A DNA stretch of 56,778 bases, from the IMG/VR virus record IMGVR_UViG_3300021431_003088; one strand, 5' to 3'. Shown one piece after another: positions 1 through 56,778 of this stretch. How positions within the stretch are numbered: position 1 is the stretch's first letter; each line of letters opens with the position of its first letter. The notes under the pieces were generated by a model. That model was not told the origin of the DNA. It ran no database searches and saw nothing but the letters and a program-made list of their open reading frames with translations. Source of the DNA: a virus (Duplodnaviria; Heunggongvirae; Uroviricota; Caudoviricetes). The position numbers were made by a program, and so were the translations under genes.

Positions 1-340
1 CTATGGGTTCGGCTGACTTCTCACAGTTCGTTGTTACTAGGCTAATGAAACCTCTGTGAGACCTCCACGCTTAAGGTGCACGCTCTTTCTCTCCATATAT
101 CCGCCACATTTACTCTGCTACTACAAATGTGATAGTTATTAGACTTCGTTGCTTTAGGCCAACTTATCTCTCGTAGCCTAGCCTTATATGTGATTCCTGT
201 CCGTCGGACCAGAGATTTGCTTACAGCTTCCTTCAGATTCCACCTCACGATGGACACCCTTGCTGTTCAGCTATACACTTCCCACTATCTGGGCGTGTTC
301 GGGACTTGCACCCGTTAGAGCGCGCCCATGGCGCGCAAAC
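1..340 (-). mobile_element. Group II intron, class C (IIC), 5' portion (continues off the left edge; RT/maturase ORF outside window)
   Basis: Minus strand from 340 reads GTTTGCGCGCCATGGGCGCG-CTCTAACGGGTGCAAGTCCCGAAC...GCAAGGGTGTCC...GGAATCTGAAGGAAGC...CATATAAGGCTAGG. This matches the 5' end and domain I of class C introns such as B.h.I1/O.i.I1, and it starts right after an intrinsic terminator. Confidence 0.9.
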
Positions 341-342
341 CT

Positions 343-368
343 AAAAAAGAGCCGAATTAATCGGCTCT
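343..368 (-). terminator. Intrinsic terminator of pcfK-pcfJ operon (intron insertion target)
   Basis: AGAGCCGA-TTAAT-TCGGCTCT stem followed by a T-run on the minus strand. Confidence 0.85.
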
Positions 369-373
369 CTTCA

Positions 374-2233
374 CTATGCGTGGAGCTTTTCCTTTTTGAA
401 CAACTCTACTGCTGATAATACGTTATCATCTGGTGTAGAGTTATTCACGGCTCTTACTTGGATTACTTTATTATCCTTTACCTCCATAGTCACAAACGGA
501 TTAGACTTGTTTGCTTTCTGTCGTATAAAGATAATGTTAGTATCTCCATCCGCATATTTTTCGGAGTAACAATTATACACGCAATGGTGTAACTTTTGCG
601 ACTCCTCTTTTAATTCGTCAAGGCTTTTTGGTGGTACAAATGTATAGTCATCTGTGCTAAACACAAAGTCCTTTAGTTCACTTGCCCTTTCCTTAACCCT
701 TTTTTCTAGAATCTCGTTCTTTTGCAACTTATATGCCTCATTCATTTTGTCGTGTGCTTCTACGAGATTTGCTGGGTATTTGTATCGCTTTCTAGGAAGC
801 CCCAGCTTCTTCACGGTATTCATATAATCGAAGTAATACCTCGAATTTATATACATATTTGGATGTTCTTTGCTTGCCCTTTCAATGATTGATGCTATTC
901 TCTTTAAGACATCTATTTTTAAAGGTAGCGCATCCTCTATGTTTTCAAGATAATAGGTCGCTATTATCTCTGCCTTTTCGGGTTCGAGGTTTATCTCGCC
1001 TGCCTTCGCATAGACTTGTAAAAGCCTAATTACTTTCTTATAAGATTTCTCTTCCCTTAAGGGCTTTAAATATCGTTTCTCTATTCTGAGAAATTCATGT
1101 ACCGTGGTGCCTTCCTCATTTATACAGCTTGTTGCCTTATAATAAAAGGAATTTAATGGCGTGTCAAGAAATGCTTGAACCAAAGCACTTAACTTTGCCT
1201 TAGCTACAAGTTCAAACTGCGGGTATCTGTTTATTAAAAATAGATACTTGGCAAAATCGTAACCATTTTTCTTAAAAACCTCCTTTAAGTTTTCACACCC
1301 TTTGTTTTCATAAGGGGTGTTTTTTATAACAGAATTTATGTTTCTCGTATACATACCCGCTTCATTTTTGAAACAAAAGTAGTTAGTTGTAATGTCCCAC
1401 CACTTTTCCTTATTATAAAGATATGTATAGTTTTTTATCTTTCCGTGAAAATCTATTACATCACGAGAAAACTCATAGATAATTTTCTTTATCTGCCCCT
1501 TTTCTAGATACTCGTATGTTACATCAAAGTATCTTATACAAATCCCGTCTTTTAGTCTGTTTGATAGGATTGCTGTCCTATTAAATCTAGGAAACTTGAT
1601 TTTTTCCGAACGGAATTTTATCTTTTTTCCACAAATAGGACATTTTCCCATCTCGTTAGACTTGAACTTTTTAAATTCTGACTCTTTAAGTTCCTTGTTA
1701 CAGCAACTCACGAAAACCGTTTTCTTTTCTCTATTAAAGAAACCAAAACGCTCATACATTAAGTCATTATCTAAAAAGTCTTGAAAACTTCTAGGAATAG
1801 GTTTTATTTGAGAAAAGGTTTCGTTTATTTTCTCTTCCCTTCTCTTTTTTGCCTTTTCCCTCTTTTTTTTATTTACTACTGAGGGGACCTCTAGGAGAAA
1901 ATCACTATTTCTCGTAGAAAAATAACCTACGCCATTCTCCTTGAGCCATTCTTGGATAACCATTTTATCCTTTTCAAGGATTTTTACATCGCACCAGTAG
2001 TTTATGTAATTGGAGAGACCAGATGGCTTTATTCCTCCTTCTGTTTCTGTCACCATCTTCTCCCCGTTATTAAGATGGCGTATTTTTAATTCACCATCTT
2101 TATAGAGATTAAGGAGAATGGATTTATCAATCCTTCTTGCTGTTACGAAGTATTTGTTTGGGTCCACTTCGCAAATGGCTTTTCCTATCTCACCTAGCTC
2201 ATCTTTTGCTAGGTTTTTCATTGTTTTTTTCAT
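374..2233 (-). CDS. pcfJ: PcfJ-domain protein
   Basis: Start moved from 2260 to ATG 2233 (RBS AAAGGAG). N-terminal Cys pairs (CC...CPICG); C-terminal PcfJ-like segment 'YFDYMNT...YPANLVEAHD...PKSLDELKEESQKLHHCV...PFVTMEV...IQVRA'; adjacent to a PcfK-like gene. Confidence 0.85.
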   Translation of the reverse strand: MKKTMKNLAKDELGEIGKAICEVDPNKYFVTARRIDKSILLNLYKDGELKIRHLNNGEKMVTETEGGIKPSGLSNYINYWCDVKILEKDKMVIQEWLKENGVGYFSTRNSDFLLEVPSVVNKKKREKAKKRREEKINETFSQIKPIPRSFQDFLDNDLMYERFGFFNREKKTVFVSCCNKELKESEFKKFKSNEMGKCPICGKKIKFRSEKIKFPRFNRTAILSNRLKDGICIRYFDVTYEYLEKGQIKKIIYEFSRDVIDFHGKIKNYTYLYNKEKWWDITTNYFCFKNEAGMYTRNINSVIKNTPYENKGCENLKEVFKKNGYDFAKYLFLINRYPQFELVAKAKLSALVQAFLDTPLNSFYYKATSCINEEGTTVHEFLRIEKRYLKPLREEKSYKKVIRLLQVYAKAGEINLEPEKAEIIATYYLENIEDALPLKIDVLKRIASIIERASKEHPNMYINSRYYFDYMNTVKKLGLPRKRYKYPANLVEAHDKMNEAYKLQKNEILEKRVKERASELKDFVFSTDDYTFVPPKSLDELKEESQKLHHCVYNCYSEKYADGDTNIIFIRQKANKSNPFVTMEVKDNKVIQVRAVNNSTPDDNVLSAVELFKKEKLHA

Positions 2234-2296
2234 AAACAGCTCCTTTCTGCTTAAAAACAAGGTGCGCTCTAGTAAATACTAGAACACACCATTTAT

Positions 2297-3220
2297 TTAA
2301 CCCATAATTGCATCTGTCATTGACATTTGTTGAAACTCTTTTGTTTCTGGAAGTTCTGCTTCCTGTCTTATCCTTTCAACATTTGCCATTGCTTCTGCAT
2401 TTGAGGCAATATTTTCTCTTGCCTTTGCTTCTGGAGAGAGTTGAACTGGAGAGGGTTGAACAGGCTCACTCTTTTTTTTCTTTTTTGAGGCCTTTATCTC
2501 TTTTATTTTTGCTTTGATAAGTTTCTCCTTTTCCTTATCGTCAGCATTATTAAAAGATGCCTCGTTCTCTAGAGCCTTAATTGCCTCCTCCCGTTCTGCT
2601 TTGGCTTTAGCCTCTCTTTTCTCCTTAGCCTTTGCAGATTTCTCTGCTTTGGCCACAAGCTCATTTACTTTCTTATTCAGAAGTTTTTTCTTTTCCTCCT
2701 CTGTGGAGTTTTGATATGCTTCATCCTTTGAAAGTAGTGCTTCTGCTTCTGCCTTTGCCTTGGCTTTTCTTTCTGCCTTTGCCTTTGCTTCAGCTTCTGC
2801 TTTCGCCTTTGCTTCAGCTTCCTTACGGCGTTGTTCGTATACTTCTTCTTTATCATCTAAGAAGTAGTATTCGTTCACCCAATCGTAAACACAATGGTCA
2901 GCAACCATTGCCATTCCGTCAAAGGCTATCTCTTTTGCTCTATTTCTTACGAATTTGAGCATTCGAGGTGCTGACTTCCAATCAGCCATTACCTGACGAT
3001 TAAAGTCAGGGTTTCTCTTACACTCCTCTCTTACATAAACAGCATAAGAGTTCGCAATCGCAACCACATTCTTTTCTTTTGCGGATGCAATTCTTTCAGC
3101 TTGTTCAGCCTCCTCTTTGCCTTTTTCCTTTAGGCTTTTTTCAAGGTCTTCCTTAATTCTCTTTCTATCGTTTTCAAGTAGACCTCCCATTTGTTTTACG
3201 AATACTTCATATCCGTTCAT
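2297..3220 (-). CDS. PcfK-like / AcrIIA9-family protein with long Lys/Glu/Ala-rich C-terminal extension
   Basis: 'YVREECKRNPDFNRQVM...KFVRNRAKE...MVADHCVYDWVNEYY' resembles the PcfK/AcrIIA9 core; upstream of pcfJ as usual; AEAKAK repeats. Confidence 0.7.
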   Translation of the reverse strand: MNGYEVFVKQMGGLLENDRKRIKEDLEKSLKEKGKEEAEQAERIASAKEKNVVAIANSYAVYVREECKRNPDFNRQVMADWKSAPRMLKFVRNRAKEIAFDGMAMVADHCVYDWVNEYYFLDDKEEVYEQRRKEAEAKAKAEAEAKAKAERKAKAKAEAEALLSKDEAYQNSTEEEKKKLLNKKVNELVAKAEKSAKAKEKREAKAKAEREEAIKALENEASFNNADDKEKEKLIKAKIKEIKASKKKKKSEPVQPSPVQLSPEAKARENIASNAEAMANVERIRQEAELPETKEFQQMSMTDAIMG

Positions 3221-3361
3221 TCTAATACCTCCTTACATTAAAAAGGCTCCTTTATTTTTTAGGAGCTTACAATAACATCATATTTATATAAGTGTAAAAA
3301 AAGAAAGCGCCAAAAAATGCGCTTTCTTATACCCTATGGAAGAGCTTTTTTCTCCCTGTAA

Positions 3362-3964
3362 TTAGCAATAAAACGACCTTGCTTGGTTGTTTACTGCGTT
3401 GATAATTGCCTCCTTACTTGCTTTGACATACTCTCTTACCTTGTTTCCGTACACTTTGTGTGCAAAGTTTGGTAATTTTGAGTATCTTTCGAAGATTTGA
3501 GTCATTACATACTCTTCACTTCTATCGTCGCTACCGTAGTTCCAATTATCGTAATATTCCCATCCTTTTTCTGTCACTTCTTTTATTTCAAAGTGGCAGG
3601 TTCCGTCGTGATGGGAACAGGTTAGGTGTAGGTGTCCGTTCACATCATAGATTTTGATATATCTACAATCTTTCGTGGCACTCTCGAATAACTTCCAGAA
3701 GTCCTTGTCTATCTTTCCGCCTCTGTAAACGCCATTCCACCTGCCTATCTCTCCGAAGAAAGCTATGTGTTTTACGCCAGCAAAAAACTTGTCTAGTTCT
3801 TCTTTTGCAATTTCCCACATTTCTTCTTCTACACGGTTCATTGCTTCGAAATATTCTTCTTCGGTATAATTTCCTTCATAATATTCCTCGCAATACCCCC
3901 TTGCGTCTTCTTCAAGTTCGTAATTTTGGAAAATTACTCTTTCCTTTGGTATAGTTGTACTCAT
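3362..3964 (-). CDS. Hypothetical protein (acidic, aromatic-rich)
   Basis: ORF with RBS AAGGAGGTG before ATG 3964. Confidence 0.75.
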   Translation of the reverse strand: MSTTIPKERVIFQNYELEEDARGYCEEYYEGNYTEEEYFEAMNRVEEEMWEIAKEELDKFFAGVKHIAFFGEIGRWNGVYRGGKIDKDFWKLFESATKDCRYIKIYDVNGHLHLTCSHHDGTCHFEIKEVTEKGWEYYDNWNYGSDDRSEEYVMTQIFERYSKLPNFAHKVYGNKVREYVKASKEAIINAVNNQARSFYC

Positions 3965-3965
3965 T

Positions 3966-4451
3966 TTACACCTCCTTATCTGATAACAATTCATATACCT
4001 GATTTAACAGAGCCGGGATTAACTCTTTGTTAATTCGCTCATACTCAGTATCGTTATGTATCAGTTCTTTACAAGGATTTGTCGTGTAATGAGAACCGCC
4101 TCTATACAGGAAGTCTGAATACTCCCTTAAAGTGTATAAAGACTTCATGCATTCTATGAGAGTCCACAGCTCCTTATCAGAAACAACTGTTTCATCAAAG
4201 AACTCCTTAAAAGCATCATAACCATTGCCCTCATCAAAGAACATACAAAAATGGCTATGCGAGTCAATATCGACTGCTAGGTGTGGGTTTTCGTTATTGG
4301 TAAAGGTTTCCACATAACCTAATCCCCAATACCATTCGCACTCCCACTTTGCCTCTTCAAGCCAGTAGTAAGTTCCGTCCTTTTGTCCGAGAAGATATTG
4401 TTTCTTCCCGAAAGCCTTATCGACTTTCTTTTTCATGATATTAAAACTCAT
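3966..4451 (-). CDS. Hypothetical protein
   Basis: ORF with RBS GAAAGGAG; abuts the downstream gene. Confidence 0.75.
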   Translation of the reverse strand: MSFNIMKKKVDKAFGKKQYLLGQKDGTYYWLEEAKWECEWYWGLGYVETFTNNENPHLAVDIDSHSHFCMFFDEGNGYDAFKEFFDETVVSDKELWTLIECMKSLYTLREYSDFLYRGGSHYTTNPCKELIHNDTEYERINKELIPALLNQVYELLSDKEV

Positions 4452-4475
4452 AACAAATCTCCTTTCTTTGCTACC

Positions 4476-4814
4476 CTAATAACTAATCTCAAAGTTATCT
4501 GCGTGACATTCTGCATAGTCAGCAATAACCTTGATGTCGTATGCCCTTTCAATATGAACGAGTATACGACTAATATCCCAGCCTTTAGAAAAACTTACAT
4601 TCTTTATGATGTTTTCCACTTCTGTCGCTGGTTTATTCGCCTCTAATATGGCATCAATTTCTCCTGATACCATATTTCTAAGGACAATTATGTTTTCTTT
4701 AGGTTTTATTTTTTCACCTAAGCGAACCGCCCTCACAGCGTTTGATGAGTCGCTTGAACTCACCTCGCTCTTACAGATAGCGTTGTGGCTACCTTCGTCT
4801 ATTTTTAATCCCAT
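4476..4814 (-). CDS. Hypothetical protein
   Basis: RBS AGGAGGAG before ATG 4814; first gene after the core promoter motif at 4877. Confidence 0.7.
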   Translation of the reverse strand: MGLKIDEGSHNAICKSEVSSSDSSNAVRAVRLGEKIKPKENIIVLRNMVSGEIDAILEANKPATEVENIIKNVSFSKGWDISRILVHIERAYDIKVIADYAECHADNFEISY

Positions 4815-4945
4815 AGACCGCTCTCCTCCTTTCTTTAGGAAATACATTTTTAATGTATTTATCAATACTTCTTTTATATATAAGTTGAATTTATAAATTG
4901 TGTTACAAAAAAAATCCCATCGTTCTACAGAAGCAATGGGAAAAT

Positions 4946-5070
4946 AAAAAAACTCCCTGAGAATAATCGGGAGTTTGCGATGACATTTCTAACCTTTGGA
5001 CGGTTAGTATTCACACGAAATGTTTCCATTCCGTAGCCATCATACACAGTTTGTTAAGCAAACTACTCTT
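4946..5070 (-). ncRNA. Candidate small structured RNA or leader (three-way junction plus terminator)
   Basis: Stems GAUGGC/GUCAUC, ACGGAAUG-GAAA-CAUUUCGU and CUAACC/GGUUAG, then terminator AAACUCCC/GGGAGUUU-U-run; core promoter motif at 5078-5086; no ORF. Confidence 0.45.
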
Positions 5071-5172
5071 AATATGTTATAAGTGGAATTTTTTAGAATG
5101 TAAAAAAACGCCACTTAATGTGGCGCTAAAATTTTCTAGTAATATATATTTCTATATTCTTCCCTTGGATAT

Positions 5173-5457
5173 TTATCTTGCATAGCTTTTCTCCCTTATA
5201 TTATTTTCTATATGTATCTTTGTTTTTATCCGTATCTCCTCTAATTCTTCTATATTATATGATTCAAATATCTGCCAAATATCATACAGAAGCGTTTCTT
5301 CTTTTAAGCCTTTTGATATTTTGATTAGTGTTTTTGCATTTATATTCTTTAAAAATTCAAGTATATTCTTCTCCCTATATGGCATATTTATAGAGAGAAG
5401 ATAATATCTTGAAAAACATATAAGTGCTTCTTCTAATCGCTTTACTTGCGGTACCAT
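5173..5457 (-). CDS. Hypothetical protein (very AT-rich)
   Basis: ORF overlapping the stop of the upstream gene; last gene of the virB4 operon. Confidence 0.55.
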   Translation of the reverse strand: MVPQVKRLEEALICFSRYYLLSINMPYREKNILEFLKNINAKTLIKISKGLKEETLLYDIWQIFESYNIEELEEIRIKTKIHIENNIREKSYAR

Positions 5458-6083
5458 AGCTTTTCGCCCGTTTTCTTATCTACGACAGCTTTTACTTCAA
5501 TATCTTCTATGTCCCCGTTACTCTTTACTGCCACTACTTTCTCTAGCCCCTCAATATCTGAAAGACCATTCTTTAATTGCTCTGCATCGTCTAGCATCAC
5601 GATCCTATGTAGTTCTTCTCGCTCTTTCGCTGGTAAATATCTTTCCTTCATGTGTAGTAAACTCGGCACTGCGAACTCATCACCTACAGCAATTCTTACT
5701 ACATCATATATCTCTTTCTTTACCTCAAAGGACATTATTACTGACTCGTCACTTCCTACTGTGAAGTTACCTATATCTAGCACATCTCTTAGGGCTAAAT
5801 ACAAGTAAAATGCCTTTTGGTAGCCGAGTCTTGTGTTTGTTTTCTTATCTATGTGTATGTCTGCTACATACTCAATAGGCTCTTTATGTTCGTTGCGCTG
5901 GAAAATGGCTATATCTCCCGACTTGACTAGCGCCGATAACACTTTGTTTGTCTTATTAATCTGTCCGTGGTTATACTCTATCAACTGGTCCCGGGTTAGG
6001 AATATAAATTCCTTTACCATTTTCTTTATTTCTCGCTTGTCCCTCTCGAACTGCTCTTCCTCTATAGTTAGTTTCTTATTCAT
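5442..6083 (-). CDS. DUF5697-like protein (N-terminal winged helix), T4SS-cluster associated
   Basis: 'LTRDQL...VLSALVKSGDI...KAFYLYL...EIYDVV...HRIVMLDDAEQL' recalls DUF5697 proteins found next to VirB4 in clostridial elements. Confidence 0.55.
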   Translation of the reverse strand: MNKKLTIEEEQFERDKREIKKMVKEFIFLTRDQLIEYNHGQINKTNKVLSALVKSGDIAIFQRNEHKEPIEYVADIHIDKKTNTRLGYQKAFYLYLALRDVLDIGNFTVGSDESVIMSFEVKKEIYDVVRIAVGDEFAVPSLLHMKERYLPAKEREELHRIVMLDDAEQLKNGLSDIEGLEKVVAVKSNGDIEDIEVKAVVDKKTGEKLWYRK

Positions 6084-8769
6084 TTGCTAATCCTTTCTTT
6101 TTCTCCTGTATATATTTTTCTAATTCTTGTCTATCCGTTGTTATTAGACTGTTTTCTAATTCAGAGGACATAAATTGAATTGGCACATTGTTATTATTCG
6201 TTGATAACAAGCCATGTCCTCTCTCAAACTTCACTATCTTATTGTATTCTTCGTCTGATAAGTCTAATAGTTCTTGTACTGCTTTCGCTTCCTTATTTTC
6301 TAGCTTTAATACTAGCTTAGTCTTTGAGTTATTGATAATTCCTTTTCCGTACTTACCATTTTCAAACGCAAAGAAGTCGTTCACATCTTGTGTCGCACAA
6401 ATAGCTGAACCACCATATCCTCTTATTATCTTAAAGATTGTGAGGACATACTCTGCCGCTTTTGCGTTACAAGATATTAATTTCCACGCTTCATCTATTA
6501 CAATCGCTTTTCGCTTTGTTCTATTCTCCTTCGATTTTGAAAATACATAGTCTATCGCTATATACATTCCTACAGGAAGAAGTGGTGAACCGTCTAGTGA
6601 TGATATGTCTATTACGGTGTATAGATTATCTAAGTTCACATTTGTCCTTTGGTTGAAGGACGAAGCTGAACCATTTACTAATCTATTCATTATGTTTGCT
6701 AGTCGTACTGAGCGTTCATTTTTTAACAGCTCTTCATATACATCACCTAGAATTGGCATTTTTCGATATTTTGTTTTGTCTTTCGGATCAAAAAGTGAGT
6801 CATTATCGTGAGTTATGCCATAGTTATTATAGGTTTGAAGCAACGCTTCATCTAAAAGTTGTTCCTCTTCTGCATTCATGTCTGGAATAAGTAATTCGAA
6901 GAATATGTGAAGCGACTCTATCTTCTCCGCTAGGCGTGATAGGTTCTCGTCTAGGCTTCCGTCTAGTATCTTTGTTGCTTCGTCATCTACCTTTCTTATT
7001 TCCATTACATTAATACATTGCTTTGATGATGGTGAAATCCTAATGAACTCTCCACCAATGTTCTTACAAGCCCTTTCAAATTCATAGCCCTTATACGGTG
7101 CTATTACAAAGACTTGTATTCCCTTTCTTCTCATTCTTGTAGTTAGAAGCTGGGTTGTATATGTTTTTCCTGCTCCTGATGTTCCCAGGATTGAGATGTT
7201 TGCGTTCATGTAACGCTCTGAATTAAAGAAATCTGTGATAACTAAACTATTATTTAGTTCGTTAACACCTAACAGTACACCATCCTCGTCTGATAATTCA
7301 TATGATGTGAATGGGTACAGAGCTGCAAGGTCACTGGTTAAGATGTTCCTCTTTGCTCTAGCTTTTATATCTTTACTCATATATCCTATTGGGAGATATG
7401 AGAGTAAAGCCTCTTGTTGTATGTAATTACAGTTTTGCGTGAATACCTCTAGGCCTCGTAGGTATTGCTCAAATTCTGTACGCTTCCAATCTAATTCATC
7501 TATACTATTTGCTGATAAGGTAAACAAAATGCTTACATAGTAAAACTCGTCATTGTTTCGCATCATTCCGTTCTTTAAGTACAGTCCTGATGCCATTATA
7601 TCCTCTAAGTTGTCATACTCTGTTGTTGATTTATTTAAGTCCTGCGCTTTTGTATTGCTTATCCTTAGTTTTCTTCCTATTCTCGTTAATGTCTTTGATT
7701 TATTTTCTTTCTCTATATCTATCTTTACATCTATTCCCTCGCCTGCGTTTATGAATAGAGAAGTCCACCCAGCTCCTATCGCTGTTGGATAACCACTCGA
7801 TTTTATAAACATAAAGTCATAATATTTATTGTTTATCTTTGTGTAGTTGTGGTTTTTAAAGTTGATTCGCTCAGGTGCGAAATACTCTGTTATGTGTATG
7901 TTTTCTACACTGTCCTCTCCATAGGTCTCTTTATAATGCTCTACTACATTACTTACCTTGTATCCAAAATCACTTGCTGGATACTCTCTGTTTAGTATTT
8001 CAAAGAATATTTTTGCAGTTTCATTTGTTGCGTTCTCCCATACAATACACTTATTTCCGCACTGTTTTAGTCCGTTTATTACCTGTGTTTTATATAGTGT
8101 CATCTGTCTCTTTACTTCACTAAAATCGTTTGAGTCAGATGCTCTTGGCTTATAGTCTATGATTATGAAGAAACGCCTTGATATTGCCTCTCTACTTCCT
8201 ACACCAGTTAATAGTTCCTTATAGTCCTTTTGTAATTCCCTGCAGCTCTCGTTTGTTTCATTCTTCATTTCTTCATCTATTTTTTTTATGAAGCCTGATA
8301 GGTCTGTGCTTTTTGATAGTGAGAGTATCTGCAGATGATCTGGCGCTATCCTTAAGTATCTCTCAAAGGCATACACAATAGCTGATTGTTCATCTACTGA
8401 CTGCAGTAAGAAGTTTACCGGCATAACTTCCATTAGAAATACATAATTCCCGTTTTCCATTTTTATTATTCCGTCTTCTATCTTCTCGATTGGAATAAAA
8501 TCACTTGCTAGTGTCATTGGAAGTGGCGATTGCATTTCCGATTCTGTTAGCTTGGTTATGTCTTTCTTCTCTTTCTTTTCCTTGTTCTTCTTTCCTAGCT
8601 CTCCCTTTGCTATCATCTTTATTCGCTCTACACCTGTTGCTGATGTAAAGTCATTGTCGTTTGTAGCTACTTCTGTTTCATCTGCTTCGTGTAGGTTTGA
8701 GTCGATAGCTTTCTGTCTTTGTAATTCTATTTCTCTCTCTAGTTCTTTTTGGATGTTACTCTTTGCCAT
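6076..8769 (-). CDS. virB4: VirB4-like conjugation ATPase
   Basis: Walker A GTSGAGKT, Walker B IVIDEAW, 'IRGYGGSAICATQ'; 897 aa; downstream of prgI. Confidence 0.95.
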   Translation of the reverse strand: MAKSNIQKELEREIELQRQKAIDSNLHEADETEVATNDNDFTSATGVERIKMIAKGELGKKNKEKKEKKDITKLTESEMQSPLPMTLASDFIPIEKIEDGIIKMENGNYVFLMEVMPVNFLLQSVDEQSAIVYAFERYLRIAPDHLQILSLSKSTDLSGFIKKIDEEMKNETNESCRELQKDYKELLTGVGSREAISRRFFIIIDYKPRASDSNDFSEVKRQMTLYKTQVINGLKQCGNKCIVWENATNETAKIFFEILNREYPASDFGYKVSNVVEHYKETYGEDSVENIHITEYFAPERINFKNHNYTKINNKYYDFMFIKSSGYPTAIGAGWTSLFINAGEGIDVKIDIEKENKSKTLTRIGRKLRISNTKAQDLNKSTTEYDNLEDIMASGLYLKNGMMRNNDEFYYVSILFTLSANSIDELDWKRTEFEQYLRGLEVFTQNCNYIQQEALLSYLPIGYMSKDIKARAKRNILTSDLAALYPFTSYELSDEDGVLLGVNELNNSLVITDFFNSERYMNANISILGTSGAGKTYTTQLLTTRMRRKGIQVFVIAPYKGYEFERACKNIGGEFIRISPSSKQCINVMEIRKVDDEATKILDGSLDENLSRLAEKIESLHIFFELLIPDMNAEEEQLLDEALLQTYNNYGITHDNDSLFDPKDKTKYRKMPILGDVYEELLKNERSVRLANIMNRLVNGSASSFNQRTNVNLDNLYTVIDISSLDGSPLLPVGMYIAIDYVFSKSKENRTKRKAIVIDEAWKLISCNAKAAEYVLTIFKIIRGYGGSAICATQDVNDFFAFENGKYGKGIINNSKTKLVLKLENKEAKAVQELLDLSDEEYNKIVKFERGHGLLSTNNNNVPIQFMSSELENSLITTDRQELEKYIQEKKKGLANE

Positions 8770-9212
8770 TATTCTTCTTCCTTTTCTTCCTTATACTTTT
8801 TACTGAACATTCCGTTGTATCTATTTAGTTTCTTCTGTCGCTCTTCTTTCTTTTGCTCTTTCTCAATCGCTTTCTTTTGCTTTTGTCTTTTTTCTATTAG
8901 CATCTTCTCTCGCATGATCTTGTCTTTAGCGGATGGTTTCTTTAAGATTGCTCTACTCTGCTTGAATTTGAAAAACAAAGCTATGAACTCTACTAGCGAA
9001 AACCCATTTATCCCTATTATGCAGAATATAAATATTGGTAAGAATACTAAAATTGTTATGTATATGGTTGGCTTTAGGTCGAGCGGTACATATTTTATAA
9101 ATAGTATCGCTGCTACCAAGATTACAAACGCTTCGATGGCATTTCTCAACTTCACCTTCCCATATATCATTCCCTCTTGTGCAAAGTTCTGCGGTATGAA
9201 GTATTGCTTCAT
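8769..9212 (-). CDS. prgI: PrgI-family (VirB3-like) membrane protein
   Basis: Two TM segments, 'YFIPQNF...KLRNAIEA', basic tail; translationally coupled to virB4. Confidence 0.85.
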   Translation of the reverse strand: MKQYFIPQNFAQEGMIYGKVKLRNAIEAFVILVAAILFIKYVPLDLKPTIYITILVFLPIFIFCIIGINGFSLVEFIALFFKFKQSRAILKKPSAKDKIMREKMLIEKRQKQKKAIEKEQKKEERQKKLNRYNGMFSKKYKEEKEEE

Positions 9213-9790
9213 TTTCGTTCTCCTCTCTCTACTATCTTGAATATCTTTTTAATATCGTTTCTATCCCATAAAAGTACATTGTTCGCTTTTGCTAACTCTA
9301 CTGCGTTCTTTGAATAAAAACTATTCGTTACCACCATTGCTTGTGTGGCCTTATAATAAGGCATTGCCGCTACTATCTCCTGAACAGCACTGTTTCCTAC
9401 TTTATGCCCCGTATATCTCTTTGCCTGTACTATGATTGTTTCACCGCCTTTTCCTAGAACTAGGTCAGCCCCATAATCGTTACTTGGTGGTGTCAAGACT
9501 ACGTGATAGCCGTTTAGTTTGAAATACTCCGCTAGAAGTGCTTCGAACTCTATTCCGTCCATCTTATCTACCTTTCGCATATCGTATTTTAAGTATTTTT
9601 TGTTTTTATTCCTGTTTGCTGTGCGCCTTAGTATCTTTACCGATACTAGCGTTCCTAGAAGTATGGTTAATAGCCCCCAGCAAAATGTGATTGGTTCTGT
9701 TAATGCTATATCCTTTTTTATGATTACGTAGATTGTGCCTACTATTATTATTGACACTATCTCTATGTCGTTCTTTAATTTGTTTCTCAT
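9209..9790 (-). CDS. Membrane-anchored Mrr-like restriction endonuclease domain protein
   Basis: Two N-terminal TM helices, then 'DGIEFEALLAEYF...DYGADLV...IVQAKRY' (Mrr_cat D..Q-x-K motif). Confidence 0.85.
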   Translation of the reverse strand: MRNKLKNDIEIVSIIIVGTIYVIIKKDIALTEPITFCWGLLTILLGTLVSVKILRRTANRNKNKKYLKYDMRKVDKMDGIEFEALLAEYFKLNGYHVVLTPPSNDYGADLVLGKGGETIIVQAKRYTGHKVGNSAVQEIVAAMPYYKATQAMVVTNSFYSKNAVELAKANNVLLWDRNDIKKIFKIVERGERK

Positions 9791-9872
9791 TTTTCTCCTA
9801 AATAACCTTAATGATTAATGTTTTGTAGGGTGGAATACCGTGCTTTGGTTTTTGTATTTCCCCTATATTACT

Positions 9873-9897
9873 TATATAAGTGTAGTGCGAAGTTTGG
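9873..9897 (-). promoter_or_regulatory. Full conserved promoter motif (mrr-prgI-virB4 operon)
   Basis: CCAAACTTCGCACTACACTTATATA on the minus strand. Confidence 0.75.
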
Positions 9898-9932
9898 ATT
9901 CTAATTGCTTTTTCAGACTTTTTTGCAGATGA

Positions 9933-9947
9933 AACTTATATATAAAA
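9933..9947 (+). promoter_or_regulatory. Core-only motif upstream of divergent small ORF
   Basis: AACTTATATATAAAA on the plus strand. Confidence 0.5.
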
Positions 9948-9991
9948 GAGTACATAAATGATCCATTCAGAAATAGAAAAGAGGTGATTTT

Positions 9992-10219
9992 ATGAAGATG
10001 GATAATTATATCGCAAGAGGCTTTGATGCAGATATGCTGCAGATTAAGGCTTACCTCGTACAGAGGGAACAAGGTATTATTTCTCAGCATTTCGAGGAAT
10101 ATATTCTGAAGATTTTTACGATTTTTAAGAATGCGAATATTCTTGAAGGCAGAGATGATGCCGAAAAGATGGAGGATATGATGAATTATATCCGAAATCT
10201 AGAAAGACCAGCCCTTTAA
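9992..10219 (+). CDS. Small hypothetical protein
   Basis: RBS GAGGTG; core motif upstream; terminator at 10264-10307 downstream. Confidence 0.65.
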   Translation: MKMDNYIARGFDADMLQIKAYLVQREQGIISQHFEEYILKIFTIFKNANILEGRDDAEKMEDMMNYIRNLERPAL

Positions 10220-10228
10220 TAGGACAAT

Positions 10229-10340
10229 GTCATTAAGTTAAGCACTTGACAGACATCAAAATAAGACAGTCCCAGATTTTACTCAATAAAAGGGGCTGTC
10301 TTTTTTTATACAAAAATAGCGCCACAATATGTGACGCTAC
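10229..10340. repeat. Dispersed ~110-bp module, copy A (conserved leader plus two opposed terminators)
   Basis: GTCATTAAGTTAAGCACTTGACAGACATCAAAATAAGACAGTCCC...GGGGCTGTCTTTTTTT...AAAATAGCGCCAC..GTGACGCTA; similar copy at 18481-18590. Confidence 0.75.
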
Positions 10341-10419
10341 TTTGTTTTTTTTAATTATTATAATTCTAGAACTTTATCAAATTTGCCTAAAGAGAGGAGA
10401 CAGTATATACATACTCTCT

Positions 10420-10653
10420 CTAATGTATTATCCTATCCTCTTGTATCTGAGCATCGTTAAGTGCCTTGTCATATTCATCAAGGGTATAACATCCAAACCC
10501 ATCATAACACTTAAAAACCTCACCATTATCATCTCTTTTTGCGAAAATGGTAGGTGGATAACCTAATATTGTTTCTTGAATTGTACATTTAACAGGTTTC
10601 TTTGAATTTCTATCAGCGTAATAGAACTCTGTACCTCTTTTTATGGAAATCAT
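10420..10653 (-). CDS. Small hypothetical protein
   Basis: RBS GGAGG; 77 aa. Confidence 0.6.
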   Translation of the reverse strand: MISIKRGTEFYYADRNSKKPVKCTIQETILGYPPTIFAKRDDNGEVFKCYDGFGCYTLDEYDKALNDAQIQEDRIIH

Positions 10654-10733
10654 TGTTCAGCCCTCCTAAAAAAATATTTATTGAAAAAACATTAGTTATT
10701 TTGAACCATTACCAATACATGGCTATATATGAA

Positions 10734-11294
10734 TTATACTATATTTTCTATTAATAATATTGCTGTTAAGGCAAAGGATAAATCAAGCATTTCATATATA
10801 TCCTCTTTTGATTGTGTTTTTTCTAATAGAAGTTTATTTATCTCAATGAAGAAATCTATTTTTTCCTCAAAGGTTATTTCATTATTCGCTCTTATTTCAA
10901 AGCCTTTATCTTTCCAATACCACTTGTAGTCTGTCGGTAGATAGCCGTATTCTTTTGTTAATTCATTTAGTACCTGTGTTGCTATCTTTGAACAAATGTC
11001 TAGCGTCAAGTCTTTTTTTCTATAAATAAAGCCACTTTTTCCTTTAAAAGATGGAACTTCTAGAATTATTGGATTTTGTCTTTTGTAATCTTCTAGTATT
11101 TTTCCTATATAAATGAGCTTGTATTCTATATTCTTGTCAAGGTCCGATGAGGTATTATATTTTCCCTTTATATAATTATCTATTATTTCGTCGGTTGCAG
11201 CTATTCTCTCTTTTTGCGTATCCGTAACTATATTATCTATATCCTTTATTATGTTTTTTAGTTCTATATCTTTTTTCGTCAGTATCTCTGCCAT
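10734..11294 (-). CDS. Hypothetical protein
   Basis: RBS AAGGAGAG before ATG 11294; AT-rich. Confidence 0.65.
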   Translation of the reverse strand: MAEILTKKDIELKNIIKDIDNIVTDTQKERIAATDEIIDNYIKGKYNTSSDLDKNIEYKLIYIGKILEDYKRQNPIILEVPSFKGKSGFIYRKKDLTLDICSKIATQVLNELTKEYGYLPTDYKWYWKDKGFEIRANNEITFEEKIDFFIEINKLLLEKTQSKEDIYEMLDLSFALTAILLIENIV

Positions 11295-11388
11295 AAAATT
11301 CTCTCCTTTTATATATATTATAGCGTGTCGTACTAAAAAATACATACAAAAGCACAAAAAAACCCCGCATAATGCGAGGTTTTATTGT

Positions 11389-12348
11389 TTAGGCTGCGAA
11401 AGCCTTCTTTTCAAAACTTAGTCGTGTTTCCAAGTCTAAGTCGTGTGCAATATCTGTAATGGCATTGCACAAGTCCCAAGCAGTCTTTCCACCATAAATG
11501 GTGGTGTATGCTTCGTAGACTTTTTGGGCTACCTTCTTTGAAGTGTTTAGATAAGACTTAATCTTATCTTTCGCATCTTCTTCTTCCATTTCGTAAATCA
11601 TGGAGTGGGTAGCCTGCATTCTCTCTACTTGGTCGAGAAGCATCTTCTCGTAGAGAGGTATTTCTTCTAGGGCTTCTAGAGTGAGCTTTGTGAAGTCCTT
11701 CTCACCCGTGTGAGTCTCTCTCAGAACTTCAAACTCCTTTAGGCCCGAAATCATTCCATTAGTACAAGCCCATCTAAACAGACCAAATCTTATGCGGAAT
11801 GATGAATATCCAATCATTGAGTTATCAATGAATACACACATTGATAGTGGTGAGTCATCACCATCTACATACAGCTTGTTTTTACTTACAAACCTTATAT
11901 GTGTGTGGCGTGGGTTGATTGAGTACCAAAACTCTTCACAACCGTTCATCAGATAATCTGACCTCTCAATGATAGGTAAAATCTCGTCATCATCGAAGAA
12001 TGCATATTTCTCCGAAAGCATGGCGTAGATTTTATTGTTGAACCTTCTTTCAAAAAGGGCAACATTATCTTCCTTCTTGAAATAATCGTTATACTTTAGT
12101 CTAACGATTCGGTTCGCCAACGCCTTGTGCTCATCATCTCCTCTTTCGAGGTTCTGCACGAACTGTGCCGGGAATTGTAGCTTTGATGCTACTTGGCTTA
12201 ATCCCTCCTCTGAAAAATCAGATAATTTTAGGGGATTAAACATTCCGTAGGTGTTCTTATATATCCTACGGTCTTTTCTGGTCGAAATAAGATTTCTGAT
12301 TGTGTTTCTTACTTCCTTGAAACTTTTTGTTTTTGTTAACATAGGCAC
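11389..12348 (-). CDS. DUF932-domain protein (phage/plasmid-associated)
   Basis: 'YAMLSEKY...VFIDNSMIGYSSFRIRFGLFRWACTNGMI...TAWDLCNAIT' is typical of DUF932. Confidence 0.8.
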   Translation of the reverse strand: MPMLTKTKSFKEVRNTIRNLISTRKDRRIYKNTYGMFNPLKLSDFSEEGLSQVASKLQFPAQFVQNLERGDDEHKALANRIVRLKYNDYFKKEDNVALFERRFNNKIYAMLSEKYAFFDDDEILPIIERSDYLMNGCEEFWYSINPRHTHIRFVSKNKLYVDGDDSPLSMCVFIDNSMIGYSSFRIRFGLFRWACTNGMISGLKEFEVLRETHTGEKDFTKLTLEALEEIPLYEKMLLDQVERMQATHSMIYEMEEEDAKDKIKSYLNTSKKVAQKVYEAYTTIYGGKTAWDLCNAITDIAHDLDLETRLSFEKKAFAA

Positions 12349-12522
12349 CTTCCTTTCTCCTTGGAATACTCAGTATTCTCGTCTACACTACTTATTTATA
12401 TAAGTGGAAGTTACTTCTATGTACAAAAAAAGGACTAGGCTTTTACCTAGTCCAGCAATACGGAATATTGTGTTGACTTGTGTTTCAACACATACATATA
12501 GTATCATCGAAACATACGTTTG

Positions 12523-13749
12523 TCAAGAGGTTTTTTCTCTCTTTTTCTTCTCTTCCTTATTTTCTTCCTTTTCGTTCTCTTCCTCGTCTTCCTTATTCTT
12601 CTTTCTTATCTTGAAGTACAAGAAGCCACCTATCACCGCTATTGTTCCTAGTCCTATAAATATCAGATAGTCATAGTTCTTTGGTGTTTCTAGTTCTGTT
12701 ACCTCTGTATCCCACTCGTAGCCATATCTTAACACTCCGTCTTTACCCGAAGGCAATTTTGTATAGTTCTGCCAGCCTGCCTCTGGGCTTGGAATATCAT
12801 TTATATATACCTCGACATCATCTAATGCTCTTTCTCCATTCGCTAATATTACTACTTTATTATTAGGGAATAGAGTATATTCATCCATTGATGCAGCAGA
12901 GATTAAGAGATAATCATTATCTTTTATATACTGCTTTTGCTCACTCGTTAATTCATCCTCGTTATGAAATGCAAAAACTCTTTGTGGCTCGTTTCCTAAT
13001 TTTTGCGGATCATTCTGCCTTGTTGTATAAAAGTAATAAGGACTTACATACACATTTAATGGTTTTTTATCCCTATCATACGCATATACATTTGATATTC
13101 TACTTCTACCAGCTAACAGCTCGTTTATTACCTCACCATCTTTTGCAGAGGTATGTGTTACCATTGTTGTATAGTGGTCTTTATTCTTACCGCTTACTGC
13201 ATCACTTATTGTGTAGTAAGAAAGGCCTATGTATCCGTCAAAATCGCCATCATTTATTAGTGTTTTATTCGCTTGGGCTTGTGGTGTTGTTATTTCTTCA
13301 TACAGACTTATCTTTGCAGGTGTTTCCAACCCGGCATCACCAACCGTTACTACCTCTGGCTCCATTTTACTTGCGTAATTCTGAGGAACCATATTTCCTG
13401 ATTGGTTTAATCTTAGGTTATAAAATTTGTATCTGCCCTTTGGCATGAAGACCGTTAGTGTCTTTTTCCCATACAGATTACCTACTGTTTGCGTAAATGT
13501 TTGGCTCGTGTCTTCATTTATGAAAGTAATGTTTCCGCTATTATATGCAGAATACTCCTCTGCTATATCAAAGTCGAAGTTGGCCGCTACTACATTACTC
13601 TCTGCTGTACTTTCATCTGACTCTATTGCTGCATAGTCCATTTCGGGCTGTACATTTGCAAACGCAGCTGGTGTTGCATACGATATACTTCCTAGTGCTA
13701 GTGTTAGGGTTGTTACCCCTAACACTACCTTGCTTAGTCCCTTTTTCAT
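12523..13749 (-). CDS. Secreted surface protein with C-terminal membrane anchor
   Basis: N-terminal signal peptide; C-terminal TM helix 'YLIFIGLGTIAVIGGFLYF' plus a charged tail. Confidence 0.8.
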   Translation of the reverse strand: MKKGLSKVVLGVTTLTLALGSISYATPAAFANVQPEMDYAAIESDESTAESNVVAANFDFDIAEEYSAYNSGNITFINEDTSQTFTQTVGNLYGKKTLTVFMPKGRYKFYNLRLNQSGNMVPQNYASKMEPEVVTVGDAGLETPAKISLYEEITTPQAQANKTLINDGDFDGYIGLSYYTISDAVSGKNKDHYTTMVTHTSAKDGEVINELLAGRSRISNVYAYDRDKKPLNVYVSPYYFYTTRQNDPQKLGNEPQRVFAFHNEDELTSEQKQYIKDNDYLLISAASMDEYTLFPNNKVVILANGERALDDVEVYINDIPSPEAGWQNYTKLPSGKDGVLRYGYEWDTEVTELETPKNYDYLIFIGLGTIAVIGGFLYFKIRKKNKEDEEENEKEENKEEKKKREKTS

Positions 13750-13814
13750 TCCCTTTTTTCTCCTTTTTTGTCGCTATATATACATTATAGTCAACTTTTA
13801 TTAAAAACACATAT

Positions 13815-16301
13815 TTATATGAGCAATCTTCCTACTGCCATTACATATCTTCCGCTACCGCTAGGATTACTTGATTGCGGTGCGTTCTTCTTTATTACTC
13901 CCGTCTCGGGGCTTGACGCACCTACTATACAGAAGTCGCCTTGCTGTCCTACATACATATCTACGTGAGTACAACTGCTTGCGCTACTATCTACGCCTGC
14001 TGATGAATAACCGTACATATATACATCACCCACTTCTGGTATGTAGTTTTCATCGTATGGTATTAGTACACCATTGGCTTTGAAGTAATCCCAGAGTCCA
14101 TATGTTGTTAAAGCACTACCACCATTTACTAGTCCTGTTACTCCTGCCTCTGCGTAGGCTCTACACACTAACGAACTACAATCATACACGCCCTCGCCCA
14201 TACGATTTCCTTGGTCATATCTATCGCCTACATGGCTTATACAGTATTGTGCAGCCACTTGTTTTGCGTTTGAGGCTAACTGTACTTGACCATTTGGCAC
14301 ATCCTTATATTGCGCATAAATTGCATCAAATTCTTGCGCAGAAGCTATTCTCTCTTCTGTCTTAAAGTTCTGATTACCTATACCGTTTTGCTCACCGACA
14401 AACGAGAATGAGTGTGTAGTTATTTGTCTACCCCTCTCGGTGTATGCCCTCATCGTCTTTTCAATAGGTACGCTTGGTGCTGCATAATACTTACACATCA
14501 TATATACTGCAGTATCGTCTGCTGATTTATACGTATTACAAGCATCAACATCTTTACTATGTCCTGTGTTTAGGTCTAGTACCATATAGTCTGTTTGGGC
14601 TTCTACACTATTCGGGTCCTTACCATTTTGTTCTGCTAGGTTTCTCATATCACCTAGTCTTGTAGAGCCAGCTCCATTCGTCCATTGGCAAAGTCCGTAT
14701 GCTCCGTTTACAGGTTCTCCATCTGTTGGATTCCATCCACTTTCATTGCCTATATTTCCCATAAATCCACAAGCTGTGTAGTGGTCGCAGCCTGTTTCGT
14801 TTCTTAGTCTTGCATATACATAGTCTTGAACACTTGAACCTAGCATTGTATTACTTGTTGCTGTAGGGTGTTTTATATTTACAAATTCTGCATAACCTTT
14901 AGAATATCCATTTCCTTTATACCAATCGTCAAAGGCTTCTAAATCAAAGTTGGAGTCTAGACTATTAGCTACATCTCCTACATTATCCTTCCCTCGATAA
15001 CTTACTAAATTCACCACTTGACCTATTAGGTTTTTAACTGAGTCCGCTAATCCTGTGCCACCTAATCCATTACCTATATTTACTGTTCTTAACTTATCAT
15101 CTACTAACTCCCATTTACCTTTTCCTTTTCCATTTTCGTCTTTTTCCTTTTGGAAGTCATTATCGTTCAAATGCTTTAACATTGATACTGCTAAATTTAG
15201 GGTTTGCTCATTGTCTACTGTCTTATACTCTACTTCTTTAGCTGCATTATTCTCATAATTAAAGAACACAAACGGTATTTTGAAATCTTCTATCGTTACT
15301 TCTACATCGTAATATTTTTTACCCGTTATATTTGTTAACCATTCATTTTTTTGCACTATCTTTTCTGTGCTAGTAAATGCACCTTTTCCGAATACTTTTT
15401 CAGTATTTAGGTCTGTTATTCCATTTGCTAGTTTTTTACAGATATTGAACTCGTTTGGTTTTTCTCCACCCTTATAGTTCTCTATCTCTTGTAATTCCTG
15501 CACACTTAGTTTTGCTTGGCACATCTCTGTTAAGGCTTTTGCATATGCTTTGTTAGTCCAAAAAGCATCAGTATATGTACTTCGGGCTTTACCTTGATAT
15601 GTCCTCATATCCTTTATGTCCCAGCTCTCTTGTACTTTACTTCCGTAAACTTCGTCTGAACCGTTTTTATATACTATATTGTATTCTTCTTTATCAGTAT
15701 TCTTATGCTTTGTTTCTATGTAGCTCTTATATTCGTTGAGTAATTTCTCTATACCATCTACGCTCTCCCATTCTATGTTCTTTACAGCTTGACCTACATA
15801 TACGCTTCCAGAATCTCCCCCTGCTAATCCTACTGTCATTGCGTTTTGGTATGTAGTGGCTTCATTTACAGCCCTTGCTTCATTATCATCAAGTCCCATT
15901 TTTAGATGTCCTTGTCCTGATACTGCACCGTAAAACTGCATACTTATTGCTTGATAAATTTGGTATCTTGGATCATCTGGATTTGGTACTGTATTCCCAA
16001 AGTAGTTCTTTACCTGCTCTTCTGTTAGTTCATTTACTACTTTTTGTGAGAATACTGCATCATATGTTCCCGCTGTCGCAAAACCTAGCATATTGAATAT
16101 TAACGATATTAAGTTTGTGATTATTGATACTAATAGCAACAATACTAAAAAGATTGCTAATAAAGTCTTTAGCAAGGTGTGTTTATTTTCCTTTTTTTTG
16201 CCCAGGGCGGCATCCTTTGCCTTGCCCGCTACCTTCATTGCTAATCTCTTTGCAATTTTCTTTCCTATCTTCTTTAATGCCGCTACTGCCGCTTCTCCCA
16301 T
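13815..16301 (-). CDS. VirB1-like conjugative peptidoglycan hydrolase (phage-tail-lysozyme plus NlpC/P60)
   Basis: N-terminal TM; 'GFMGNIGNESG...GAYGLCQWT' lysozyme motif; 'YDCSSLV...HVDMY' NlpC/P60 Cys-His. Confidence 0.9.
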   Translation of the reverse strand: MGEAAVAALKKIGKKIAKRLAMKVAGKAKDAALGKKKENKHTLLKTLLAIFLVLLLLVSIITNLISLIFNMLGFATAGTYDAVFSQKVVNELTEEQVKNYFGNTVPNPDDPRYQIYQAISMQFYGAVSGQGHLKMGLDDNEARAVNEATTYQNAMTVGLAGGDSGSVYVGQAVKNIEWESVDGIEKLLNEYKSYIETKHKNTDKEEYNIVYKNGSDEVYGSKVQESWDIKDMRTYQGKARSTYTDAFWTNKAYAKALTEMCQAKLSVQELQEIENYKGGEKPNEFNICKKLANGITDLNTEKVFGKGAFTSTEKIVQKNEWLTNITGKKYYDVEVTIEDFKIPFVFFNYENNAAKEVEYKTVDNEQTLNLAVSMLKHLNDNDFQKEKDENGKGKGKWELVDDKLRTVNIGNGLGGTGLADSVKNLIGQVVNLVSYRGKDNVGDVANSLDSNFDLEAFDDWYKGNGYSKGYAEFVNIKHPTATSNTMLGSSVQDYVYARLRNETGCDHYTACGFMGNIGNESGWNPTDGEPVNGAYGLCQWTNGAGSTRLGDMRNLAEQNGKDPNSVEAQTDYMVLDLNTGHSKDVDACNTYKSADDTAVYMMCKYYAAPSVPIEKTMRAYTERGRQITTHSFSFVGEQNGIGNQNFKTEERIASAQEFDAIYAQYKDVPNGQVQLASNAKQVAAQYCISHVGDRYDQGNRMGEGVYDCSSLVCRAYAEAGVTGLVNGGSALTTYGLWDYFKANGVLIPYDENYIPEVGDVYMYGYSSAGVDSSASSCTHVDMYVGQQGDFCIVGASSPETGVIKKNAPQSSNPSGSGRYVMAVGRLLI

Positions 16302-16303
16302 AG

Positions 16304-17971
16304 CTAACTAGTTGCCTTTCCGCTTTCCGCTATTACTGCTTCATTCATTATTCTCTTTCTGAAATACTGCTGACCACCATTAGGACTTGGCATCGCTACT
16401 ACATCGCTGTATGGTATGCTTGCCTTCTCTCCAAAAATATCCTTACTTGACGCACGCTCTAACAATACGTGCTGTCCGCTGTCTAAGGTTGCGTGCATAC
16501 AATCGTTCTGCACAAAGTCGATTGATTGGAAGCCCGAGAAGCCCGTTCCTAGACTTTTAGTTAAACCTGTAGTCTCGGCTATTTGCGCCATTTCGTTTGC
16601 ATCTAGTTTTGCATCGTTCTTTGCGCTTATGCCTGCACTTTCTCTCATCTTATCCGCTTCAGTTATACCTTTTGAGCCCTGTATTGTTGCAGCACCTGTT
16701 TGTGAATCAAATTTTACTGGAATCATTTTTCCGTTATTATTTAATCTTCCTAGTTGTTCCTTCTGTCCGTTGTTTGCCGCCTTATTCATTTTGTCTAAGA
16801 ATGCTTTATTATCTCTAGCGTCTACTTCTTGACCATTAAAGGCGTTCTGTGCGTAATCATTTGCTGCTCCTTGCGACAACTGTATCTTTCCTGCCATAGC
16901 TTCTGATAATCTGTCCGCTGCGGCTTGTGGTGATACTGCTTGTCTTTGTTCACTTATCTTTGTGCTATCTCTTGTTTCTAGTTTTGACAACGGATTATTT
17001 CCTACGCTTGGTCCGCTTGATAATTTGCCCGTTACTGCATCACCTGTCTTCTTACCTAACGCTCCAAATGTTGCACCCGACAATCCTTTTATCGCCGCAC
17101 CACCTGTTAAGCCCCACGCTGTTGAGGCTACTGCTCCTAATGTTGCAAGTGGATTATCATGATACATATCTGCGTTTGTTAAGCCTAAGCTGTTTAGCCA
17201 TCTCTCGATTTCCATAAATAGCTCACCTATTGCCTTTGTAAAGACAGTACCTAGTATCATCCATCCTAATGCACCGTAAAGCGATAATGTTTTACACATT
17301 GATATTGAGTACAGGAACAAGAATATCAAACTTACTGCTAGTGATAAGAATGCCGATAAAAATGTCCTTACATACGATTTTGTTATATCCCTTGTACCTT
17401 CTACTGGGAACGCAGAAAAAGCCGCAGGGAATAGTATAATATTCAAGCACAATTCTAGGTATCGCTTACAATAAAGTACGAGTAGTTTTAAGTATTGTAT
17501 TATCAATACACAGAATATGATGCAGTAGACTAGGTTATCTATTCCGTTTCCTACTGTTTGCCAAGCACTTGCTCCCTCAAAATTAATAAAGTCACTATTA
17601 AAGGCATCGTCTATCTGGTTAATTATATCTGTGAAGAACTTCCCTACGTACCCCGCTATCTCATAAATGTATTCTATAAAGAACATTGATACGCCTGTAA
17701 GTAATATCATCTTTAATGGGTTCTCTGCTCTTGATGAGTTAGTGAACATTGTCTTATACAAATGATAAATTACATTAAATATTAGCAATGCATAAGCTAC
17801 TAGTTTCACAATATTGGCTGTTGTGAATACAACATTTAATCCAAAGAAATCCGCAAACCAATCGAGAGATGCACCTAGTGATCTAGGGAAGGTTCTGAAA
17901 CCTATCAGTTTTAGCATTTCCCAGCACTGTTGCGCCATGCTCTTTTCAAGCTCGTTCATTATATAATTCAT
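16304..17971 (-). CDS. VirB6-like polytopic membrane protein
   Basis: Start moved to ATG 17971 (RBS GGAG); about 7 TM segments, then a low-complexity cytoplasmic tail; between the pilin-like and VirB1-like genes. Confidence 0.8.
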   Translation of the reverse strand: MNYIMNELEKSMAQQCWEMLKLIGFRTFPRSLGASLDWFADFFGLNVVFTTANIVKLVAYALLIFNVIYHLYKTMFTNSSRAENPLKMILLTGVSMFFIEYIYEIAGYVGKFFTDIINQIDDAFNSDFINFEGASAWQTVGNGIDNLVYCIIFCVLIIQYLKLLVLYCKRYLELCLNIILFPAAFSAFPVEGTRDITKSYVRTFLSAFLSLAVSLIFLFLYSISMCKTLSLYGALGWMILGTVFTKAIGELFMEIERWLNSLGLTNADMYHDNPLATLGAVASTAWGLTGGAAIKGLSGATFGALGKKTGDAVTGKLSSGPSVGNNPLSKLETRDSTKISEQRQAVSPQAAADRLSEAMAGKIQLSQGAANDYAQNAFNGQEVDARDNKAFLDKMNKAANNGQKEQLGRLNNNGKMIPVKFDSQTGAATIQGSKGITEADKMRESAGISAKNDAKLDANEMAQIAETTGLTKSLGTGFSGFQSIDFVQNDCMHATLDSGQHVLLERASSKDIFGEKASIPYSDVVAMPSPNGGQQYFRKRIMNEAVIAESGKATS

Positions 17972-18009
17972 ATTTTTCTCCTTCTGTTCTCTTATTTGTC
18001 CTTTATTTA

Positions 18010-18034
18010 TATATAAGTGGAGTGCGAAGTTTGG
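18010..18034 (-). promoter_or_regulatory. Full conserved promoter motif (virB6-virB1)
   Basis: CCAAACTTCGCACTCCACTTATATA. Confidence 0.75.
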
Positions 18035-18089
18035 TATAAAAAAAGGCACTATGCGAATGCACAGTGCCTTTTTAAAATCACCTCTTTTC

Positions 18090-18350
18090 TTACAATGAGG
18101 CATCGGTACTTAAGCCGAGTCCTGTATCACTTGATGTGAAGAAGCTAATGATTGTTGACATCGCTAAAATACCTACTGCCGCTATCGCTATTCTCTTTAA
18201 CCACGCTACACTAGAATCTACTGTCTTTTGATTCTTCGAAAAGATAATTAGAAAAAGACAAATAGCCATACATGTTCCTGCGGTTACAAGTGTTATACTT
18301 GCGATTCCCTTGTAGATACTGTTCATCATGCTACTAGCTTTTGCAAACAT
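18090..18350 (-). CDS. TrbC/VirB2-like pilin
   Basis: 86 aa from ATG 18350; two hydrophobic helices separated by 'KNQKTVDSSVAWLKR'; own promoter and terminator. Confidence 0.7.
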   Translation of the reverse strand: MFAKASSMMNSIYKGIASITLVTAGTCMAICLFLIIFSKNQKTVDSSVAWLKRIAIAAVGILAMSTIISFFTSSDTGLGLSTDASL

Positions 18351-18415
18351 ATAACATCTCTCCTTTCGTAATATTTTCTCCTTATTCACACAAAAGTTAT
18401 AAACCTTTTCATTTA

Positions 18416-18440
18416 TATATAAGTGTAGTTCGAAGTTTGG
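18416..18440 (-). promoter_or_regulatory. Full conserved promoter motif (virB2-like)
   Basis: CCAAACTTCGAACTACACTTATATA (one mismatch). Confidence 0.75.
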
Positions 18441-18480
18441 TAGAAAAAAGTGCAAAAAAAATAGCGCCACATAATGCAAG

Positions 18481-18590
18481 GTCATTAAATTAAGCACTTG
18501 ACAAACATTAAAATGAGACAGTCCTGATTTCGGTAGAAATAAGAGACTATCTTTTTAGGTATAAAAATAGCGTCGCAGAGCGACGCTAAG
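18481..18590. repeat. Dispersed ~110-bp module, copy B
   Basis: GTCATTAAATTAAGCACTTGACAAACATTAAAATGAGACAGTCC...GACTATCTTTTT...AAAATAGCGTCGC..GCGACGCTA. Confidence 0.75.
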
Positions 18591-18597
18591 GTTAAAT

Positions 18598-18807
18598 TTA
18601 ATTTTTCGCTGCTACAAAAAGTATTTCATCCACAGCATCTTCAGCGCTATAATGAAATTGTTCCTCTGGATATTCATTTAACGCATTAAGAAACCCCGTC
18701 TTTGCGATAACTTTCGGAATTTCATCTGGTGTATAGCCTCGACGCTTCATTTCAGAATATACTTCTTCAAGATATTCTTGTTTGTTTTTTTCAATATCAA
18801 TCGTCAT
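18598..18807 (-). CDS. Small hypothetical protein
   Basis: RBS AGGAGGTG; 69 aa. Confidence 0.7.
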   Translation of the reverse strand: MTIDIEKNKQEYLEEVYSEMKRRGYTPDEIPKVIAKTGFLNALNEYPEEQFHYSAEDAVDEILFVAAKN

Positions 18808-18898
18808 CTTTACACCTCCTTATTTTTGTGTCTATTCATAGGCATATTTTAAATTAGAAAAAAATAACTTCCCGATAATAGGGAAGTTATTAAAATTT

Positions 18899-19069
18899 TT
18901 ACTTTGCAGGCACAACAAAGCCTCTTTGTGTCATTTTTTCAATAAACTGTTCAACAGTTATTTTGAGCTTTTCTGCTCCACGCTCGGCATTGTAGTCACC
19001 TTCCGCAACAGAAGAGAAAATTTCGTTTTCTCGTGCTTCTTTTCTTTCTTTTTCAATCACATCACACAT
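18899..19069 (-). CDS. Predicted intragenic Rpn-S antitoxin (56 aa, internal start)
   Basis: GGAAGGAGGGG RBS inside the rpn frame just before ATG TGT GAT (MCDVIE...), as described for Rpn toxin/intragenic antitoxin pairs. Confidence 0.6.
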   Translation of the reverse strand: MCDVIEKERKEARENEIFSSVAEGDYNAERGAEKLKITVEQFIEKMTQRGFVVPAK

Positions 19070-19671
19070 AGTTAAAACCCCTCCTTCCGTTGTTTTGAGT
19101 CTCTTAACTTCATTTGTAAGAGCAGGAAATTTGTCGTTATTGATTTCTTTCTTTGTAAAGCATGACATAAGTTCTGCAATATCGCTATTATCATTAATAA
19201 CGGTGTTTACAAAGATTTCGTGAAGTCCGTCATCAACGACTCCTCCTGTTTCTCTTAAAACCTTATCTATGTGATAAATAGTCTTTCCACCTTTGAGAAA
19301 ATCAAATTCTGAAATATAGATTATGTATAATTCCAATATGTTTTCAAATCTTTCGCCTGTATTTGATTCTCTTGCGGTAATAACAGATGCGTTATATCTT
19401 GCTCTTTTTAAGTGGTCGTCGTTATCGGAGCGTTGAACTTCTATATTGCATTGTGTTCCGTCACCCAAGATACATAAAGCATCGAGCCTTACAGAGCGTC
19501 CGTAGATGTTCTTTTCGCTTTTTTGAGTAATTACTTCTTTAACAATAAGTTTTTTATCTTCAAGTATTGTACGAAGTATTTCCTCGCAAACTTCCTTGTT
19601 TTCGGCAAGAACCTCAAAGAACGCATCGTCAATAGGTCGAAAATCTTTAATTCTTTCAACCTTTTCTTCAA
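18899..19671 (-). pseudogene. Rpn-family (PD-(D/E)XK nuclease family transposase-like) gene, 3' part, interrupted by IS
   Basis: Frame stays open upstream of the ORF-track start: EEKVERIKDFRPIDDAFFEVL...VRLDALC...NIEVQ...RARYN. The missing 16-nt 5' end is at 21026-21041, and joining gives 789 nt in frame (MKELTFEEK..., 262 aa). Confidence 0.9.
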
Positions 19672-19775
19672 GAAAAATCAGACAGGATTCTCGGTTATTT
19701 ATATCCGAGAGGAATGTCTTTGGTTGTTATTTCACTTGTTTTGTGCTATAATAAACTTAGTGAAAGGTATTTATT

Positions 19776-20912
19776 ATGGAATTTACAAAAACTGCTAAAA
19801 TCCAAATATATCCAAGTGAAATAGATAAGGCACTACTTATTGATACTATGAAATCATATGCTAATGCCTGTACTTTTGTGTCTAACTATATCTTTTCATC
19901 TAAGGATTTATCCCAAGCCTCTGTTCAGAAACATACATACGCTGATATAAGAAAAATGTATAATTTGCCTTCTCAGATGGCTTGTAATGTTGTTCGTACC
20001 GTTATAGGTTCTTATAAAACCAATAAAACAAACGGTTATGAATGGACTTTTTGTAAATACAATATTCCACAAGTTACTTTATCTTGGAATAGGGACTATT
20101 CTCTTACGCAAGATAAGTTTTCTATCGGTACGCTTAATGGTCGTATTAAATGTGACTATGCAATAAAGGGTATGGAAAAGTATTTTGATAAATCCATATA
20201 TACCTTTGGTGCTGCAAAAATTGTTTATAAGCACGACAAATTTTTCTTACATATATCAATCAAATATGATATTGATGCGCTTGAAGATACTGATGTTACT
20301 AATATCGTAGGTCACGATAGAGGTATTCGATTTTTAGTATCTTCTTATGATAGTAACGGCAAGACCACTTTTTATAGCGGTAACACCGTTAAGCAAAAAC
20401 GTGCTCATTATAAAACCTTAAGGAAAGAGTTACAACAAGTAAGGACTTCATCTTCCAGAAAACGTCTTAAAGCCATAGGTAAACGAGAAAACCGTTGGAT
20501 GCAGGATATAAACCACTGCATAGCTAAGGCACTCGTTGAAAATAATCCAGATGGCACTTTACACGTTTTAGAAGACTTGTCCAGCATACGTTCTGCGACT
20601 GAAAAGGTTCGTGTTAAGGATAAATATGTATCTGTTTCTTGGGCTTATTTTGACCTAGAAGAAAAACTTAAGTATAAAGCTCTTGAAAACAACCAAAAGG
20701 TTATTACTGTAAATCCTAAATACACTAGCCAAACTTGTCCTAAATGCGGTCATATTGAAAGCACCAACAGAAACAAAAGTAAACATATCTTTTGTTGTAA
20801 AAACTGTGGCTACACATCTAATGACGACCGCATAGGAGCTATGAACCTCTACCGTATGGGAATTGAGTACCTAGTAGAGTCACAAGTTAGTACATCTAAT
20901 TTGTGCAGGTAA
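19776..20912 (+). CDS. tnpB: RNA-guided endonuclease TnpB
   Basis: RuvC residues VGHDRG / LEDL / NDDRIGAMNL and zinc ribbon CPKCG...CKNCG are all present. Confidence 0.95.
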   Translation: MEFTKTAKIQIYPSEIDKALLIDTMKSYANACTFVSNYIFSSKDLSQASVQKHTYADIRKMYNLPSQMACNVVRTVIGSYKTNKTNGYEWTFCKYNIPQVTLSWNRDYSLTQDKFSIGTLNGRIKCDYAIKGMEKYFDKSIYTFGAAKIVYKHDKFFLHISIKYDIDALEDTDVTNIVGHDRGIRFLVSSYDSNGKTTFYSGNTVKQKRAHYKTLRKELQQVRTSSSRKRLKAIGKRENRWMQDINHCIAKALVENNPDGTLHVLEDLSSIRSATEKVRVKDKYVSVSWAYFDLEEKLKYKALENNQKVITVNPKYTSQTCPKCGHIESTNRNKSKHIFCCKNCGYTSNDDRIGAMNLYRMGIEYLVESQVSTSNLCR

Positions 20913-21025
20913 TTGTCAGCTTGCCTTTGATGCAACGTCACGGAAGTTACACCGATAAAATGTAGGAGCCTTTGGCGAACTACAGGACAGTTGCAAGCTC
21001 GGTAATTTATTGCCGAGTAGTTGAC
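20880..21025 (+). ncRNA. Predicted TnpB omegaRNA scaffold (right-end RNA); guide continues into 21026 onward
   Basis: Position between the tnpB 3' end and the IS right end, per established TnpB architecture; the 5' boundary is a guess. Confidence 0.6.
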
Positions 21026-21041
21026 AAGTTAGTTCTTTCAT
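21026..21041 (-). pseudogene. 5' stub of the interrupted rpn gene (ATG AAA GAA CTA ACT T)
   Basis: RBS GAAAGGAG upstream; in frame with 19671 after IS removal. Confidence 0.85.
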
Positions 21042-21153
21042 ACTTTTTCTCCTTTCTCTAATTATTATATTTATATAAAACTAGAGAAAGCTTAGTAGCA
21101 ATCCCTAGATAATTAAAGTTAAATAGGGATTACCCTCGTTTATCTCCTTTAGC

Positions 21154-21183
21154 TAATCCATATTATATATTAAATATGGATTA
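21154..21183. other. Perfect 11-8-11 inverted repeat (recombinase site or operator)
   Basis: TAATCCATATT-ATATATTA-AATATGGATTA. Confidence 0.5.
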
Positions 21184-21363
21184 TAAAGAAGAAGTAATAA
21201 GTGTTAAACACTTATGAAAAACTACAAGACAATAAATTGTTCTTATCGACTTGCCTTTCCTTGTACTATTATTCACTTATATTATACTATCATTATGAGA
21301 ATTATTCAATGCCACAGCCCAATAATAAAGAGGCTGCTCACTGTTGCAAACAGCCCCTCTCTT

Positions 21364-24300
21364 TTAAGCCTGCGGATTTGATGCTTGTGCTATCTTATCT
21401 CTCAGTCTCTCTATTCTCGCTTGGTCTTTCTTCTTCCTTAGTTGATTCAATTCTTTATCGTTCCACTTGAACTCAAAACCTAGAATAGTGATTGATGAGT
21501 CTTCATCATTTCCGTCTATTAGTATATCCATTCTGTTTTGTGTTTCGTATTCGCTTGTACCAAAGATTGCATGATAATTCTTTAATGCGTCAGGCTCAAA
21601 GGCATTTCCTATGCCGTGTTCGTCAACATATGCACTTATTCTTTCTCTATCTTCCTTAGTGTAAGTATACGACTTTATTGGTGTGTCATTTTCCATGTTA
21701 TCAAAGCCTGTTAACATTACTTGTACATACTCTGGATTGTTGTACCACAAGCTGTCTTTCATGCATCCACCATTTTTTGGATCGTGTGTATCATATGCTT
21801 GTCTACAGATACTTCTTATGTGTGCTGTATGCTCTGGATCAGATATTTCTAGTGGTGTGTCGCTATTTCTCCATACTTCTGCATACGCTCTTGTTGTGTT
21901 TCCTGCACTATCTGTTACCTCATACGTTACTGTTGTTGCAGCTGTTGTGTTTAGGGCATTTAACGTCTTTACTACATCATCAAAGTTAAGGATTTTTACT
22001 TTCTTTGTAATGTCACCATCTTCCCTATCTGTAGCCGTTAATTTCTTCAGCAAGTCTTCTTCGGTTATGTTATTGAATTGTCTTTCGGTAAATACTAATT
22101 CTTTTGCGTTAATTTCTGGATATTCATCCCAAGTTGCATACATATTTACTATTCCGTTGTTATCAAACTCTTCATTCCACTTAACAAGTTTTCCACTATT
22201 ATAGTATTTGCTTCTGTCTTTTATCTCATTAACTATACTCTTTAATGTCTTATTATTTGGTTTTGTTTGATAACCCTTATCCAGCACTGCATTAAAGTCT
22301 GATACTATGTCTATGAATGGTAGAGTTCCACCGTACAGTATTTCCTCTGCTGTATGGTCTGCATAGTCTACTACTGACCATCCTTGGAACGAGTACATTT
22401 TTGTTTTCTTTCCAAGATTATTTGTTATATCGCCTTTATTTACCTTATAGTATGCATTATCGACTATATCGTTTGTTCCTTTCTTGTCTACTACGATATA
22501 TTTTTCTTCTTCCTGCAAAGTACCAAATGTACTTCCGCTTTGCAAATCGTAGTCACTATATATGCTTGTACTATTTTCATCTGTTACAGTACCAAACTTA
22601 TTACCATTTTCATCTACTGCTCCGTTAGGGTTGTAGGTTACTTTGGCTTTTCCTCTTCTATAGATAGCATAGTATGGTTTATTCTTTGTAAGCCATTCTG
22701 TTCTAATCTCTTTATAGATTGTGTCAGAGCCATCAGCTTTTTCACACCAGCCCATAAATTCATACTCGCCTGTGCCTTCTGCGGATAGGTCGGTTTCTTC
22801 ATATGGTTCCCAGCTTGTAACTTTTACGACTTTTGATGTGTCAGCTAAACCAATTTCATTTACAGGCTCTAGCCAATAGAAGAAATTATCACTTGGGTTA
22901 TAACTAAAGATGCTTTGTACATCATCTCTCTTTCCATTATAGTTTACTTTATATATTCCCGATAACACCATTTTGCTATCATCTACATATGGCATTCTAC
23001 TACCTGTTCTTACAACTCCTGAACTTTTTTCGCCAGAGAAGCCTGCTCCGTCGCTATCTTTTACAGGTTGTGCAAATGCAAGTTTAAATTTAGACTCATT
23101 TGCATTTGCTAGTGCTGTACTATTGGCTGTAACTAGCACTCTTCCGACTGTTCTATCGTCTGTAGCTGTTGTAAGAGGAATAGGATTAGCAGTGCTTAAA
23201 TTACTTATTATATTTATAACTTTTCCACTCTTTAAGTATACAGAATTACTTGGGCGTATTTCTGCTTTTGCGCCTACATTATAAGTACCATTCTGCAACA
23301 CTCCACCATTAGCTCCTTCTGGTGTGGAACCTTTATTAGAATATATTGAGCCACCTGTTTGTGTTACTGTTCCTGAATTATCTATTCCAAAACCTGCATT
23401 ACTACTTATGCTTCCGCCTTTTATGTTTAGTGTTGCACTGTTATCTATGCCGGTGGGGTTAGAGTAAACACTTCCACCATTCACATTAACCCTTCCTTTT
23501 CCTACATTGATACCGCATACTACAGGATTCGAATAAATGTTTCCTGAATTGAGGTTAGTTGTAGATGTTGGTTTTGATTCATTAGCATCATGATTTATAC
23601 CTACCCAGTTAGAATATATATTTGAACCATTAACATTTACTGTTCCATTAGTACATGTGTTTGAAACACCAACTATATTGTTATATATGCTAGTATTATT
23701 TATTGTCACTGCTTGGTTTTCGCCGTCAAGCCTAAAACCTGTCACATTATCGTGTATAAGTGCAGAGTTTGTACTATTTATTGTTAGTGTTCCACCATTT
23801 TTATAAATGCCTATATTACTATTTCTATATTGTCCACCACTTAAAGAAACACTACCACCTTCTACCCACAAAGCAATAGCAGCATCAAAGAAATCGCCAC
23901 CTGTTATAGAAATTGTACCACCTTCACATCTAACGGCAGATTGTAAAAAACTCTTACAGTTATTTGTTGAAAATCTATTGCCATGATTTTGAATATATAC
24001 TATTCCACTTCTTTGATGAAGTCCAAAACTATTTCCGTGTATATAATTTGAACCATTTAATCTCACTGGATGACCTGCTTCATTTTTCAAACCAGTATCT
24101 CTTCCGTCAATATCTGAATTATTAATTTTTAATTCATTCCATGCTGCTACATTTGATACAGCTACTCCACCCCATATGTGACTATTATCTATAGTTATCG
24201 CACCAAATGTATTGTTATTAACACCGTATGTGTCTCCTGATACTTCGCTATTATTATTTATAGTACAGTTCTTCGACCATGTTGTATTAGTGATTCCACC

Positions 24301-26385
24301 AGTCCATAAACCATTGTCATTATATATGCCACTATTATTAACCGTTAATGTGTTATTATTAGTTATAGCATTAGTTGTATGTCCTCCAAGTGAAATGTCT
24401 GGAGTAACTAGAGAATCGACTAAGTTCATAGTACCATTATTAGATATAATAGTATCGTTATTATGAACACAAACAAAATGACAATTATATGATTCAAGTA
24501 TTCCGTTGTTTTCAATGGCTGGTCTTCCGAGTCCTCTATATCTTGCATTAACTTCTCCGCCTTCTAAAATCAACCTTGAACCACCGTTAATAGTAATCGC
24601 AGCCCCTATCGCATCATCTTGTTCTAAACCTATAGGTGAGTATGAAAGACCACCAATTTCTTGTCCGATTACCTTTTGACCGTTTACAGTTAAATTGCCA
24701 GAAAAACCCACTCCGCCGACAACCCATATAGCCATTGGATTTGCATCTGATAAACTTAAAGCCAAATCAAGTGGTGCCCAATCATTGTTATCAGCCCATA
24801 TTATTTTACATGGGAAACCGCAATTTTGATAATAATTTGCAAAGGCAAAGTAGTTTCCCCATCTCGTATGAAGTGACAGTGCCGTATTTGCATCTTTGTT
24901 TATTTCTATCTCCTCATCTAAATTCTCACTACTTTCCTCTATAGGTAATACCTCTTTTACTTCCTCTACCTTTTTAAAATGGATATTCTCTTTTGTTAAA
25001 TAGCCTTTACCAAATGTAGTATCTTCAAGCTTAATTGCTGACTCTGATAAAGATGTATCTATGTCTACAATAGAAAGATTATTATTATCTTCATTATCAT
25101 CAGAAAGTGCCATTTGTTTAAGCATTGCTATATAAGAAGATACATACGCAGAGCTTACTGATGTACCGTCTACTTTAGTGACTACTTTTCTATCATCTAT
25201 ATTTCTTGCATATTCATAATGTCCGCTTGTTGTATAGTCTGCCTCATTTCCATAGTTTGAATACACAGCTTTTACTATCTTATCTTCGTTTTTATCTGCA
25301 CTTGTAATAGTAAATGCTGAATCTATATTTGCAGGTGTATATTCTGTTATGTCCTTGTTATCATTACCTGCACTAACTACTACAGGAATATTGTTATTGT
25401 ATGCTTCATTTATTGCTGCCTCTAATAACTTACTATGTCCGATTCCAGACATTGATAAGTTAATCACGAAATCAAGGCTAGGGTTTTCTTTCTTCTTTTC
25501 GATTACATACTTGATACCTTTGTATGCTGAAAGAGTAGTACCCTTACCCTCATCATTTAAGACTTTAATAGGTAAGATTTTTACATTACCCTCTGTTGTA
25601 TCTAATACTATTCTTGACATTGTAGTTCCGTGTCCGTCTAGGTCTTTAACATCAGACTGCTCACTTACAAAGTTCTTACCCTCAATAACCTTATTATCAA
25701 AGATAGCTTCATCATTATTTAGTCCTGTATCTAGAACTGCTACTACAATAGTTTTTTCATTTTTCTGTGTATCTTCAATAACTACATCTTCAACTGATTT
25801 AGTAGGTCTAACTTCTTCTGCAAGTGCGATATCCTTACTCTCAATATCATTTCCTTTATCATCTTTAATCTCAACTCCTTCGGGTGCATCCTGTACTACA
25901 TCAATTTCAACATCGAGTCCTAAAGCTGTTAGAACATTATATGCTTTTTCTGTAGCATATACGCTTCTATATGTTACAAAATACTTATCCTCATACTTTT
26001 GTACTGATACAATATTATCAACACCAAGACTCTCTTCCTTAAACTCTAAGTCTGTTGGATTAGTAATAATCAATCTACAAGACTTGAATATAGAGTCAGA
26101 AGTATCATTGATAGTATCCTTACTATCTATTTCTTCTATGCTGTTTGCATTAAGAACAGGCTCTGCCGATACCTCTGGTAGTGCCTCTTCTATCTTTTCT
26201 GCTACTGTTGTATATTCAGTAGGATTTTCTGTTTGCGTAACTATTGTATTACCCTCTGCATTAGTAGTCTTTTCTACATTAGGCAACTCTGTTGCATTTA
26301 CTACAATGCCTGTAGTAAACATTGTTGCAATAGCTATAGTTACCGCAAGAGTGCTTGATAAGATTTTCTTTAATTTGTTGTTCAT
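21364..26385 (-). CDS. Giant secreted S8 subtilase / beta-helix / Ig-like surface protein (1673 aa)
   Basis: Start ATG 26385 (RBS GGAGGT); signal peptide; S8 motifs VLDTG, HGT, SAGND, DGTS; Asn/Gly-rich beta-helix repeats; C-terminal 'TATDREDGDIT' Ig-like module. Confidence 0.9.
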   Translation of the reverse strand: MNNKLKKILSSTLAVTIAIATMFTTGIVVNATELPNVEKTTNAEGNTIVTQTENPTEYTTVAEKIEEALPEVSAEPVLNANSIEEIDSKDTINDTSDSIFKSCRLIITNPTDLEFKEESLGVDNIVSVQKYEDKYFVTYRSVYATEKAYNVLTALGLDVEIDVVQDAPEGVEIKDDKGNDIESKDIALAEEVRPTKSVEDVVIEDTQKNEKTIVVAVLDTGLNNDEAIFDNKVIEGKNFVSEQSDVKDLDGHGTTMSRIVLDTTEGNVKILPIKVLNDEGKGTTLSAYKGIKYVIEKKKENPSLDFVINLSMSGIGHSKLLEAAINEAYNNNIPVVVSAGNDNKDITEYTPANIDSAFTITSADKNEDKIVKAVYSNYGNEADYTTSGHYEYARNIDDRKVVTKVDGTSVSSAYVSSYIAMLKQMALSDDNEDNNNLSIVDIDTSLSESAIKLEDTTFGKGYLTKENIHFKKVEEVKEVLPIEESSENLDEEIEINKDANTALSLHTRWGNYFAFANYYQNCGFPCKIIWADNNDWAPLDLALSLSDANPMAIWVVGGVGFSGNLTVNGQKVIGQEIGGLSYSPIGLEQDDAIGAAITINGGSRLILEGGEVNARYRGLGRPAIENNGILESYNCHFVCVHNNDTIISNNGTMNLVDSLVTPDISLGGHTTNAITNNNTLTVNNSGIYNDNGLWTGGITNTTWSKNCTINNNSEVSGDTYGVNNNTFGAITIDNSHIWGGVAVSNVAAWNELKINNSDIDGRDTGLKNEAGHPVRLNGSNYIHGNSFGLHQRSGIVYIQNHGNRFSTNNCKSFLQSAVRCEGGTISITGGDFFDAAIALWVEGGSVSLSGGQYRNSNIGIYKNGGTLTINSTNSALIHDNVTGFRLDGENQAVTINNTSIYNNIVGVSNTCTNGTVNVNGSNIYSNWVGINHDANESKPTSTTNLNSGNIYSNPVVCGINVGKGRVNVNGGSVYSNPTGIDNSATLNIKGGSISSNAGFGIDNSGTVTQTGGSIYSNKGSTPEGANGGVLQNGTYNVGAKAEIRPSNSVYLKSGKVINIISNLSTANPIPLTTATDDRTVGRVLVTANSTALANANESKFKLAFAQPVKDSDGAGFSGEKSSGVVRTGSRMPYVDDSKMVLSGIYKVNYNGKRDDVQSIFSYNPSDNFFYWLEPVNEIGLADTSKVVKVTSWEPYEETDLSAEGTGEYEFMGWCEKADGSDTIYKEIRTEWLTKNKPYYAIYRRGKAKVTYNPNGAVDENGNKFGTVTDENSTSIYSDYDLQSGSTFGTLQEEEKYIVVDKKGTNDIVDNAYYKVNKGDITNNLGKKTKMYSFQGWSVVDYADHTAEEILYGGTLPFIDIVSDFNAVLDKGYQTKPNNKTLKSIVNEIKDRSKYYNSGKLVKWNEEFDNNGIVNMYATWDEYPEINAKELVFTERQFNNITEEDLLKKLTATDREDGDITKKVKILNFDDVVKTLNALNTTAATTVTYEVTDSAGNTTRAYAEVWRNSDTPLEISDPEHTAHIRSICRQAYDTHDPKNGGCMKDSLWYNNPEYVQVMLTGFDNMENDTPIKSYTYTKEDRERISAYVDEHGIGNAFEPDALKNYHAIFGTSEYETQNRMDILIDGNDEDSSITILGFEFKWNDKELNQLRKKKDQARIERLRDKIAQASNPQA

Positions 26386-26446
26386 GAGATACCTCCATAT
26401 TTTTCTGCAAATAGTAAAATCTATTAAAAAAACATTTTCTACTTTA

Positions 26447-26471
26447 TATATAAGTGTAGTGCGAAGTTTGG
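26447..26471 (-). promoter_or_regulatory. Full conserved promoter motif (S8 protein)
   Basis: CCAAACTTCGCACTACACTTATATA. Confidence 0.75.
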
Positions 26472-26601
26472 AAGAAAAAATGTAATTAAAAAAGGAAACC
26501 AATCGAACAATTAGTTTCCTTTACTAATACTTTATTAATTTTGCGTTTGCAAACATATTGTGCTTATTGTAACAATCTTTGCAGTTGCAAATATTTTTTG
26601 C

Positions 26602-27474
26602 TTATCGTGTTGCTCCACATATACTACAATGACTTCCGGTATATACTTGCTCGTCACTAGCAGGTTCCATTAAGTCGTGATGATGTGTGGTACCAACTTG
26701 TACATTTTCTGAGTATTGATGGGTATATGTTACTTCTCCCGGATGTGCTGTATGGCAATGAATATTCATTTGTTTTTCTCCCTCTGATGATAATGGATAC
26801 ATTGTACCGCATTTATCACACACTTCATATGATTTCCTCTCATAAATAGGCTCATCCCAATCATCATATACTGCATCATGGTGTACTGTCTTATAATCGT
26901 CTACCCAGTTATGATTACAGCCTTGACTTACTGGTGCGCTGTAACCTGGTGTTGGGTTTGTTGGTGCTACATAGTTATTGCTTGGTGCTGGGCTTGGTGT
27001 GGATGCTGTGTAGCTTACATCATTATTTGGCATACTTGCTACATAGGTCTGTGTTTGTGTCTGAGCATTATTTACATTGTTTGCTAAGTCACCGCTTGCC
27101 TGCATACTACCACTTGCTAGTGCTACGCCACCATCTTTTGTTAATGTAGTCTTACCACTTTGGTCTTTCTTTGCTACTACAGTACCGTTCTTGTCCTTAA
27201 TTACTGTTGTACCATCAGCCTGCACTTCCTCTGTTACATCTTGAAGATCAGCAGGATTGATTTCCTGTCCTTCTAGTGAGGCTGCTGTCATATCTGTAGT
27301 ATTAACTGTTGCTACTGATTCTGTTTTAGTATCGTTATCCTTATCATTATTAACTGCATGAATTATTCCTACAGTCGTACCACCAATAGCTCCTACGCCT
27401 ACTACTGATGCTGTAATGATACTTGCTAATTTATGTGTTCCTATAAATCCTTTTATTACGTTTAATATATTCAT
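26602..27474 (-). CDS. Membrane-anchored exported protein with Thr/Pro-rich linker and C-terminal Cys/His domain
   Basis: ATG 27474 (RBS GAGGAGG); N-terminal TM; 'CNHNWVDDYKTVHHDAVY...CDKCG...HCHTAH...CSICGATR'; TTGACA-17-TAATAT promoter at 27546-27518. Confidence 0.8.
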   Translation of the reverse strand: MNILNVIKGFIGTHKLASIITASVVGVGAIGGTTVGIIHAVNNDKDNDTKTESVATVNTTDMTAASLEGQEINPADLQDVTEEVQADGTTVIKDKNGTVVAKKDQSGKTTLTKDGGVALASGSMQASGDLANNVNNAQTQTQTYVASMPNNDVSYTASTPSPAPSNNYVAPTNPTPGYSAPVSQGCNHNWVDDYKTVHHDAVYDDWDEPIYERKSYEVCDKCGTMYPLSSEGEKQMNIHCHTAHPGEVTYTHQYSENVQVGTTHHHDLMEPASDEQVYTGSHCSICGATR

Positions 27475-27703
27475 AACATTTGTTTCCTCCTCGCTTGTAT
27501 CCCTAAAATAATACCTTATATTATCAACTTTTTTACCCATTGTCAATGAATTTACTTCCGCCAAGGTTCTTTCCGTTTGCAAACTTTTTTATTATTTTTG
27601 CTTTCTATATATGATTATAGTACCTTTATTGAAAAAATACATATATTTTTTTTGAAAAATATTGAGTGAGAAGTCTCGGTTGCTTGTCTCCGAGATGAAA
27701 GTG

Positions 27704-28600
27704 TCAAATAGGCTTCATAAGTTCACTGGCTATTTCTAGCATTTTTCTATTTCTATACAGGTTCTTCTTTGAGTTAGATAATTTTCTAAATGAGTAAGGC
27801 GCTACTTCTATTTCATCCTCAAATAATGTGTTATAAGTCGTGTTTTTATCCTCGCTTTCGATTGGCTCTCCAACATTATAGTGGATATAGTTATGTAATG
27901 TTGTATTATTATCTACTCTGAAACGGACATTTATTACTACAAAATCTAGATTCACATATTCGTTTTTACTTCTTGTGACTTTAGAATAATCTTTTATATT
28001 GCTTTCTATTAGCGTTATTTCTTTTCTGTTTTGCAAAAATTTGTACAGATTAGAGTTGTTTTTTATTAGCGCTCCATACACCGGTATTCCGCTCATTGCA
28101 TTTAAAAGCATTAATGGAATATTGTCGCAGTCTGCACCGTAAAACATCCAACCTCTATATGCTATATAATCCTTTAATAATATTCTGGCTCTGTTATCTG
28201 AAATATACAAGGGTAGCTCTTTTTTTAATAAATATATTACTTGGTCAAAGTGCTCTCTCATAATATTGTATATTTTTATCTCTTCTTCAGTTTCTTCACC
28301 TCTTTTTACTTCTTTAACATAATCGGCATTCTTTCTATGATACGGACACCATTCATACTTGCTTTCGTCAAAATCATTTATGTCTTCTACATCACCTTTA
28401 TTATGTCTTGCGTGTGGTCTTTGTTTTTTTAAAGGTCTTAATAATCCAAGTAACTTTACAGGATTTTCACAATTAGGACAATATGCGTACCATTCTCCCT
28501 TTTGTGCATACGGATATTTTTTACGAGTGTGCTTTGTAAACTCTTCTTTATTTACAGGATAAGTCGGCCCAAAACCTTTATGAAACTTAATTTCTGTCAT
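27704..28600 (-). CDS. Hypothetical protein with N-terminal CxxC zinc-finger-like motif
   Basis: 'YAYCPNCENPVKLLG...HARH...CPYH'; AT-rich; RBS AAGGAG. Confidence 0.7.
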   Translation of the reverse strand: MTEIKFHKGFGPTYPVNKEEFTKHTRKKYPYAQKGEWYAYCPNCENPVKLLGLLRPLKKQRPHARHNKGDVEDINDFDESKYEWCPYHRKNADYVKEVKRGEETEEEIKIYNIMREHFDQVIYLLKKELPLYISDNRARILLKDYIAYRGWMFYGADCDNIPLMLLNAMSGIPVYGALIKNNSNLYKFLQNRKEITLIESNIKDYSKVTRSKNEYVNLDFVVINVRFRVDNNTTLHNYIHYNVGEPIESEDKNTTYNTLFEDEIEVAPYSFRKLSNSKKNLYRNRKMLEIASELMKPI

Positions 28601-28625
28601 ACTGTTTCTCCTTTTATGTTGGTTT

Positions 28626-28901
28626 TTACATTATACCACAATCATATAAGGAGTCTGCTTGGTGCCAGAAATAATTTCCTATTTTCGGAATTTCTCCCTG
28701 TTCTTCTGCGAATTTCATACAAATAAGTATATCCCTCATACCTATTAATACTTTTTCGTTATTTATTTCAAATTCAAAATATAATTGCTCTTTTTCGTAA
28801 TTAAACCCTGATTCTGACAAATCTTGTTCGTTTTGATATACGTTACCGTTAAAGTCTATTTGTTTTATATGTTTTTTATTTTCACAATATTCGCATCCCA
28901 T
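28626..28901 (-). CDS. Small hypothetical protein
   Basis: MGCEYCENK..., RBS GAGG. Confidence 0.6.
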   Translation of the reverse strand: MGCEYCENKKHIKQIDFNGNVYQNEQDLSESGFNYEKEQLYFEFEINNEKVLIGMRDILICMKFAEEQGEIPKIGNYFWHQADSLYDCGIM

Positions 28902-28968
28902 ATTTCGCCTCGCTAACATAGCCCCAGCCTTTCGACTAGGGCTATATTTTCAGATTTCTCCTTTCCCT

Positions 28969-29559
28969 CTATACTACCGCTTTCAATGTTATATCTTCTT
29001 TAGCTAGATTCGTGTTTAGATCATATAGAGTGTTATCTGTTACATTCCCTTTCTCGTCACACACTACCCAGCCCTTTACATTCTCTATCTCTGGTGCTTC
29101 AATCTTTGTATCCATTATTACTCTTTGTCTTCTTATTGGATTATTCTTCTCATCTAGGAAGTTTACTATTACATAATCCCTTGTTGGCGAGTCATCAAAA
29201 TACTTGATGGTTGAGTATTCGGCTGTTCTTGTGCTTCCTATTGGTGTTTTATATTCTTCTTCTACCTTTATTGCTATATAGCCCTTCTCATAATCTACAT
29301 TCATTATCTTGACTGTGATGGTTCCGTCGTTCTCGATTGCTTTTCCTAGTCTTTGAGCTACATCATCAGCAAACTCTTCGTTATCATTTACTGTATATGT
29401 CTTTTTTGCCATACAGTTATCTATGGCACTATCTACTGCTAAGGCTAGTGAATCATCTATCTCTACCTGCCTATTCATTATTCCCGTTGCTGTTATAATG
29501 GTTAGGGTTATTAATACTCCCAACACTAATATTATTATTCCATACATTATGTTCTTCAT
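28969..29559 (-). CDS. Tad pseudopilin-like protein (TadE/TadG-like)
   Basis: N-terminal hydrophobic helix then 'EIDDSLALAVDSA'; last gene of the Tad operon. Confidence 0.65.
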   Translation of the reverse strand: MKNIMYGIIILVLGVLITLTIITATGIMNRQVEIDDSLALAVDSAIDNCMAKKTYTVNDNEEFADDVAQRLGKAIENDGTITVKIMNVDYEKGYIAIKVEEEYKTPIGSTRTAEYSTIKYFDDSPTRDYVIVNFLDEKNNPIRRQRVIMDTKIEAPEIENVKGWVVCDEKGNVTDNTLYDLNTNLAKEDITLKAVV

Positions 29560-29565
29560 ATAACA

Positions 29566-30015
29566 CTATTCTCCAATCACTCTTACTGTATAATTCATTG
29601 TGCTAGTCTTATTATTCTCCGTTACTCTCGTTTTTAGCTTATACAAGCCTGCTTCCTTAAAAGTTATTAACGTATTTGTATGCTCTGTTAGGTCTTCCTT
29701 GTCTACTTCGTTTATACTTATTATTGTTCCATCATTATATTCAAACAGATCATATACCGTTATTGGCTTATTTATCTCCGGGTTTGTTTTTACATAAACA
29801 TTTGGCATTTCTTTTTCTTCCTGCTTTGTTAACAGTTTTGACGCTGTACTCTCTTGCATTTCCCCGTCCTTTGTTAGCTCCGCTGTGCCATACCCTGCTA
29901 CGCCTACCAATCCCGTTACTCCAAAAATTGATATGCCTGTTAATATTCCTATTATTATTACTGTTACTACCGTTGCGGTTACGCTTGAACCAAATTGCTC
30001 TATTACTTCTCTCAT
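29566..30015 (-). CDS. Minor pilin-like protein
   Basis: N-terminus MREVIEQFG plus hydrophobic helix, shared with three short pilins. Confidence 0.7.
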   Translation of the reverse strand: MREVIEQFGSSVTATVVTVIIIGILTGISIFGVTGLVGVAGYGTAELTKDGEMQESTASKLLTKQEEKEMPNVYVKTNPEINKPITVYDLFEYNDGTIISINEVDKEDLTEHTNTLITFKEAGLYKLKTRVTENNKTSTMNYTVRVIGE

Positions 30016-30025
30016 TTTTTTACCT

Positions 30026-30169
30026 CTAAATTGCTTTATTCGCTAGCTCTGAAAAGAACGAGTCTACTACTCCACCACCTGTGAATAGTAGTACACCCAC
30101 TCCTATTATTATTATCGCTGCGATTGTTCCTACTACCGCTTCTCCGTATTCGTCTAATATCTGTCTCAT
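30026..30169 (-). CDS. Flp-like pilin, 47 aa (not in ORF track)
   Basis: MRQILDEYGEAVVGTIAAIIIIGVGVLLFTGGGVVDSFFSELANKAI; RBS AGGAG. Confidence 0.8.
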   Translation of the reverse strand: MRQILDEYGEAVVGTIAAIIIIGVGVLLFTGGGVVDSFFSELANKAI

Positions 30170-30185
30170 ACGTTTCTCCTATTTC

Positions 30186-30293
30186 CTAAAACATGGCTAT
30201 TACTATTAGTGCTGCTCCTATTCCTAATACAAACAACAATCCCATAATTATACTTACTACTGCTTCTCCGTACTCGCTTATTATATATCGCAT
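30186..30293 (-). CDS. Flp-like pilin, 35 aa (not in ORF track)
   Basis: MRYIISEYGEAVVSIIMGLLFVLGIGAALIVIAMF; RBS GGGGAG. Confidence 0.75.
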   Translation of the reverse strand: MRYIISEYGEAVVSIIMGLLFVLGIGAALIVIAMF

Positions 30294-30307
30294 ACTCTTC
30301 TCCCCCT

Positions 30308-30670
30308 TTACTGGATCACTATCCTAGAATAATGGTGTTTATTTGAGTCTGTTCCTGTGTTCGTTTTTGATGAATTTAACATCTTTAATGTGTAATCATA
30401 CTCTAGGATGCACTCTGCTGTGTCCTTAATGCCATCTGAGTCGGTGTCGTATGCCTTTACTGTTAAATCATAATTATCTGCTTTAGCTTCTTCTTGGCAC
30501 ATAGCTATGGCTTCGTCAGAAAAGTTATATGATGTTAGTACCGCTGCATAGTCACTATTGGCTTTTTCTGCTCTCTGAGCATCCATTCCACACACTATTA
30601 GTCCTGCTCCTACCAGCACGATTATTAACATTAATGCTATTCCTAAAAATGTCTTTATTACTTGGTTCAT
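30308..30670 (-). CDS. Tad pseudopilin-like protein
   Basis: N-terminal TM helix; two Cys; within the Tad operon. Confidence 0.65.
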   Translation of the reverse strand: MNQVIKTFLGIALMLIIVLVGAGLIVCGMDAQRAEKANSDYAAVLTSYNFSDEAIAMCQEEAKADNYDLTVKAYDTDSDGIKDTAECILEYDYTLKMLNSSKTNTGTDSNKHHYSRIVIQ

Positions 30671-30987
30671 ACTTTTTCATTCCTCTTTAATCTTTTATTC
30701 TTTGCTACTGCTTTCTCACAAAATGCGTCTATCTTATCGTTTACATCTTTATTCTCCCACATAGCATCTACATTTTGTCTCATGCCCTTATACATTACTA
30801 TAATGCTAAACAGTGATGTGAATATTCCTGTAAACACTAGACTCTCACCTGTTATGCTTACTGTTGCTCCTATACTAAACAGCACTCCTAGTATTATTTG
30901 TTTTGCACTCAGCTCTATGCCGGCTATCTTTATTGTTACAAATACTGCTGTTAATAACACTAGCCCTAATATTATATATATTCCCAT
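30667..30987 (-). CDS. Small membrane protein of the Tad locus
   Basis: ATG 30987 with RBS AAGGAGAG; three hydrophobic segments. Confidence 0.65.
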   Translation of the reverse strand: MGIYIILGLVLLTAVFVTIKIAGIELSAKQIILGVLFSIGATVSITGESLVFTGIFTSLFSIIVMYKGMRQNVDAMWENKDVNDKIDAFCEKAVAKNKRLKRNEKV

Positions 30988-30997
30988 TTCTCTCTCC

Positions 30998-32512
30998 TTA
31001 CATTGATGCATATGAGAAGAAACCAAAGAGGAAAATAAACATATCCGCTATTAGTTTTACACTAGCTGTTAGCTGTGGCATTAGTAATAGTCCATAGAAT
31101 ACTGATAGCATATCATCGTTTCTTATCTTCTCTGCTTTATCTAGCATCATATTGTTTCGTCTTATGATGTCGTTTATCTGTGTGTCGGCATCATTTTCTG
31201 CTCCCTGCGAGATTGAATAAAGCATCTTCATTGAACTTTGAATTTCTGGTACGCCCGCAAACTCCATAAAGTGCAAGTATGGCTCTATTGTTACTCTGTC
31301 TTCTTCTCTTTCTGCCATGAACTTGATTAGTTCTGCTTTCAATACCGTTGGCGCACTCTCAAATGATTTCTCTATTGCTGTGTACACTGAGTTTGTTTGG
31401 AGTAGCAATGCTACTTCCATTAGCCAGCGTGGGAACTTTATTTCTATTTCTTTTCTTAGGTTCTTCATCTTCAGGTAATAACTTATTCTATGCTGGAATA
31501 AGAATATTGGCATAATTATCAGTGATGATATTCCAAGAAAGTTACTTCCTAGTATGAAGAATGTTACTATAAACATTGCGACCGGTACGATAGTCCAAGG
31601 CAATGATTTTCTCAAAAACTCTTTCTTTGGGTTGAATGTTGTTACGTATTCGTAGTTCTTCTTTATTTCTTTTGCGGTCATTCTATCTTTTACTGATAAC
31701 CAGTCTACCGCCATTTTACTGTCTGTTACTACATAGATTATGATGTCTGCTATTAGCATTATCGCTGTTGCTATCTGCGTTATTATTGAGTTTGCAACCT
31801 CTACTGCGCTTGCTAGGTTTCTCTGTATGAAAATACACAGTCCGATGGATATTACGATTGACGCAATTACCATTATCTTCTTGTTCTTTCTCTCTCTATG
31901 TTGTATTAATTGCCTATCAGCCCACATAGACCTATCTTGCAAGAGTAACTGGATACTGTTCTCGAAGTCTCCACCTATCTGTTCTACCTTTAATAGAAAT
32001 CTATGGATTGTTCTTAGTCTTTCGCATTTATACTCTCGCTCGATTATTTTTAGTGCGTCCTTATGAACATCACCCTCGTTATTGTTATACACATACTCTA
32101 GAGATTCGATGATCGTGCTTTTCATTGGGCCATCTCCAAAAACTGAAAGCACATCCTTTAATGATTGCACAATCTTCTTGTTTCCCCTGAACGAATAGAG
32201 GATTTGCTCCATGTACTGGTTTACATCAGAAAACCTCTGCTGTTCATATTGCTGCTTATATCCATTTGCTATTAGTACGGGGATTGCTACTATTCCTGCT
32301 ACACCTACCACTATTGCTGTTATCCAATGTAGCGAAAACGCATATGTACACACTCCTAATAAAATTAGAAAACCTAGGTAGAATAATACTGTTCTTGCTA
32401 CCGACAGTTTATATCCGTATCTCTTTACCTCTGCTGACAGGTTAGCAGGGTTCATATAATAAAATACATTCCTTTTTTGGTTTCTTTTCTTTGTTTTCTT
32501 TGTCTTTGCCAT
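30998..32512 (-). CDS. TadB/TadC-like fused inner-membrane platform protein
   Basis: Two T2SSF-like halves ('RFSDVNQYMEQILYSF...' and 'EIEIKFPRWLMEVALLLQ...AIEKS') separated by TM pairs; follows the ATPase. Confidence 0.8.
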   Translation of the reverse strand: MAKTKKTKKRNQKRNVFYYMNPANLSAEVKRYGYKLSVARTVLFYLGFLILLGVCTYAFSLHWITAIVVGVAGIVAIPVLIANGYKQQYEQQRFSDVNQYMEQILYSFRGNKKIVQSLKDVLSVFGDGPMKSTIIESLEYVYNNNEGDVHKDALKIIEREYKCERLRTIHRFLLKVEQIGGDFENSIQLLLQDRSMWADRQLIQHRERKNKKIMVIASIVISIGLCIFIQRNLASAVEVANSIITQIATAIMLIADIIIYVVTDSKMAVDWLSVKDRMTAKEIKKNYEYVTTFNPKKEFLRKSLPWTIVPVAMFIVTFFILGSNFLGISSLIIMPIFLFQHRISYYLKMKNLRKEIEIKFPRWLMEVALLLQTNSVYTAIEKSFESAPTVLKAELIKFMAEREEDRVTIEPYLHFMEFAGVPEIQSSMKMLYSISQGAENDADTQINDIIRRNNMMLDKAEKIRNDDMLSVFYGLLLMPQLTASVKLIADMFIFLFGFFSYASM

Positions 32513-32529
32513 TCGTTCTTACCTTTCCC

Positions 32530-33789
32530 TTAATCGAATTTAGGTATGTATGTTTCCTTTAATCTTTCTTCTAATGTTTCCTCATAGCTCTCATCTATAT
32601 CAGGCTCTTTACTTTCGATACCTAGTCTCTCGTTTACTGTTTTGTTCGTAAAGAGTGGTTTTATATTATCCCTGGTGACTCCTACGCCCTTTAGCTTCAC
32701 TAAGATGTTCTCTGGCAATGGTCTATCTACTATCTTTCCGTCTTGCACTACGATGATACATCTTCCTGATTTTAGTTCTCCGTCCGCTTCGGTCTTTACT
32801 CCTTCGGTTGTAAAGAAGCCTACTTGATCTATATATCTTATTATCTCGCCTTTTTCGTTATGCTTAAAATTTATCATTATTCCTACATTTACAAATTCGT
32901 AAATGTTCTTCAGGAACCTTTTTTCTATCGTGGAGTCGTTTACCATATTTAGCATTCGGCTCGGTATCTTCCTTACATCATCTGTATGCAGGGTGGTAAT
33001 ACCATTTACTCCTGTAGAAAAACCTTGCACTAGGTGCTTTACCTCGTTTCCCCTTGTCTCTGCTATCATTAGCCACTTTGGGTTTTGCTTCAGGCTTGCT
33101 ATGATAGCGTCTGAGTAGTCGAAGTTCTCTGTTGTTCGCATTTCCACACAGTCTGCTTCGGGCTTTAATTCCTTATATCGCCATTCCTTTACCGACTCGA
33201 TTGTTATTACTCGCTCTGAGTCCGGGATATATGTCGATATGAACTTCGCACACTCTGTCTTTCCCGCTCTTGGCTCTCCACAAAAAACGATATTCATATG
33301 CGCTTTTACGCAGTTTGCCATTAGGCTTAGTATCTCTTTTGAACAGTACAGTGTATCTATAGCATACTTCTCTGTTATTCTTGCTTTTGGGGGCGTCTTT
33401 CTTATACAGATACTTGTTCCGTTTGTGGCGATTGAGTCATGCACTACTGATATTCGTAGTTCATCTGTCTCTGTTTCTACCACAGGTGTTAATGGATTTA
33501 TCTCTACCTGCTCATGATCGGCTATCTGTATCGCAAAGTTTCTTATCCATTCTTCTGTTAGTAGTGGCTCGTTTACATACCATCTCTCGTTCTTGGTATT
33601 TGTTAGCCATACCTTTTGGTTATAATTAAAATCTATGTCTGTTATATCTTCGTCTTCTACATATTTCTTCAGCGGGCCAAAGACTTCGTTATCGGCGAAG
33701 ATGTTGAATACCAATTCATTATTCTTTTCTTTTTCGTCTAGTTTCTTCAACAGTTCTTTTGTATCCATCGTTGGTTTATATTCGTTCAT
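32530..33789 (-). CDS. cpaF: CpaF/TadA pilus assembly ATPase
   Basis: Walker A GEPRAGKT, Asp box ITIE, 'LKQNPKWLMIAETRG', His box TTLH. Confidence 0.92.
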   Translation of the reverse strand: MNEYKPTMDTKELLKKLDEKEKNNELVFNIFADNEVFGPLKKYVEDEDITDIDFNYNQKVWLTNTKNERWYVNEPLLTEEWIRNFAIQIADHEQVEINPLTPVVETETDELRISVVHDSIATNGTSICIRKTPPKARITEKYAIDTLYCSKEILSLMANCVKAHMNIVFCGEPRAGKTECAKFISTYIPDSERVITIESVKEWRYKELKPEADCVEMRTTENFDYSDAIIASLKQNPKWLMIAETRGNEVKHLVQGFSTGVNGITTLHTDDVRKIPSRMLNMVNDSTIEKRFLKNIYEFVNVGIMINFKHNEKGEIIRYIDQVGFFTTEGVKTEADGELKSGRCIIVVQDGKIVDRPLPENILVKLKGVGVTRDNIKPLFTNKTVNERLGIESKEPDIDESYEETLEERLKETYIPKFD

Positions 33790-33870
33790 TCCTTTTTCCC
33801 TTTTCTCTTTAGTGTGTAGTTAACGGCGCATATGCGCCGCTTCTTTCCTATCCACTTAGTGCTGCTTTTT

Positions 33871-34041
33871 TTACTGCCCTGAGTTTGGTGTGATTTGCGG
33901 GGTCAGTGTATTCTTGATTAGACCTGTAAACGCATCTGTAACTGTTGTTTTTACAGCGTCCATCTGTAGTATTCCTACTACTAAAAAGATTGCGATTACT
34001 GTAATGATTGCTGGACCCCATTCCTTAATAATGTCTTGCAT
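33871..34041 (-). CDS. Probable major Flp-like pilin, 56 aa (not in ORF track)
   Basis: MQDIIKEWGPAIITVIAIFLVVGILQ...; strong RBS GAAAGGAG; followed by the GC hairpin CGGCGC-ATAT-GCGCCG, a typical pilin mRNA stabiliser. Confidence 0.8.
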   Translation of the reverse strand: MQDIIKEWGPAIITVIAIFLVVGILQMDAVKTTVTDAFTGLIKNTLTPQITPNSGQ

Positions 34042-34104
34042 ATGCTTTTTCTCCTTTCTTAGATTTAAGGGTTTTTATGTATAAACAATTTTCATTGTTG
34101 ATAC

Positions 34105-34641
34105 CTAATCTGATAAGTCGAGGGTTTCTAATAGTTCTAATGTATCCTTATCGCACGTCTCAGCTTCCTTTGACATTATGTGGATTGCCTCGTTATGCTC
34201 AAATCCTCGCCTGTACGGTCTATCTGTCGTTAGTGCTTCATACATATCTATTGTATGTAGCATCTTCGCTTTCCTTATTACTTCCTCTGTTGGGTTTACT
34301 TCTAGCTTTGTTAATGTCGGTACATGACTACCATGATGGTATAAGACTATCTGGCATATGTTTTCCTCAATCCCTATTCGCTTTAGCAACATATACCCTA
34401 TGTACGGGTGCAGGTCGATTATATCTCGCTCTAACTCTGTTAACCTATTAGGCTTGTCTATGATATTACTTGATATATAATACTTGCCTACATCATGCAC
34501 AAATGCTGCATAGCTTAACTCCTTATCTTTCATTCCGAGTTTATGCTCTACCAAGCACGCTATTTCCTGTACTCTTAATGAATGATTGAATGTCATTGCG
34601 TCTAGTGATTGCACTAGATCGTATGCTTCGTCTTTTAACAT
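34105..34641 (-). CDS. HD-GYP-like phosphohydrolase (GYP loop degenerate)
   Basis: HSLRV, HDVGK, HPYIG, YHH, DMYEAL and RPYR motifs present; HHExxDGxGYP replaced by HHGSHVP. Confidence 0.85.
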   Translation of the reverse strand: MLKDEAYDLVQSLDAMTFNHSLRVQEIACLVEHKLGMKDKELSYAAFVHDVGKYYISSNIIDKPNRLTELERDIIDLHPYIGYMLLKRIGIEENICQIVLYHHGSHVPTLTKLEVNPTEEVIRKAKMLHTIDMYEALTTDRPYRRGFEHNEAIHIMSKEAETCDKDTLELLETLDLSD

Positions 34642-34657
34642 ATTTCTTTCTCTCCTC

Positions 34658-35314
34658 TTATGTGATGTAGTTTGTCACCGTTACACATAGGGCGATCAGT
34701 GCGCCTAGCTTTATAACTGATGATACTATGAGGTGTTTTGTCCTTTTTGTTTCCTCTCCTAACTGTTTATTGTATTCATTCTTGATTAGGCCTTGCAGTT
34801 CTTCCTTATCCTCTTTTGTCTTTTCTGTTAGCTTATATTCCCTCTTATCGCTATACATATCTTCATCTGCTTCTTTCATCATTTCTTTTAGGCTCTTTCC
34901 TGCACCGCCTATTGAAAAACCTATGGCTGCGGATATGATTAGGTCTTTTTCTTTCGCTCTGTCATTCTCTTTCTCTAACTCTTCCTTGAAACGTTCCCTT
35001 AGCCTTTTGATTAACTCCTCGTCTTTTGCTTCCAGAATGGCTAGAAATTCGTCTCCACCTGTGCGATAACTGTTCTCACCAAATACCTTCATGATTGTCT
35101 TTGCTACACTTATTAGGAGTTTATCCCCCATTTCGTGGCCAAAGCTATCATTCATCTTCTTTAGGTTATTTGCGTCTATGCTTACTAGTGTTATCTCTCG
35201 TATGTCTAGATTTGACATATCATCTTCAAAGGCTTTTCTATTTTTTAGTTGTGTTAGGTTGTCGTGATAGGCTATATATTTTAAGTCTTCTTTTTCCATT
35301 TTTAACATCCTCAT
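34658..35314 (-). CDS. Diguanylate cyclase (GGDEF) with C-terminal TM helix
   Basis: DNLTQLKNR, DANNLKKMNDSFGHEMGD, RTGGDEF intact; likely real start 35299 (RBS GAGGA). Confidence 0.92.
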   Translation of the reverse strand: MRMLKMEKEDLKYIAYHDNLTQLKNRKAFEDDMSNLDIREITLVSIDANNLKKMNDSFGHEMGDKLLISVAKTIMKVFGENSYRTGGDEFLAILEAKDEELIKRLRERFKEELEKENDRAKEKDLIISAAIGFSIGGAGKSLKEMMKEADEDMYSDKREYKLTEKTKEDKEELQGLIKNEYNKQLGEETKRTKHLIVSSVIKLGALIALCVTVTNYIT

Positions 35315-35318
35315 CTTT

Positions 35319-35343
35319 TATATAAGTGTAGTGCGAAGTTTGG
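35319..35343 (-). promoter_or_regulatory. Full conserved promoter motif (GGDEF-HD-Tad operon)
   Basis: CCAAACTTCGCACTACACTTATATA, immediately after the sigma gene stop. Confidence 0.75.
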
Positions 35344-35344
35344 T

Positions 35345-36271
35345 CTACGCTCTTAATGTTTTTTTGTAATCTTGTATCTTTCTTGTGTGCTTTTCCTCTA
35401 CTGTTTTTGCAATTTTGGGGAAGTATCTGTCAAGTAGGCCCGAAAAGAACAATTTATATCCCGTTTCCTCTAGCGTGAAGCTGGAGTTGTATTTGTTCTT
35501 GATGTTATATTTATCCTCTATCTCGATTGCGTAAATATCGCACACTTCTAGCTTGAAGCTCTCTGCTTCTAGCTTCGTTAATATATTTCTTCCTATTGCT
35601 TCATCTAACATAGCTGTTAGATTGGCTAGTATATCTACTTTCTCGTAGTCCTCTGAGTTTGAACCCTTATCTTCTAGCTCTACAGCACTCTCGTCTTTCT
35701 CTAGATTGGTATGTGTTACCTCTACGTCTGAGTTCTTCTGAAAGTAATATATCCAAAGTGCATCAAATGTACTTCTTAGTACATTTCCTGTGTAGTTATG
35801 CTTATTTAGGTACTCTAGCGCTTCCTCCTTGTGCGGGCTACACTCGTTTGCGTTACTTGTGTCTATCCCCGCTTCCTCGAAGTATTTCTTTATCAAGATT
35901 AAATATCTTTTTTGCGTATCGCTTATCTTCACTACACTTAGTTTTCTCGCTTCGTGGTACACATTGGTCGATACTTTTCGTGAGATATAGGTGCTATATT
36001 TTGCTTTTTCCTCATCATATTTATCTAGCACCTCTAGCTCTGGGTTTATGATTCTATTTAGGTAAATCTCCGAGCTTATGTCGTCTATCTTGTCTTGTGT
36101 GATACCTAGTGGCGATTTGCTTTTTATGTAGTTTCTCGTGACTATCTTTACATAATCATATGTTAGTGCGTCTACTTCTTCTTTCAGCGCCTTTTTCTTC
36201 TCTTCGTTTGTTTCTTTCTTGTACTCTATCGCTTTCTCATTTAGTTTTTCTGTTAATTCCTTTGAAGTCAT
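35345..36271 (-). CDS. Divergent sigma-70-family RNA polymerase sigma factor
   Basis: Region 2-like 'YDYVKIVTRNY...DDISSEIYL...LDKYDEEKAKYSTYISRKV' (compare KFDxxKGxKFSTYAxWWI); region 4-like 'LTKLEAESFKL...FTLEETG'; ATGA overlap with the upstream ORF at 36268-36271. Confidence 0.7.
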   Translation of the reverse strand: MTSKELTEKLNEKAIEYKKETNEEKKKALKEEVDALTYDYVKIVTRNYIKSKSPLGITQDKIDDISSEIYLNRIINPELEVLDKYDEEKAKYSTYISRKVSTNVYHEARKLSVVKISDTQKRYLILIKKYFEEAGIDTSNANECSPHKEEALEYLNKHNYTGNVLRSTFDALWIYYFQKNSDVEVTHTNLEKDESAVELEDKGSNSEDYEKVDILANLTAMLDEAIGRNILTKLEAESFKLEVCDIYAIEIEDKYNIKNKYNSSFTLEETGYKLFFSGLLDRYFPKIAKTVEEKHTRKIQDYKKTLRA

Positions 36272-36570
36272 ACGCAACTACCCCCGAAGAAACATTCCAT
36301 ATCGAAGTCTTCGTCTTCGTTTCTTACTGTTCTTAAGTCGGATTTGAAAAAGTGGTTCTTCTCAATACTACTTCTATTTCTCCTCTGCTTATCGTTATGA
36401 ATTTCATTCCAACCCCTCTCTATTACTAGCCGTGAAAATGCGGGTAGTGTTAGCTCGGGATTGCTCCTTACCAAGCATTTATACACTAGTTCCATGCTCC
36501 AGTTATAGTTACAATACAGCTCCCTTGCCTCTTCTAATGTGATCGCTTCTAAATAACCCTGTCCCTTCAT
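36268..36570 (-). CDS. Hypothetical 100-aa protein translationally coupled to the sigma gene
   Basis: RBS GAGGAGGAG before ATG 36570; stop overlaps the sigma ATG. Confidence 0.75.
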   Translation of the reverse strand: MKGQGYLEAITLEEARELYCNYNWSMELVYKCLVRSNPELTLPAFSRLVIERGWNEIHNDKQRRNRSSIEKNHFFKSDLRTVRNEDEDFDMECFFGGSCV

Positions 36571-36610
36571 TACTCCTCCTCTTTCCGCTCGCAAAGTTTG
36601 TTTGCTTTTG

Positions 36611-36835
36611 TCAATTCTTGACGCAAAAAAAATAGAAGTGTATCTCGTTTTGGCTTATGTCTAATGCCCTGCACCACCTATCTATTGTTTTTAGTTCTAA
36701 GCTCTTATTATTACTTATTAACTTCTTTACATAGTCTGGTGCTTGCCCTACTTCTTTCGCAAAACTCTCTACGCTTCCATACTTTTCTTCTATTCTTTTT
36801 GTTAATCTTCTGTAATCGTATTTATATACTTTCAT
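36611..36835 (-). CDS. Cro-like HTH protein (DUF739-like)
   Basis: 'YDYRRLTKRIEEKYGSVESFAKEVG...IDRWCRALDI..NEIHFYFF' matches the phage DUF739/Cro pattern. Confidence 0.85.
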   Translation of the reverse strand: MKVYKYDYRRLTKRIEEKYGSVESFAKEVGQAPDYVKKLISNNKSLELKTIDRWCRALDISQNEIHFYFFCVKN

Positions 36836-36895
36836 CCTTTTTTCCTTTCCTTTACTGAAAATACCTTTTGTTACGATTGTAAAAACTACTTCCTT

Positions 36896-36973
36896 ATACT
36901 ATCATTTTAATTTTCGTCTGTCAATCTTTTTTGCCTTTGCAAACTTGATTTTTTTTCATTTGTAAACTATAAT
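36896..36973. promoter_or_regulatory. Back-to-back sigmaA promoters of a cI/cro-like switch
   Basis: Minus: TTGACA(36924-36919)-17-TAGTAT. Plus: TTGATT(36945)-17-TATAAT(36968). CTTTGCAAAC lies between the -35 boxes. Confidence 0.7.
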
Positions 36974-37025
36974 TTACTTATATAAAAAGTTTTTTTGCAA
37001 TAATAATTGAAAGGAGGTAGTTATT

Positions 37026-37406
37026 ATGAGCAAATTAGTTAAAGTTAGTTCTAGTAATGACCGCATTAGAAAGATTATCGACATGAAGAATCTTACTCTT
37101 ACTCAACTTAGTAACATGACTGGTGTTGCGGTTTCTTCTATCTCCTTATATGTTAATAACAAGCGTACTCCTGCACAAAATTCTATTATGGCTATCTCCT
37201 CTGCCCTTAACATCAACCCTGCTTGGCTTATGGGATATGATGTACCAATGGAGCAATTATTCCTTCACGATGTGATTGACAATATTACGCCTGATTCTGA
37301 TTGCGATTCTAAACTTATTGAACTCATTAAGATTGCACAAGGTCTTGACCAGAAGTGCATCAACATTCTTATTGATGTGGCTAATTCTCTTGAAAAAAAC
37401 ATCTAA
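37026..37406 (+). CDS. XRE-family (cI/ImmR-like) repressor
   Basis: 'RIRKIIDMKNLTLTQLSNMTGVAVSSISLYVNNKRTP...ALNINPAWLMGYD'; divergent from the cro-like gene. Confidence 0.92.
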   Translation: MSKLVKVSSSNDRIRKIIDMKNLTLTQLSNMTGVAVSSISLYVNNKRTPAQNSIMAISSALNINPAWLMGYDVPMEQLFLHDVIDNITPDSDCDSKLIELIKIAQGLDQKCINILIDVANSLEKNI

Positions 37407-37425
37407 TCAGACCTTGCGCTTAGTA

Positions 37426-37641
37426 TTATGACTTGCTTAATATGTCTACATCCTCTGCGTTCATGCCTTTCTCTGTCTCTTTTGCTGCAAACTCTACGGT
37501 CCAGCCCTTCTTTAAGAACCTAAAGCCCTCTGCGTTAATCTGATTGTGATATACGAAGTAGTTCTCTCCGTCATCGCCCTTAATGTTTCCAAATCCTCTT
37601 TGTGGTTGATACCACTCTACTGTTCCTTTTATCTTCTCCAT
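37426..37641 (-). CDS. Cold-shock domain protein
   Basis: KGTVEWY, RNP1-like RGFGNI, RNP2-like YFVYHNQI, 'GFRFLKKGWTVEF'. Confidence 0.92.
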   Translation of the reverse strand: MEKIKGTVEWYQPQRGFGNIKGDDGENYFVYHNQINAEGFRFLKKGWTVEFAAKETEKGMNAEDVDILSKS

Positions 37642-37664
37642 TCTTCTTTTCTCCTATCTCTTTT

Positions 37665-38315
37665 TTAAAAATTTCCTAATACTATGTGCAATATCCCTAC
37701 TACCACTAACGCAGCATACGGTACACATAGTTTTATTAGCTCTTTCTTCTTATTCTCTTCTTCCCATTTTTTCTTATCTGCTCCTATTACTTCTACTTCT
37801 GCTTCTTCCTTTAGCATCTCGTATATTTTACAGAAGCTCTCGTAATCGTATTGCTCCCCATTAACTTTGAAGATATTTGCATCTACTATGTTTTCGTCAA
37901 TGATTATCTTGCTATACTTTTTATCTTCTCGTAGCTTTATATAGAACGCCCTCGTTTTCTCGTCCTCTATTATGCTTTTTATCTCCGGTATCTGTATGTC
38001 ACATACTTCGTATGTATCCTTTGTAGTTTGATGCACATACAGGTATCCTTCTGATATTTTCTTTGATACTATATTTATCTCTGACTCTGTTATGTCTGTT
38101 ATTCGCTCTTTCGCTTTCCTGAGTCTTTTTATTATGGTTCGCAAGTTTACCGTGGATACTACAACTGCTACTACTAATGTTATTATCATTCTTTCCTGCA
38201 TACTGAAAAATATTGTCACCATTAAGGCTATTACTGTTGCTATCGCATACACGGTATAACTTTGCTTTATATTTAGTTCCTCTAGTATCTTCTCTTTTTG
38301 CGGCTTTATATTCAT
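37665..38315 (-). CDS. Hypothetical membrane protein
   Basis: Two N-terminal and one C-terminal TM helices. Confidence 0.75.
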   Translation of the reverse strand: MNIKPQKEKILEELNIKQSYTVYAIATVIALMVTIFFSMQERMIITLVVAVVVSTVNLRTIIKRLRKAKERITDITESEINIVSKKISEGYLYVHQTTKDTYEVCDIQIPEIKSIIEDEKTRAFYIKLREDKKYSKIIIDENIVDANIFKVNGEQYDYESFCKIYEMLKEEAEVEVIGADKKKWEEENKKKELIKLCVPYAALVVVGILHIVLGNF

Positions 38316-38338
38316 TTTATAAACCCCTTTTTCTTTTC

Positions 38339-39229
38339 TTAATTATTTCGTCTGGCAATTCGATTTACTACTCCAAATGCTAAGTGTGAGTTCTTATCCA
38401 TCTTTGTGCAGATGAAGATTACTTCGTCATTTATCTCTGGTAATGGTGTTGGTCCTGCGTACTGGTACGCTATAGCGTTTACTCCCGCTTTTAGTCTGAT
38501 ATAATATGTTGGGCCTTCTCGTCCAGTTACTGTGCCTAGATACCTGCCGTTGACCGAACAGTTGACATTATCCTGCTTCTTTAGAGATTTTGACTCCACC
38601 TCTATCTTTACTTCACCGTCTTCCTTGATCACAATCTTTTCCATTCGCACATCTAGCACTTGACCAATGAAGTATCTATCCCTTGCATTTGATATCCACT
38701 CCGGATCGAGCCTATTGCACCGTACAAAACACTCAGCTCCCATTACCTCTACTCGCACCGCTGTGTCACCTACGGCTGTTACTCTCGCTTCTACTATGTC
38801 GTTCTCATTGATTCGTGATTTGCCTTGCTTATTTGGTAAATAGTATTTCTCTATCTTTCTCTGCATTGCCTTGGCTCTTGAGCCAATACACTTTCTCTCT
38901 TTGTCATCATAGTCTGTTACTACAAAGTCAATGTCTGAACCTATCATTGATGACATGATTCGGGATATTCTCTCTTTTGAGGATTTCTCCCCAAGATTAA
39001 TATTCATCTCTGTCATAGGTATTACTACCCTATACCCATCGTAGTATGCTACACCTACTACAATGGACTCTGTTTTTGATATTCGCATTGGCTCTACTGA
39101 GTCCAACACTCCTGTTAGATACTCTTTCTTTGATTTCTTGGAAGTCTTTAATTCCTCCCAGGCCTTATCCGACTTATCCTTTGTCTTACTTCTTGTTCCG
39201 TCTGGATTGATTGTTATTACATTTTCCAT
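38339..39229 (-). CDS. Multi-S1-domain (ribosomal S1-like) nucleic-acid-binding protein
   Basis: About three OB/S1 repeats, e.g. 'VEARVTAVGDTAVRVEVMG...YFIGQVLDVRM'. Confidence 0.75.
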   Translation of the reverse strand: MENVITINPDGTRSKTKDKSDKAWEELKTSKKSKKEYLTGVLDSVEPMRISKTESIVVGVAYYDGYRVVIPMTEMNINLGEKSSKERISRIMSSMIGSDIDFVVTDYDDKERKCIGSRAKAMQRKIEKYYLPNKQGKSRINENDIVEARVTAVGDTAVRVEVMGAECFVRCNRLDPEWISNARDRYFIGQVLDVRMEKIVIKEDGEVKIEVESKSLKKQDNVNCSVNGRYLGTVTGREGPTYYIRLKAGVNAIAYQYAGPTPLPEINDEVIFICTKMDKNSHLAFGVVNRIARRNN

Positions 39230-39268
39230 TTCTTCTTTTCTCCTTTTATTTTTTGCGATTTGGAACTA

Positions 39269-39318
39269 GAATACCCTGAAGGGCATTTCCTACTTTGGAA
39301 TACCCTAAAGGGCATTCC
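39269..39318 (-). repeat. Tandem pair of palindromic hairpins in 5' UTR
   Basis: GAATACCCTGAAGGGCATTTC (39269) and GGAATACCCTAAAGGGCATTCC (39297). Confidence 0.7.
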
Positions 39319-39336
39319 TTGTCTCGCTCTATCTTT

Positions 39337-39361
39337 TATATAAGTGTAGTGCGAAGTTTGG
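39337..39361 (-). promoter_or_regulatory. Full conserved promoter motif (S1-membrane-Csp operon)
   Basis: CCAAACTTCGCACTACACTTATATA. Confidence 0.75.
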
Positions 39362-39363
39362 TA

Positions 39364-41793
39364 TTATTTATTGAACCTTTTCTTGTTCTCTTTCTTGATT
39401 AGCGGTATCGCTCCCCTCTTTAATTCTACCGACATCTCTTCTATATCTTCCTCTGTGGCTTTGATTTTTAACTCGTTTACAGGGGTTGTCTTTAGTCCAT
39501 CTTTTATCTTTGGATTAAGTGGCTCACTAAATACTTTCTCTACCTGCTCGTCTGTTAACTTCTCTGCGTCCTTTGGTAGTTTTGTTGCTTTTCTCTGCGA
39601 GGTATTTTCTATTTCCTCGGAATATCTCTGTGAGACATTCCCTATTTCGTCTGCGTACCTTGTCTCTTTATATTTCTTACCCTTATCTAGCAACACGCCC
39701 TTTACTACGCTTATTTTTGCTTTGCTTTCCTCTTTTATCTCTATGCCATTAGGGTTTACCATCGCTAGTGGATTATCTGCTAATAATGGTTGTCCGTTTG
39801 GTGTTTTACCTTCTGCTTCATATTTCTTCTTTAGTTCTTTTACTTCCGCTATTAGCTTACTTCTACTTGCGCCATATTTCTCTGTGTCTACTACGCACAG
39901 TCTTGTCATCTCGCTTCCGTCACTATCCTTTAGGGCAGGTATTCTATCCGAGTCACTTCCTACTAGCTCTAGCCACTCATCTGTTGTGATTACTTTATCT
40001 TTCTCTACTATCTCTCCAGTCATTAAGTCCATGCCGTTTACTATTCGCCACTCAGGTACTAGCTCTGTTGATACTACCTTTCGCATTAGTAGTGCTTCGG
40101 GATGTCTACTATAATCGAATTTCTTTAGCTTGATTGGCATTTTCGCATTCACTTGGAGGTACAACTCGTCTGGTGGATACCTTCTTAGTTCATCCTCATA
40201 CTCTAGTGGACGTTGACCATCTCCTAGTGTGCCGCTTGGTGATGCTAGAAATCCTCTTGACTCTATCCTGTCGCTTCTTACCTTTTGAGTTGCATTTCCC
40301 ATTAGTGTTGAGAAGTATTTACTCGTTACCGGGTCGTTACAACCCAAGTAAAGACTATAGTTACAGCCACCCATTATCTCTGTCGCCATGTTCTCTGTGT
40401 AGCGATTATAGAATTGCGGGATATTCTGTATCATTATATGTATTCCTATGTCAAACGACCTTGCTACTCCCAGCTTCTGTGCAAAGCCATCTATATATCC
40501 GACGTTTGGGAACTCGTCTAGGAAAAATTCTACCGGTATATCACATCTTTGGTGTGGTGTTGATTGTGCATACTTGAAGATTGTGTCAAACAGCATTGTG
40601 ATGATGGTTGCTCCTAGCATATTATAGGTTTGGTCTGATGCACTCATAACCAAAAACAGTGCTGTCTTCTTCTTTGCTATATCCTCTAGGTTTATGTCTG
40701 CCTTTCCTGTTATCTCCCTCACTCTCTCTTCATTGAAGATTCTGAGTCTTGAGCCTAGACCTAGTATCGCATTTCCTTGATTTGAACTTGAGCCTGAGAA
40801 CAGTACGTAACATCCTACTGCCTCTGACATCGGGTTTTGCGCTCTTAATTGGTCAAACATTATGTTTAATTCGTCTGGCTTCTTTGTTCTTAGAAGTTTA
40901 TACGCTTCTCCTATATTCCTCTTACCTACTGGGTATGTTTCATACACATACCTACACAATGCTTCTAGAAGGATTGCTTCTATGTTATTGAAGAAATCTC
41001 CCGGCTTCGCATCACCTGAGTTATTTATGATTGTGTTTACAATGGTTGGTATCTTTTGCTCGTCCTCAAATTCGCCTAGTATATCCCAACCGTTTGAGTT
41101 CCACAAGTTTACTAGGTTCCATATTACTACATGGTAGCCCTTCTTCTTTAGGTATGCTGCACAGTCGCTTGTTAGCTCGGATTTCGTATCCATTATTACC
41201 ATTGAGGCTCCGCTTATCGCTCCCTGTATTATCATACCTCTGATTAAGCCTCTCGATTTTCCTGTGCCCTGCGAGCCTGCGCCAAAGATGTTTCTATTAG
41301 TTACCTCTGCGTCCCTTTTCATTGCTACTATCTTTCCATCTTCTGTTGTTCCAAAGATGAAACCTTTTGTTTCACACGCAGAGTCTACTACATCTAGAAA
41401 TTCGCTATATTCATAAGGTTTTAAATATTTACTTGATCCGTATGTGTCGTTCCCTGAATATGTTAGCTTCTTTACTGGATCATTCTCTTCGTCTGTTAAG
41501 TCTCTTACTACGAATACTAGTGACGCTATGCTTAAACCGATGAACGAGAAGATGGTTATAAACCTCCCCGTACTACTCGTGAACGCATACTTGAAACACT
41601 TTAGAAACTCTATATGACCATTATTCGCTCCAAACAGTTGCGCTAAAAACCCTCCTATTATGATTGACAGTGTTAGCAAGGCTATTAGGATGGTTATTAT
41701 TACTCGCTTTTTCTCTCTTAGTAGCTCCTTATAGTATTTTACAAGCTCCTTCTTATCCATCTTTTGCAGGCGCTTAAATAAACTATCTGTCAC
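39364..41793 (-). CDS. virD4: VirD4/TraG type IV coupling protein
   Basis: Two N-terminal TM helices, Walker A GSQGTGKS, Walker B FFLDEF, 'ARSFDIGIHIMIQ'. Confidence 0.95.
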   Translation of the reverse strand: MTDSLFKRLQKMDKKELVKYYKELLREKKRVIITILIALLTLSIIIGGFLAQLFGANNGHIEFLKCFKYAFTSSTGRFITIFSFIGLSIASLVFVVRDLTDEENDPVKKLTYSGNDTYGSSKYLKPYEYSEFLDVVDSACETKGFIFGTTEDGKIVAMKRDAEVTNRNIFGAGSQGTGKSRGLIRGMIIQGAISGASMVIMDTKSELTSDCAAYLKKKGYHVVIWNLVNLWNSNGWDILGEFEDEQKIPTIVNTIINNSGDAKPGDFFNNIEAILLEALCRYVYETYPVGKRNIGEAYKLLRTKKPDELNIMFDQLRAQNPMSEAVGCYVLFSGSSSNQGNAILGLGSRLRIFNEERVREITGKADINLEDIAKKKTALFLVMSASDQTYNMLGATIITMLFDTIFKYAQSTPHQRCDIPVEFFLDEFPNVGYIDGFAQKLGVARSFDIGIHIMIQNIPQFYNRYTENMATEIMGGCNYSLYLGCNDPVTSKYFSTLMGNATQKVRSDRIESRGFLASPSGTLGDGQRPLEYEDELRRYPPDELYLQVNAKMPIKLKKFDYSRHPEALLMRKVVSTELVPEWRIVNGMDLMTGEIVEKDKVITTDEWLELVGSDSDRIPALKDSDGSEMTRLCVVDTEKYGASRSKLIAEVKELKKKYEAEGKTPNGQPLLADNPLAMVNPNGIEIKEESKAKISVVKGVLLDKGKKYKETRYADEIGNVSQRYSEEIENTSQRKATKLPKDAEKLTDEQVEKVFSEPLNPKIKDGLKTTPVNELKIKATEEDIEEMSVELKRGAIPLIKKENKKRFNK

Positions 41794-42026
41794 GATGCTT
41801 TACTTGCCTCTGCTAGTAATGATAAGATACAGCCTTGCAATGTTTGTATGTTATAGGTCTTTACTATGTCTGCGTTTGTCGCTTTTCTCTCTTCGAGTAG
41901 TTTTGGTAAATCCTCTGATGATGTTAGCATTAGTGTCTTAATATAATCATTCTTATCCTTTGATATACTCTTTACTGCTTCGTTTAAAATTTTTGTTTCC
42001 TTTTCCCAAAATGGATTATCACTCAT
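41790..42026 (-). CDS. Small hypothetical protein
   Basis: Stop overlaps the virD4 start. Confidence 0.7.
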   Translation of the reverse strand: MSDNPFWEKETKILNEAVKSISKDKNDYIKTLMLTSSEDLPKLLEERKATNADIVKTYNIQTLQGCILSLLAEASKAS

Positions 42027-42041
42027 GTTTTCTTCTCCTCT

Positions 42042-42278
42042 CTACTTTATAATGTTTACACCCATTATTATTACCAAGAAGAATATTACTACCACCATTA
42101 CTACAGCCATTATTTTACTTAGCGCACTTCTTTCTCTTGCTGGAGTATAGTCACTATCTTCGTTATAGTAGTAATAGTAATCATCTTCTTCTGTTTCATT
42201 ATCGTTTCTTTCTTCTATTTCGCACTCTTCGTTTTCTAAATATTCATCTGGCTCGTCATATTCATCGTATTCGTTCAT
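42042..42278 (-). CDS. Small acidic membrane protein
   Basis: Asp/Glu/Tyr-rich N-terminus, C-terminal TM; RBS AAGGAG. Confidence 0.7.
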   Translation of the reverse strand: MNEYDEYDEPDEYLENEECEIEERNDNETEEDDYYYYYNEDSDYTPARERSALSKIMAVVMVVVIFFLVIIMGVNIIK

Positions 42279-42290
42279 AATTTTCTCCTT

Positions 42291-42695
42291 TTAAATAACT
42301 GAGTAGCTGAAGCACCTCAATAGTATGTTTGGAGGCAATTTATTTTCCTGCTCTTTGGATGTGAATACTAAGTTTGACATTATTCTGAATTTAATATCTT
42401 TATCAGCCAGTGCAAAACAGCTTGCTAAAACTTCATAGTTTATGTCATATCCGCATATATCATAAGCTGTGTTCTTATCTAGCTTCTCTAAGTCTATTGA
42501 AAACTTATTTATTGGTATTACCCTATCTGCACTATATTTATCCTTTAGATAGTCCTCGTTTAGAAAGTCTATCGCTAGTGTGTGCTGGCACACCAGCACT
42601 TCGTCATACATATTCTTGTTCGCTGCTATGTATTCCTTGATTGAGTCTATTCCGCTTTGCTCTTTTGGGTTAATAACTAATAGTGATGTGGTCAT
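42291..42695 (-). CDS. Hypothetical protein
   Basis: ORF within the virD4 operon. Confidence 0.6.
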   Translation of the reverse strand: MTTSLLVINPKEQSGIDSIKEYIAANKNMYDEVLVCQHTLAIDFLNEDYLKDKYSADRVIPINKFSIDLEKLDKNTAYDICGYDINYEVLASCFALADKDIKFRIMSNLVFTSKEQENKLPPNILLRCFSYSVI

Positions 42696-43509
42696 CTAAA
42701 CTCACCCCCTGTACTTGTATTCCATTTGTTGTTGGTCTCTCTATCGTTATTGGACTTGTTGTTATTGGACTCTGCTGTGTCTGTATCTGTTGCATTTCTT
42801 GTTGCACCTCTGCTTCGCTTGGTTTTGTGTTTAGGTTGAACTTATTCCTTATTTTGTCGAAGATGTTTTCGTTATTGCTTTGACCTTCGATATTGATGTT
42901 GTAGTTCTCTTTATCTTCTCTACCTAGTTTTTTTGCTTTTTGATATGTGAAGTAATATGCCGCTAGGCTCTTATATGCATCTACCTCTGCATCACTAAAC
43001 TCGCTCTCTCCAGCACACGACATTCTTATTATTTGAAGTTGGCTTGGTGTGAAGAGATTTAAGAAAAACCTTTCTTTATTTTTGAAGGTTACTATATACA
43101 TCTTTGTGCGGATTTGGTTATTCGTTCCTATAACTGCGTCAACCTTCTCTTTTGGCCATACTGTTGTGTAATCAGATACTGTTACATTCATGTACTCTCG
43201 CCCATTAACTGTTTCCGCTGGCGATACCTTTACTTCATAGTCACCTTCGGCTATATTCATCTTCTTTGTTTCTATGTTCGCTTCGTTTATGGTTGGTACT
43301 ACCTCTTCTTTCTGGGATTTGTAATTTAGTACATTCACCAGTATCGTTATTCCTAGTATTGCTATGAATATTATGTAGTACACAGTCTTTATCTTGCCTT
43401 GTTTCTCTTTCTCGTCTTTTACTTGGTCAAAGACGCTTCGCTTCCTATCACCTCTATCTGCTTTTTCTCGTTTTAGTTTGCTCTTTATTCTTTCAGTATC
43501 TATCTTCAT
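42670..43509 (-). CDS. Bitopic membrane protein (possible T4SS channel accessory)
   Basis: Basic N-terminus, single TM, extracellular domain; first gene of the virD4 operon. Confidence 0.7.
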   Translation of the reverse strand: MKIDTERIKSKLKREKADRGDRKRSVFDQVKDEKEKQGKIKTVYYIIFIAILGITILVNVLNYKSQKEEVVPTINEANIETKKMNIAEGDYEVKVSPAETVNGREYMNVTVSDYTTVWPKEKVDAVIGTNNQIRTKMYIVTFKNKERFFLNLFTPSQLQIIRMSCAGESEFSDAEVDAYKSLAAYYFTYQKAKKLGREDKENYNINIEGQSNNENIFDKIRNKFNLNTKPSEAEVQQEMQQIQTQQSPITTSPITIERPTTNGIQVQGVSLDDHITISY

Positions 43510-43551
43510 TTCTTTCTTTCCTTTCGTATTTGATACTTGTTCTATATTACT

Positions 43552-43576
43552 TATATAAGTTGAGTGCGAAGTTTGG
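43552..43576 (-). promoter_or_regulatory. Full conserved promoter motif (virD4 operon)
   Basis: CCAAACTTCGCACTCAACTTATATA. Confidence 0.75.
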
Positions 43577-43618
43577 ATTTTCTCACTAAAAAAACCTGCG
43601 GTTTCCCACAGGCTTTCT

Positions 43619-44611
43619 CTATATATTTATTGGTTGCAATAGTACGTTCGGGTTGTTTATTATTTCCTCTATCTCTTCTTTATCCTCACTTGGTACATAC
43701 ACCTTTGTTACTGTTTTGGTTTTTGTCATTAGTTGCAAGGTTCCCGTATCGTAAGGGAAAAATATATTTACCCCTTCTTCGAGATTATTGCTTTCAATAA
43801 GTTCCTTTCTGATACTCTCTCTTTTATATAGCAGTGCCTCTATATGTTTTTTTCCTCGCTCTCCTATCGGCACATAAAAAGTGGAGTGATATGCACTTTC
43901 GTATGTGTGCCTCGTTGGTCGGATATAACTATCTATCGTTTTCTTTCGCTCGTGACTCTTGCTGTTTTTTATGATTTTGCGCAGTCCCTCTAAACCTTCG
44001 TCAAACACTATCTTCGAGTTCGCTATTTGCTCATATGGGGACAGCCTTTTATTTATTTCTGTTATCGTGAGTGCTTCTGTGTTCGGAGATAGTTTCTGGT
44101 TTCCATTTAGCATTGAGTACAGTCCGTAATACATATTTGTATTTGTTATTATCCCCTTACACGATATGCCGAGTATGTTATCGTATGCTGAAAGCTCCTG
44201 CTTGAAATACACCGAGGGAATGAATAGAGGTTTATTATCTAGTTCAAGCTTATCACTTATTGTTATATCATTTAGAAACATATCGGTTATGATTTGACTC
44301 TTACGACTTATTCTTATCATTGTCGCTTCATCCCAGTTATTCTTTTTCTTATACACCAACTCTCTTATCTCATTTGGTATCTCTTTCTCTCTTGCGTAAT
44401 TTATCCCTTTTGGTGTTGTTAAAAATAATGCGTGGGGCCTTACACCCATCTTTGTCTTTATGATATTTTTTCGACGGAGCTTTTCGATTGAATATTCTGC
44501 TCTCTTTCCGAATGCTTTTATTAGATCACTCCTTGTTACTCTATTTTCGTTTAATGCCATTATGGTTATGAAGTTATCCCACAGACCATATTCACTTGGC
44601 TTATATCTCAT
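43619..44611 (-). CDS. Winged-helix protein, possibly replication-relaxation (Replic_Relax)-like
   Basis: N-terminal 'VTRSDLIKAF...IEKLRRKNII...LFLTTPKG' wHTH pattern; the family assignment is weak. Confidence 0.4.
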   Translation of the reverse strand: MRYKPSEYGLWDNFITIMALNENRVTRSDLIKAFGKRAEYSIEKLRRKNIIKTKMGVRPHALFLTTPKGINYAREKEIPNEIRELVYKKKNNWDEATMIRISRKSQIITDMFLNDITISDKLELDNKPLFIPSVYFKQELSAYDNILGISCKGIITNTNMYYGLYSMLNGNQKLSPNTEALTITEINKRLSPYEQIANSKIVFDEGLEGLRKIIKNSKSHERKKTIDSYIRPTRHTYESAYHSTFYVPIGERGKKHIEALLYKRESIRKELIESNNLEEGVNIFFPYDTGTLQLMTKTKTVTKVYVPSEDKEEIEEIINNPNVLLQPINI

Positions 44612-44639
44612 CTTTTTTCTCCTTTGTATCGGTAGTTTT

Positions 44640-44945
44640 GTTAAGTGGTGATTTAATTATTAATTGCTCTTTTATATCTTTTGAGTCGGCAGGTATGCCG
44701 AGCTGTCTTTATTTTTTATTGGTTCGTTTTGTGCTTTTGGCTCGGGTGGTGTTTTTAGTTTTCTGTGAAAGAGCGACACCGTAACACACCACGCCGTTAT
44801 CTAGGTTCAACTGACTATCTGTTTTTTCAATCGCAAGAATGTCATCTAAGCCCTTGATTTTACACCTCTTCCGACTTGTGTTTTTTCAAAATTGCAATAT
44901 CGTTGCAGGGTATAGTTTTTAAAAACTCGGCTTTTCAAGATTTTT
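44640..44945. other. Intergenic region with clustered inverted repeats (candidate oriT or protein-binding region)
   Basis: TCGGCA-GGTA-TGCCGA (44686), GTGGTGT/ACACCAC, TGCAA-TATCG-TTGCA (44893), AGTTTTTAAAAACT (44914); no known nic match recognised. Confidence 0.3.
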
Positions 44946-44956
44946 CATACCCTATT

Positions 44957-45598
44957 CTAGTCTATATTTTCAATAATAATTGTTGTTTTTCGCTTTCCAG
45001 TAATTGCTCCTTTGTGAGTGTGGAACAACATATCGCCTCGATCTGAAAGGATAAAACCATAGGTTTGCAGGGTATCAATTATGCGTTTACATTCCACATT
45101 ATCGTTGTCACAGCACTTCTCTTTCGAGGCATATTCGTGAATAAAAGTTATGTGAGCTTTTTCTTTTTGATGGTCTACTTTCCAAGAATTAAACTCTTTA
45201 GTACGAGAAAATTTTCCAAGTTCGTACGAGAGAGTTGATAAGAAAAATGGTTGCGAGTCAATATTTCGTGTTTGTAAATTAATCTTTGGAATAGTGATTT
45301 TAATTTTATTATTTTCAAAAATACTAATCTCAATACCGAGATTTTCGGCTACCTTTTTTAATTGAGTTTCAGCCCAAAGTATGTCATCTTTTGATAGGAT
45401 ACTTTGTGCTTTATACTTCTCAAAGTGATTTATATTAACTTCTTGTGTATTACAAATAAGTTGTGATAGAAGTTCAAATTGTTCTTTATAATTATCTTTT
45501 GCGTAAACAAGTTCCTCAAGATTTTCTGCAATTTTCACATTGGCATACGCAAGTTCTTTTAACTCATTTGCCATAGCAAATTCTTCTGATTTGTTCAT
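44957..45598 (-). CDS. DUF6100-like protein
   Basis: 'KAHITFIHEY...DNDNVECKRIIDTL...ILSDRG' recalls DUF6100 (RusA-like DxDN motif) of clostridial conjugative elements. Confidence 0.5.
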   Translation of the reverse strand: MNKSEEFAMANELKELAYANVKIAENLEELVYAKDNYKEQFELLSQLICNTQEVNINHFEKYKAQSILSKDDILWAETQLKKVAENLGIEISIFENNKIKITIPKINLQTRNIDSQPFFLSTLSYELGKFSRTKEFNSWKVDHQKEKAHITFIHEYASKEKCCDNDNVECKRIIDTLQTYGFILSDRGDMLFHTHKGAITGKRKTTIIIENID

Positions 45599-45599
45599 A

Positions 45600-46196
45600 T
45601 TAACCTCTCAGCATTTTAGCGAAAACAGTATTAATTTCTTCACTATCATCACTTTCAATTTTGATTTCTTCTCTTACTTTCTCTTTTTTAGTTTCCATTT
45701 TTTCAGATGATTCGTCTCTTTTTTGAGTATCGTCCGGCTCTATCTCCATCTCTTTTTTCTCTTCGTGAGGAGGTATGGATTTTTCTGAGTCTTCATTTTC
45801 CCTGTCGAGCTTTTCTTCCTTTGGTGTTTTGTAATTATTCATCTTGGAAGTCATATCTAGTTCACTAATTGATTGTGTGTTTTTTGTTTCTTGAAGGGAT
45901 TGTGCAGAAGACTTTGCTGGGTTAAACATCACCTTTGTAACTACTGTTCCGTCATTCTTTTTTTGTCTTTTAAGATATCCTGCCTCACGCAATTTATTTA
46001 ATATAGTCCCTGCTTTATCCTTTCCTATTCGAGCCACATTAGAAATATTTTCGATTGTGACAGAGCAATCATCTGGCAAACAGTTAATCATATAGTAAAC
46101 ACCTTTTTCTTCGGGCGAAAGGTTTTTATCATACGCTGCTTGTAGTCCAATTATTGTTGCATCTGTATCCTTTACTAAACTCTTTACTTGCTTCAC
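45600..46196 (-). CDS. Helix-turn-helix DNA-binding protein with acidic low-complexity tail
   Basis: 'LSPEEKGVYYMINCLP...TIENIS..ARIGKDKAGTILNKLREAGYL' wHTH. Confidence 0.75.
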   Translation of the reverse strand: MKQVKSLVKDTDATIIGLQAAYDKNLSPEEKGVYYMINCLPDDCSVTIENISNVARIGKDKAGTILNKLREAGYLKRQKKNDGTVVTKVMFNPAKSSAQSLQETKNTQSISELDMTSKMNNYKTPKEEKLDRENEDSEKSIPPHEEKKEMEIEPDDTQKRDESSEKMETKKEKVREEIKIESDDSEEINTVFAKMLRG

Positions 46197-46220
46197 TTAA
46201 TATTTCTCCTTTTTGTTTTT

Positions 46221-46244
46221 TATATAAGTTTAGTGCGAAGTTTG
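46221..46244 (-). promoter_or_regulatory. Full conserved promoter motif (HTH-DUF6100 operon)
   Basis: CAAACTTCGCACTAAACTTATATA; overlaps the last codons of the upstream gene. Confidence 0.75.
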
Positions 46245-46595
46245 ACCTTTCATTAGCTGGTTCTTTCGCTTAATTTCTTCTTTCTGTTCCTCTAATCTTT
46301 CCATTTCTTCGTACAAATATTGGATGGCTCTTACTAGTTTTTCTGCCTTTTCTGTGCCAGCTTTAGCGTAGGCAAAGCCTGCCCTGTTAACTGAAAAGTG
46401 AACACCGTTAATGATACAAAATTCTCCGTGCTTACCTCTAGTAGTTCCGATAGTCCAGAAGCCTTTCCCATCTACAGGGATAGAAACATATCCGTTTCTA
46501 ACCTCCATATACTGACCAAGTTTAATGTATCCATTAATGCTATATCTAAGTATTCTATTGTCGCCTGCTTTTAATATTTGAAAGTTCTTGTACAT
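46230..46595 (-). CDS. Hypothetical protein (121 aa)
   Basis: RBS GAAGGAG before ATG 46595. Confidence 0.75.
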   Translation of the reverse strand: MYKNFQILKAGDNRILRYSINGYIKLGQYMEVRNGYVSIPVDGKGFWTIGTTRGKHGEFCIINGVHFSVNRAGFAYAKAGTEKAEKLVRAIQYLYEEMERLEEQKEEIKRKNQLMKGQTSH

Positions 46596-46714
46596 TTGTC
46601 TGTCTCCTTCATACAATATATAGGGGCTATAATTTTTGTGCCTCTATATATATTGTATTCATTTTTTTTAAAATCACATACGTTTTGAAAAAAAATTTTG
46701 CACTTTATATATTA

Positions 46715-47181
46715 TATATGTCTATATTAAAGATATACTTGGTTACGACTAATCTTAAATAGCTTAGCATTGTAGGAAACGGCTTGCTTAAAGGGCAGAA
46801 TTTCCCCATGCGAACATGAAGAAATTCCACTCCCAAATAACTTAGCACCGTTAGTATTCCGTATTGCTATAATGGTTGGCTCTCAATTTTGTAAGTATCT
46901 CAACTTACATATTCCGTATCTCCTCAGCCGTCTCATTGGAACTAACGGAACACCCCTTAATTACGGCTTCCTGTAGCAAAAGCTACTCCCCAAACACAAT
47001 TTTTTTATATGCTTTACTTGGTTGTCTGTTATGCATTGAGGACAAAAGGTTAAAGAGAGCATTTATCCTTTCGCCCGTTGATTTTATATTTAGGCTCAAC
47101 ACACCGACCACAGTTTATGTCTGCAAAGGTCATATTAGACAATTCATATTTTATTTTATGCAAACACTCTTTGCGAGTGCA
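46715..47181 (-). ncRNA. Candidate large structured ncRNA (~470 nt)
   Basis: TTTACA-17-TAAACT promoter (47216-47188); at least 10 stems, with G-U wobbles favouring the minus strand; UUCG-capped hairpin; nested long-range helices; no credible ORF. The 3' boundary is approximate. Confidence 0.6.
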
Positions 47182-47363
47182 AATATTAGTTTATCGTTTG
47201 TCTTTGCGTTTGTAAAGTGGTTTGTTTTTATAAAACCGTGGAAAATTTATTAAATTTTGTTAAGTTTTTACAAATGTAAAAATTAGGATTGTTGATTTTT
47301 CGTTAGAGAGCAGTTTGTTTAAGAAAGAAATTAGTGTAGAATTTTGTTAGAATTAACAAAAAT

Positions 47364-47400
47364 AAAAAAAATAGAGGCCAGCGTTGATATGCTGACCTCT
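47364..47400 (-). terminator. Intrinsic terminator of ssb-sak3 operon
   Basis: AGAGGTCAGC...GCTGGCCTCT plus T-run. Confidence 0.8.
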
Positions 47401-47414
47401 AACAATATTAAGTT

Positions 47415-48311
47415 TTATGCTGATTTCTCAGCTTCTGCAAGGATTATTCTTGCAGCCTCTCTCATTGCTTCATCATTTCCCTTGTAGGAATTAGCGATGA
47501 AATCAAGTTGAGAGATTCGGCCTTCTCCGAAGAGCTGACCGATTGTCTTGCCTGCGACATCTTTTCCTGTTAGCGAACAGGGTACAATGCTTGCTTCCTC
47601 TACATTATTAGGAAGTTTCACAGGTTTCTTTGTTTTAGGCTTAGGTGCCTCTGGCTCTGTAGCCTCTGCCTCTGTAGCCTCTGCTTCAGCTTTTCCGTAC
47701 TTTTCAAGGATTTGGTCCTTGTGTTGTACTAGGTTATCAAGCTCTTTATCAGAAAACTCATCAAGTGAGTTATGCTTATAAAGCTCAATAACAGCCTTTG
47801 CATCTGAACAAGAATTTAGCACTTCGAGTGCTTCCTTCTTCTTCTTTGCAATGGCTTTTGCCTTTGCATCAGCCTCTTTTTTTGCCTTGGCTTCAGCTTC
47901 CTTCTTTCCCTCTTCCTTTTCAGAAGTAGGAATATCCTCTCCGGCATAGATATATAATCCTAATCCATGACGGGCGATGGCTTTTACTAAGCCTCTCTGC
48001 AATGAATCATTAACCTCACGGCTATTGATTTGTTCCAGAGGTATTGCGTTATTTCTATTATCCATAATTGGATAATATTCAATGAGCTCCTGCCCATCTA
48101 CAGTCACGCCTACTTTAACCCAAGCTGTTGCACCGTCTGTGTGGTAGCACCAGCCATTCTCATTTTCGTAGACCTTATACGTTGCATCAGGGTATCTCTT
48201 TTTAAGTTCTCCCCATGCGAAAGCCCACGAGAGGTATGTGAACTTACCCTTCTTTTCAGTTTTATCGTTCACGTTAATACTCTCTAATGTTTCGAATACG
48301 CTTTTTTCCAT
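47415..48311 (-). CDS. Sak3/DUF1071 single-strand annealing protein (Rad52-like)
   Basis: 'FETLESINVNDKTEKKGKFTYLSWAFAW...QRGLVKAIARHGLGLYIYAGEDIP'. Confidence 0.9.
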   Translation of the reverse strand: MEKSVFETLESINVNDKTEKKGKFTYLSWAFAWGELKKRYPDATYKVYENENGWCYHTDGATAWVKVGVTVDGQELIEYYPIMDNRNNAIPLEQINSREVNDSLQRGLVKAIARHGLGLYIYAGEDIPTSEKEEGKKEAEAKAKKEADAKAKAIAKKKKEALEVLNSCSDAKAVIELYKHNSLDEFSDKELDNLVQHKDQILEKYGKAEAEATEAEATEPEAPKPKTKKPVKLPNNVEEASIVPCSLTGKDVAGKTIGQLFGEGRISQLDFIANSYKGNDEAMREAARIILAEAEKSA

Positions 48312-48376
48312 ATTCTTCCTCCTTTAAAAAGAGAGGGGCTTATAGCCCCTCATTACCTAAGACACAAAATCCCTTT

Positions 48377-48799
48377 TTATACAAAAGGTAGTGTGTCTTC
48401 TGTTACATCTTCACCAACTGGATTGAATCCATCAGCGTCAGCGTTTGTTGCTGGTGCAGGTGCAGGTGCAGCTTCACCCTGAGCCTTCTTGCTCTCAGCA
48501 AACTCAACTGAAAGTGCAACGATTTGATCCTGATATACAGTCTTTCCGTCTTTTTCGTAGTTGTTATTACGAAGTTCTCCTTCGATAACAACCTTAGTAC
48601 CTTTGTGTAGGTACTTCTCTACGAATGTCGCAGTATTGCCAAACGATACAAGATTGAAGAAATCAGTTGGATAATTTCCATTCTGATCCTTATACTTTCT
48701 ATCTATTGCGATAGAATAACGTGCGACAGGCTTGTTATCATTGCCATATCTAACTTCCGGATCTCTTGTAAGACGTCCCATTAAAATAACTTTATTCAT
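48377..48799 (-). CDS. ssb: Single-stranded DNA-binding protein
   Basis: MNKVILMGRLTRDPE..., KGTKVVIEGEL, acidic tail ending EDTLPFV; RBS AAGGAGG. Confidence 0.95.
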   Translation of the reverse strand: MNKVILMGRLTRDPEVRYGNDNKPVARYSIAIDRKYKDQNGNYPTDFFNLVSFGNTATFVEKYLHKGTKVVIEGELRNNNYEKDGKTVYQDQIVALSVEFAESKKAQGEAAPAPAPATNADADGFNPVGEDVTEDTLPFV

Positions 48800-48916
48800 A
48801 TTTTTCCTCCTTGAACAAAGCGTCCTCTCAGCCACATTTGAGAGGGTTAATTCATCACAAATGTAATATGTGGCGAATTAAAGAGCGAAATTTCACTCTT
48901 TCAATAATTACTTTTA

Positions 48917-48927
48917 TATATAAGTGG
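48917..48927 (-). promoter_or_regulatory. Core-only motif upstream of ssb (other core-only copies: 3285, 4877, 5078, 12397, 56514 on minus; 9933, 36976 on plus)
   Basis: CCACTTATATA(TAAAAG) without the CAAACTTCGC box. Confidence 0.55.
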
Positions 48928-48946
48928 TTTTTTTTGAAAAAGTCGT

Positions 48947-48969
48947 AAACTTCGCACTAAACTTATATA
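48947..48969 (+). promoter_or_regulatory. Full conserved promoter motif in plus orientation
   Basis: AAACTTCGCACTAAACTTATATA, 35 bp before a plus-strand gene. Confidence 0.75.
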
Positions 48970-49003
48970 AAAATAAAAGAAAGGAATAAAAAAGGAATTT
49001 ATT

Positions 49004-49690
49004 ATGAAAAAATCATTTATTTATCCTGCTGTTGTAGTATTAACTACTACTCTTTCGCTAATACCTTTTAATAGTTCTAGTCTTTTTAGCACAACTACTG
49101 CAAACACCAAGGTTGAAGTAGAAACAGTCGAAGAAAGACAAGAAGACACAAGCGAAACTGATGCTAAGAAAGAGGCTGAAGAGAAAGCCGAAAAAGAAAG
49201 AGCTGAAAAAGAAAAGGAAGAAGCGAAAGAAGCTGAGGAAAAGAAGGCACAGGAGAAAGAGAAAGCTGAAAAGGAAGCAAAGGAAAAAGCAGAAAAGGAA
49301 GAAAGCGAGAAAAAAACCGTATCTTCAGCATTCCCAGCACAATCTGTTAGTAATTCTGTAATTGAGCCTAATGGATTGCATGATGTTTTTGTATTTGCAG
49401 AACAACCCGAAAATGAAGATTTTAGAAATGCTTCAATTTATATGTTGAATACTGGGGAAACTGATGCAAATAAGGTTTTATCTGCTAATTGTGGAGTAAA
49501 ATACAACGACAATGATGTAAAGGTCAACAAGCAAACTAAATATACATTTGGGCTTTCTGAAAGAGAGATTAATGCAGCCATAGACCAATTAAAATATAAG
49601 AGAATAGAGTCAAAGAATTATGGTATTGCATTAAGGGTTGTGGAGTCTAATGGAATGTATTTGTTTGAAATGATTGAAATATACGAATAA
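49004..49690 (+). CDS. Secreted protein with Lys/Glu-rich stalk
   Basis: Signal peptide; KEAEEKAEKE repeats; small globular C-terminus; terminator at 49716-49752. Confidence 0.8.
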   Translation: MKKSFIYPAVVVLTTTLSLIPFNSSSLFSTTTANTKVEVETVEERQEDTSETDAKKEAEEKAEKERAEKEKEEAKEAEEKKAQEKEKAEKEAKEKAEKEESEKKTVSSAFPAQSVSNSVIEPNGLHDVFVFAEQPENEDFRNASIYMLNTGETDANKVLSANCGVKYNDNDVKVNKQTKYTFGLSEREINAAIDQLKYKRIESKNYGIALRVVESNGMYLFEMIEIYE

Positions 49691-49756
49691 AACTCATTAA
49701 GCATCAAAAATAATAAGACAGCTCCAATTTTTCTAAGAGGAGCTGTCTTTTTATCT

Positions 49757-50362
49757 CTAGTGAATTTTAAATTCTTGTTTATAATTAATATTTTCTAGCT
49801 TTTTCTTTTTTAAGAACTGTGTTGCCAACATAAGTATAAGTGATATATTTTCTATGATATTTTGTGAAAACAGTCCTATTCTATCAACTTCAAAATTTAC
49901 CAACAATCTTCCCTGTAATACTATAGTTGAAATTAGTAAACCATAGCTTACTGCTTGAAAAGCCTCTACTTTTTTGTTCTTGCATTCGTGCTTTATAGAA
50001 AGCATATTATTGCATATAATAATAATACTCATGAAAGTAACAAGCCAAGTGGATAGTGTCTGTGGCACTATACTTAATAAGTTACTATTCTCTCCCTTAA
50101 ATATTGATATAAGTATTAGTATAATATTTAATCCGATAGTTGCTACTGATATAAGTAGCTGTGATTTGTATATCATAGTAAGCTGAGCATTATTTATTCT
50201 AGCGTTTTCATCTTTAATATAATTATTTTTATTGATTTCTTCCTTAAGGTTTATCTCTTTTAATTTTTTAAATTTCTCAATAAAGGGCTCATATCTTTTA
50301 ATTGTTGCGTCTTTTTCAGACTTAATCATTTTTCTTTCTGATTCAAATAGTTTCTTTTTCAT
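49757..50362 (-). CDS. Hypothetical polytopic membrane protein
   Basis: ATG 50362; four TM helices; AT-rich. Confidence 0.65.
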   Translation of the reverse strand: MKKKLFESERKMIKSEKDATIKRYEPFIEKFKKLKEINLKEEINKNNYIKDENARINNAQLTMIYKSQLLISVATIGLNIILILISIFKGENSNLLSIVPQTLSTWLVTFMSIIIICNNMLSIKHECKNKKVEAFQAVSYGLLISTIVLQGRLLVNFEVDRIGLFSQNIIENISLILMLATQFLKKKKLENINYKQEFKIH

Positions 50363-50456
50363 AAAATATTTCCTTTCTAAAAATATAGGAGCATATTGCA
50401 AGGCTAGGGAAGTACAATATGCTCCACTACATCAGTGAATGATGCTTTTTCCTTTT

Positions 50457-50480
50457 TATATAAGTGTAGTGCGAAGTTTG
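50457..50480 (-). promoter_or_regulatory. Full conserved promoter motif
   Basis: CAAACTTCGCACTACACTTATATA. Confidence 0.75.
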
Positions 50481-50482
50481 AA

Positions 50483-50707
50483 TTATCCAATGTGGAATAC
50501 TGTACTAATAAAACTTCTGCACATATAAATCAAGTCTGCTATTTGACTTTGTTGGTTGAATATTACGCCTATTGCATATATTCCCGCTATTGCGCCAATA
50601 ATATATCGTGCTTTACCCTTAATCATTATGAAAATCACAATAAATATTGCGATAAGAATAATTGTTACAGCTAAGTTTCCTCCAAATATTGCATTAATTA
50701 TCTCCAT
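50483..50707 (-). CDS. Small membrane protein
   Basis: Two TM helices; RBS GAGGAGGAG; directly after recG. Confidence 0.7.
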   Translation of the reverse strand: MEIINAIFGGNLAVTIILIAIFIVIFIMIKGKARYIIGAIAGIYAIGVIFNQQSQIADLIYMCRSFISTVFHIG

Positions 50708-50708
50708 A

Positions 50709-52706
50709 TTACTCCTCCTCTACATACTCAAAGTGTTCATTGTATGCATCCATTAACTTATTTCCATAATTATGTTCGATGCAATACTTTGCACAATCAT
50801 GTGCCTCCTTGTATATATAAGAGAAATTAATTAATTCGTCCACATATTTGTTGAATCCGTGTTGTTTTGTTCCAACTATATCACCAGCTCCACGTATTTT
50901 CATATCTTCTTCTGCGATTTTGAAGCCATCATTGGTTTCGCACATAATATCTATCTTTTTGTTCTTTTCATAACGGTTAGCGATTAAGTAACAATATGAT
51001 TGATAATCACTTCTTCCTACTCTGCCTCGAAGTTGATGCATTGAAGCAAGACCAAATTGTTTTGCTTGTTCGATAATCATAAGGGTTGCATTAGGGATAT
51101 TAACTCCTACTTCAACTACTGTAGTAGAAATAAGTATATCAAGCTCTTTTTCTTCAAATTTTCTAATTGTTTCGTCAATATCGTTTTGCTTCATTTTTCC
51201 GTGCATAGCACCTATTTTAATGTTGGTGCCATAAAACATTTTATTGTATGCCCTAATTGTTTCCTCTACGGAGATTAAGTTATTATCATCATCCTCTTCT
51301 ATTGCAGGGCAAACTACATATACCTGATGCCCCTTTTTTATTTGTTCTAAAATCACCTTTTTTACTTCTTCTCTTTGTTCTACGGTTTCAGTAATTATGT
51401 CTTTTCTTCCTGCTGGTTTTTCCTTTATCTCGAAGATTTCTTTATTATCTCCATATAAAACACCGAGTAAGGTTCTGGGAATTGGCGTAGCGGACATTGA
51501 TAAGCTATGTATTCCTGTATCTGCTTTTTCTTCTAGGGCTTTCTTTTGATTAACTCCAAATAGGTGTTCTTCATCGGTTATAACTACGCCAAGATTGTTG
51601 TATTCAACCTTTTCGCTAAAGCAAGCATGGGTGCCGACAATAATCTTTATATGTCCGTCTTTAATACCTTTTTGCACTTCTTTTTTCTCTTTTGCGGTTA
51701 AATCACCGCCAAGATATGCTATCTCTATATTTAGCTTTTCAGCATATCCCTTTATTTCTTCAAAGTGCTGTTTTGCCAGTACACTTCTTGGAGCTATAAA
51801 TACAGATTGATAATCGTTAGAAGCAGCCATCATCATTAAGCACATAGCGACAACTGTTTTTCCACAGCCAACATCTCCCTGCAAAAGCATATTTATTCTA
51901 TTGTTTCTGTTCTTAAAACTTTCGACTACTTTCTTTTGATCCGATGTTAATTCGTATGGCAATATCTTGATAAAATCGTTTAATAATGTTGTGCTATCAA
52001 ATTTAATGTCCGAGTCTTTGTTAGAATCCCATTTTTCATTTTGCATTATACTTAGGCTTGTAAAAAGTAAGTCATTAAATACTATGCGTTTAAAAGCACA
52101 ATTTGCCAGTTTTCTTCCCGTAGGTTTATGTAATTCTCTTACTGCACTTGTGTAAGGCATTAAATTATATTTCTTCACAACTTCTGGTTCAAGTATTTCT
52201 TCACATTGGTTTAAGGCTGTTTCAATAGTGCCACGTAGATTTTTATCGGATACGCCTTGCACTTTAGAGTAGATTGTTTCTATCTTTTTTTTGAATTTAT
52301 TGCTTTCTACTACATACATAGGGTTAGCGAAACTCACCCATCCATCATTCAAACTTATTTTCCCTGCTACTATCATTTGTTCATTTGTTAAGTAGAGAAG
52401 TTTGTTATACATCCACTCCATGCCAAATAGAAAAACACTAAAGGTTTCTCTTCTCTTAGTTCTGAGTTTTAGATATACATATCTTTTCTGTTTTCCTTCT
52501 CTTTTATCAACTTCTACCAGAGTGGCTTGAATTGCATAATTTTTTCCATCACAAATATCCTCTATTTCGTCAATACTTTCATATACTTTTCTAAAATCTA
52601 CATACTTTCTTGGCCTTAAATCTTCTAATAGGTCTTTAGTAGTATATATTTTCTTTTTTGCGAGTGCATTGCTTGTTCTAGTTGTTGAAGTGTCTTTTAA
52701 ATTCAT
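50709..52706 (-). CDS. recG: ATP-dependent DNA helicase RecG
   Basis: N-terminal wedge/OB domain; LLQGDVGCGKT, DEEH, SATPIPRT, STTVVEVGVN, HQLRGRVGR, DMKIRGAGD. Confidence 0.93.
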   Translation of the reverse strand: MNLKDTSTTRTSNALAKKKIYTTKDLLEDLRPRKYVDFRKVYESIDEIEDICDGKNYAIQATLVEVDKREGKQKRYVYLKLRTKRRETFSVFLFGMEWMYNKLLYLTNEQMIVAGKISLNDGWVSFANPMYVVESNKFKKKIETIYSKVQGVSDKNLRGTIETALNQCEEILEPEVVKKYNLMPYTSAVRELHKPTGRKLANCAFKRIVFNDLLFTSLSIMQNEKWDSNKDSDIKFDSTTLLNDFIKILPYELTSDQKKVVESFKNRNNRINMLLQGDVGCGKTVVAMCLMMMAASNDYQSVFIAPRSVLAKQHFEEIKGYAEKLNIEIAYLGGDLTAKEKKEVQKGIKDGHIKIIVGTHACFSEKVEYNNLGVVITDEEHLFGVNQKKALEEKADTGIHSLSMSATPIPRTLLGVLYGDNKEIFEIKEKPAGRKDIITETVEQREEVKKVILEQIKKGHQVYVVCPAIEEDDDNNLISVEETIRAYNKMFYGTNIKIGAMHGKMKQNDIDETIRKFEEKELDILISTTVVEVGVNIPNATLMIIEQAKQFGLASMHQLRGRVGRSDYQSYCYLIANRYEKNKKIDIMCETNDGFKIAEEDMKIRGAGDIVGTKQHGFNKYVDELINFSYIYKEAHDCAKYCIEHNYGNKLMDAYNEHFEYVEEE

Positions 52707-52844
52707 ACTAATTCCTCATATTTCGATTTTTATTGAGTTAGTGAGTATTTCCTTGCCTAATTGTTTAAAATTGATTTAAAGGGCAAATACGGCGCATTTA
52801 ACGGTATATGTCTTTTCTACTCAATTTTCTCAATTTGATTACTT

Positions 52845-53236
52845 TATCTTGTTTGTAATCTTGTATTTATTATTGTAAATTACAAGAGGTTTATCTTGTA
52901 ACACTATATAATAATAACATACTTTTGCATTTGTTACAAGAGTTTTCTCTTGTAAACATCTTGTATTTATCTTGTTTATTCTATTGTATTTAATCTTGTA
53001 TTTTATCTTGTGTGGTTTATTGTATATTGTCTTGTATAGTGCATTGTATCTATCTTGTATTTAGTCTTGTACTTAATCTTGTATTATATCTTGTATTTAT
53101 CTTGTAAAATTATTGTATTTTTTAATGTTTTTCTCTTGTATTTATTATTGTAATTTGTTATTATAGAGAAGCAAGGAATTATTACAAGATATTTCTCTTG
53201 TATTTATCTTGTAGTTTTCTTGTATTACATCTTGTA
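52845..53236 (+). repeat. parS-like centromere: array of (TA)TCTTGT heptads
   Basis: About 19 CTTGT cores on plus counted by eye, mostly 11-12 bp apart, plus ATTGT variants and inverted ACAAG copies; runs up to the parA RBS. Confidence 0.85.
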
Positions 53237-53254
53237 AGGAGGAGAGATTAGGAA

Positions 53255-54028
53255 ATGAAAATAATAACTATTGCAAATCAGAAGGGCGGCATAGGAAAGA
53301 CAACAACGGCGATTGCTATGGCAAGTATTTTGAATAAGAAAGGTAAGCGCACATTACTAATAGATACTGACGCACAATGCAATTCTACAGATGTGTATGG
53401 TGCATCTACTGAGGGTGTAGCAACTATTTATGATGTAATTCTTGCTCCTGAAAAGGAGAGGGTAGCAATTAAAGATGCTATTCAACACACAGAATATGGT
53501 GATATAATAGCAAGTGACCGTTTACTTGTGGATGCAGAGGCAACATTAATGAGCGATAGAACAGGTGGAACATATAGATTAGTAGATGCCATCGAAAAAG
53601 AGAAGCTAGATTATGATTATATTATAATAGATACCAACCCAGCAGTTAATTCGCTTCTATATAATGCACTTATAGCAAGTGACGAGGTTATTATTCCTGT
53701 GACGGCAGATCGCTTTGGTATGGCTGGCTTATCGCAGCTTGTTGATACAATTAATGAGGTCAAAAGAAGACCTAATCCAAAATTAAAGGTTGCTGGACTT
53801 CTTTTAATTAAGTACAAAGAGCATACTACTTTTGGACAAACACTTAGAGAGGATTTACAGAATGCTTCTAAACAAATGGGCACAGTATTATTTAATACAG
53901 CTATAAGAGAGTCTGTAAAAGTTCAAGAAGCTCAGGCTGTTGGCAAATCAATCGTAGACTATGCTCCTAAAAATAATTCAACTGTTGATTATGTGAATTT
54001 TGTAAATGAATATATTAAGAGAGGGTAG
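53255..54028 (+). CDS. parA: ParA/Soj partition ATPase (type Ib)
   Basis: KGGIGKTTT deviant Walker A, LLIDTDAQ, IIIDTNP; no N-terminal HTH. Confidence 0.95.
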   Translation: MKIITIANQKGGIGKTTTAIAMASILNKKGKRTLLIDTDAQCNSTDVYGASTEGVATIYDVILAPEKERVAIKDAIQHTEYGDIIASDRLLVDAEATLMSDRTGGTYRLVDAIEKEKLDYDYIIIDTNPAVNSLLYNALIASDEVIIPVTADRFGMAGLSQLVDTINEVKRRPNPKLKVAGLLLIKYKEHTTFGQTLREDLQNASKQMGTVLFNTAIRESVKVQEAQAVGKSIVDYAPKNNSTVDYVNFVNEYIKRG

Positions 54029-54034
54029 TAAGAT

Positions 54035-54391
54035 ATGGCATTAAATAAGAGTTTTTCACAAATAGATAGGTTCGATAATTTAAGTAACAAGCCAAATGAT
54101 AAGAAAGCAAGTGTAGAAGAGAGTAGTAAAAAAGAAGTTATCAAGGAAAACAAGAAGAAATCCAATAATTCTTCAGAGAAAAAAACTAACAATAAGGTTG
54201 TAGAAGAAGTAAAGCCAATTTCAGCATTAAATAAGATGAAGATAGAAAACAAGAGAAAGTCTGTTAGAAAATCATTCATGATTACAGAAAAGGCTGCAAG
54301 TAATCTTCATGCTTATGCGGTTAGCACTGGAAGAACGGACAATGATTTCTTAAATGAGTTGTTATCAAATCTTGATGATTACATCTCATAG
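54035..54391 (+). CDS. Ribbon-helix-helix centromere-binding protein (ParG/omega-like)
   Basis: Disordered N-terminus, C-terminal 'RKSFMITEKAASNLHAYAVSTGRTDNDFLNELL'; directly after parA. Confidence 0.8.
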   Translation: MALNKSFSQIDRFDNLSNKPNDKKASVEESSKKEVIKENKKKSNNSSEKKTNNKVVEEVKPISALNKMKIENKRKSVRKSFMITEKAASNLHAYAVSTGRTDNDFLNELLSNLDDYIS

Positions 54392-54497
54392 TTGTTTGTA
54401 TTATTTATTGTATACAACATTTCTTTATTTATTTATAGAAGCATGAAAGCCTTTAAAATAAAGGTTTTTGTGCTTTTATTATGCAATTTAAGGTTTT

Positions 54498-54860
54498 TAA
54501 TAGTGGCAGAATTGGAGTGAACTAATGTCTTTTGTAATACTTAATAGTGGCATTATTAGAAGTGCTAATAATGGCGATTTAGGAGTTAAACAATGCTATA
54601 TTGAGTGTAAATTATGGCAAGATTGGAGTTGTTACGGGCAAATAATGGCAAAATCGGTGCAAGTTATGTCATTAATGGTGTAAAATACAAATTATTTCAA
54701 AATAAGGCACCAAAATTGCCACAATTAAGAAGATTATTGCACCAAAATTGCCACAATTTAAAATATAGAGTCCAGATTTGCCATTATTTGTAAATTTTAC
54801 TTGTAATTAGTGGCGAAATAAGAGATAATAATGGCTGAAAAGTAGTTATAGTGGCAGGAT
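54498..54860. repeat. Iteron-like repeats / probable replication origin
   Basis: Many (A/G)TGGC(A) cores in both orientations, and an exact 20-bp direct repeat GCACCAAAATTGCCACAATT at 54707 and 54739, upstream of rep. Confidence 0.7.
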
Positions 54861-54891
54861 TGTAGTTTTAAAGGCTGAAACGGAGTGTAAA

Positions 54892-56091
54892 ATGTCTAAA
54901 AGAGAGATAAAACCCTTTAAGCAAGAAAACCTTATGAAGTCTAACTTCTTCATAGGCAATAAGTACAAAGCTAGTATATACGAAAATAAAATTACATATA
55001 TAGCGATGTTAAAGATACAAAACAAGGAATATGAAGAGAAAGCGGACGGAATATATGTGTCTATGACAGCATCCGAACTAAAAGAGCAACTACAGAGTAA
55101 TAGTGGCTCTTTTTATGGTACATTAAAGACTGTGGCTAACGAAATGACTGGTAATAATTTTGGTATTGCAGATGATGAACACGAGAGATTTGAATTTATA
55201 ACTCTTATAAATAAGGCGTCATATAGTGACGGAGAGTTTGAGGTTAGGTTTGCAAACGACCTGAAACAAAACCTTGTAAACATAAAAAAGAACTTTACGA
55301 ACCTTCCGGCAGAAGTAGTTTTGAACTTTAAGAATAAATATTCTTTTCCGCTGTACCAATTCTTAAAATCACAATGTTATTATCCAGCAAGCTATAGAGG
55401 TGCTAGGGATAATGTTTTTGCAGTATCTATAGGTGTATCTGAACTAAAGCTAGATATGGGTGTTGTTAATTCTCAAATTGATGTAGTAAAGAAAGTTTTG
55501 GCAAATGGAAAAGGCACTAGAGCAGACTATGATAAAGCAGTAGCAGTATCGCCAGAGAAAATGTTTGAAAAGTGGGGAGATTTTGACAGAAGAGCATTAA
55601 AGCCAGCAATTAAGGAGATAAATGAAAAGTCGGATATATACGTGGAGTACAAGAAGAAGACAGCAGGAAAAGGCGGTAAGATTCGTGATGTGGAATTTAC
55701 TGTATGGCTTAATGGTGCAGAAAAGACTAATTACGAAAATGATCCAGTTGGATTGGAAGAGGGCGAGATAGTATCAAAGTTGTCTGATGAAGATAAATTC
55801 GTAAAAACACTAGAAATAGCCGAAGTATTAAAGCAAGTTGATTTGTTACTCAACTACGCAGAGATAGTATCTATTGCGGAAGAGGCGATTTACAATGTAG
55901 ATACAGTGAAGAAGGCTTGCTTAGTATATAAAAATGCCAAGAATGTAGATAACGCAGTTGGATTTATAATTTCGGCAATAAAAAAGGGGTATGAACCCAG
56001 CAAGTCAAGCAATAAGACAACAAACAAGTTTAATAATTTTGAAGAGAGAGAATATGATTTTGATGATTTAGAAAAGGTTTTATTAAAATAA
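54892..56091 (+). CDS. Rep_3 (RepB-family) plasmid replication initiator
   Basis: 'SNFFIGNKYKASIYENKI...FEVRFANDLKQNL...KYSFPLYQFLK...FDRRALKPAIKEINEKSDI'. Confidence 0.9.
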   Translation: MSKREIKPFKQENLMKSNFFIGNKYKASIYENKITYIAMLKIQNKEYEEKADGIYVSMTASELKEQLQSNSGSFYGTLKTVANEMTGNNFGIADDEHERFEFITLINKASYSDGEFEVRFANDLKQNLVNIKKNFTNLPAEVVLNFKNKYSFPLYQFLKSQCYYPASYRGARDNVFAVSIGVSELKLDMGVVNSQIDVVKKVLANGKGTRADYDKAVAVSPEKMFEKWGDFDRRALKPAIKEINEKSDIYVEYKKKTAGKGGKIRDVEFTVWLNGAEKTNYENDPVGLEEGEIVSKLSDEDKFVKTLEIAEVLKQVDLLLNYAEIVSIAEEAIYNVDTVKKACLVYKNAKNVDNAVGFIISAIKKGYEPSKSSNKTTNKFNNFEEREYDFDDLEKVLLK

Positions 56092-56207
56092 AAAATACCC
56101 CGCAGGGTATGCCTCACATCAACAGCGCATTGAAGAGTAAGGACTATGGCTTGAATGAGGAAGCACCATTAGACTTCCGACCTTTGGATGAAGGTGGCAA
56201 GAACCTT

Positions 56208-56411
56208 TCAACTCCACGAATAGAGCCTAGTTAGTTCTCTGTCCTCCTTACGCCTGCGTCGGCGCTCACCATCACGTTTAGAAGTGTGGTGACTACCATA
56301 ACCGCCTTGAAAGGCGTTTAGGTCGCCTGCACGTCCTAAGTCGTTCAGGGCTTTTTGAACTTTCTTGTTCGGATTACGAGCGAGAATAGCTCTACGCTCT
56401 TTTTCTGTCAT
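56208..56411 (-). CDS. Small basic protein (67 aa)
   Basis: RBS GGAGGTG before ATG 56411; Arg-rich C-terminus; structured 3' UTR and terminator at 56091-56110. Confidence 0.7.
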   Translation of the reverse strand: MTEKERRAILARNPNKKVQKALNDLGRAGDLNAFQGGYGSHHTSKRDGERRRRRKEDRELTRLYSWS

Positions 56412-56551
56412 ATTAATCACCTCCTTTGTGTATGACAGAGAGGTTGAAACATTATTCAACCTCGCCTAATTCCCCAACTGATGTATTCAGAGAGGACTTT
56501 ATCTAATCGTTTATATATAAGTGTATTTTTGCTAAAGGAAGGTAAAGGAAG

Positions 56552-56778
56552 ATGGATTTTATAGAAATTGATAAATTGAAAGATGTAGAAGATAGAAGAG
56601 TAGACGTTGTTAATGATTACTCTTTGAGAAAGAGGCTAGTAGCGTATGCAAATGCTCTTAGCAAAGAAAAACGCCTGTCGTCAGAATTTGAGATACAACT
56701 TAGAAGCGTAAAACAAAGCATTAATGAGTGTTATAATGAGTTATACAAAATGTGTAAAGAAGATTTGCGGGAAGTGGA
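56552..56778 (+). CDS. Hypothetical protein, truncated by the window edge
   Basis: ATG 56552 after AAGGAAG; open to the end (MDFIEIDKLKDVEDRR...). Confidence 0.6.
   Translation, partial: MDFIEIDKLKDVEDRRVDVVNDYSLRKRLVAYANALSKEKRLSSEFEIQLRSVKQSINECYNELYKMCKEDLREV

Follow-up and report, generated by a model that had tools for sequence, protein, structure and literature searches.

The stretch of DNA analysed here (the window; 56,778 nucleotides) comes from a gut/rumen plasmid in which a phage-style repressor/Cro switch lies ahead of a very diverged sigma-factor-like gene. The replicon is of the Rep_3 type, as an earlier note on this DNA had claimed (Rep3_N and Rep3_C match at 54892-56091), and no phage structural genes were seen in the 86 kb that were read of the 119-kb contig. 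The genes of the switch also lie where that note had placed them: an XRE-family repressor gene (37026..37406, plus strand; 126 aa) is divergent from a Cro-like small HTH gene (36611..36835; 74 aa), a conserved partner gene, orf100 (36268..36570), and the gene for an orphan sigma-70-like protein of 308 aa (35345..36271), referred to here as sigma308, all on the minus strand. The repressor carries an HTH_3 domain at its N-terminus (Pfam, 1.9e-10; HTH_19 and HTH_26 also match), followed by about 55 aa in which Pfam finds no known domain, and has weak DicA/RstR/TrbA-like matches among the NCBIfam models. The Cro-like protein matches DUF739 (Pfam, 6e-08) and HTH_26 (6.9e-05).

The ATG start codon of orf100 follows a GGAGG sequence, and its stop codon overlaps the sigma308 start in the ATGA (36268-36271) that had been noticed earlier. 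Although family searches gave no match for orf100, the Atlas offers weak leads to HTH_7, HTH_23 and terminase-small-subunit-like folds (scores 0.80-0.87, TM 0.38-0.48), and the N-terminal two thirds of the protein are a probable small HTH. Its tail is acidic/aromatic (DEDxFFG) and is kept in the alignment of the three lineages described below. It is possibly a DNA-binding or RNA-polymerase-binding helper.

Two sigmaA-type promoters stand back to back between the divergent genes, each scoring 10/12 in a consensus scan: TTGATT-17-TATAAT for the repressor gene (36945..36973, plus strand) and TTGACA-17-TAGTAT with an upstream TG for the cro-orf100-sigma operon (36896..36924, minus strand). Their -35 boxes are 20 nt apart, and the intervening sequence highlighted by the earlier note, CTTTGCAAAC, is present between them (36935-36944). 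A pair of operator-like repeats 23 nt apart (tandem repeat D1, 36936..36967) places TTTGCAAAC between both -35 boxes (36936-44) and TTTGTAAAC in the spacer of the repressor promoter (36959-67), while a third operator-like site, ATTGTAAAAAC (repeat D2, 36876..36886), covers about +3 to +13 of the cro-operon transcript. The window has 12 copies of TTTGYAAAC where 2.1 would be expected, and the three TTTG(C/T)AAA-type candidate operators in the switch have positions that would suit shared control of both promoters.

This arrangement, a divergent repressor and a second small HTH gene with back-to-back promoters, is the cI/Cro-type layout, and it recurs in both sister lineages. The proposed cI/Cro-style switch before the sigma gene is thus borne out in its layout, conserved in three lineages. 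A repressor inducible in the S24/ImmA manner is not indicated: the HTH is the sole domain that Pfam detects in the 126-aa repressor, an S24 peptidase domain being absent, and no protease gene (ImmA-type partner) was found adjoining the repressor gene. Because the repressor lacks an S24 domain and a search of the switch region found no LexA box, SOS/mitomycin C induction, which had been proposed for testing, is not indicated. The 5′ part of the repressor gene is represented among the RNA-library contigs of two studies (37025-37278 and 37025-37267), a weak hint that this gene is expressed. In four metatranscriptome contig sets compared with 33000-40000, cover was confined to 37007-37278, which is no sign that the sigma or transfer genes are silent. 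Position 37025, at which both RNA contigs begin, was considered as a transcript 5′ end and dropped; it lies one base ahead of the ATG.

Relatives of sigma308 are limited to two other metagenomic lineages, L001 and L011. A single search of all 1.84 billion representative proteins gave one relative, word searches of a 5.8-billion-sequence non-redundant index with the protein and the alignment returned only P0001 and P0002, and a metagenome scan added only L006, a fragment from the L001 lineage. Neither DNA nor protein searches of PLSDB found a match, and nothing in the GTDB species genomes or in IMG/VR matched the sigma alignment or the S1-like alignment. Both sister lineages keep the gene order S1-orf-CSD-<xre-cro-orf-sigma-GGDEF-HD, and the DUF739 gene is present in all three. 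A sigmaA-type consensus promoter precedes the cro-orf-sigma operon in 3/3 lineages (TTGACA-17-TAATAT in L001; TTGACA-17-TATATT with TG in L011), and the operator-like repeats of L001 have the same layout with a sequence of their own (TTTTTGTGAA / TTCGCAAAAA). For the window and L001, the only pair for which this was computed, identity is 42-48% in the four regulators and 54-78% in the structural genes; the L011 orthologues of sigma308 and orf100 are 41% and 47% identical to those of the window.

The region-2 signature of sigma308 is visible by eye (KYDEEKAKYSTYISRKV), as is a region-4.2-like FTLEETGYKL, in which TLEETG resembles the TLEEVG of sigma70, followed by an altered recognition helix; a retained region 2 and a remodelled region 4 had both been noted before. 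Blocks corresponding to regions 2.2, 2.3 and 4.2 are conserved across the three lineages with their signature residues kept. Sequence models do not see this relationship. No Pfam model, those of Sigma70_r2, r3 and r4 included, matched at E<=10 for sigma308 and P0002 and at E<=5 for the L011 orthologue, the NCBIfam and PHROG models also gave no match to sigma308, and its best PDB profile matches, to sigma WhiG at region 2.2-2.3, were not significant (E 0.29-0.86). In an hhalign comparison of the sigma308 family with a canonical sigma fragment from a distant relative, L013, only a KFSTY motif was aligned (probability 0.2). A profile match is, however, a method of detection and not a functional feature of the sigma-70 family.

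Structure prediction points more clearly to a sigma factor. The single-sequence AF2 model of sigma308 is poor (pLDDT 47.5) and the two-sequence model reaches a pLDDT of 67.6; with the latter, the best 50 Foldseek matches in the PDB are all sigma chains (E 0.011-0.2, probability up to 0.90) and the best 30 in Swiss-Prot are all sigma factors (SigF/G/A, RpoH; probability 0.72-0.98, over query residues ~1-290), every E-value being 0.01 or worse. VIA-align superposes residues 1-113 on the sigma2 domain of ShbA (Z 8.3, rmsd 6.2, 110 aligned), on BldN (Z 7.6, rmsd 3.0, 78 aligned) and on sigmaE (Z 7.5, rmsd 4.4, 93 aligned), although Z scores of 6-8 are commonplace for helical proteins. Six Sigma70_r2 families are the nearest structures to the Atlas model (TM 0.20-0.56 by row), and the first feature neighbour in the Atlas scores 0.96 and has Sigma70_r2 on 15% of its members. 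The models suggest a layout of a sigma2-like part (1-113), a sigma3-like part (115-180), an acidic linker (181-205) and a sigma4-like part (206-308); full-length Foldseek alignments reach residues 283-302 of the last, and the VIA-align rows barely cover 181-308. A sigma-region-2 fold, which the earlier note had chosen beforehand as one of the tests on which its reading should stand or fall, is therefore predicted for sigma308, and the models as a whole resemble those of a very diverged, three-domain sigma-70-family protein in one polypeptide rather than of a split, two-subunit form.

The same note had proposed co-folding with the coiled-coil of the RNA polymerase beta' subunit, and here, too, the prediction is favourable. 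Residues 1-182 of sigma308 co-folded with residues 1-420 of the beta' of B. subtilis, a stand-in from another host, scored 0.75, against 0.11 for the best of three controls. The same mark was reached by 58/80 solved complexes and 2/110 mismatched pairs, counts that hold only roughly for this run, which used an alignment that we supplied. Runs share at least 76% of their contacts with a partner pLDDT of at least 76, and the predicted interface joins beta' 249-287, the clamp helices, to sigma308 31-38 and 56-77. Region 2.2 of sigma308 is thus docked in silico where a sigma would be expected; since sigma-beta' complexes have already been solved, the pass may mirror memory of them and so speaks for likeness, not binding.

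We identified a set of near-identical promoter-like sites which sigma308 might read. The full form of this private promoter has a box, AAACTTCGCAC, which includes an invariant TCG, 10 bases upstream of an invariant -10-like core, CTTATATA; the TCG, at about -24, lies nearer the -10 than the usual -35 element does. Full sites number 12 in 85.9 kb, all of them co-oriented with the next gene and 27-115 nt ahead of its start codon, with the box in a single orientation and at a single fixed distance from the core in 12/12. Several lie directly behind intrinsic terminators, and together they head operons for the type IV secretion system (T4SS), pilus, adhesin, coupling-protein and c-di-GMP functions. 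One of them, CCAAACTTCGCACTACACTTATATAAAA (35316..35343, minus strand), begins 2 nt past the sigma308 stop codon and heads a GGDEF-HD-pilin-ATPase operon, with homologues at L001:5604 and L011:12011. Others on the minus strand precede Mrr-like and VirB4-like genes (9870..9897), the gene for a 1712-aa protein (26444..26471), an S1-like/orf216/cold-shock-domain operon (39334..39361; operon at 39229-37426), HTH_36-like and DUF6100-like genes (46218..46245), the gene at 49757-50401 (50454..50481) and, behind a terminator, an operon ending with a VirD4-type coupling protein (43549..43576); a further one immediately follows an intrinsic terminator (18007..18034) and another has one box mismatch (18413..18440). 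The sole plus-strand full site (48945..48972) is co-oriented with the plus-strand gene at 49004-49690. The box differs by lineage (AAACTTCGCAC, TTCGGCAC/CTTCGCAC or AAATCGGT), while TCG and CTTATATA are invariant at a fixed spacing; no part of sigma308 is as well conserved as the sigma4-like HTH, even though the box varies. A T7-like or YonO-like polymerase promoter was considered and dropped, there being no such gene within the 86 kb, as was a sigma54 promoter (CGGCAC in L001 resembles TGGCAC, yet the window version has no GG). The stretch from cro to orf100 includes a box-like CAAACTTTGCGAGC, likewise dropped as it is not kept in L001.

The core also occurs without the box. The motif ACTTATATAAAA, allowing at most one mismatch, has 16 copies in the window against 2.2 expected (0/100 shuffles reach 16), and about 18 core-only sites carry exactly the core of the full sites, ACTTATATA(A/T)A; many of them contain the T4-late-like TATAAATA. 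One lies in front of the repressor gene: the site pointed out earlier at 36976 (ACTTATATAAAA, 36976..36987, plus strand) is indeed present, 3 nt past the -10 of the repressor promoter, and does point into the repressor gene, but is core-only, without the AAACTTCGCAC box. No such site is found at that place in L001 or L011, and sigma-driven transcription of the repressor, put forward as the means by which the pulse is shut off, is therefore not a conserved feature. Nor does 36272-36940, the sequence ahead of the sigma operon, contain a full site; the sequence thus gives no sign of the autoactivation that sigmas of this kind usually show. Read-through from the full site at 39334 might supply feedback indirectly: the S1-like/orf216/cold-shock-domain operon meets the repressor gene head-on, with no terminator-like site or stable hairpin at 37370-37470. 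The plasmid also encodes a second, canonical sigma of 178 aa, sigma178, which matches Sigma70_r2 (5.8e-06) and sits behind a core-only-like site.

Taken together, the sigma-like gene probably switches on about a dozen private promoters ahead of DNA-transfer genes, and we lean, by a little over an even chance, towards a repressor-gated sigma cascade for conjugation in which sigma308 directs polymerase to the 12 full promoters. While the switch is off, the XRE repressor, expressed from the sigmaA-type promoter of its gene, would occupy the repeated TTTG(C/T)AAAC-type sites, and those between the -35 boxes and over the leftward transcript start would shut the strong cro-orf100-sigma308 promoter. 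Were repression to fail, through a trigger that is probably not SOS, host sigmaA-RNA polymerase would transcribe cro-orf100-sigma308, and the DUF739 Cro-like protein may then counteract the XRE repressor. Sigma308, produced through translational coupling to orf100, would attach to the beta' clamp helices of core RNA polymerase and take the enzyme to the 12 full promoters. The earlier claim that the sigma fires the motif promoters accordingly finds backing in 12 directional full sites at transfer operons, but is complicated by sigma178 and the approximately 18 core-only sites that share the core: either two unrelated sigma2 domains recognize a single core, or only one of the two does. Also counting against the cascade are the position of the TCG so close to the -10, the strong conservation of the sigma4-like HTH across lineages whose boxes differ, and the lack of a full site ahead of the sigma operon.

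That difficulty can be turned into a model of its own, to which we give rather little weight, in which two sigmas run a two-tier programme on one shared -10-like core. Sigma178 would read the core-only sites, which head replication, recombination and establishment genes and here also the repressor gene, and sigma308 would read the core only at sites where its remodelled sigma4 can recognize the lineage-specific box roughly 10 bp farther upstream, perhaps with the acidic/aromatic tail of orf100 serving as a gp33-like co-factor. Read-through from 39334, antisense over the repressor gene and into the sigma operon, would act as positive feedback locking the on state. The identical cores would also suit a single factor, sigma178 or a host sigma, reading the core at all of the approximately 30 sites, with the box as the site of a switch-controlled activator, either orf100 or the C-terminal HTH of sigma308, working in the manner of T4 MotA at -30; on this reading, sigma308 would not serve as the sigma that specifies the transfer-regulon promoters. 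The box centre, at about -24 to -30, is activator-box-like, sigma178 has a real Sigma70_r2 match and the position behind a core-only-like site expected of an autoregulated sigma, and orf100, for which there are weak small-HTH leads, is conserved beside the sigma308 gene. Sigma308, however, aligns over its whole length with three-domain sigmas and is predicted on the beta' clamp-helix site that any sigma needs, so that it and sigma178 could not work on the same polymerase; we regard the single-factor reading as unlikely.

Still less probable, in our view, is that the box serves a plasmid-wide repressor (XRE or Cro-like) as its operator, comparable to the KorA/KorB sites of IncP plasmids or to ArtA of pSK41, and that the transfer promoters are driven via the core alone. 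Near-identical 14-nt sequences at many promoters do typify plasmid repressors that act globally, CAAACTT is common to the box and the stretch separating the -35 boxes (GCAAACTTGAT, 36939-36949), and from the window to L001 the regulators change along with the box. Yet the switch region has no full box, and the box, in contrast to the TTTG(C/T)AAAC-type repeats of the switch, is neither palindromic nor present more than once at a site; its constant orientation and distance from the core in 12/12 sites fit a promoter element better than an operator. We also think it improbable, to much the same degree, that sigma308 is not a working sigma at all, being instead a sigma-resembling helical protein or a degenerate sigma that binds polymerase but does not direct it, such as a decoy throttling host transcription during transfer. 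Such a role would be in keeping with the missing HMM match, the weak fold E-values and middling Z scores, the absence of the WW pair of region 2.3-2.4 (TYISRKVSTNVY), and the toxic effect that SigN and Sig7-8 are described as having when they compete for core polymerase (PMC10601692; bioRxiv 10.64898/2026.10.01.756105). Against it, 80/80 of the top fold matches are sigmas, regions 2.2, 2.3 and 4.2 keep signature residues conserved in three lineages, and the same element carries a directional set of private promoters that has no other obvious reader.

The cascade that we favour, a sigma gated by a phage-type switch, has counterparts in several known systems. In lambda (cI/Cro, gating Q) and in SXT (SetR, gating SetCD), a master activator of late or transfer genes is controlled by a divergent repressor/Cro pair whose operators are shared, and SetCD activates several dispersed tra promoters. 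Lambda Q is an antiterminator and SetCD an FlhDC-type activator, whereas the gated regulator here is sigma-like and the plasmid repressor has no S24 autocleavage domain. The architecture, which the earlier note did not recognize from any known system, is also less novel than it appeared, as Tn916 Sig7-8 beside Orf9 and the LexA-gated SigN of pBS32 have already been described. Sig7-8 (orf7/orf8) is an element-encoded sigma and a positive master regulator of conjugation (Gomberg and Grossman, 2026, bioRxiv 10.64898/2026.10.01.756105; Celli and Trieu-Cuot, 1998, on Tn916, as cited therein). As in the plasmid, a Firmicute mobile element has an HTH repressor-type gene (Orf9) beside the sigma and a small HTH-like partner adjoining the sigma gene. 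The sigma of Tn916 is split into two subunits, however, in contrast to the single 308-aa chain with sigma2-, sigma3- and sigma4-like parts, and no sequence similarity between the two is detectable. Sig7-8 autoactivates one main promoter (Psig7), with circularisation and an antiterminator reaching the transfer genes; here a sigmaA-type promoter would be controlled by a divergent repressor/Cro pair, and 12 dispersed promoters each have their own terminated operon.

SigN (ZpdN) of the Bacillus subtilis plasmid pBS32 is a plasmid-encoded alternative sigma whose main, sigmaA-dependent promoter is held by a repressor (PMC6751061; PMC10601692), and it has the arrangement proposed for sigma308, a repressor-gated plasmid sigma with a regulon on the same plasmid. 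Its gate is host LexA and DNA damage, with a SigN-dependent feedback promoter, and switching on its regulon causes hyper-replication and cell death; here the gate would be a plasmid-encoded repressor and a Cro-like gene and the outcome conjugation. The phages T4 (gp55/gp33, with late promoters TATAAATA) and SPO1 (gp28, gp33/34), as cited in bioRxiv 10.64898/2026.10.01.756105, likewise combine a mobile element, very diverged sigmas and short, uniform private promoters, although here the element is a Rep_3 plasmid with a T4SS. As with T4 gp33, a small partner with an acidic/aromatic tail accompanies the sigma, and a gp33-like or clamp-linked mechanism may operate in the plasmid. Control of Gram-positive plasmid conjugation is otherwise known mainly in the form of a repressor, pheromone or antisense acting on a single operon, and a 2019 review names no element-encoded sigma (PMC6540685).

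If the reading is true, a plasmid of uncultured gut Firmicutes would run its whole transfer apparatus via a private sigma and 12 private promoters, extending the principle of Tn916 Sig7-8 and pBS32 SigN to a plasmid with a phage-type switch and adding a sigma lineage that is invisible to sequence models. The three lineages, each with a different box and with sigmas 41-47% identical, would constitute a natural specificity series, one that might reveal how variants of sigma4 recognize DNA and would supply orthogonal sigma/promoter pairs for engineering.

All four genes named by the earlier note are present at 35345-37406. An XRE repressor gene (xre, 37026-37406, plus strand; HTH_3, 1.9e-10) is divergent from a Cro-like gene (36611-36835, minus strand; DUF739/HTH_26), orf100 (36268-36570, minus strand) and the gene for a 308-aa sigma-like protein, sigma308 (35345-36271, minus strand). 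The orf100 ATG is preceded by GGAGG, and its TGA shares bases with the ATG of the sigma308 gene in the sequence ATGA. The back-to-back sigmaA-type promoters were also recovered, each scoring 10/12 in a consensus scan: TTGACA-17-TAGTAT with an upstream TG (36924-36896, minus strand) and TTGATT-17-TATAAT (36945-36973, plus strand). Within the 20 nt separating their -35 boxes lies CTTTGCAAAC, and a 23-nt tandem repeat places TTTGCAAAC at 36936 and TTTGTAAAC at 36959, the latter inside the spacer of the repressor promoter. A third related operator-like site (36876-36886) covers approximately +3 to +13 of the leftward transcript. The SOS test suggested earlier is not well founded, because the XRE repressor has no S24 domain and no LexA box was found.

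The word in these operator-like repeats recurs close to the 5' ends of a number of transfer-region genes, as perfect palindromes GTTTGCAAAC (26545-26554, 27575-27584 and 55248-55257) and as single TTTGCAAAC/TTTGTAAAC copies (13655, 18340 and 28533), and the XRE or the Cro-like protein may bind at these places as well. A box-like CAAACTTTGCGAGC (36590-36603, minus strand), located between orf100 and the Cro-like gene, matches the private-promoter box described below at 10 of 14 positions; no core follows it, and the sister lineage L001 does not keep it. An acidic/aromatic tail, DEDxFFG..., is conserved at the C-terminus of the orf100 family (window 36268-36330; L001:4540-4593; L011:10910-10969) and resembles the short tails that hook SSB or phage co-activators onto partner proteins.

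The 308-aa protein has no Pfam, NCBIfam or PHROG match even at E 10, and its family is nearly empty: one relative (47% identity) came out of an exhaustive search among 1.84 billion representatives, and a third-lineage relative (41%) was located via synteny. The top PDB profile matches, to region 2.2-2.3 of WhiG, are not significant (E 0.29). By eye, KYDEEKAKYSTYISRKV reads as a region 2.2-2.3 signature and FTLEETGYKL resembles the start of sigma70 region 4.2, followed by an insertion and an altered recognition helix, which fits the 'remodelled region 4' proposed earlier. The model-based fold evidence for a sigma factor is unanimous, yet weak in each case. With an AF2 model built from a two-sequence alignment (pLDDT 67.6), the top 50 PDB matches were all sigma chains (50/50; E 0.011-0.2, probability up to 0.90), as were the top 30 Swiss-Prot models (30/30 sigma factors, groups 1-3; probability 0.72-0.98), with residues 1 to ~290 aligned. 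VIA-align placed residues 1-113 on sigma2 domains with Z 8.3 (rmsd 6.2, 110 aligned), Z 7.6 (rmsd 3.0, 78 aligned) and Z 7.5 (rmsd 4.4, 93 aligned), values that the tool warns are common among helical proteins, and residues 115-180 on a small helical domain. The structures nearest to the ESM Atlas model are six Sigma70_r2 families.

Co-folding with the beta' coiled-coil, as the earlier note had proposed, paired sigma308 residues 1-182 with Bacillus subtilis beta' 1-420 at a score of 0.75, against 0.11 for the best of three controls; the mark applied is reached by 58 of 80 solved complexes and 2 of 110 mismatched pairs, counts that are rough here, our own alignment having been used. Contact agreement between runs was at least 76% and partner pLDDT at least 76. 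The predicted interface joins beta' 249-287 (the clamp helices) to sigma308 31-38 and 56-77, which include the invariant D64 and E68. Because sigma-beta' complexes have already been solved, the modelled pairing shows likeness and not proof of binding. We consider it quite probable that the 308-aa protein is a sigma-70-family derivative.

What such a sigma factor might read is suggested by a strongly over-represented 12-mer, ACTTATATAAAA (16 copies versus 2.2 expected), which extends into a 28-nt element, CCAAACTTCGCACTACACTTATATA(A/T)AA, composed of an upstream box and a core (10 copies in the window, 12 in the joined 85.9 kb). All 12 of these full sites share the orientation of the next gene and lie 27-115 nt upstream of its start codon, several directly behind an intrinsic terminator; judged from the sequence, this is the behaviour of separate-operon promoters. 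A second class of ~18 core-only sites, in which a T-rich stretch replaces the box before an identical core, heads replication, recombination and establishment genes, and includes the site at 36976 before the repressor. These sites (T-rich, then cAACTTATATAAATAAG) are spread over 3282-56522 and throughout the further stretches L009 and L010; they lack a visible -35, frequently abut a terminator and in many cases contain a T4-late-like octamer, TATAAATA. Genes so headed encode ssb, a Sak-type recombinase, topoisomerase, methylase, primase/helicase and PcfK/PcfJ.

The gene order is retained in two sister lineages, L001 (12.6 kb) and L011 (a 23.5-kb contig): S1-like, orf, cold-shock-domain, xre (reversed), cro-like, orf95/96, sigma-like, GGDEF, HD, pilin-like, ATPase. 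In the sole pair computed, window and L001, the regulators are 42% (XRE), 43% (Cro-like), 48% (orf100) and 46% (sigma) identical and the neighbouring genes 54-78%, the four regulators having diverged together; orthologues in L011 share 41% (sigma) and 47% (orf100) identity with the window's proteins. A near-consensus sigmaA-type promoter precedes the cro operon in all three lineages, and the operator layout recurs in L001 with a sequence of its own. At homologous places the box is lineage-specific (CTTCGCACATAC or TTCGGCACTAC in L001; AAATCGGT(A/G)NNAC in L011), with an invariant CTTATATA behind every box and TCG at equal distance throughout. The conserved sigma blocks are regions 2.2-2.4 and 4.2, and the recognition helix varies at few positions (DRY, YEY, QEH). 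This pattern fits a specificity module, three lineages being too few for statistical covariation. Repressor architecture varies, from 126 aa in the window to 205 aa in L001 (3256-3873), where it has two tandem HTH domains, and 95 aa in L011 (9887-10174), while the Cro-like DUF739 gene is constant in size.

The main rival reading is that the shared core may be read by sigma178, the plasmid's second, canonical small sigma (178 aa; L010:2157-2693, minus strand, in the same contig ~26 kb past the end of the window; Sigma70_r2, 5.8e-06). ACTTATATATATAT, a core-only-like site, and an 18-bp hairpin precede its gene, which is divergent from a 685-aa VWA-like gene with its own core-only site.

In the mechanism we propose for sigma308, host sigmaA would drive both switch promoters and the XRE protein would hold the leftward one off; derepression would yield the Cro-like protein, orf100 and sigma308, whose holoenzyme would then fire the full sites. 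No terminator separates the sigma308 operon from the next full site and the GGDEF/HD genes, into which it continues. An operon headed by the full site at 39334 (S1-like, orf216, cold-shock protein) faces xre tail to tail, and because the two stop codons lie 19 nt apart (37406-37426) with no terminator between them, its transcripts could cross xre antisense into the sigma operon, possibly as a positive loop. In L001 this junction holds an 8-bp hairpin with a T-run facing the xre transcript only. The sigma-driven shut-off through the repressor envisaged earlier is not a conserved design, since the core motif before xre is missing from L001 and L011. Two RNA-library contigs, each from a different study, match the first 250 nt of xre (37025-37278) without differences and hint weakly that the repressor is the expressed gene in gut samples; both start at 37025, one base 5' of the ATG, a position that could reflect an assembly edge or else a 5' end that is processed or leaderless.

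The window, reverse-complemented, makes up the greater part of one end of a 119-kb metagenomic contig and encodes a Rep_3 initiator, ParA and a transfer set of Gram-positive type (VirB4-like ATPase, PcfJ/PcfK, lysozyme/amidase, VirD4-type coupling protein and T2SSE/VirB11-like ATPase). The DNA data sets that contain at least a fifth of the sampled words are metagenomes of animal guts and of fermentations; the element was found in none of the isolate genomes or plasmid records searched (PLSDB by DNA and protein; GTDB species genomes). Two IS605-type OrfB/TnpB genes (Cas12f1-like TNB domain) lie on the plasmid (window 19776-20912, plus strand; L007:12896-14044), the latter adjoining a long stretch without called genes. 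L012 and L013, distant relatives found through the S1-like protein, share the synteny VirB4-DUF5697-DUF6100-VirD4-S1-like, behind which come sortase and SpaA-type pilin genes. Neither has the switch/sigma308 module; downstream, L013 (an NCBI MAG) instead carries a canonical Sigma70_r2 gene.

The split sigma of Tn916, formed by orf7/orf8, binds RNA polymerase and autoactivates Psig7, and both excision and conjugation depend on it (bioRxiv 10.64898/2026.10.01.756105, preprint, October 2026). Plasmid pBS32 encodes the sigma SigN behind a sigmaA promoter that LexA represses, and the SigN regulon lies on the plasmid too (PMC6751061). The control principle is therefore already known; what is new here is a single-chain orphan sigma, a repressor/Cro gate borne on the plasmid, many dispersed identical promoters, and two promoter tiers.

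Follow-up and report, generated by a model that had tools for sequence, protein, structure and literature searches.

The window, by which we mean the whole 56,778-nt stretch of DNA analysed here, belongs to a large conjugative plasmid of the sheep rumen and harbours a conserved, strand-specific folded element of about 340–360 nt that matches no described family and most likely represents a new RNA of the plasmid. We are highly confident that the structured element is genuine, and its identity as a new structured RNA appears somewhat favoured. The best explanation overall is a conserved folded element that is likely an RNA of an undescribed family, a reading that we hold with a confidence just short of even. 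The original prediction had placed a large non-coding RNA of about 470 nt at 46715–47216, between ssb-sak and the transfer genes. Its conserved strand-specific fold was borne out, while the conserved part shrinks to the core at 46791–47131 together with a closing helix that extends to 46774. The gap between the ssb-sak terminator and the first downstream ORF (Table 1) holds no ORF common to the homologue described below.

The two nearest full-length relatives of the Sak-type annealing protein encoded upstream of the element (55–57 % identical) led to the contigs L126 and L128. L128 is a second sheep-rumen plasmid and carries the only diverged homologue of the element (nhmmer E 2.4e-54; blastn 72.6 % over 350 nt), whereas in L126 the gene order is kept and the gap sequence is unrelated. 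The gap that contains the L128 copy measures 1.2 kb and follows ssb, sak and two small genes. Identity over the aligned pairs of the core is 77.8 % (alignment A3), compared with 73 % for ssb, 60 % for sak and 46–56 % for the 200-nt flanks on either side of the core. Since the two copies share no open reading frame, the substitutions are without codon periodicity and the indels between the copies measure 1, 2 and 4 nt, the element is a conserved non-coding sequence, and a protein-coding reading was rejected on the same three grounds. A covariance model built from both copies (R1) gives 415.6 and 375.5 bits for the two sequences it was trained on, values that follow from its construction. The window stretch also recurs identically on a 119-kb contig and four other contigs; the five contigs with an identical Sak carry the element unchanged and therefore add no variation.

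Compared with shuffled controls, the 502-nt stretch of the original prediction folds at z −2.63 on the minus strand and z −1.25 on the plus strand. Folded as single sequences, the cores reach z −3.82 (sense) and −1.04 (antisense) in the window and z −3.72 and −1.41 in L128, so that the expected advantage over shuffles is seen on the minus strand for the full stretch and for the core. The consensus fold of both copies amounts to −70.2 kcal/mol, compared with −38.5 kcal/mol (sd 4.6) in column shuffles that retain the conservation pattern, and none of these 200 shuffles reached it (z −6.9); the antisense consensus fold has a z of −3.8. Within the 70-pair model seven pairs are changed on both sides, eight are changed via G-U, and pairing is kept in all 15 of these variable pairs. 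Of 500 pair shuffles 4 do as well, 7 of 200 column shuffles show at least seven double changes, and sliding the partners by 1–3 columns leaves 0–1 double changes, although these covariation statistics are thin because there are only two distinct sequences and the structure was derived from both. With these two sequences, compensated structure beyond the controls, the generic mark of a structured non-coding RNA, is present, and the homologue search proposed with the original prediction yielded one diverged copy with compensatory changes. The strand was checked by folding each sequence alone and mapping the changes of the other copy on that fold. In the two folds the sense strand had 11 and 9 one-sided changes that keep pairing, compared with 2 and 3 for the antisense strand, and this excess fixes the strand. 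About one sixth of the pairs are wobble pairs, and it is the G-U pairs that make the fold strand-specific, in line with the initial observation that most non-Watson–Crick pairs are G-U on the minus strand.

Table 1. Features of the folded element and its surroundings in the window, listed in the direction of the minus strand.
Feature	Position	Strand	Remarks
Intrinsic terminator of the ssb-sak operon	47372..47401	(−)	Eleven-pair stem, then T run
Weak promoter-like site TTGCAT-18-TCTAAT	47134..47163	(−)	Abuts core; read by eye
Conserved core, 341 nt	46791..47131	(−)	Homologous to L128:3292–3609
P1 hairpin GACC..GCA / UGU..GGUC	47106..47131	(−)	Invariant in both copies
P2 hairpin GUGUGUUGA / UCAACGGGC	47073..47104	(−)	One compensated pair, U-A to C-G
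P3 hairpin GGGCGA...UUGUCC	47040..47076	(−)	One compensated pair, G-C to A-U
P4, CCUCAAUGCAU with GUGUUUGGGG over an A-rich loop	46988..47041	(−)	Ten RNAalifold pairs
Hairpin GUAGC-UUUU-GCUAC	46973..46986	(−)	Window only
3′ domain	46774..46972	(−)	Closed by AGGAAGC/GUUUCCU and AAGGGG/CCCUU
P7 GUGUUCCGU/ACGGAAUAU	46909..46953	(−)	46953–46945 with 46917–46909
P8 hairpin UGUAAGU / ACUUACA	46890..46909	(−)	Two compensated pairs; L128 UGUAACC/GGUUACA
Joining region	46831..46889	(−)	Mostly unpaired; holds GAGAGC and CAAUACG
P9 hairpin, 14 pairs, GUGGAAUUUCUUCA / UGGGGAAAUUCUGC	46795..46830	(−)	One compensated pair, two wobble changes
Palindrome ATACAATATATA...TATATATTGTAT	46611..46658	(−)	Just 5′ of the ribosome-binding site of the 121-aa ORF
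First downstream ORF, 121 aa	46230..46595	(−)	Outside every known family

According to our model, the 5′ domain would consist of the four helices P1–P4 and the 3′ domain of two closing helices around the hairpins P7, P8 and P9, while the joining region of the 3′ domain may form pairs with the P3 loop and one P2 strand. Support is strongest for P7 with three compensations, P8 with two, and P9, P2, P3 and P4 with one each. All minus-strand hairpins listed in the original prediction are present where it had placed them; the hairpin at 47165–47179 is not conserved, though, and drops out of the element. In the 5′ domain, P1 is identical in sequence in both copies and thus shows no covariation. The U-to-C change in P2 also suits a rival long-range pairing with CAAUACG (46866–46860), and the two are indistinguishable because they share the covarying position and only two sequences are at hand. 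The P3 loop GCUCUC (47060–47055) could form six pairs with GAGAGC (46884–46879), one of which changes from G-C to G-U; modelled in this way, the GAGAGC and CAAUACG pairings are candidates for contacts with the 5′ domain. P4 contains one pair changed on both sides and one changed via wobble. The GUAGC hairpin that follows is present as predicted, but it falls within a 15-nt deletion in L128 and therefore looks dispensable.

Both predicted closing helices of the nested 3′ domain can also form in L128. The outer one (46972–46966 with 46780–46774) is there GGA[C]GC/GCUCC, with five pairs and one bulge, a counterpart not covered by alignment A3 and checked only by hand, and the inner one (46958–46953 with 46795–46791) is unchanged. 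The long-range helix CCGUUAGUUCC/GGAAUACUAACGG that had been proposed next has three of its eight pairs broken in L128 and gives way to the local P7, whose nine pairs include three compensated ones and one wobble change and whose inner stem UUCC..GAG / CUGAGGAG is invariant. The predicted UGUAAG/CUUACA stem corresponds to P8, and the CAUG-UUCG-CAUG hairpin proposed at 46797–46828 is P9, in which four G-U pairs would become C-A on the opposite strand; the P9 loop differs between the copies. The half of the joining region that adjoins P9 is poorly conserved. The repeated motif UGCUAAGYUAUUU does occur twice, at 46847–46835 and 46769–46757, but neither of its copies is conserved.

Nearly all plasmid genes in the window are read from the minus strand. 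For ssb, sak and all genes downstream this is the sense strand, and the element heads about 46 kb of co-oriented genes. Upstream of it are recG, ssb and the Sak-type annealing protein gene. The 121-aa ORF downstream has no match in Pfam, NCBIfam or PHROG and no tblastn match in plasmids; both L126 and L128 lack it, and L128 has another gene beside the element. After this ORF, a copy of the plasmid's private promoter at about 46221 precedes a 198-aa protein with likeness to phage replication initiators, which is followed by three proteins of unknown function, one of them with a weak Replic_Relax match that scores under the tool's level for more than a lead. The coupling protein (39364–41793) ends its operon, and the transfer genes come next. 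A sigma-like gene is located at 35345–36277, about 10 kb downstream of the element, while a Rep3 initiator and parA are found at 53–56 kb, the initiator about 8 kb from the element. Neither a relaxase nor an oriT was identified in the window with Pfam, NCBIfam, PHROGs and the protein atlas. The palindrome between the element and the 121-aa ORF is not scored as a terminator because no T run follows it. Repeats akin to it, TTGTAAATATCTTGTAA, precede the next gene in L126 and L128.

As a terminator lies upstream of the element in both copies (at 2816–2834 in L128), the element, if it is an RNA, needs a start of its own. The sigmaA-like promoter TTTACA-17-TAAACT at 47216–47188 suggested by the original prediction is a 9/12 match that is not conserved, and such sites are no commoner than in shuffles. 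The private promoter ACTTATATA used elsewhere in the plasmid is missing upstream of the element. The weak site that abuts the core presumably acts as the promoter directly before it: L128 has TTGCCA-18-AATAAT at the aligned place (3260–3289), a 10/12 match, while the window version is poor, its TCTAAT being without the A at position 2. Altogether, the element is without a clearly conserved promoter, and neither a terminator nor another defined 3′ end belongs to it. No terminator was detected in the stretch that separates the core from the genes downstream, and the sense strand is likewise free of one from 46999 to 27000; five good sense-strand terminators lie past 27 kb. The downstream operons own private promoters, and each terminator inside the transfer array is followed by such a promoter. 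Three metatranscriptomes from the same sample are uninformative on expression, as positions 43000–51000 of the plasmid are absent from them save for cross-matches of other organisms' ssb.

Searches for further copies point to a rare plasmid group. Distant matches were sought by blastn, with no hit among 72,556 plasmids or among phages. No copy was found in 120 Sak-anchored loci from genome and viral collections by blastn or nhmmer, 100 of which were also searched with the covariance model. Exact-pattern scans returned no copy from viral contigs and only chance matches in two high-GC soil contigs from metagenome contigs. The C-terminal region of Sak matches only itself when used as a query, and full-length Sak forms a single cluster in a profile search of 1.84 billion representatives, so the plasmid group is rare in public data. 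SSB-anchored contigs turned out to be chromosomal rpsF-ssb-rpsR loci, a phage or Rep3 plasmids, all without the element, and 399 Clostridia genomes gave chance matches of 20–45 nt only. With the covariance model, L126 and L152 yielded weak, unconvincing matches (8–12.6 bits, E 0.006–0.16).

Comparison of positions 46400–47500 with Rfam 15, whose families include group II intron domains and plasmid antisense RNAs, gave no match at the gathering score. At E up to 10, the sole match inside the core is CRISPR-DR6 with 15.2 bits and E 7.6, and nothing was found in L126, L128, L147 and L152. The element shares with ROOL, GOLLD, OLE, raiA and HEARO that it is a large multi-helix non-coding element of a Firmicutes mobile element, but neither the window nor the L128 copy has a cmscan match to any of them even at E up to 10. 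It is therefore not ROOL, GOLLD or OLE, all three of which are larger.

RNA elements of 260–600 nt that are poorly conserved and head conjugation operons are established in Gram-positives (PMC8191782, PMC11658703). One of them, conAn2, is the RNA of the bipartite conAn processive antitermination system of pLS20 and other Gram-positive plasmids; it measures 260–600 nt and works with the partner protein ConAn1 (PMC8191782, PMC8955417). Another, canT, is an antiterminator RNA of Tn916 that was tested as a 452-nt fragment, has shorter active versions and needs no partner protein (PMC11658703). By analogy, our element might serve the DNA-processing and transfer genes behind it as a cis-acting leader or antiterminator, which is its most plausible role, although one that we hold at well below even odds. 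Transcription would begin at the weak promoter directly before the core, after the ssb-sak terminator, and would read on without a terminator into the 121-aa ORF and then into the replication-initiator-like, DNA-processing and transfer genes, and the folded leader would act in cis on transcription or on the transcript, like conAn2 and canT. We infer the transcription of the element, its ends and any effect on downstream genes.

The likeness to conAn2 consists in a large non-coding stretch close to the start of a long series of co-oriented conjugation genes on a Firmicutes plasmid, and a lack of sequence similarity is expected because conAn2 is very poorly conserved between plasmids. conAn2 is a cis-acting folded RNA with orientation-dependent read-through, and the element may act likewise. 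conAn2 follows conAn1 in the same transcript, whereas the element is preceded by a terminator and about 240 nt of AT-rich DNA with no small ORF; judged by position and profile search, there is no ConAn1-like gene in front of it, and the 121-aa ORF, which lies downstream, has no family match. The architecture of conAn2, as defined on pLS20 alone, is a central region carrying stem-loops and a short GC-rich block between long inverted repeats (PMC8191782); in the element, the seven-pair helix (46972–46966/46780–46774) closes the 3′ domain only and no flanking 20-bp repeat was found. Unlike the genes behind conAn2, those downstream of the element own private promoters, and antitermination is not obviously needed because the downstream operons and internal terminators are served by them. 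canT is of similar size and acts in cis in an orientation-specific way, as the element might, and Tn916 also uses its own sigma factor. However, canT sits directly behind the sigma genes orf7–orf8 and acts after excision and circularisation, while the sigma-like gene of the plasmid is about 10 kb downstream of the element. With no ConAn1-like gene in front, private promoters and a differing downstream gene, the fit to a cis leader is loose.

The strongest competitor is a single-stranded DNA element, namely a single-strand origin or primosome-loading site. It would fold once the transferred or displaced strand is unwound and would prime the complementary strand, in the manner of sso1 of ICEBs1 and the ssoT, ssoU and ssoA cassettes of rolling-circle plasmids. 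We consider this reading unlikely, though only slightly more so than the cis leader. The neighbours speak for it, given that SSB, the annealing protein, RecG and the replication-initiator-like protein handle single-stranded DNA and replication forks, which suits a role at the DNA level too. The element has no terminator, its folding depends on orientation and DNA tolerates G-T pairs; strand asymmetry would hold alike for RNA and for single-stranded DNA. With DNA parameters the core folds at −43 kcal/mol (z −2.04 on the minus and −0.92 on the plus strand, so that only the minus strand still outdoes its shuffles), compared with −106 kcal/mol as RNA. A further parallel is offered by sso1 of ICEBs1 and ssoT of pTA1060/pBAA1, strand-specific folded elements in gene gaps beside DNA-processing genes, of which sso1 works in one orientation only (PMC4595007). 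Origins of the ssoT type, however, are about 200 nt long and consist of three Watson–Crick stem-loops that fold equally on both strands, whereas the element with its approximately 340 nt is larger, branched, closed over a long range and wobble-rich. The proven sso of pTA1060 (6250–6650), built of Watson–Crick repeats, gives z −3.6 and −4.6 on its two strands, and the covariance model of the element finds nothing in it even with filters off. The blastn search of the plasmid collection also brought no match, and no relaxase or oriT in the window sets the transferred strand. The weak DNA fold, the many wobble pairs, the Watson–Crick nature of the pTA1060 origin and the layout of promoter and terminator favour an RNA.

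Unrelated, strongly folded elements occupy the same slot in related plasmids, with z −4.8 in L126 and z −7.7 in L147. The ssoT, ssoU and ssoA cassettes are interchangeable among rolling-circle plasmids, and the variety in the slot recalls such origin cassettes and equally recalls the low conservation of conAn2. Within the single-stranded DNA readings, an ssDNA promoter had been named as an alternative in the original prediction. The F-type representatives, the Frpo and ssi promoters from the leading regions of F and IncI1 plasmids, fold on the template strand into one long hairpin that mimics −35 and −10 elements. Being a folded strand-specific element near ssb on a conjugative plasmid, our element resembles them, but its fold is branched and is formed by the sense strand, not the template strand, of the genes nearby, which disfavours this reading.

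Slightly less probable than a single-strand origin is a free-standing RNA that acts in trans with the SSB, annealing protein or RecG module or serves as a primer forming an R-loop, as ColE1 RNA II does in replication. The structural evidence is the same as for a cis leader, and the element accompanies ssb-sak and not the gene behind it; the window and L128 have different genes there. Proteins for RNA–DNA hybrids are encoded nearby, namely RecG in the window and, beside ssb in L152, a protein with an RNase H hybrid-binding domain. On the other hand, neither a terminator nor any other defined 3′ end is present, and nothing ties such an RNA to a target. The related Rep3 plasmids L147 and L152 have iterons beside rep, so the origin would lie at the Rep3 initiator and not at the element if our plasmid is built alike.

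A site acting as double-stranded DNA, such as an oriT or another protein-binding region whose hairpins are inverted repeats for a relaxase or accessory protein, is very improbable: its position upstream of the operon that ends in the coupling protein and includes the weakly Replic_Relax-like protein would suit, as would P1 followed by GGTGTGTTGAG, a hairpin-then-single-strand layout that presumably recalls nick regions, but conservation extends over about 340 nt instead of a short nick region, the helices depend on wobble pairs and are kept by one-sided changes on one strand only, no relaxase was identified and the Replic_Relax match stays below the level of a lead. An element without function takes up what probability remains.

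To our knowledge, large folded RNAs of unknown function are few, and most come from Firmicutes mobile elements. Returning to the preferred reading as a new RNA, we tentatively envisage a branched family of about 350 nt, possibly pseudoknotted, on conjugative megaplasmids of rumen Clostridia, which would be one of several unrelated elements in the slot beside ssb. In the conjugative elements pLS20 and Tn916, expression of the transfer genes was recently shown to depend on a large leader RNA (PMC8191782, PMC11658703). If the cis leader is true, a third unrelated family would suggest that such RNAs are a general feature of Gram-positive conjugation that sequence searches miss, and it would provide a compact element in which control of gene transfer in the rumen could be tested. 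As a single-strand origin, the element would be of a new type, found on a theta-replicating conjugative plasmid. If the slot holds RNAs, a cassette-like class of large plasmid RNAs would have gone unnoticed, each family being rare and fast-evolving. The ssb-adjacent slot is therefore worth a systematic look; in three related plasmids, differing strongly folded elements adjoin ssb.

Other gaps beside ssb also carry folded sequence. In L126, a plasmid with the same gene order as the window, the slot after ssb-sak is occupied by about 600 nt (L126:5730-6330, +) that is strongly folded, with a z-score of -4.8 on the sense strand versus -3.5 on the antisense strand. Its sequence is unrelated to that of the conserved folded element of the window, an Rfam search of this stretch gave no match, and two of its short sequence anchors, ACTTTAGGATAGCCA and TGCCCTAAG, recur collinearly in a related Rep3 plasmid, in the gap element L152:4213-4443. 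In another Rep3 relative, a stretch of about 570 nt lies immediately 3' of ssb (L147:6430-7030, +) and folds far below shuffled sequences (z -7.7 sense versus -6.2 antisense). A classic intrinsic terminator forms its end. The stretch shows no sequence similarity to the window element and has the look of a separate RNA or of a 3' region that is long and structured.

Directly ahead of the first gene past the gap lie AT-rich repeats, palindromic or direct: ACAATATATA for the window and TTGTAAATATCTTGTAA for L126 and L128, the latter being the plasmid with a diverged homologue of the element. L128 has a second AT-rich repeat set at the upstream end of the gap, directly behind the upstream terminator. 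All these repeats may be operator sites. Repeated TTAAGAATTTTGTCGGA units adjoin the Rep3 genes of both L147 and L152 and are probably replication-origin iterons.

Features in and around the transfer and ssb regions and in related plasmids
Feature	Location	Strand	Annotation
AT-rich palindromes/direct repeats	window 46611-46658	-
AT-rich palindromes/direct repeats	L126:6384-6412
AT-rich palindromes/direct repeats	L128:2856-2890, 3775-3810
TTAAGAATTTTGTCGGA repeats	L147:4360-4620; L152:3640-3830
SSB gene	window 48377-48799	-
Sak gene	window 47415-48311	-	annealing protein
198-aa protein	window 45600-46196	-	HTH_36; PHROG matches
330-aa protein	window 43619-44611	-	language-model lead to Replic_Relax (PF13814)
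296-aa protein	window 38339-39229	-	S1 RNA-binding domain
Intrinsic terminators, sense strand	window 26522-26491, 18891-18863, 18588-18568, 12453-12432, 11383-11359	-
TnpB-type gene	window 19776-20912	+	OrfB_IS605; Cas12f1-like TNB domain
Cauli_VI protein	L152:4850-5803	+	RNase H hybrid-binding domain (PF01693)

In rumen and gut bacteria, chromosomal SSBs encoded in rpsF-ssb-rpsR operons (loci L132-L146), e.g. that of GCA_002392865.1, share about 80% identity with the SSB of the plasmid; this likeness offers a hint of the host lineage and of the host gene having been captured recently. The Sak protein bears an extra conserved C-terminal domain (VVPCSL...GKT.GQLFGEG...IA..YKG), and its full-length form makes up just one cluster when 1.84 billion representative proteins are grouped at 50% identity.

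The genes of the HTH_36 and 330-aa proteins may be the plasmid's DNA-processing genes. PHROG matches of the former are to phage replication-initiator and O-like proteins (E 2e-10 to 1e-5). The Replic_Relax lead of the latter is weak, its language-model score of 0.87 lying under the level of more than a lead.

No sense-strand intrinsic terminator was found between window positions 46999 and 27000; five good ones are located within the transfer gene array, four of which are followed, by coordinates, by private promoter copies (26447, 18416, 18010 and 12397), i.e. copies of the plasmid's own repeated promoter. The TnpB-type gene sits within the transfer region on the opposite strand, and the S1-domain gene comes immediately after that of the coupling protein. 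Immediately ahead of ssb, L152 encodes its Cauli_VI protein, which has action on RNA-DNA hybrids in common with the full RecG encoded by the window's plasmid.
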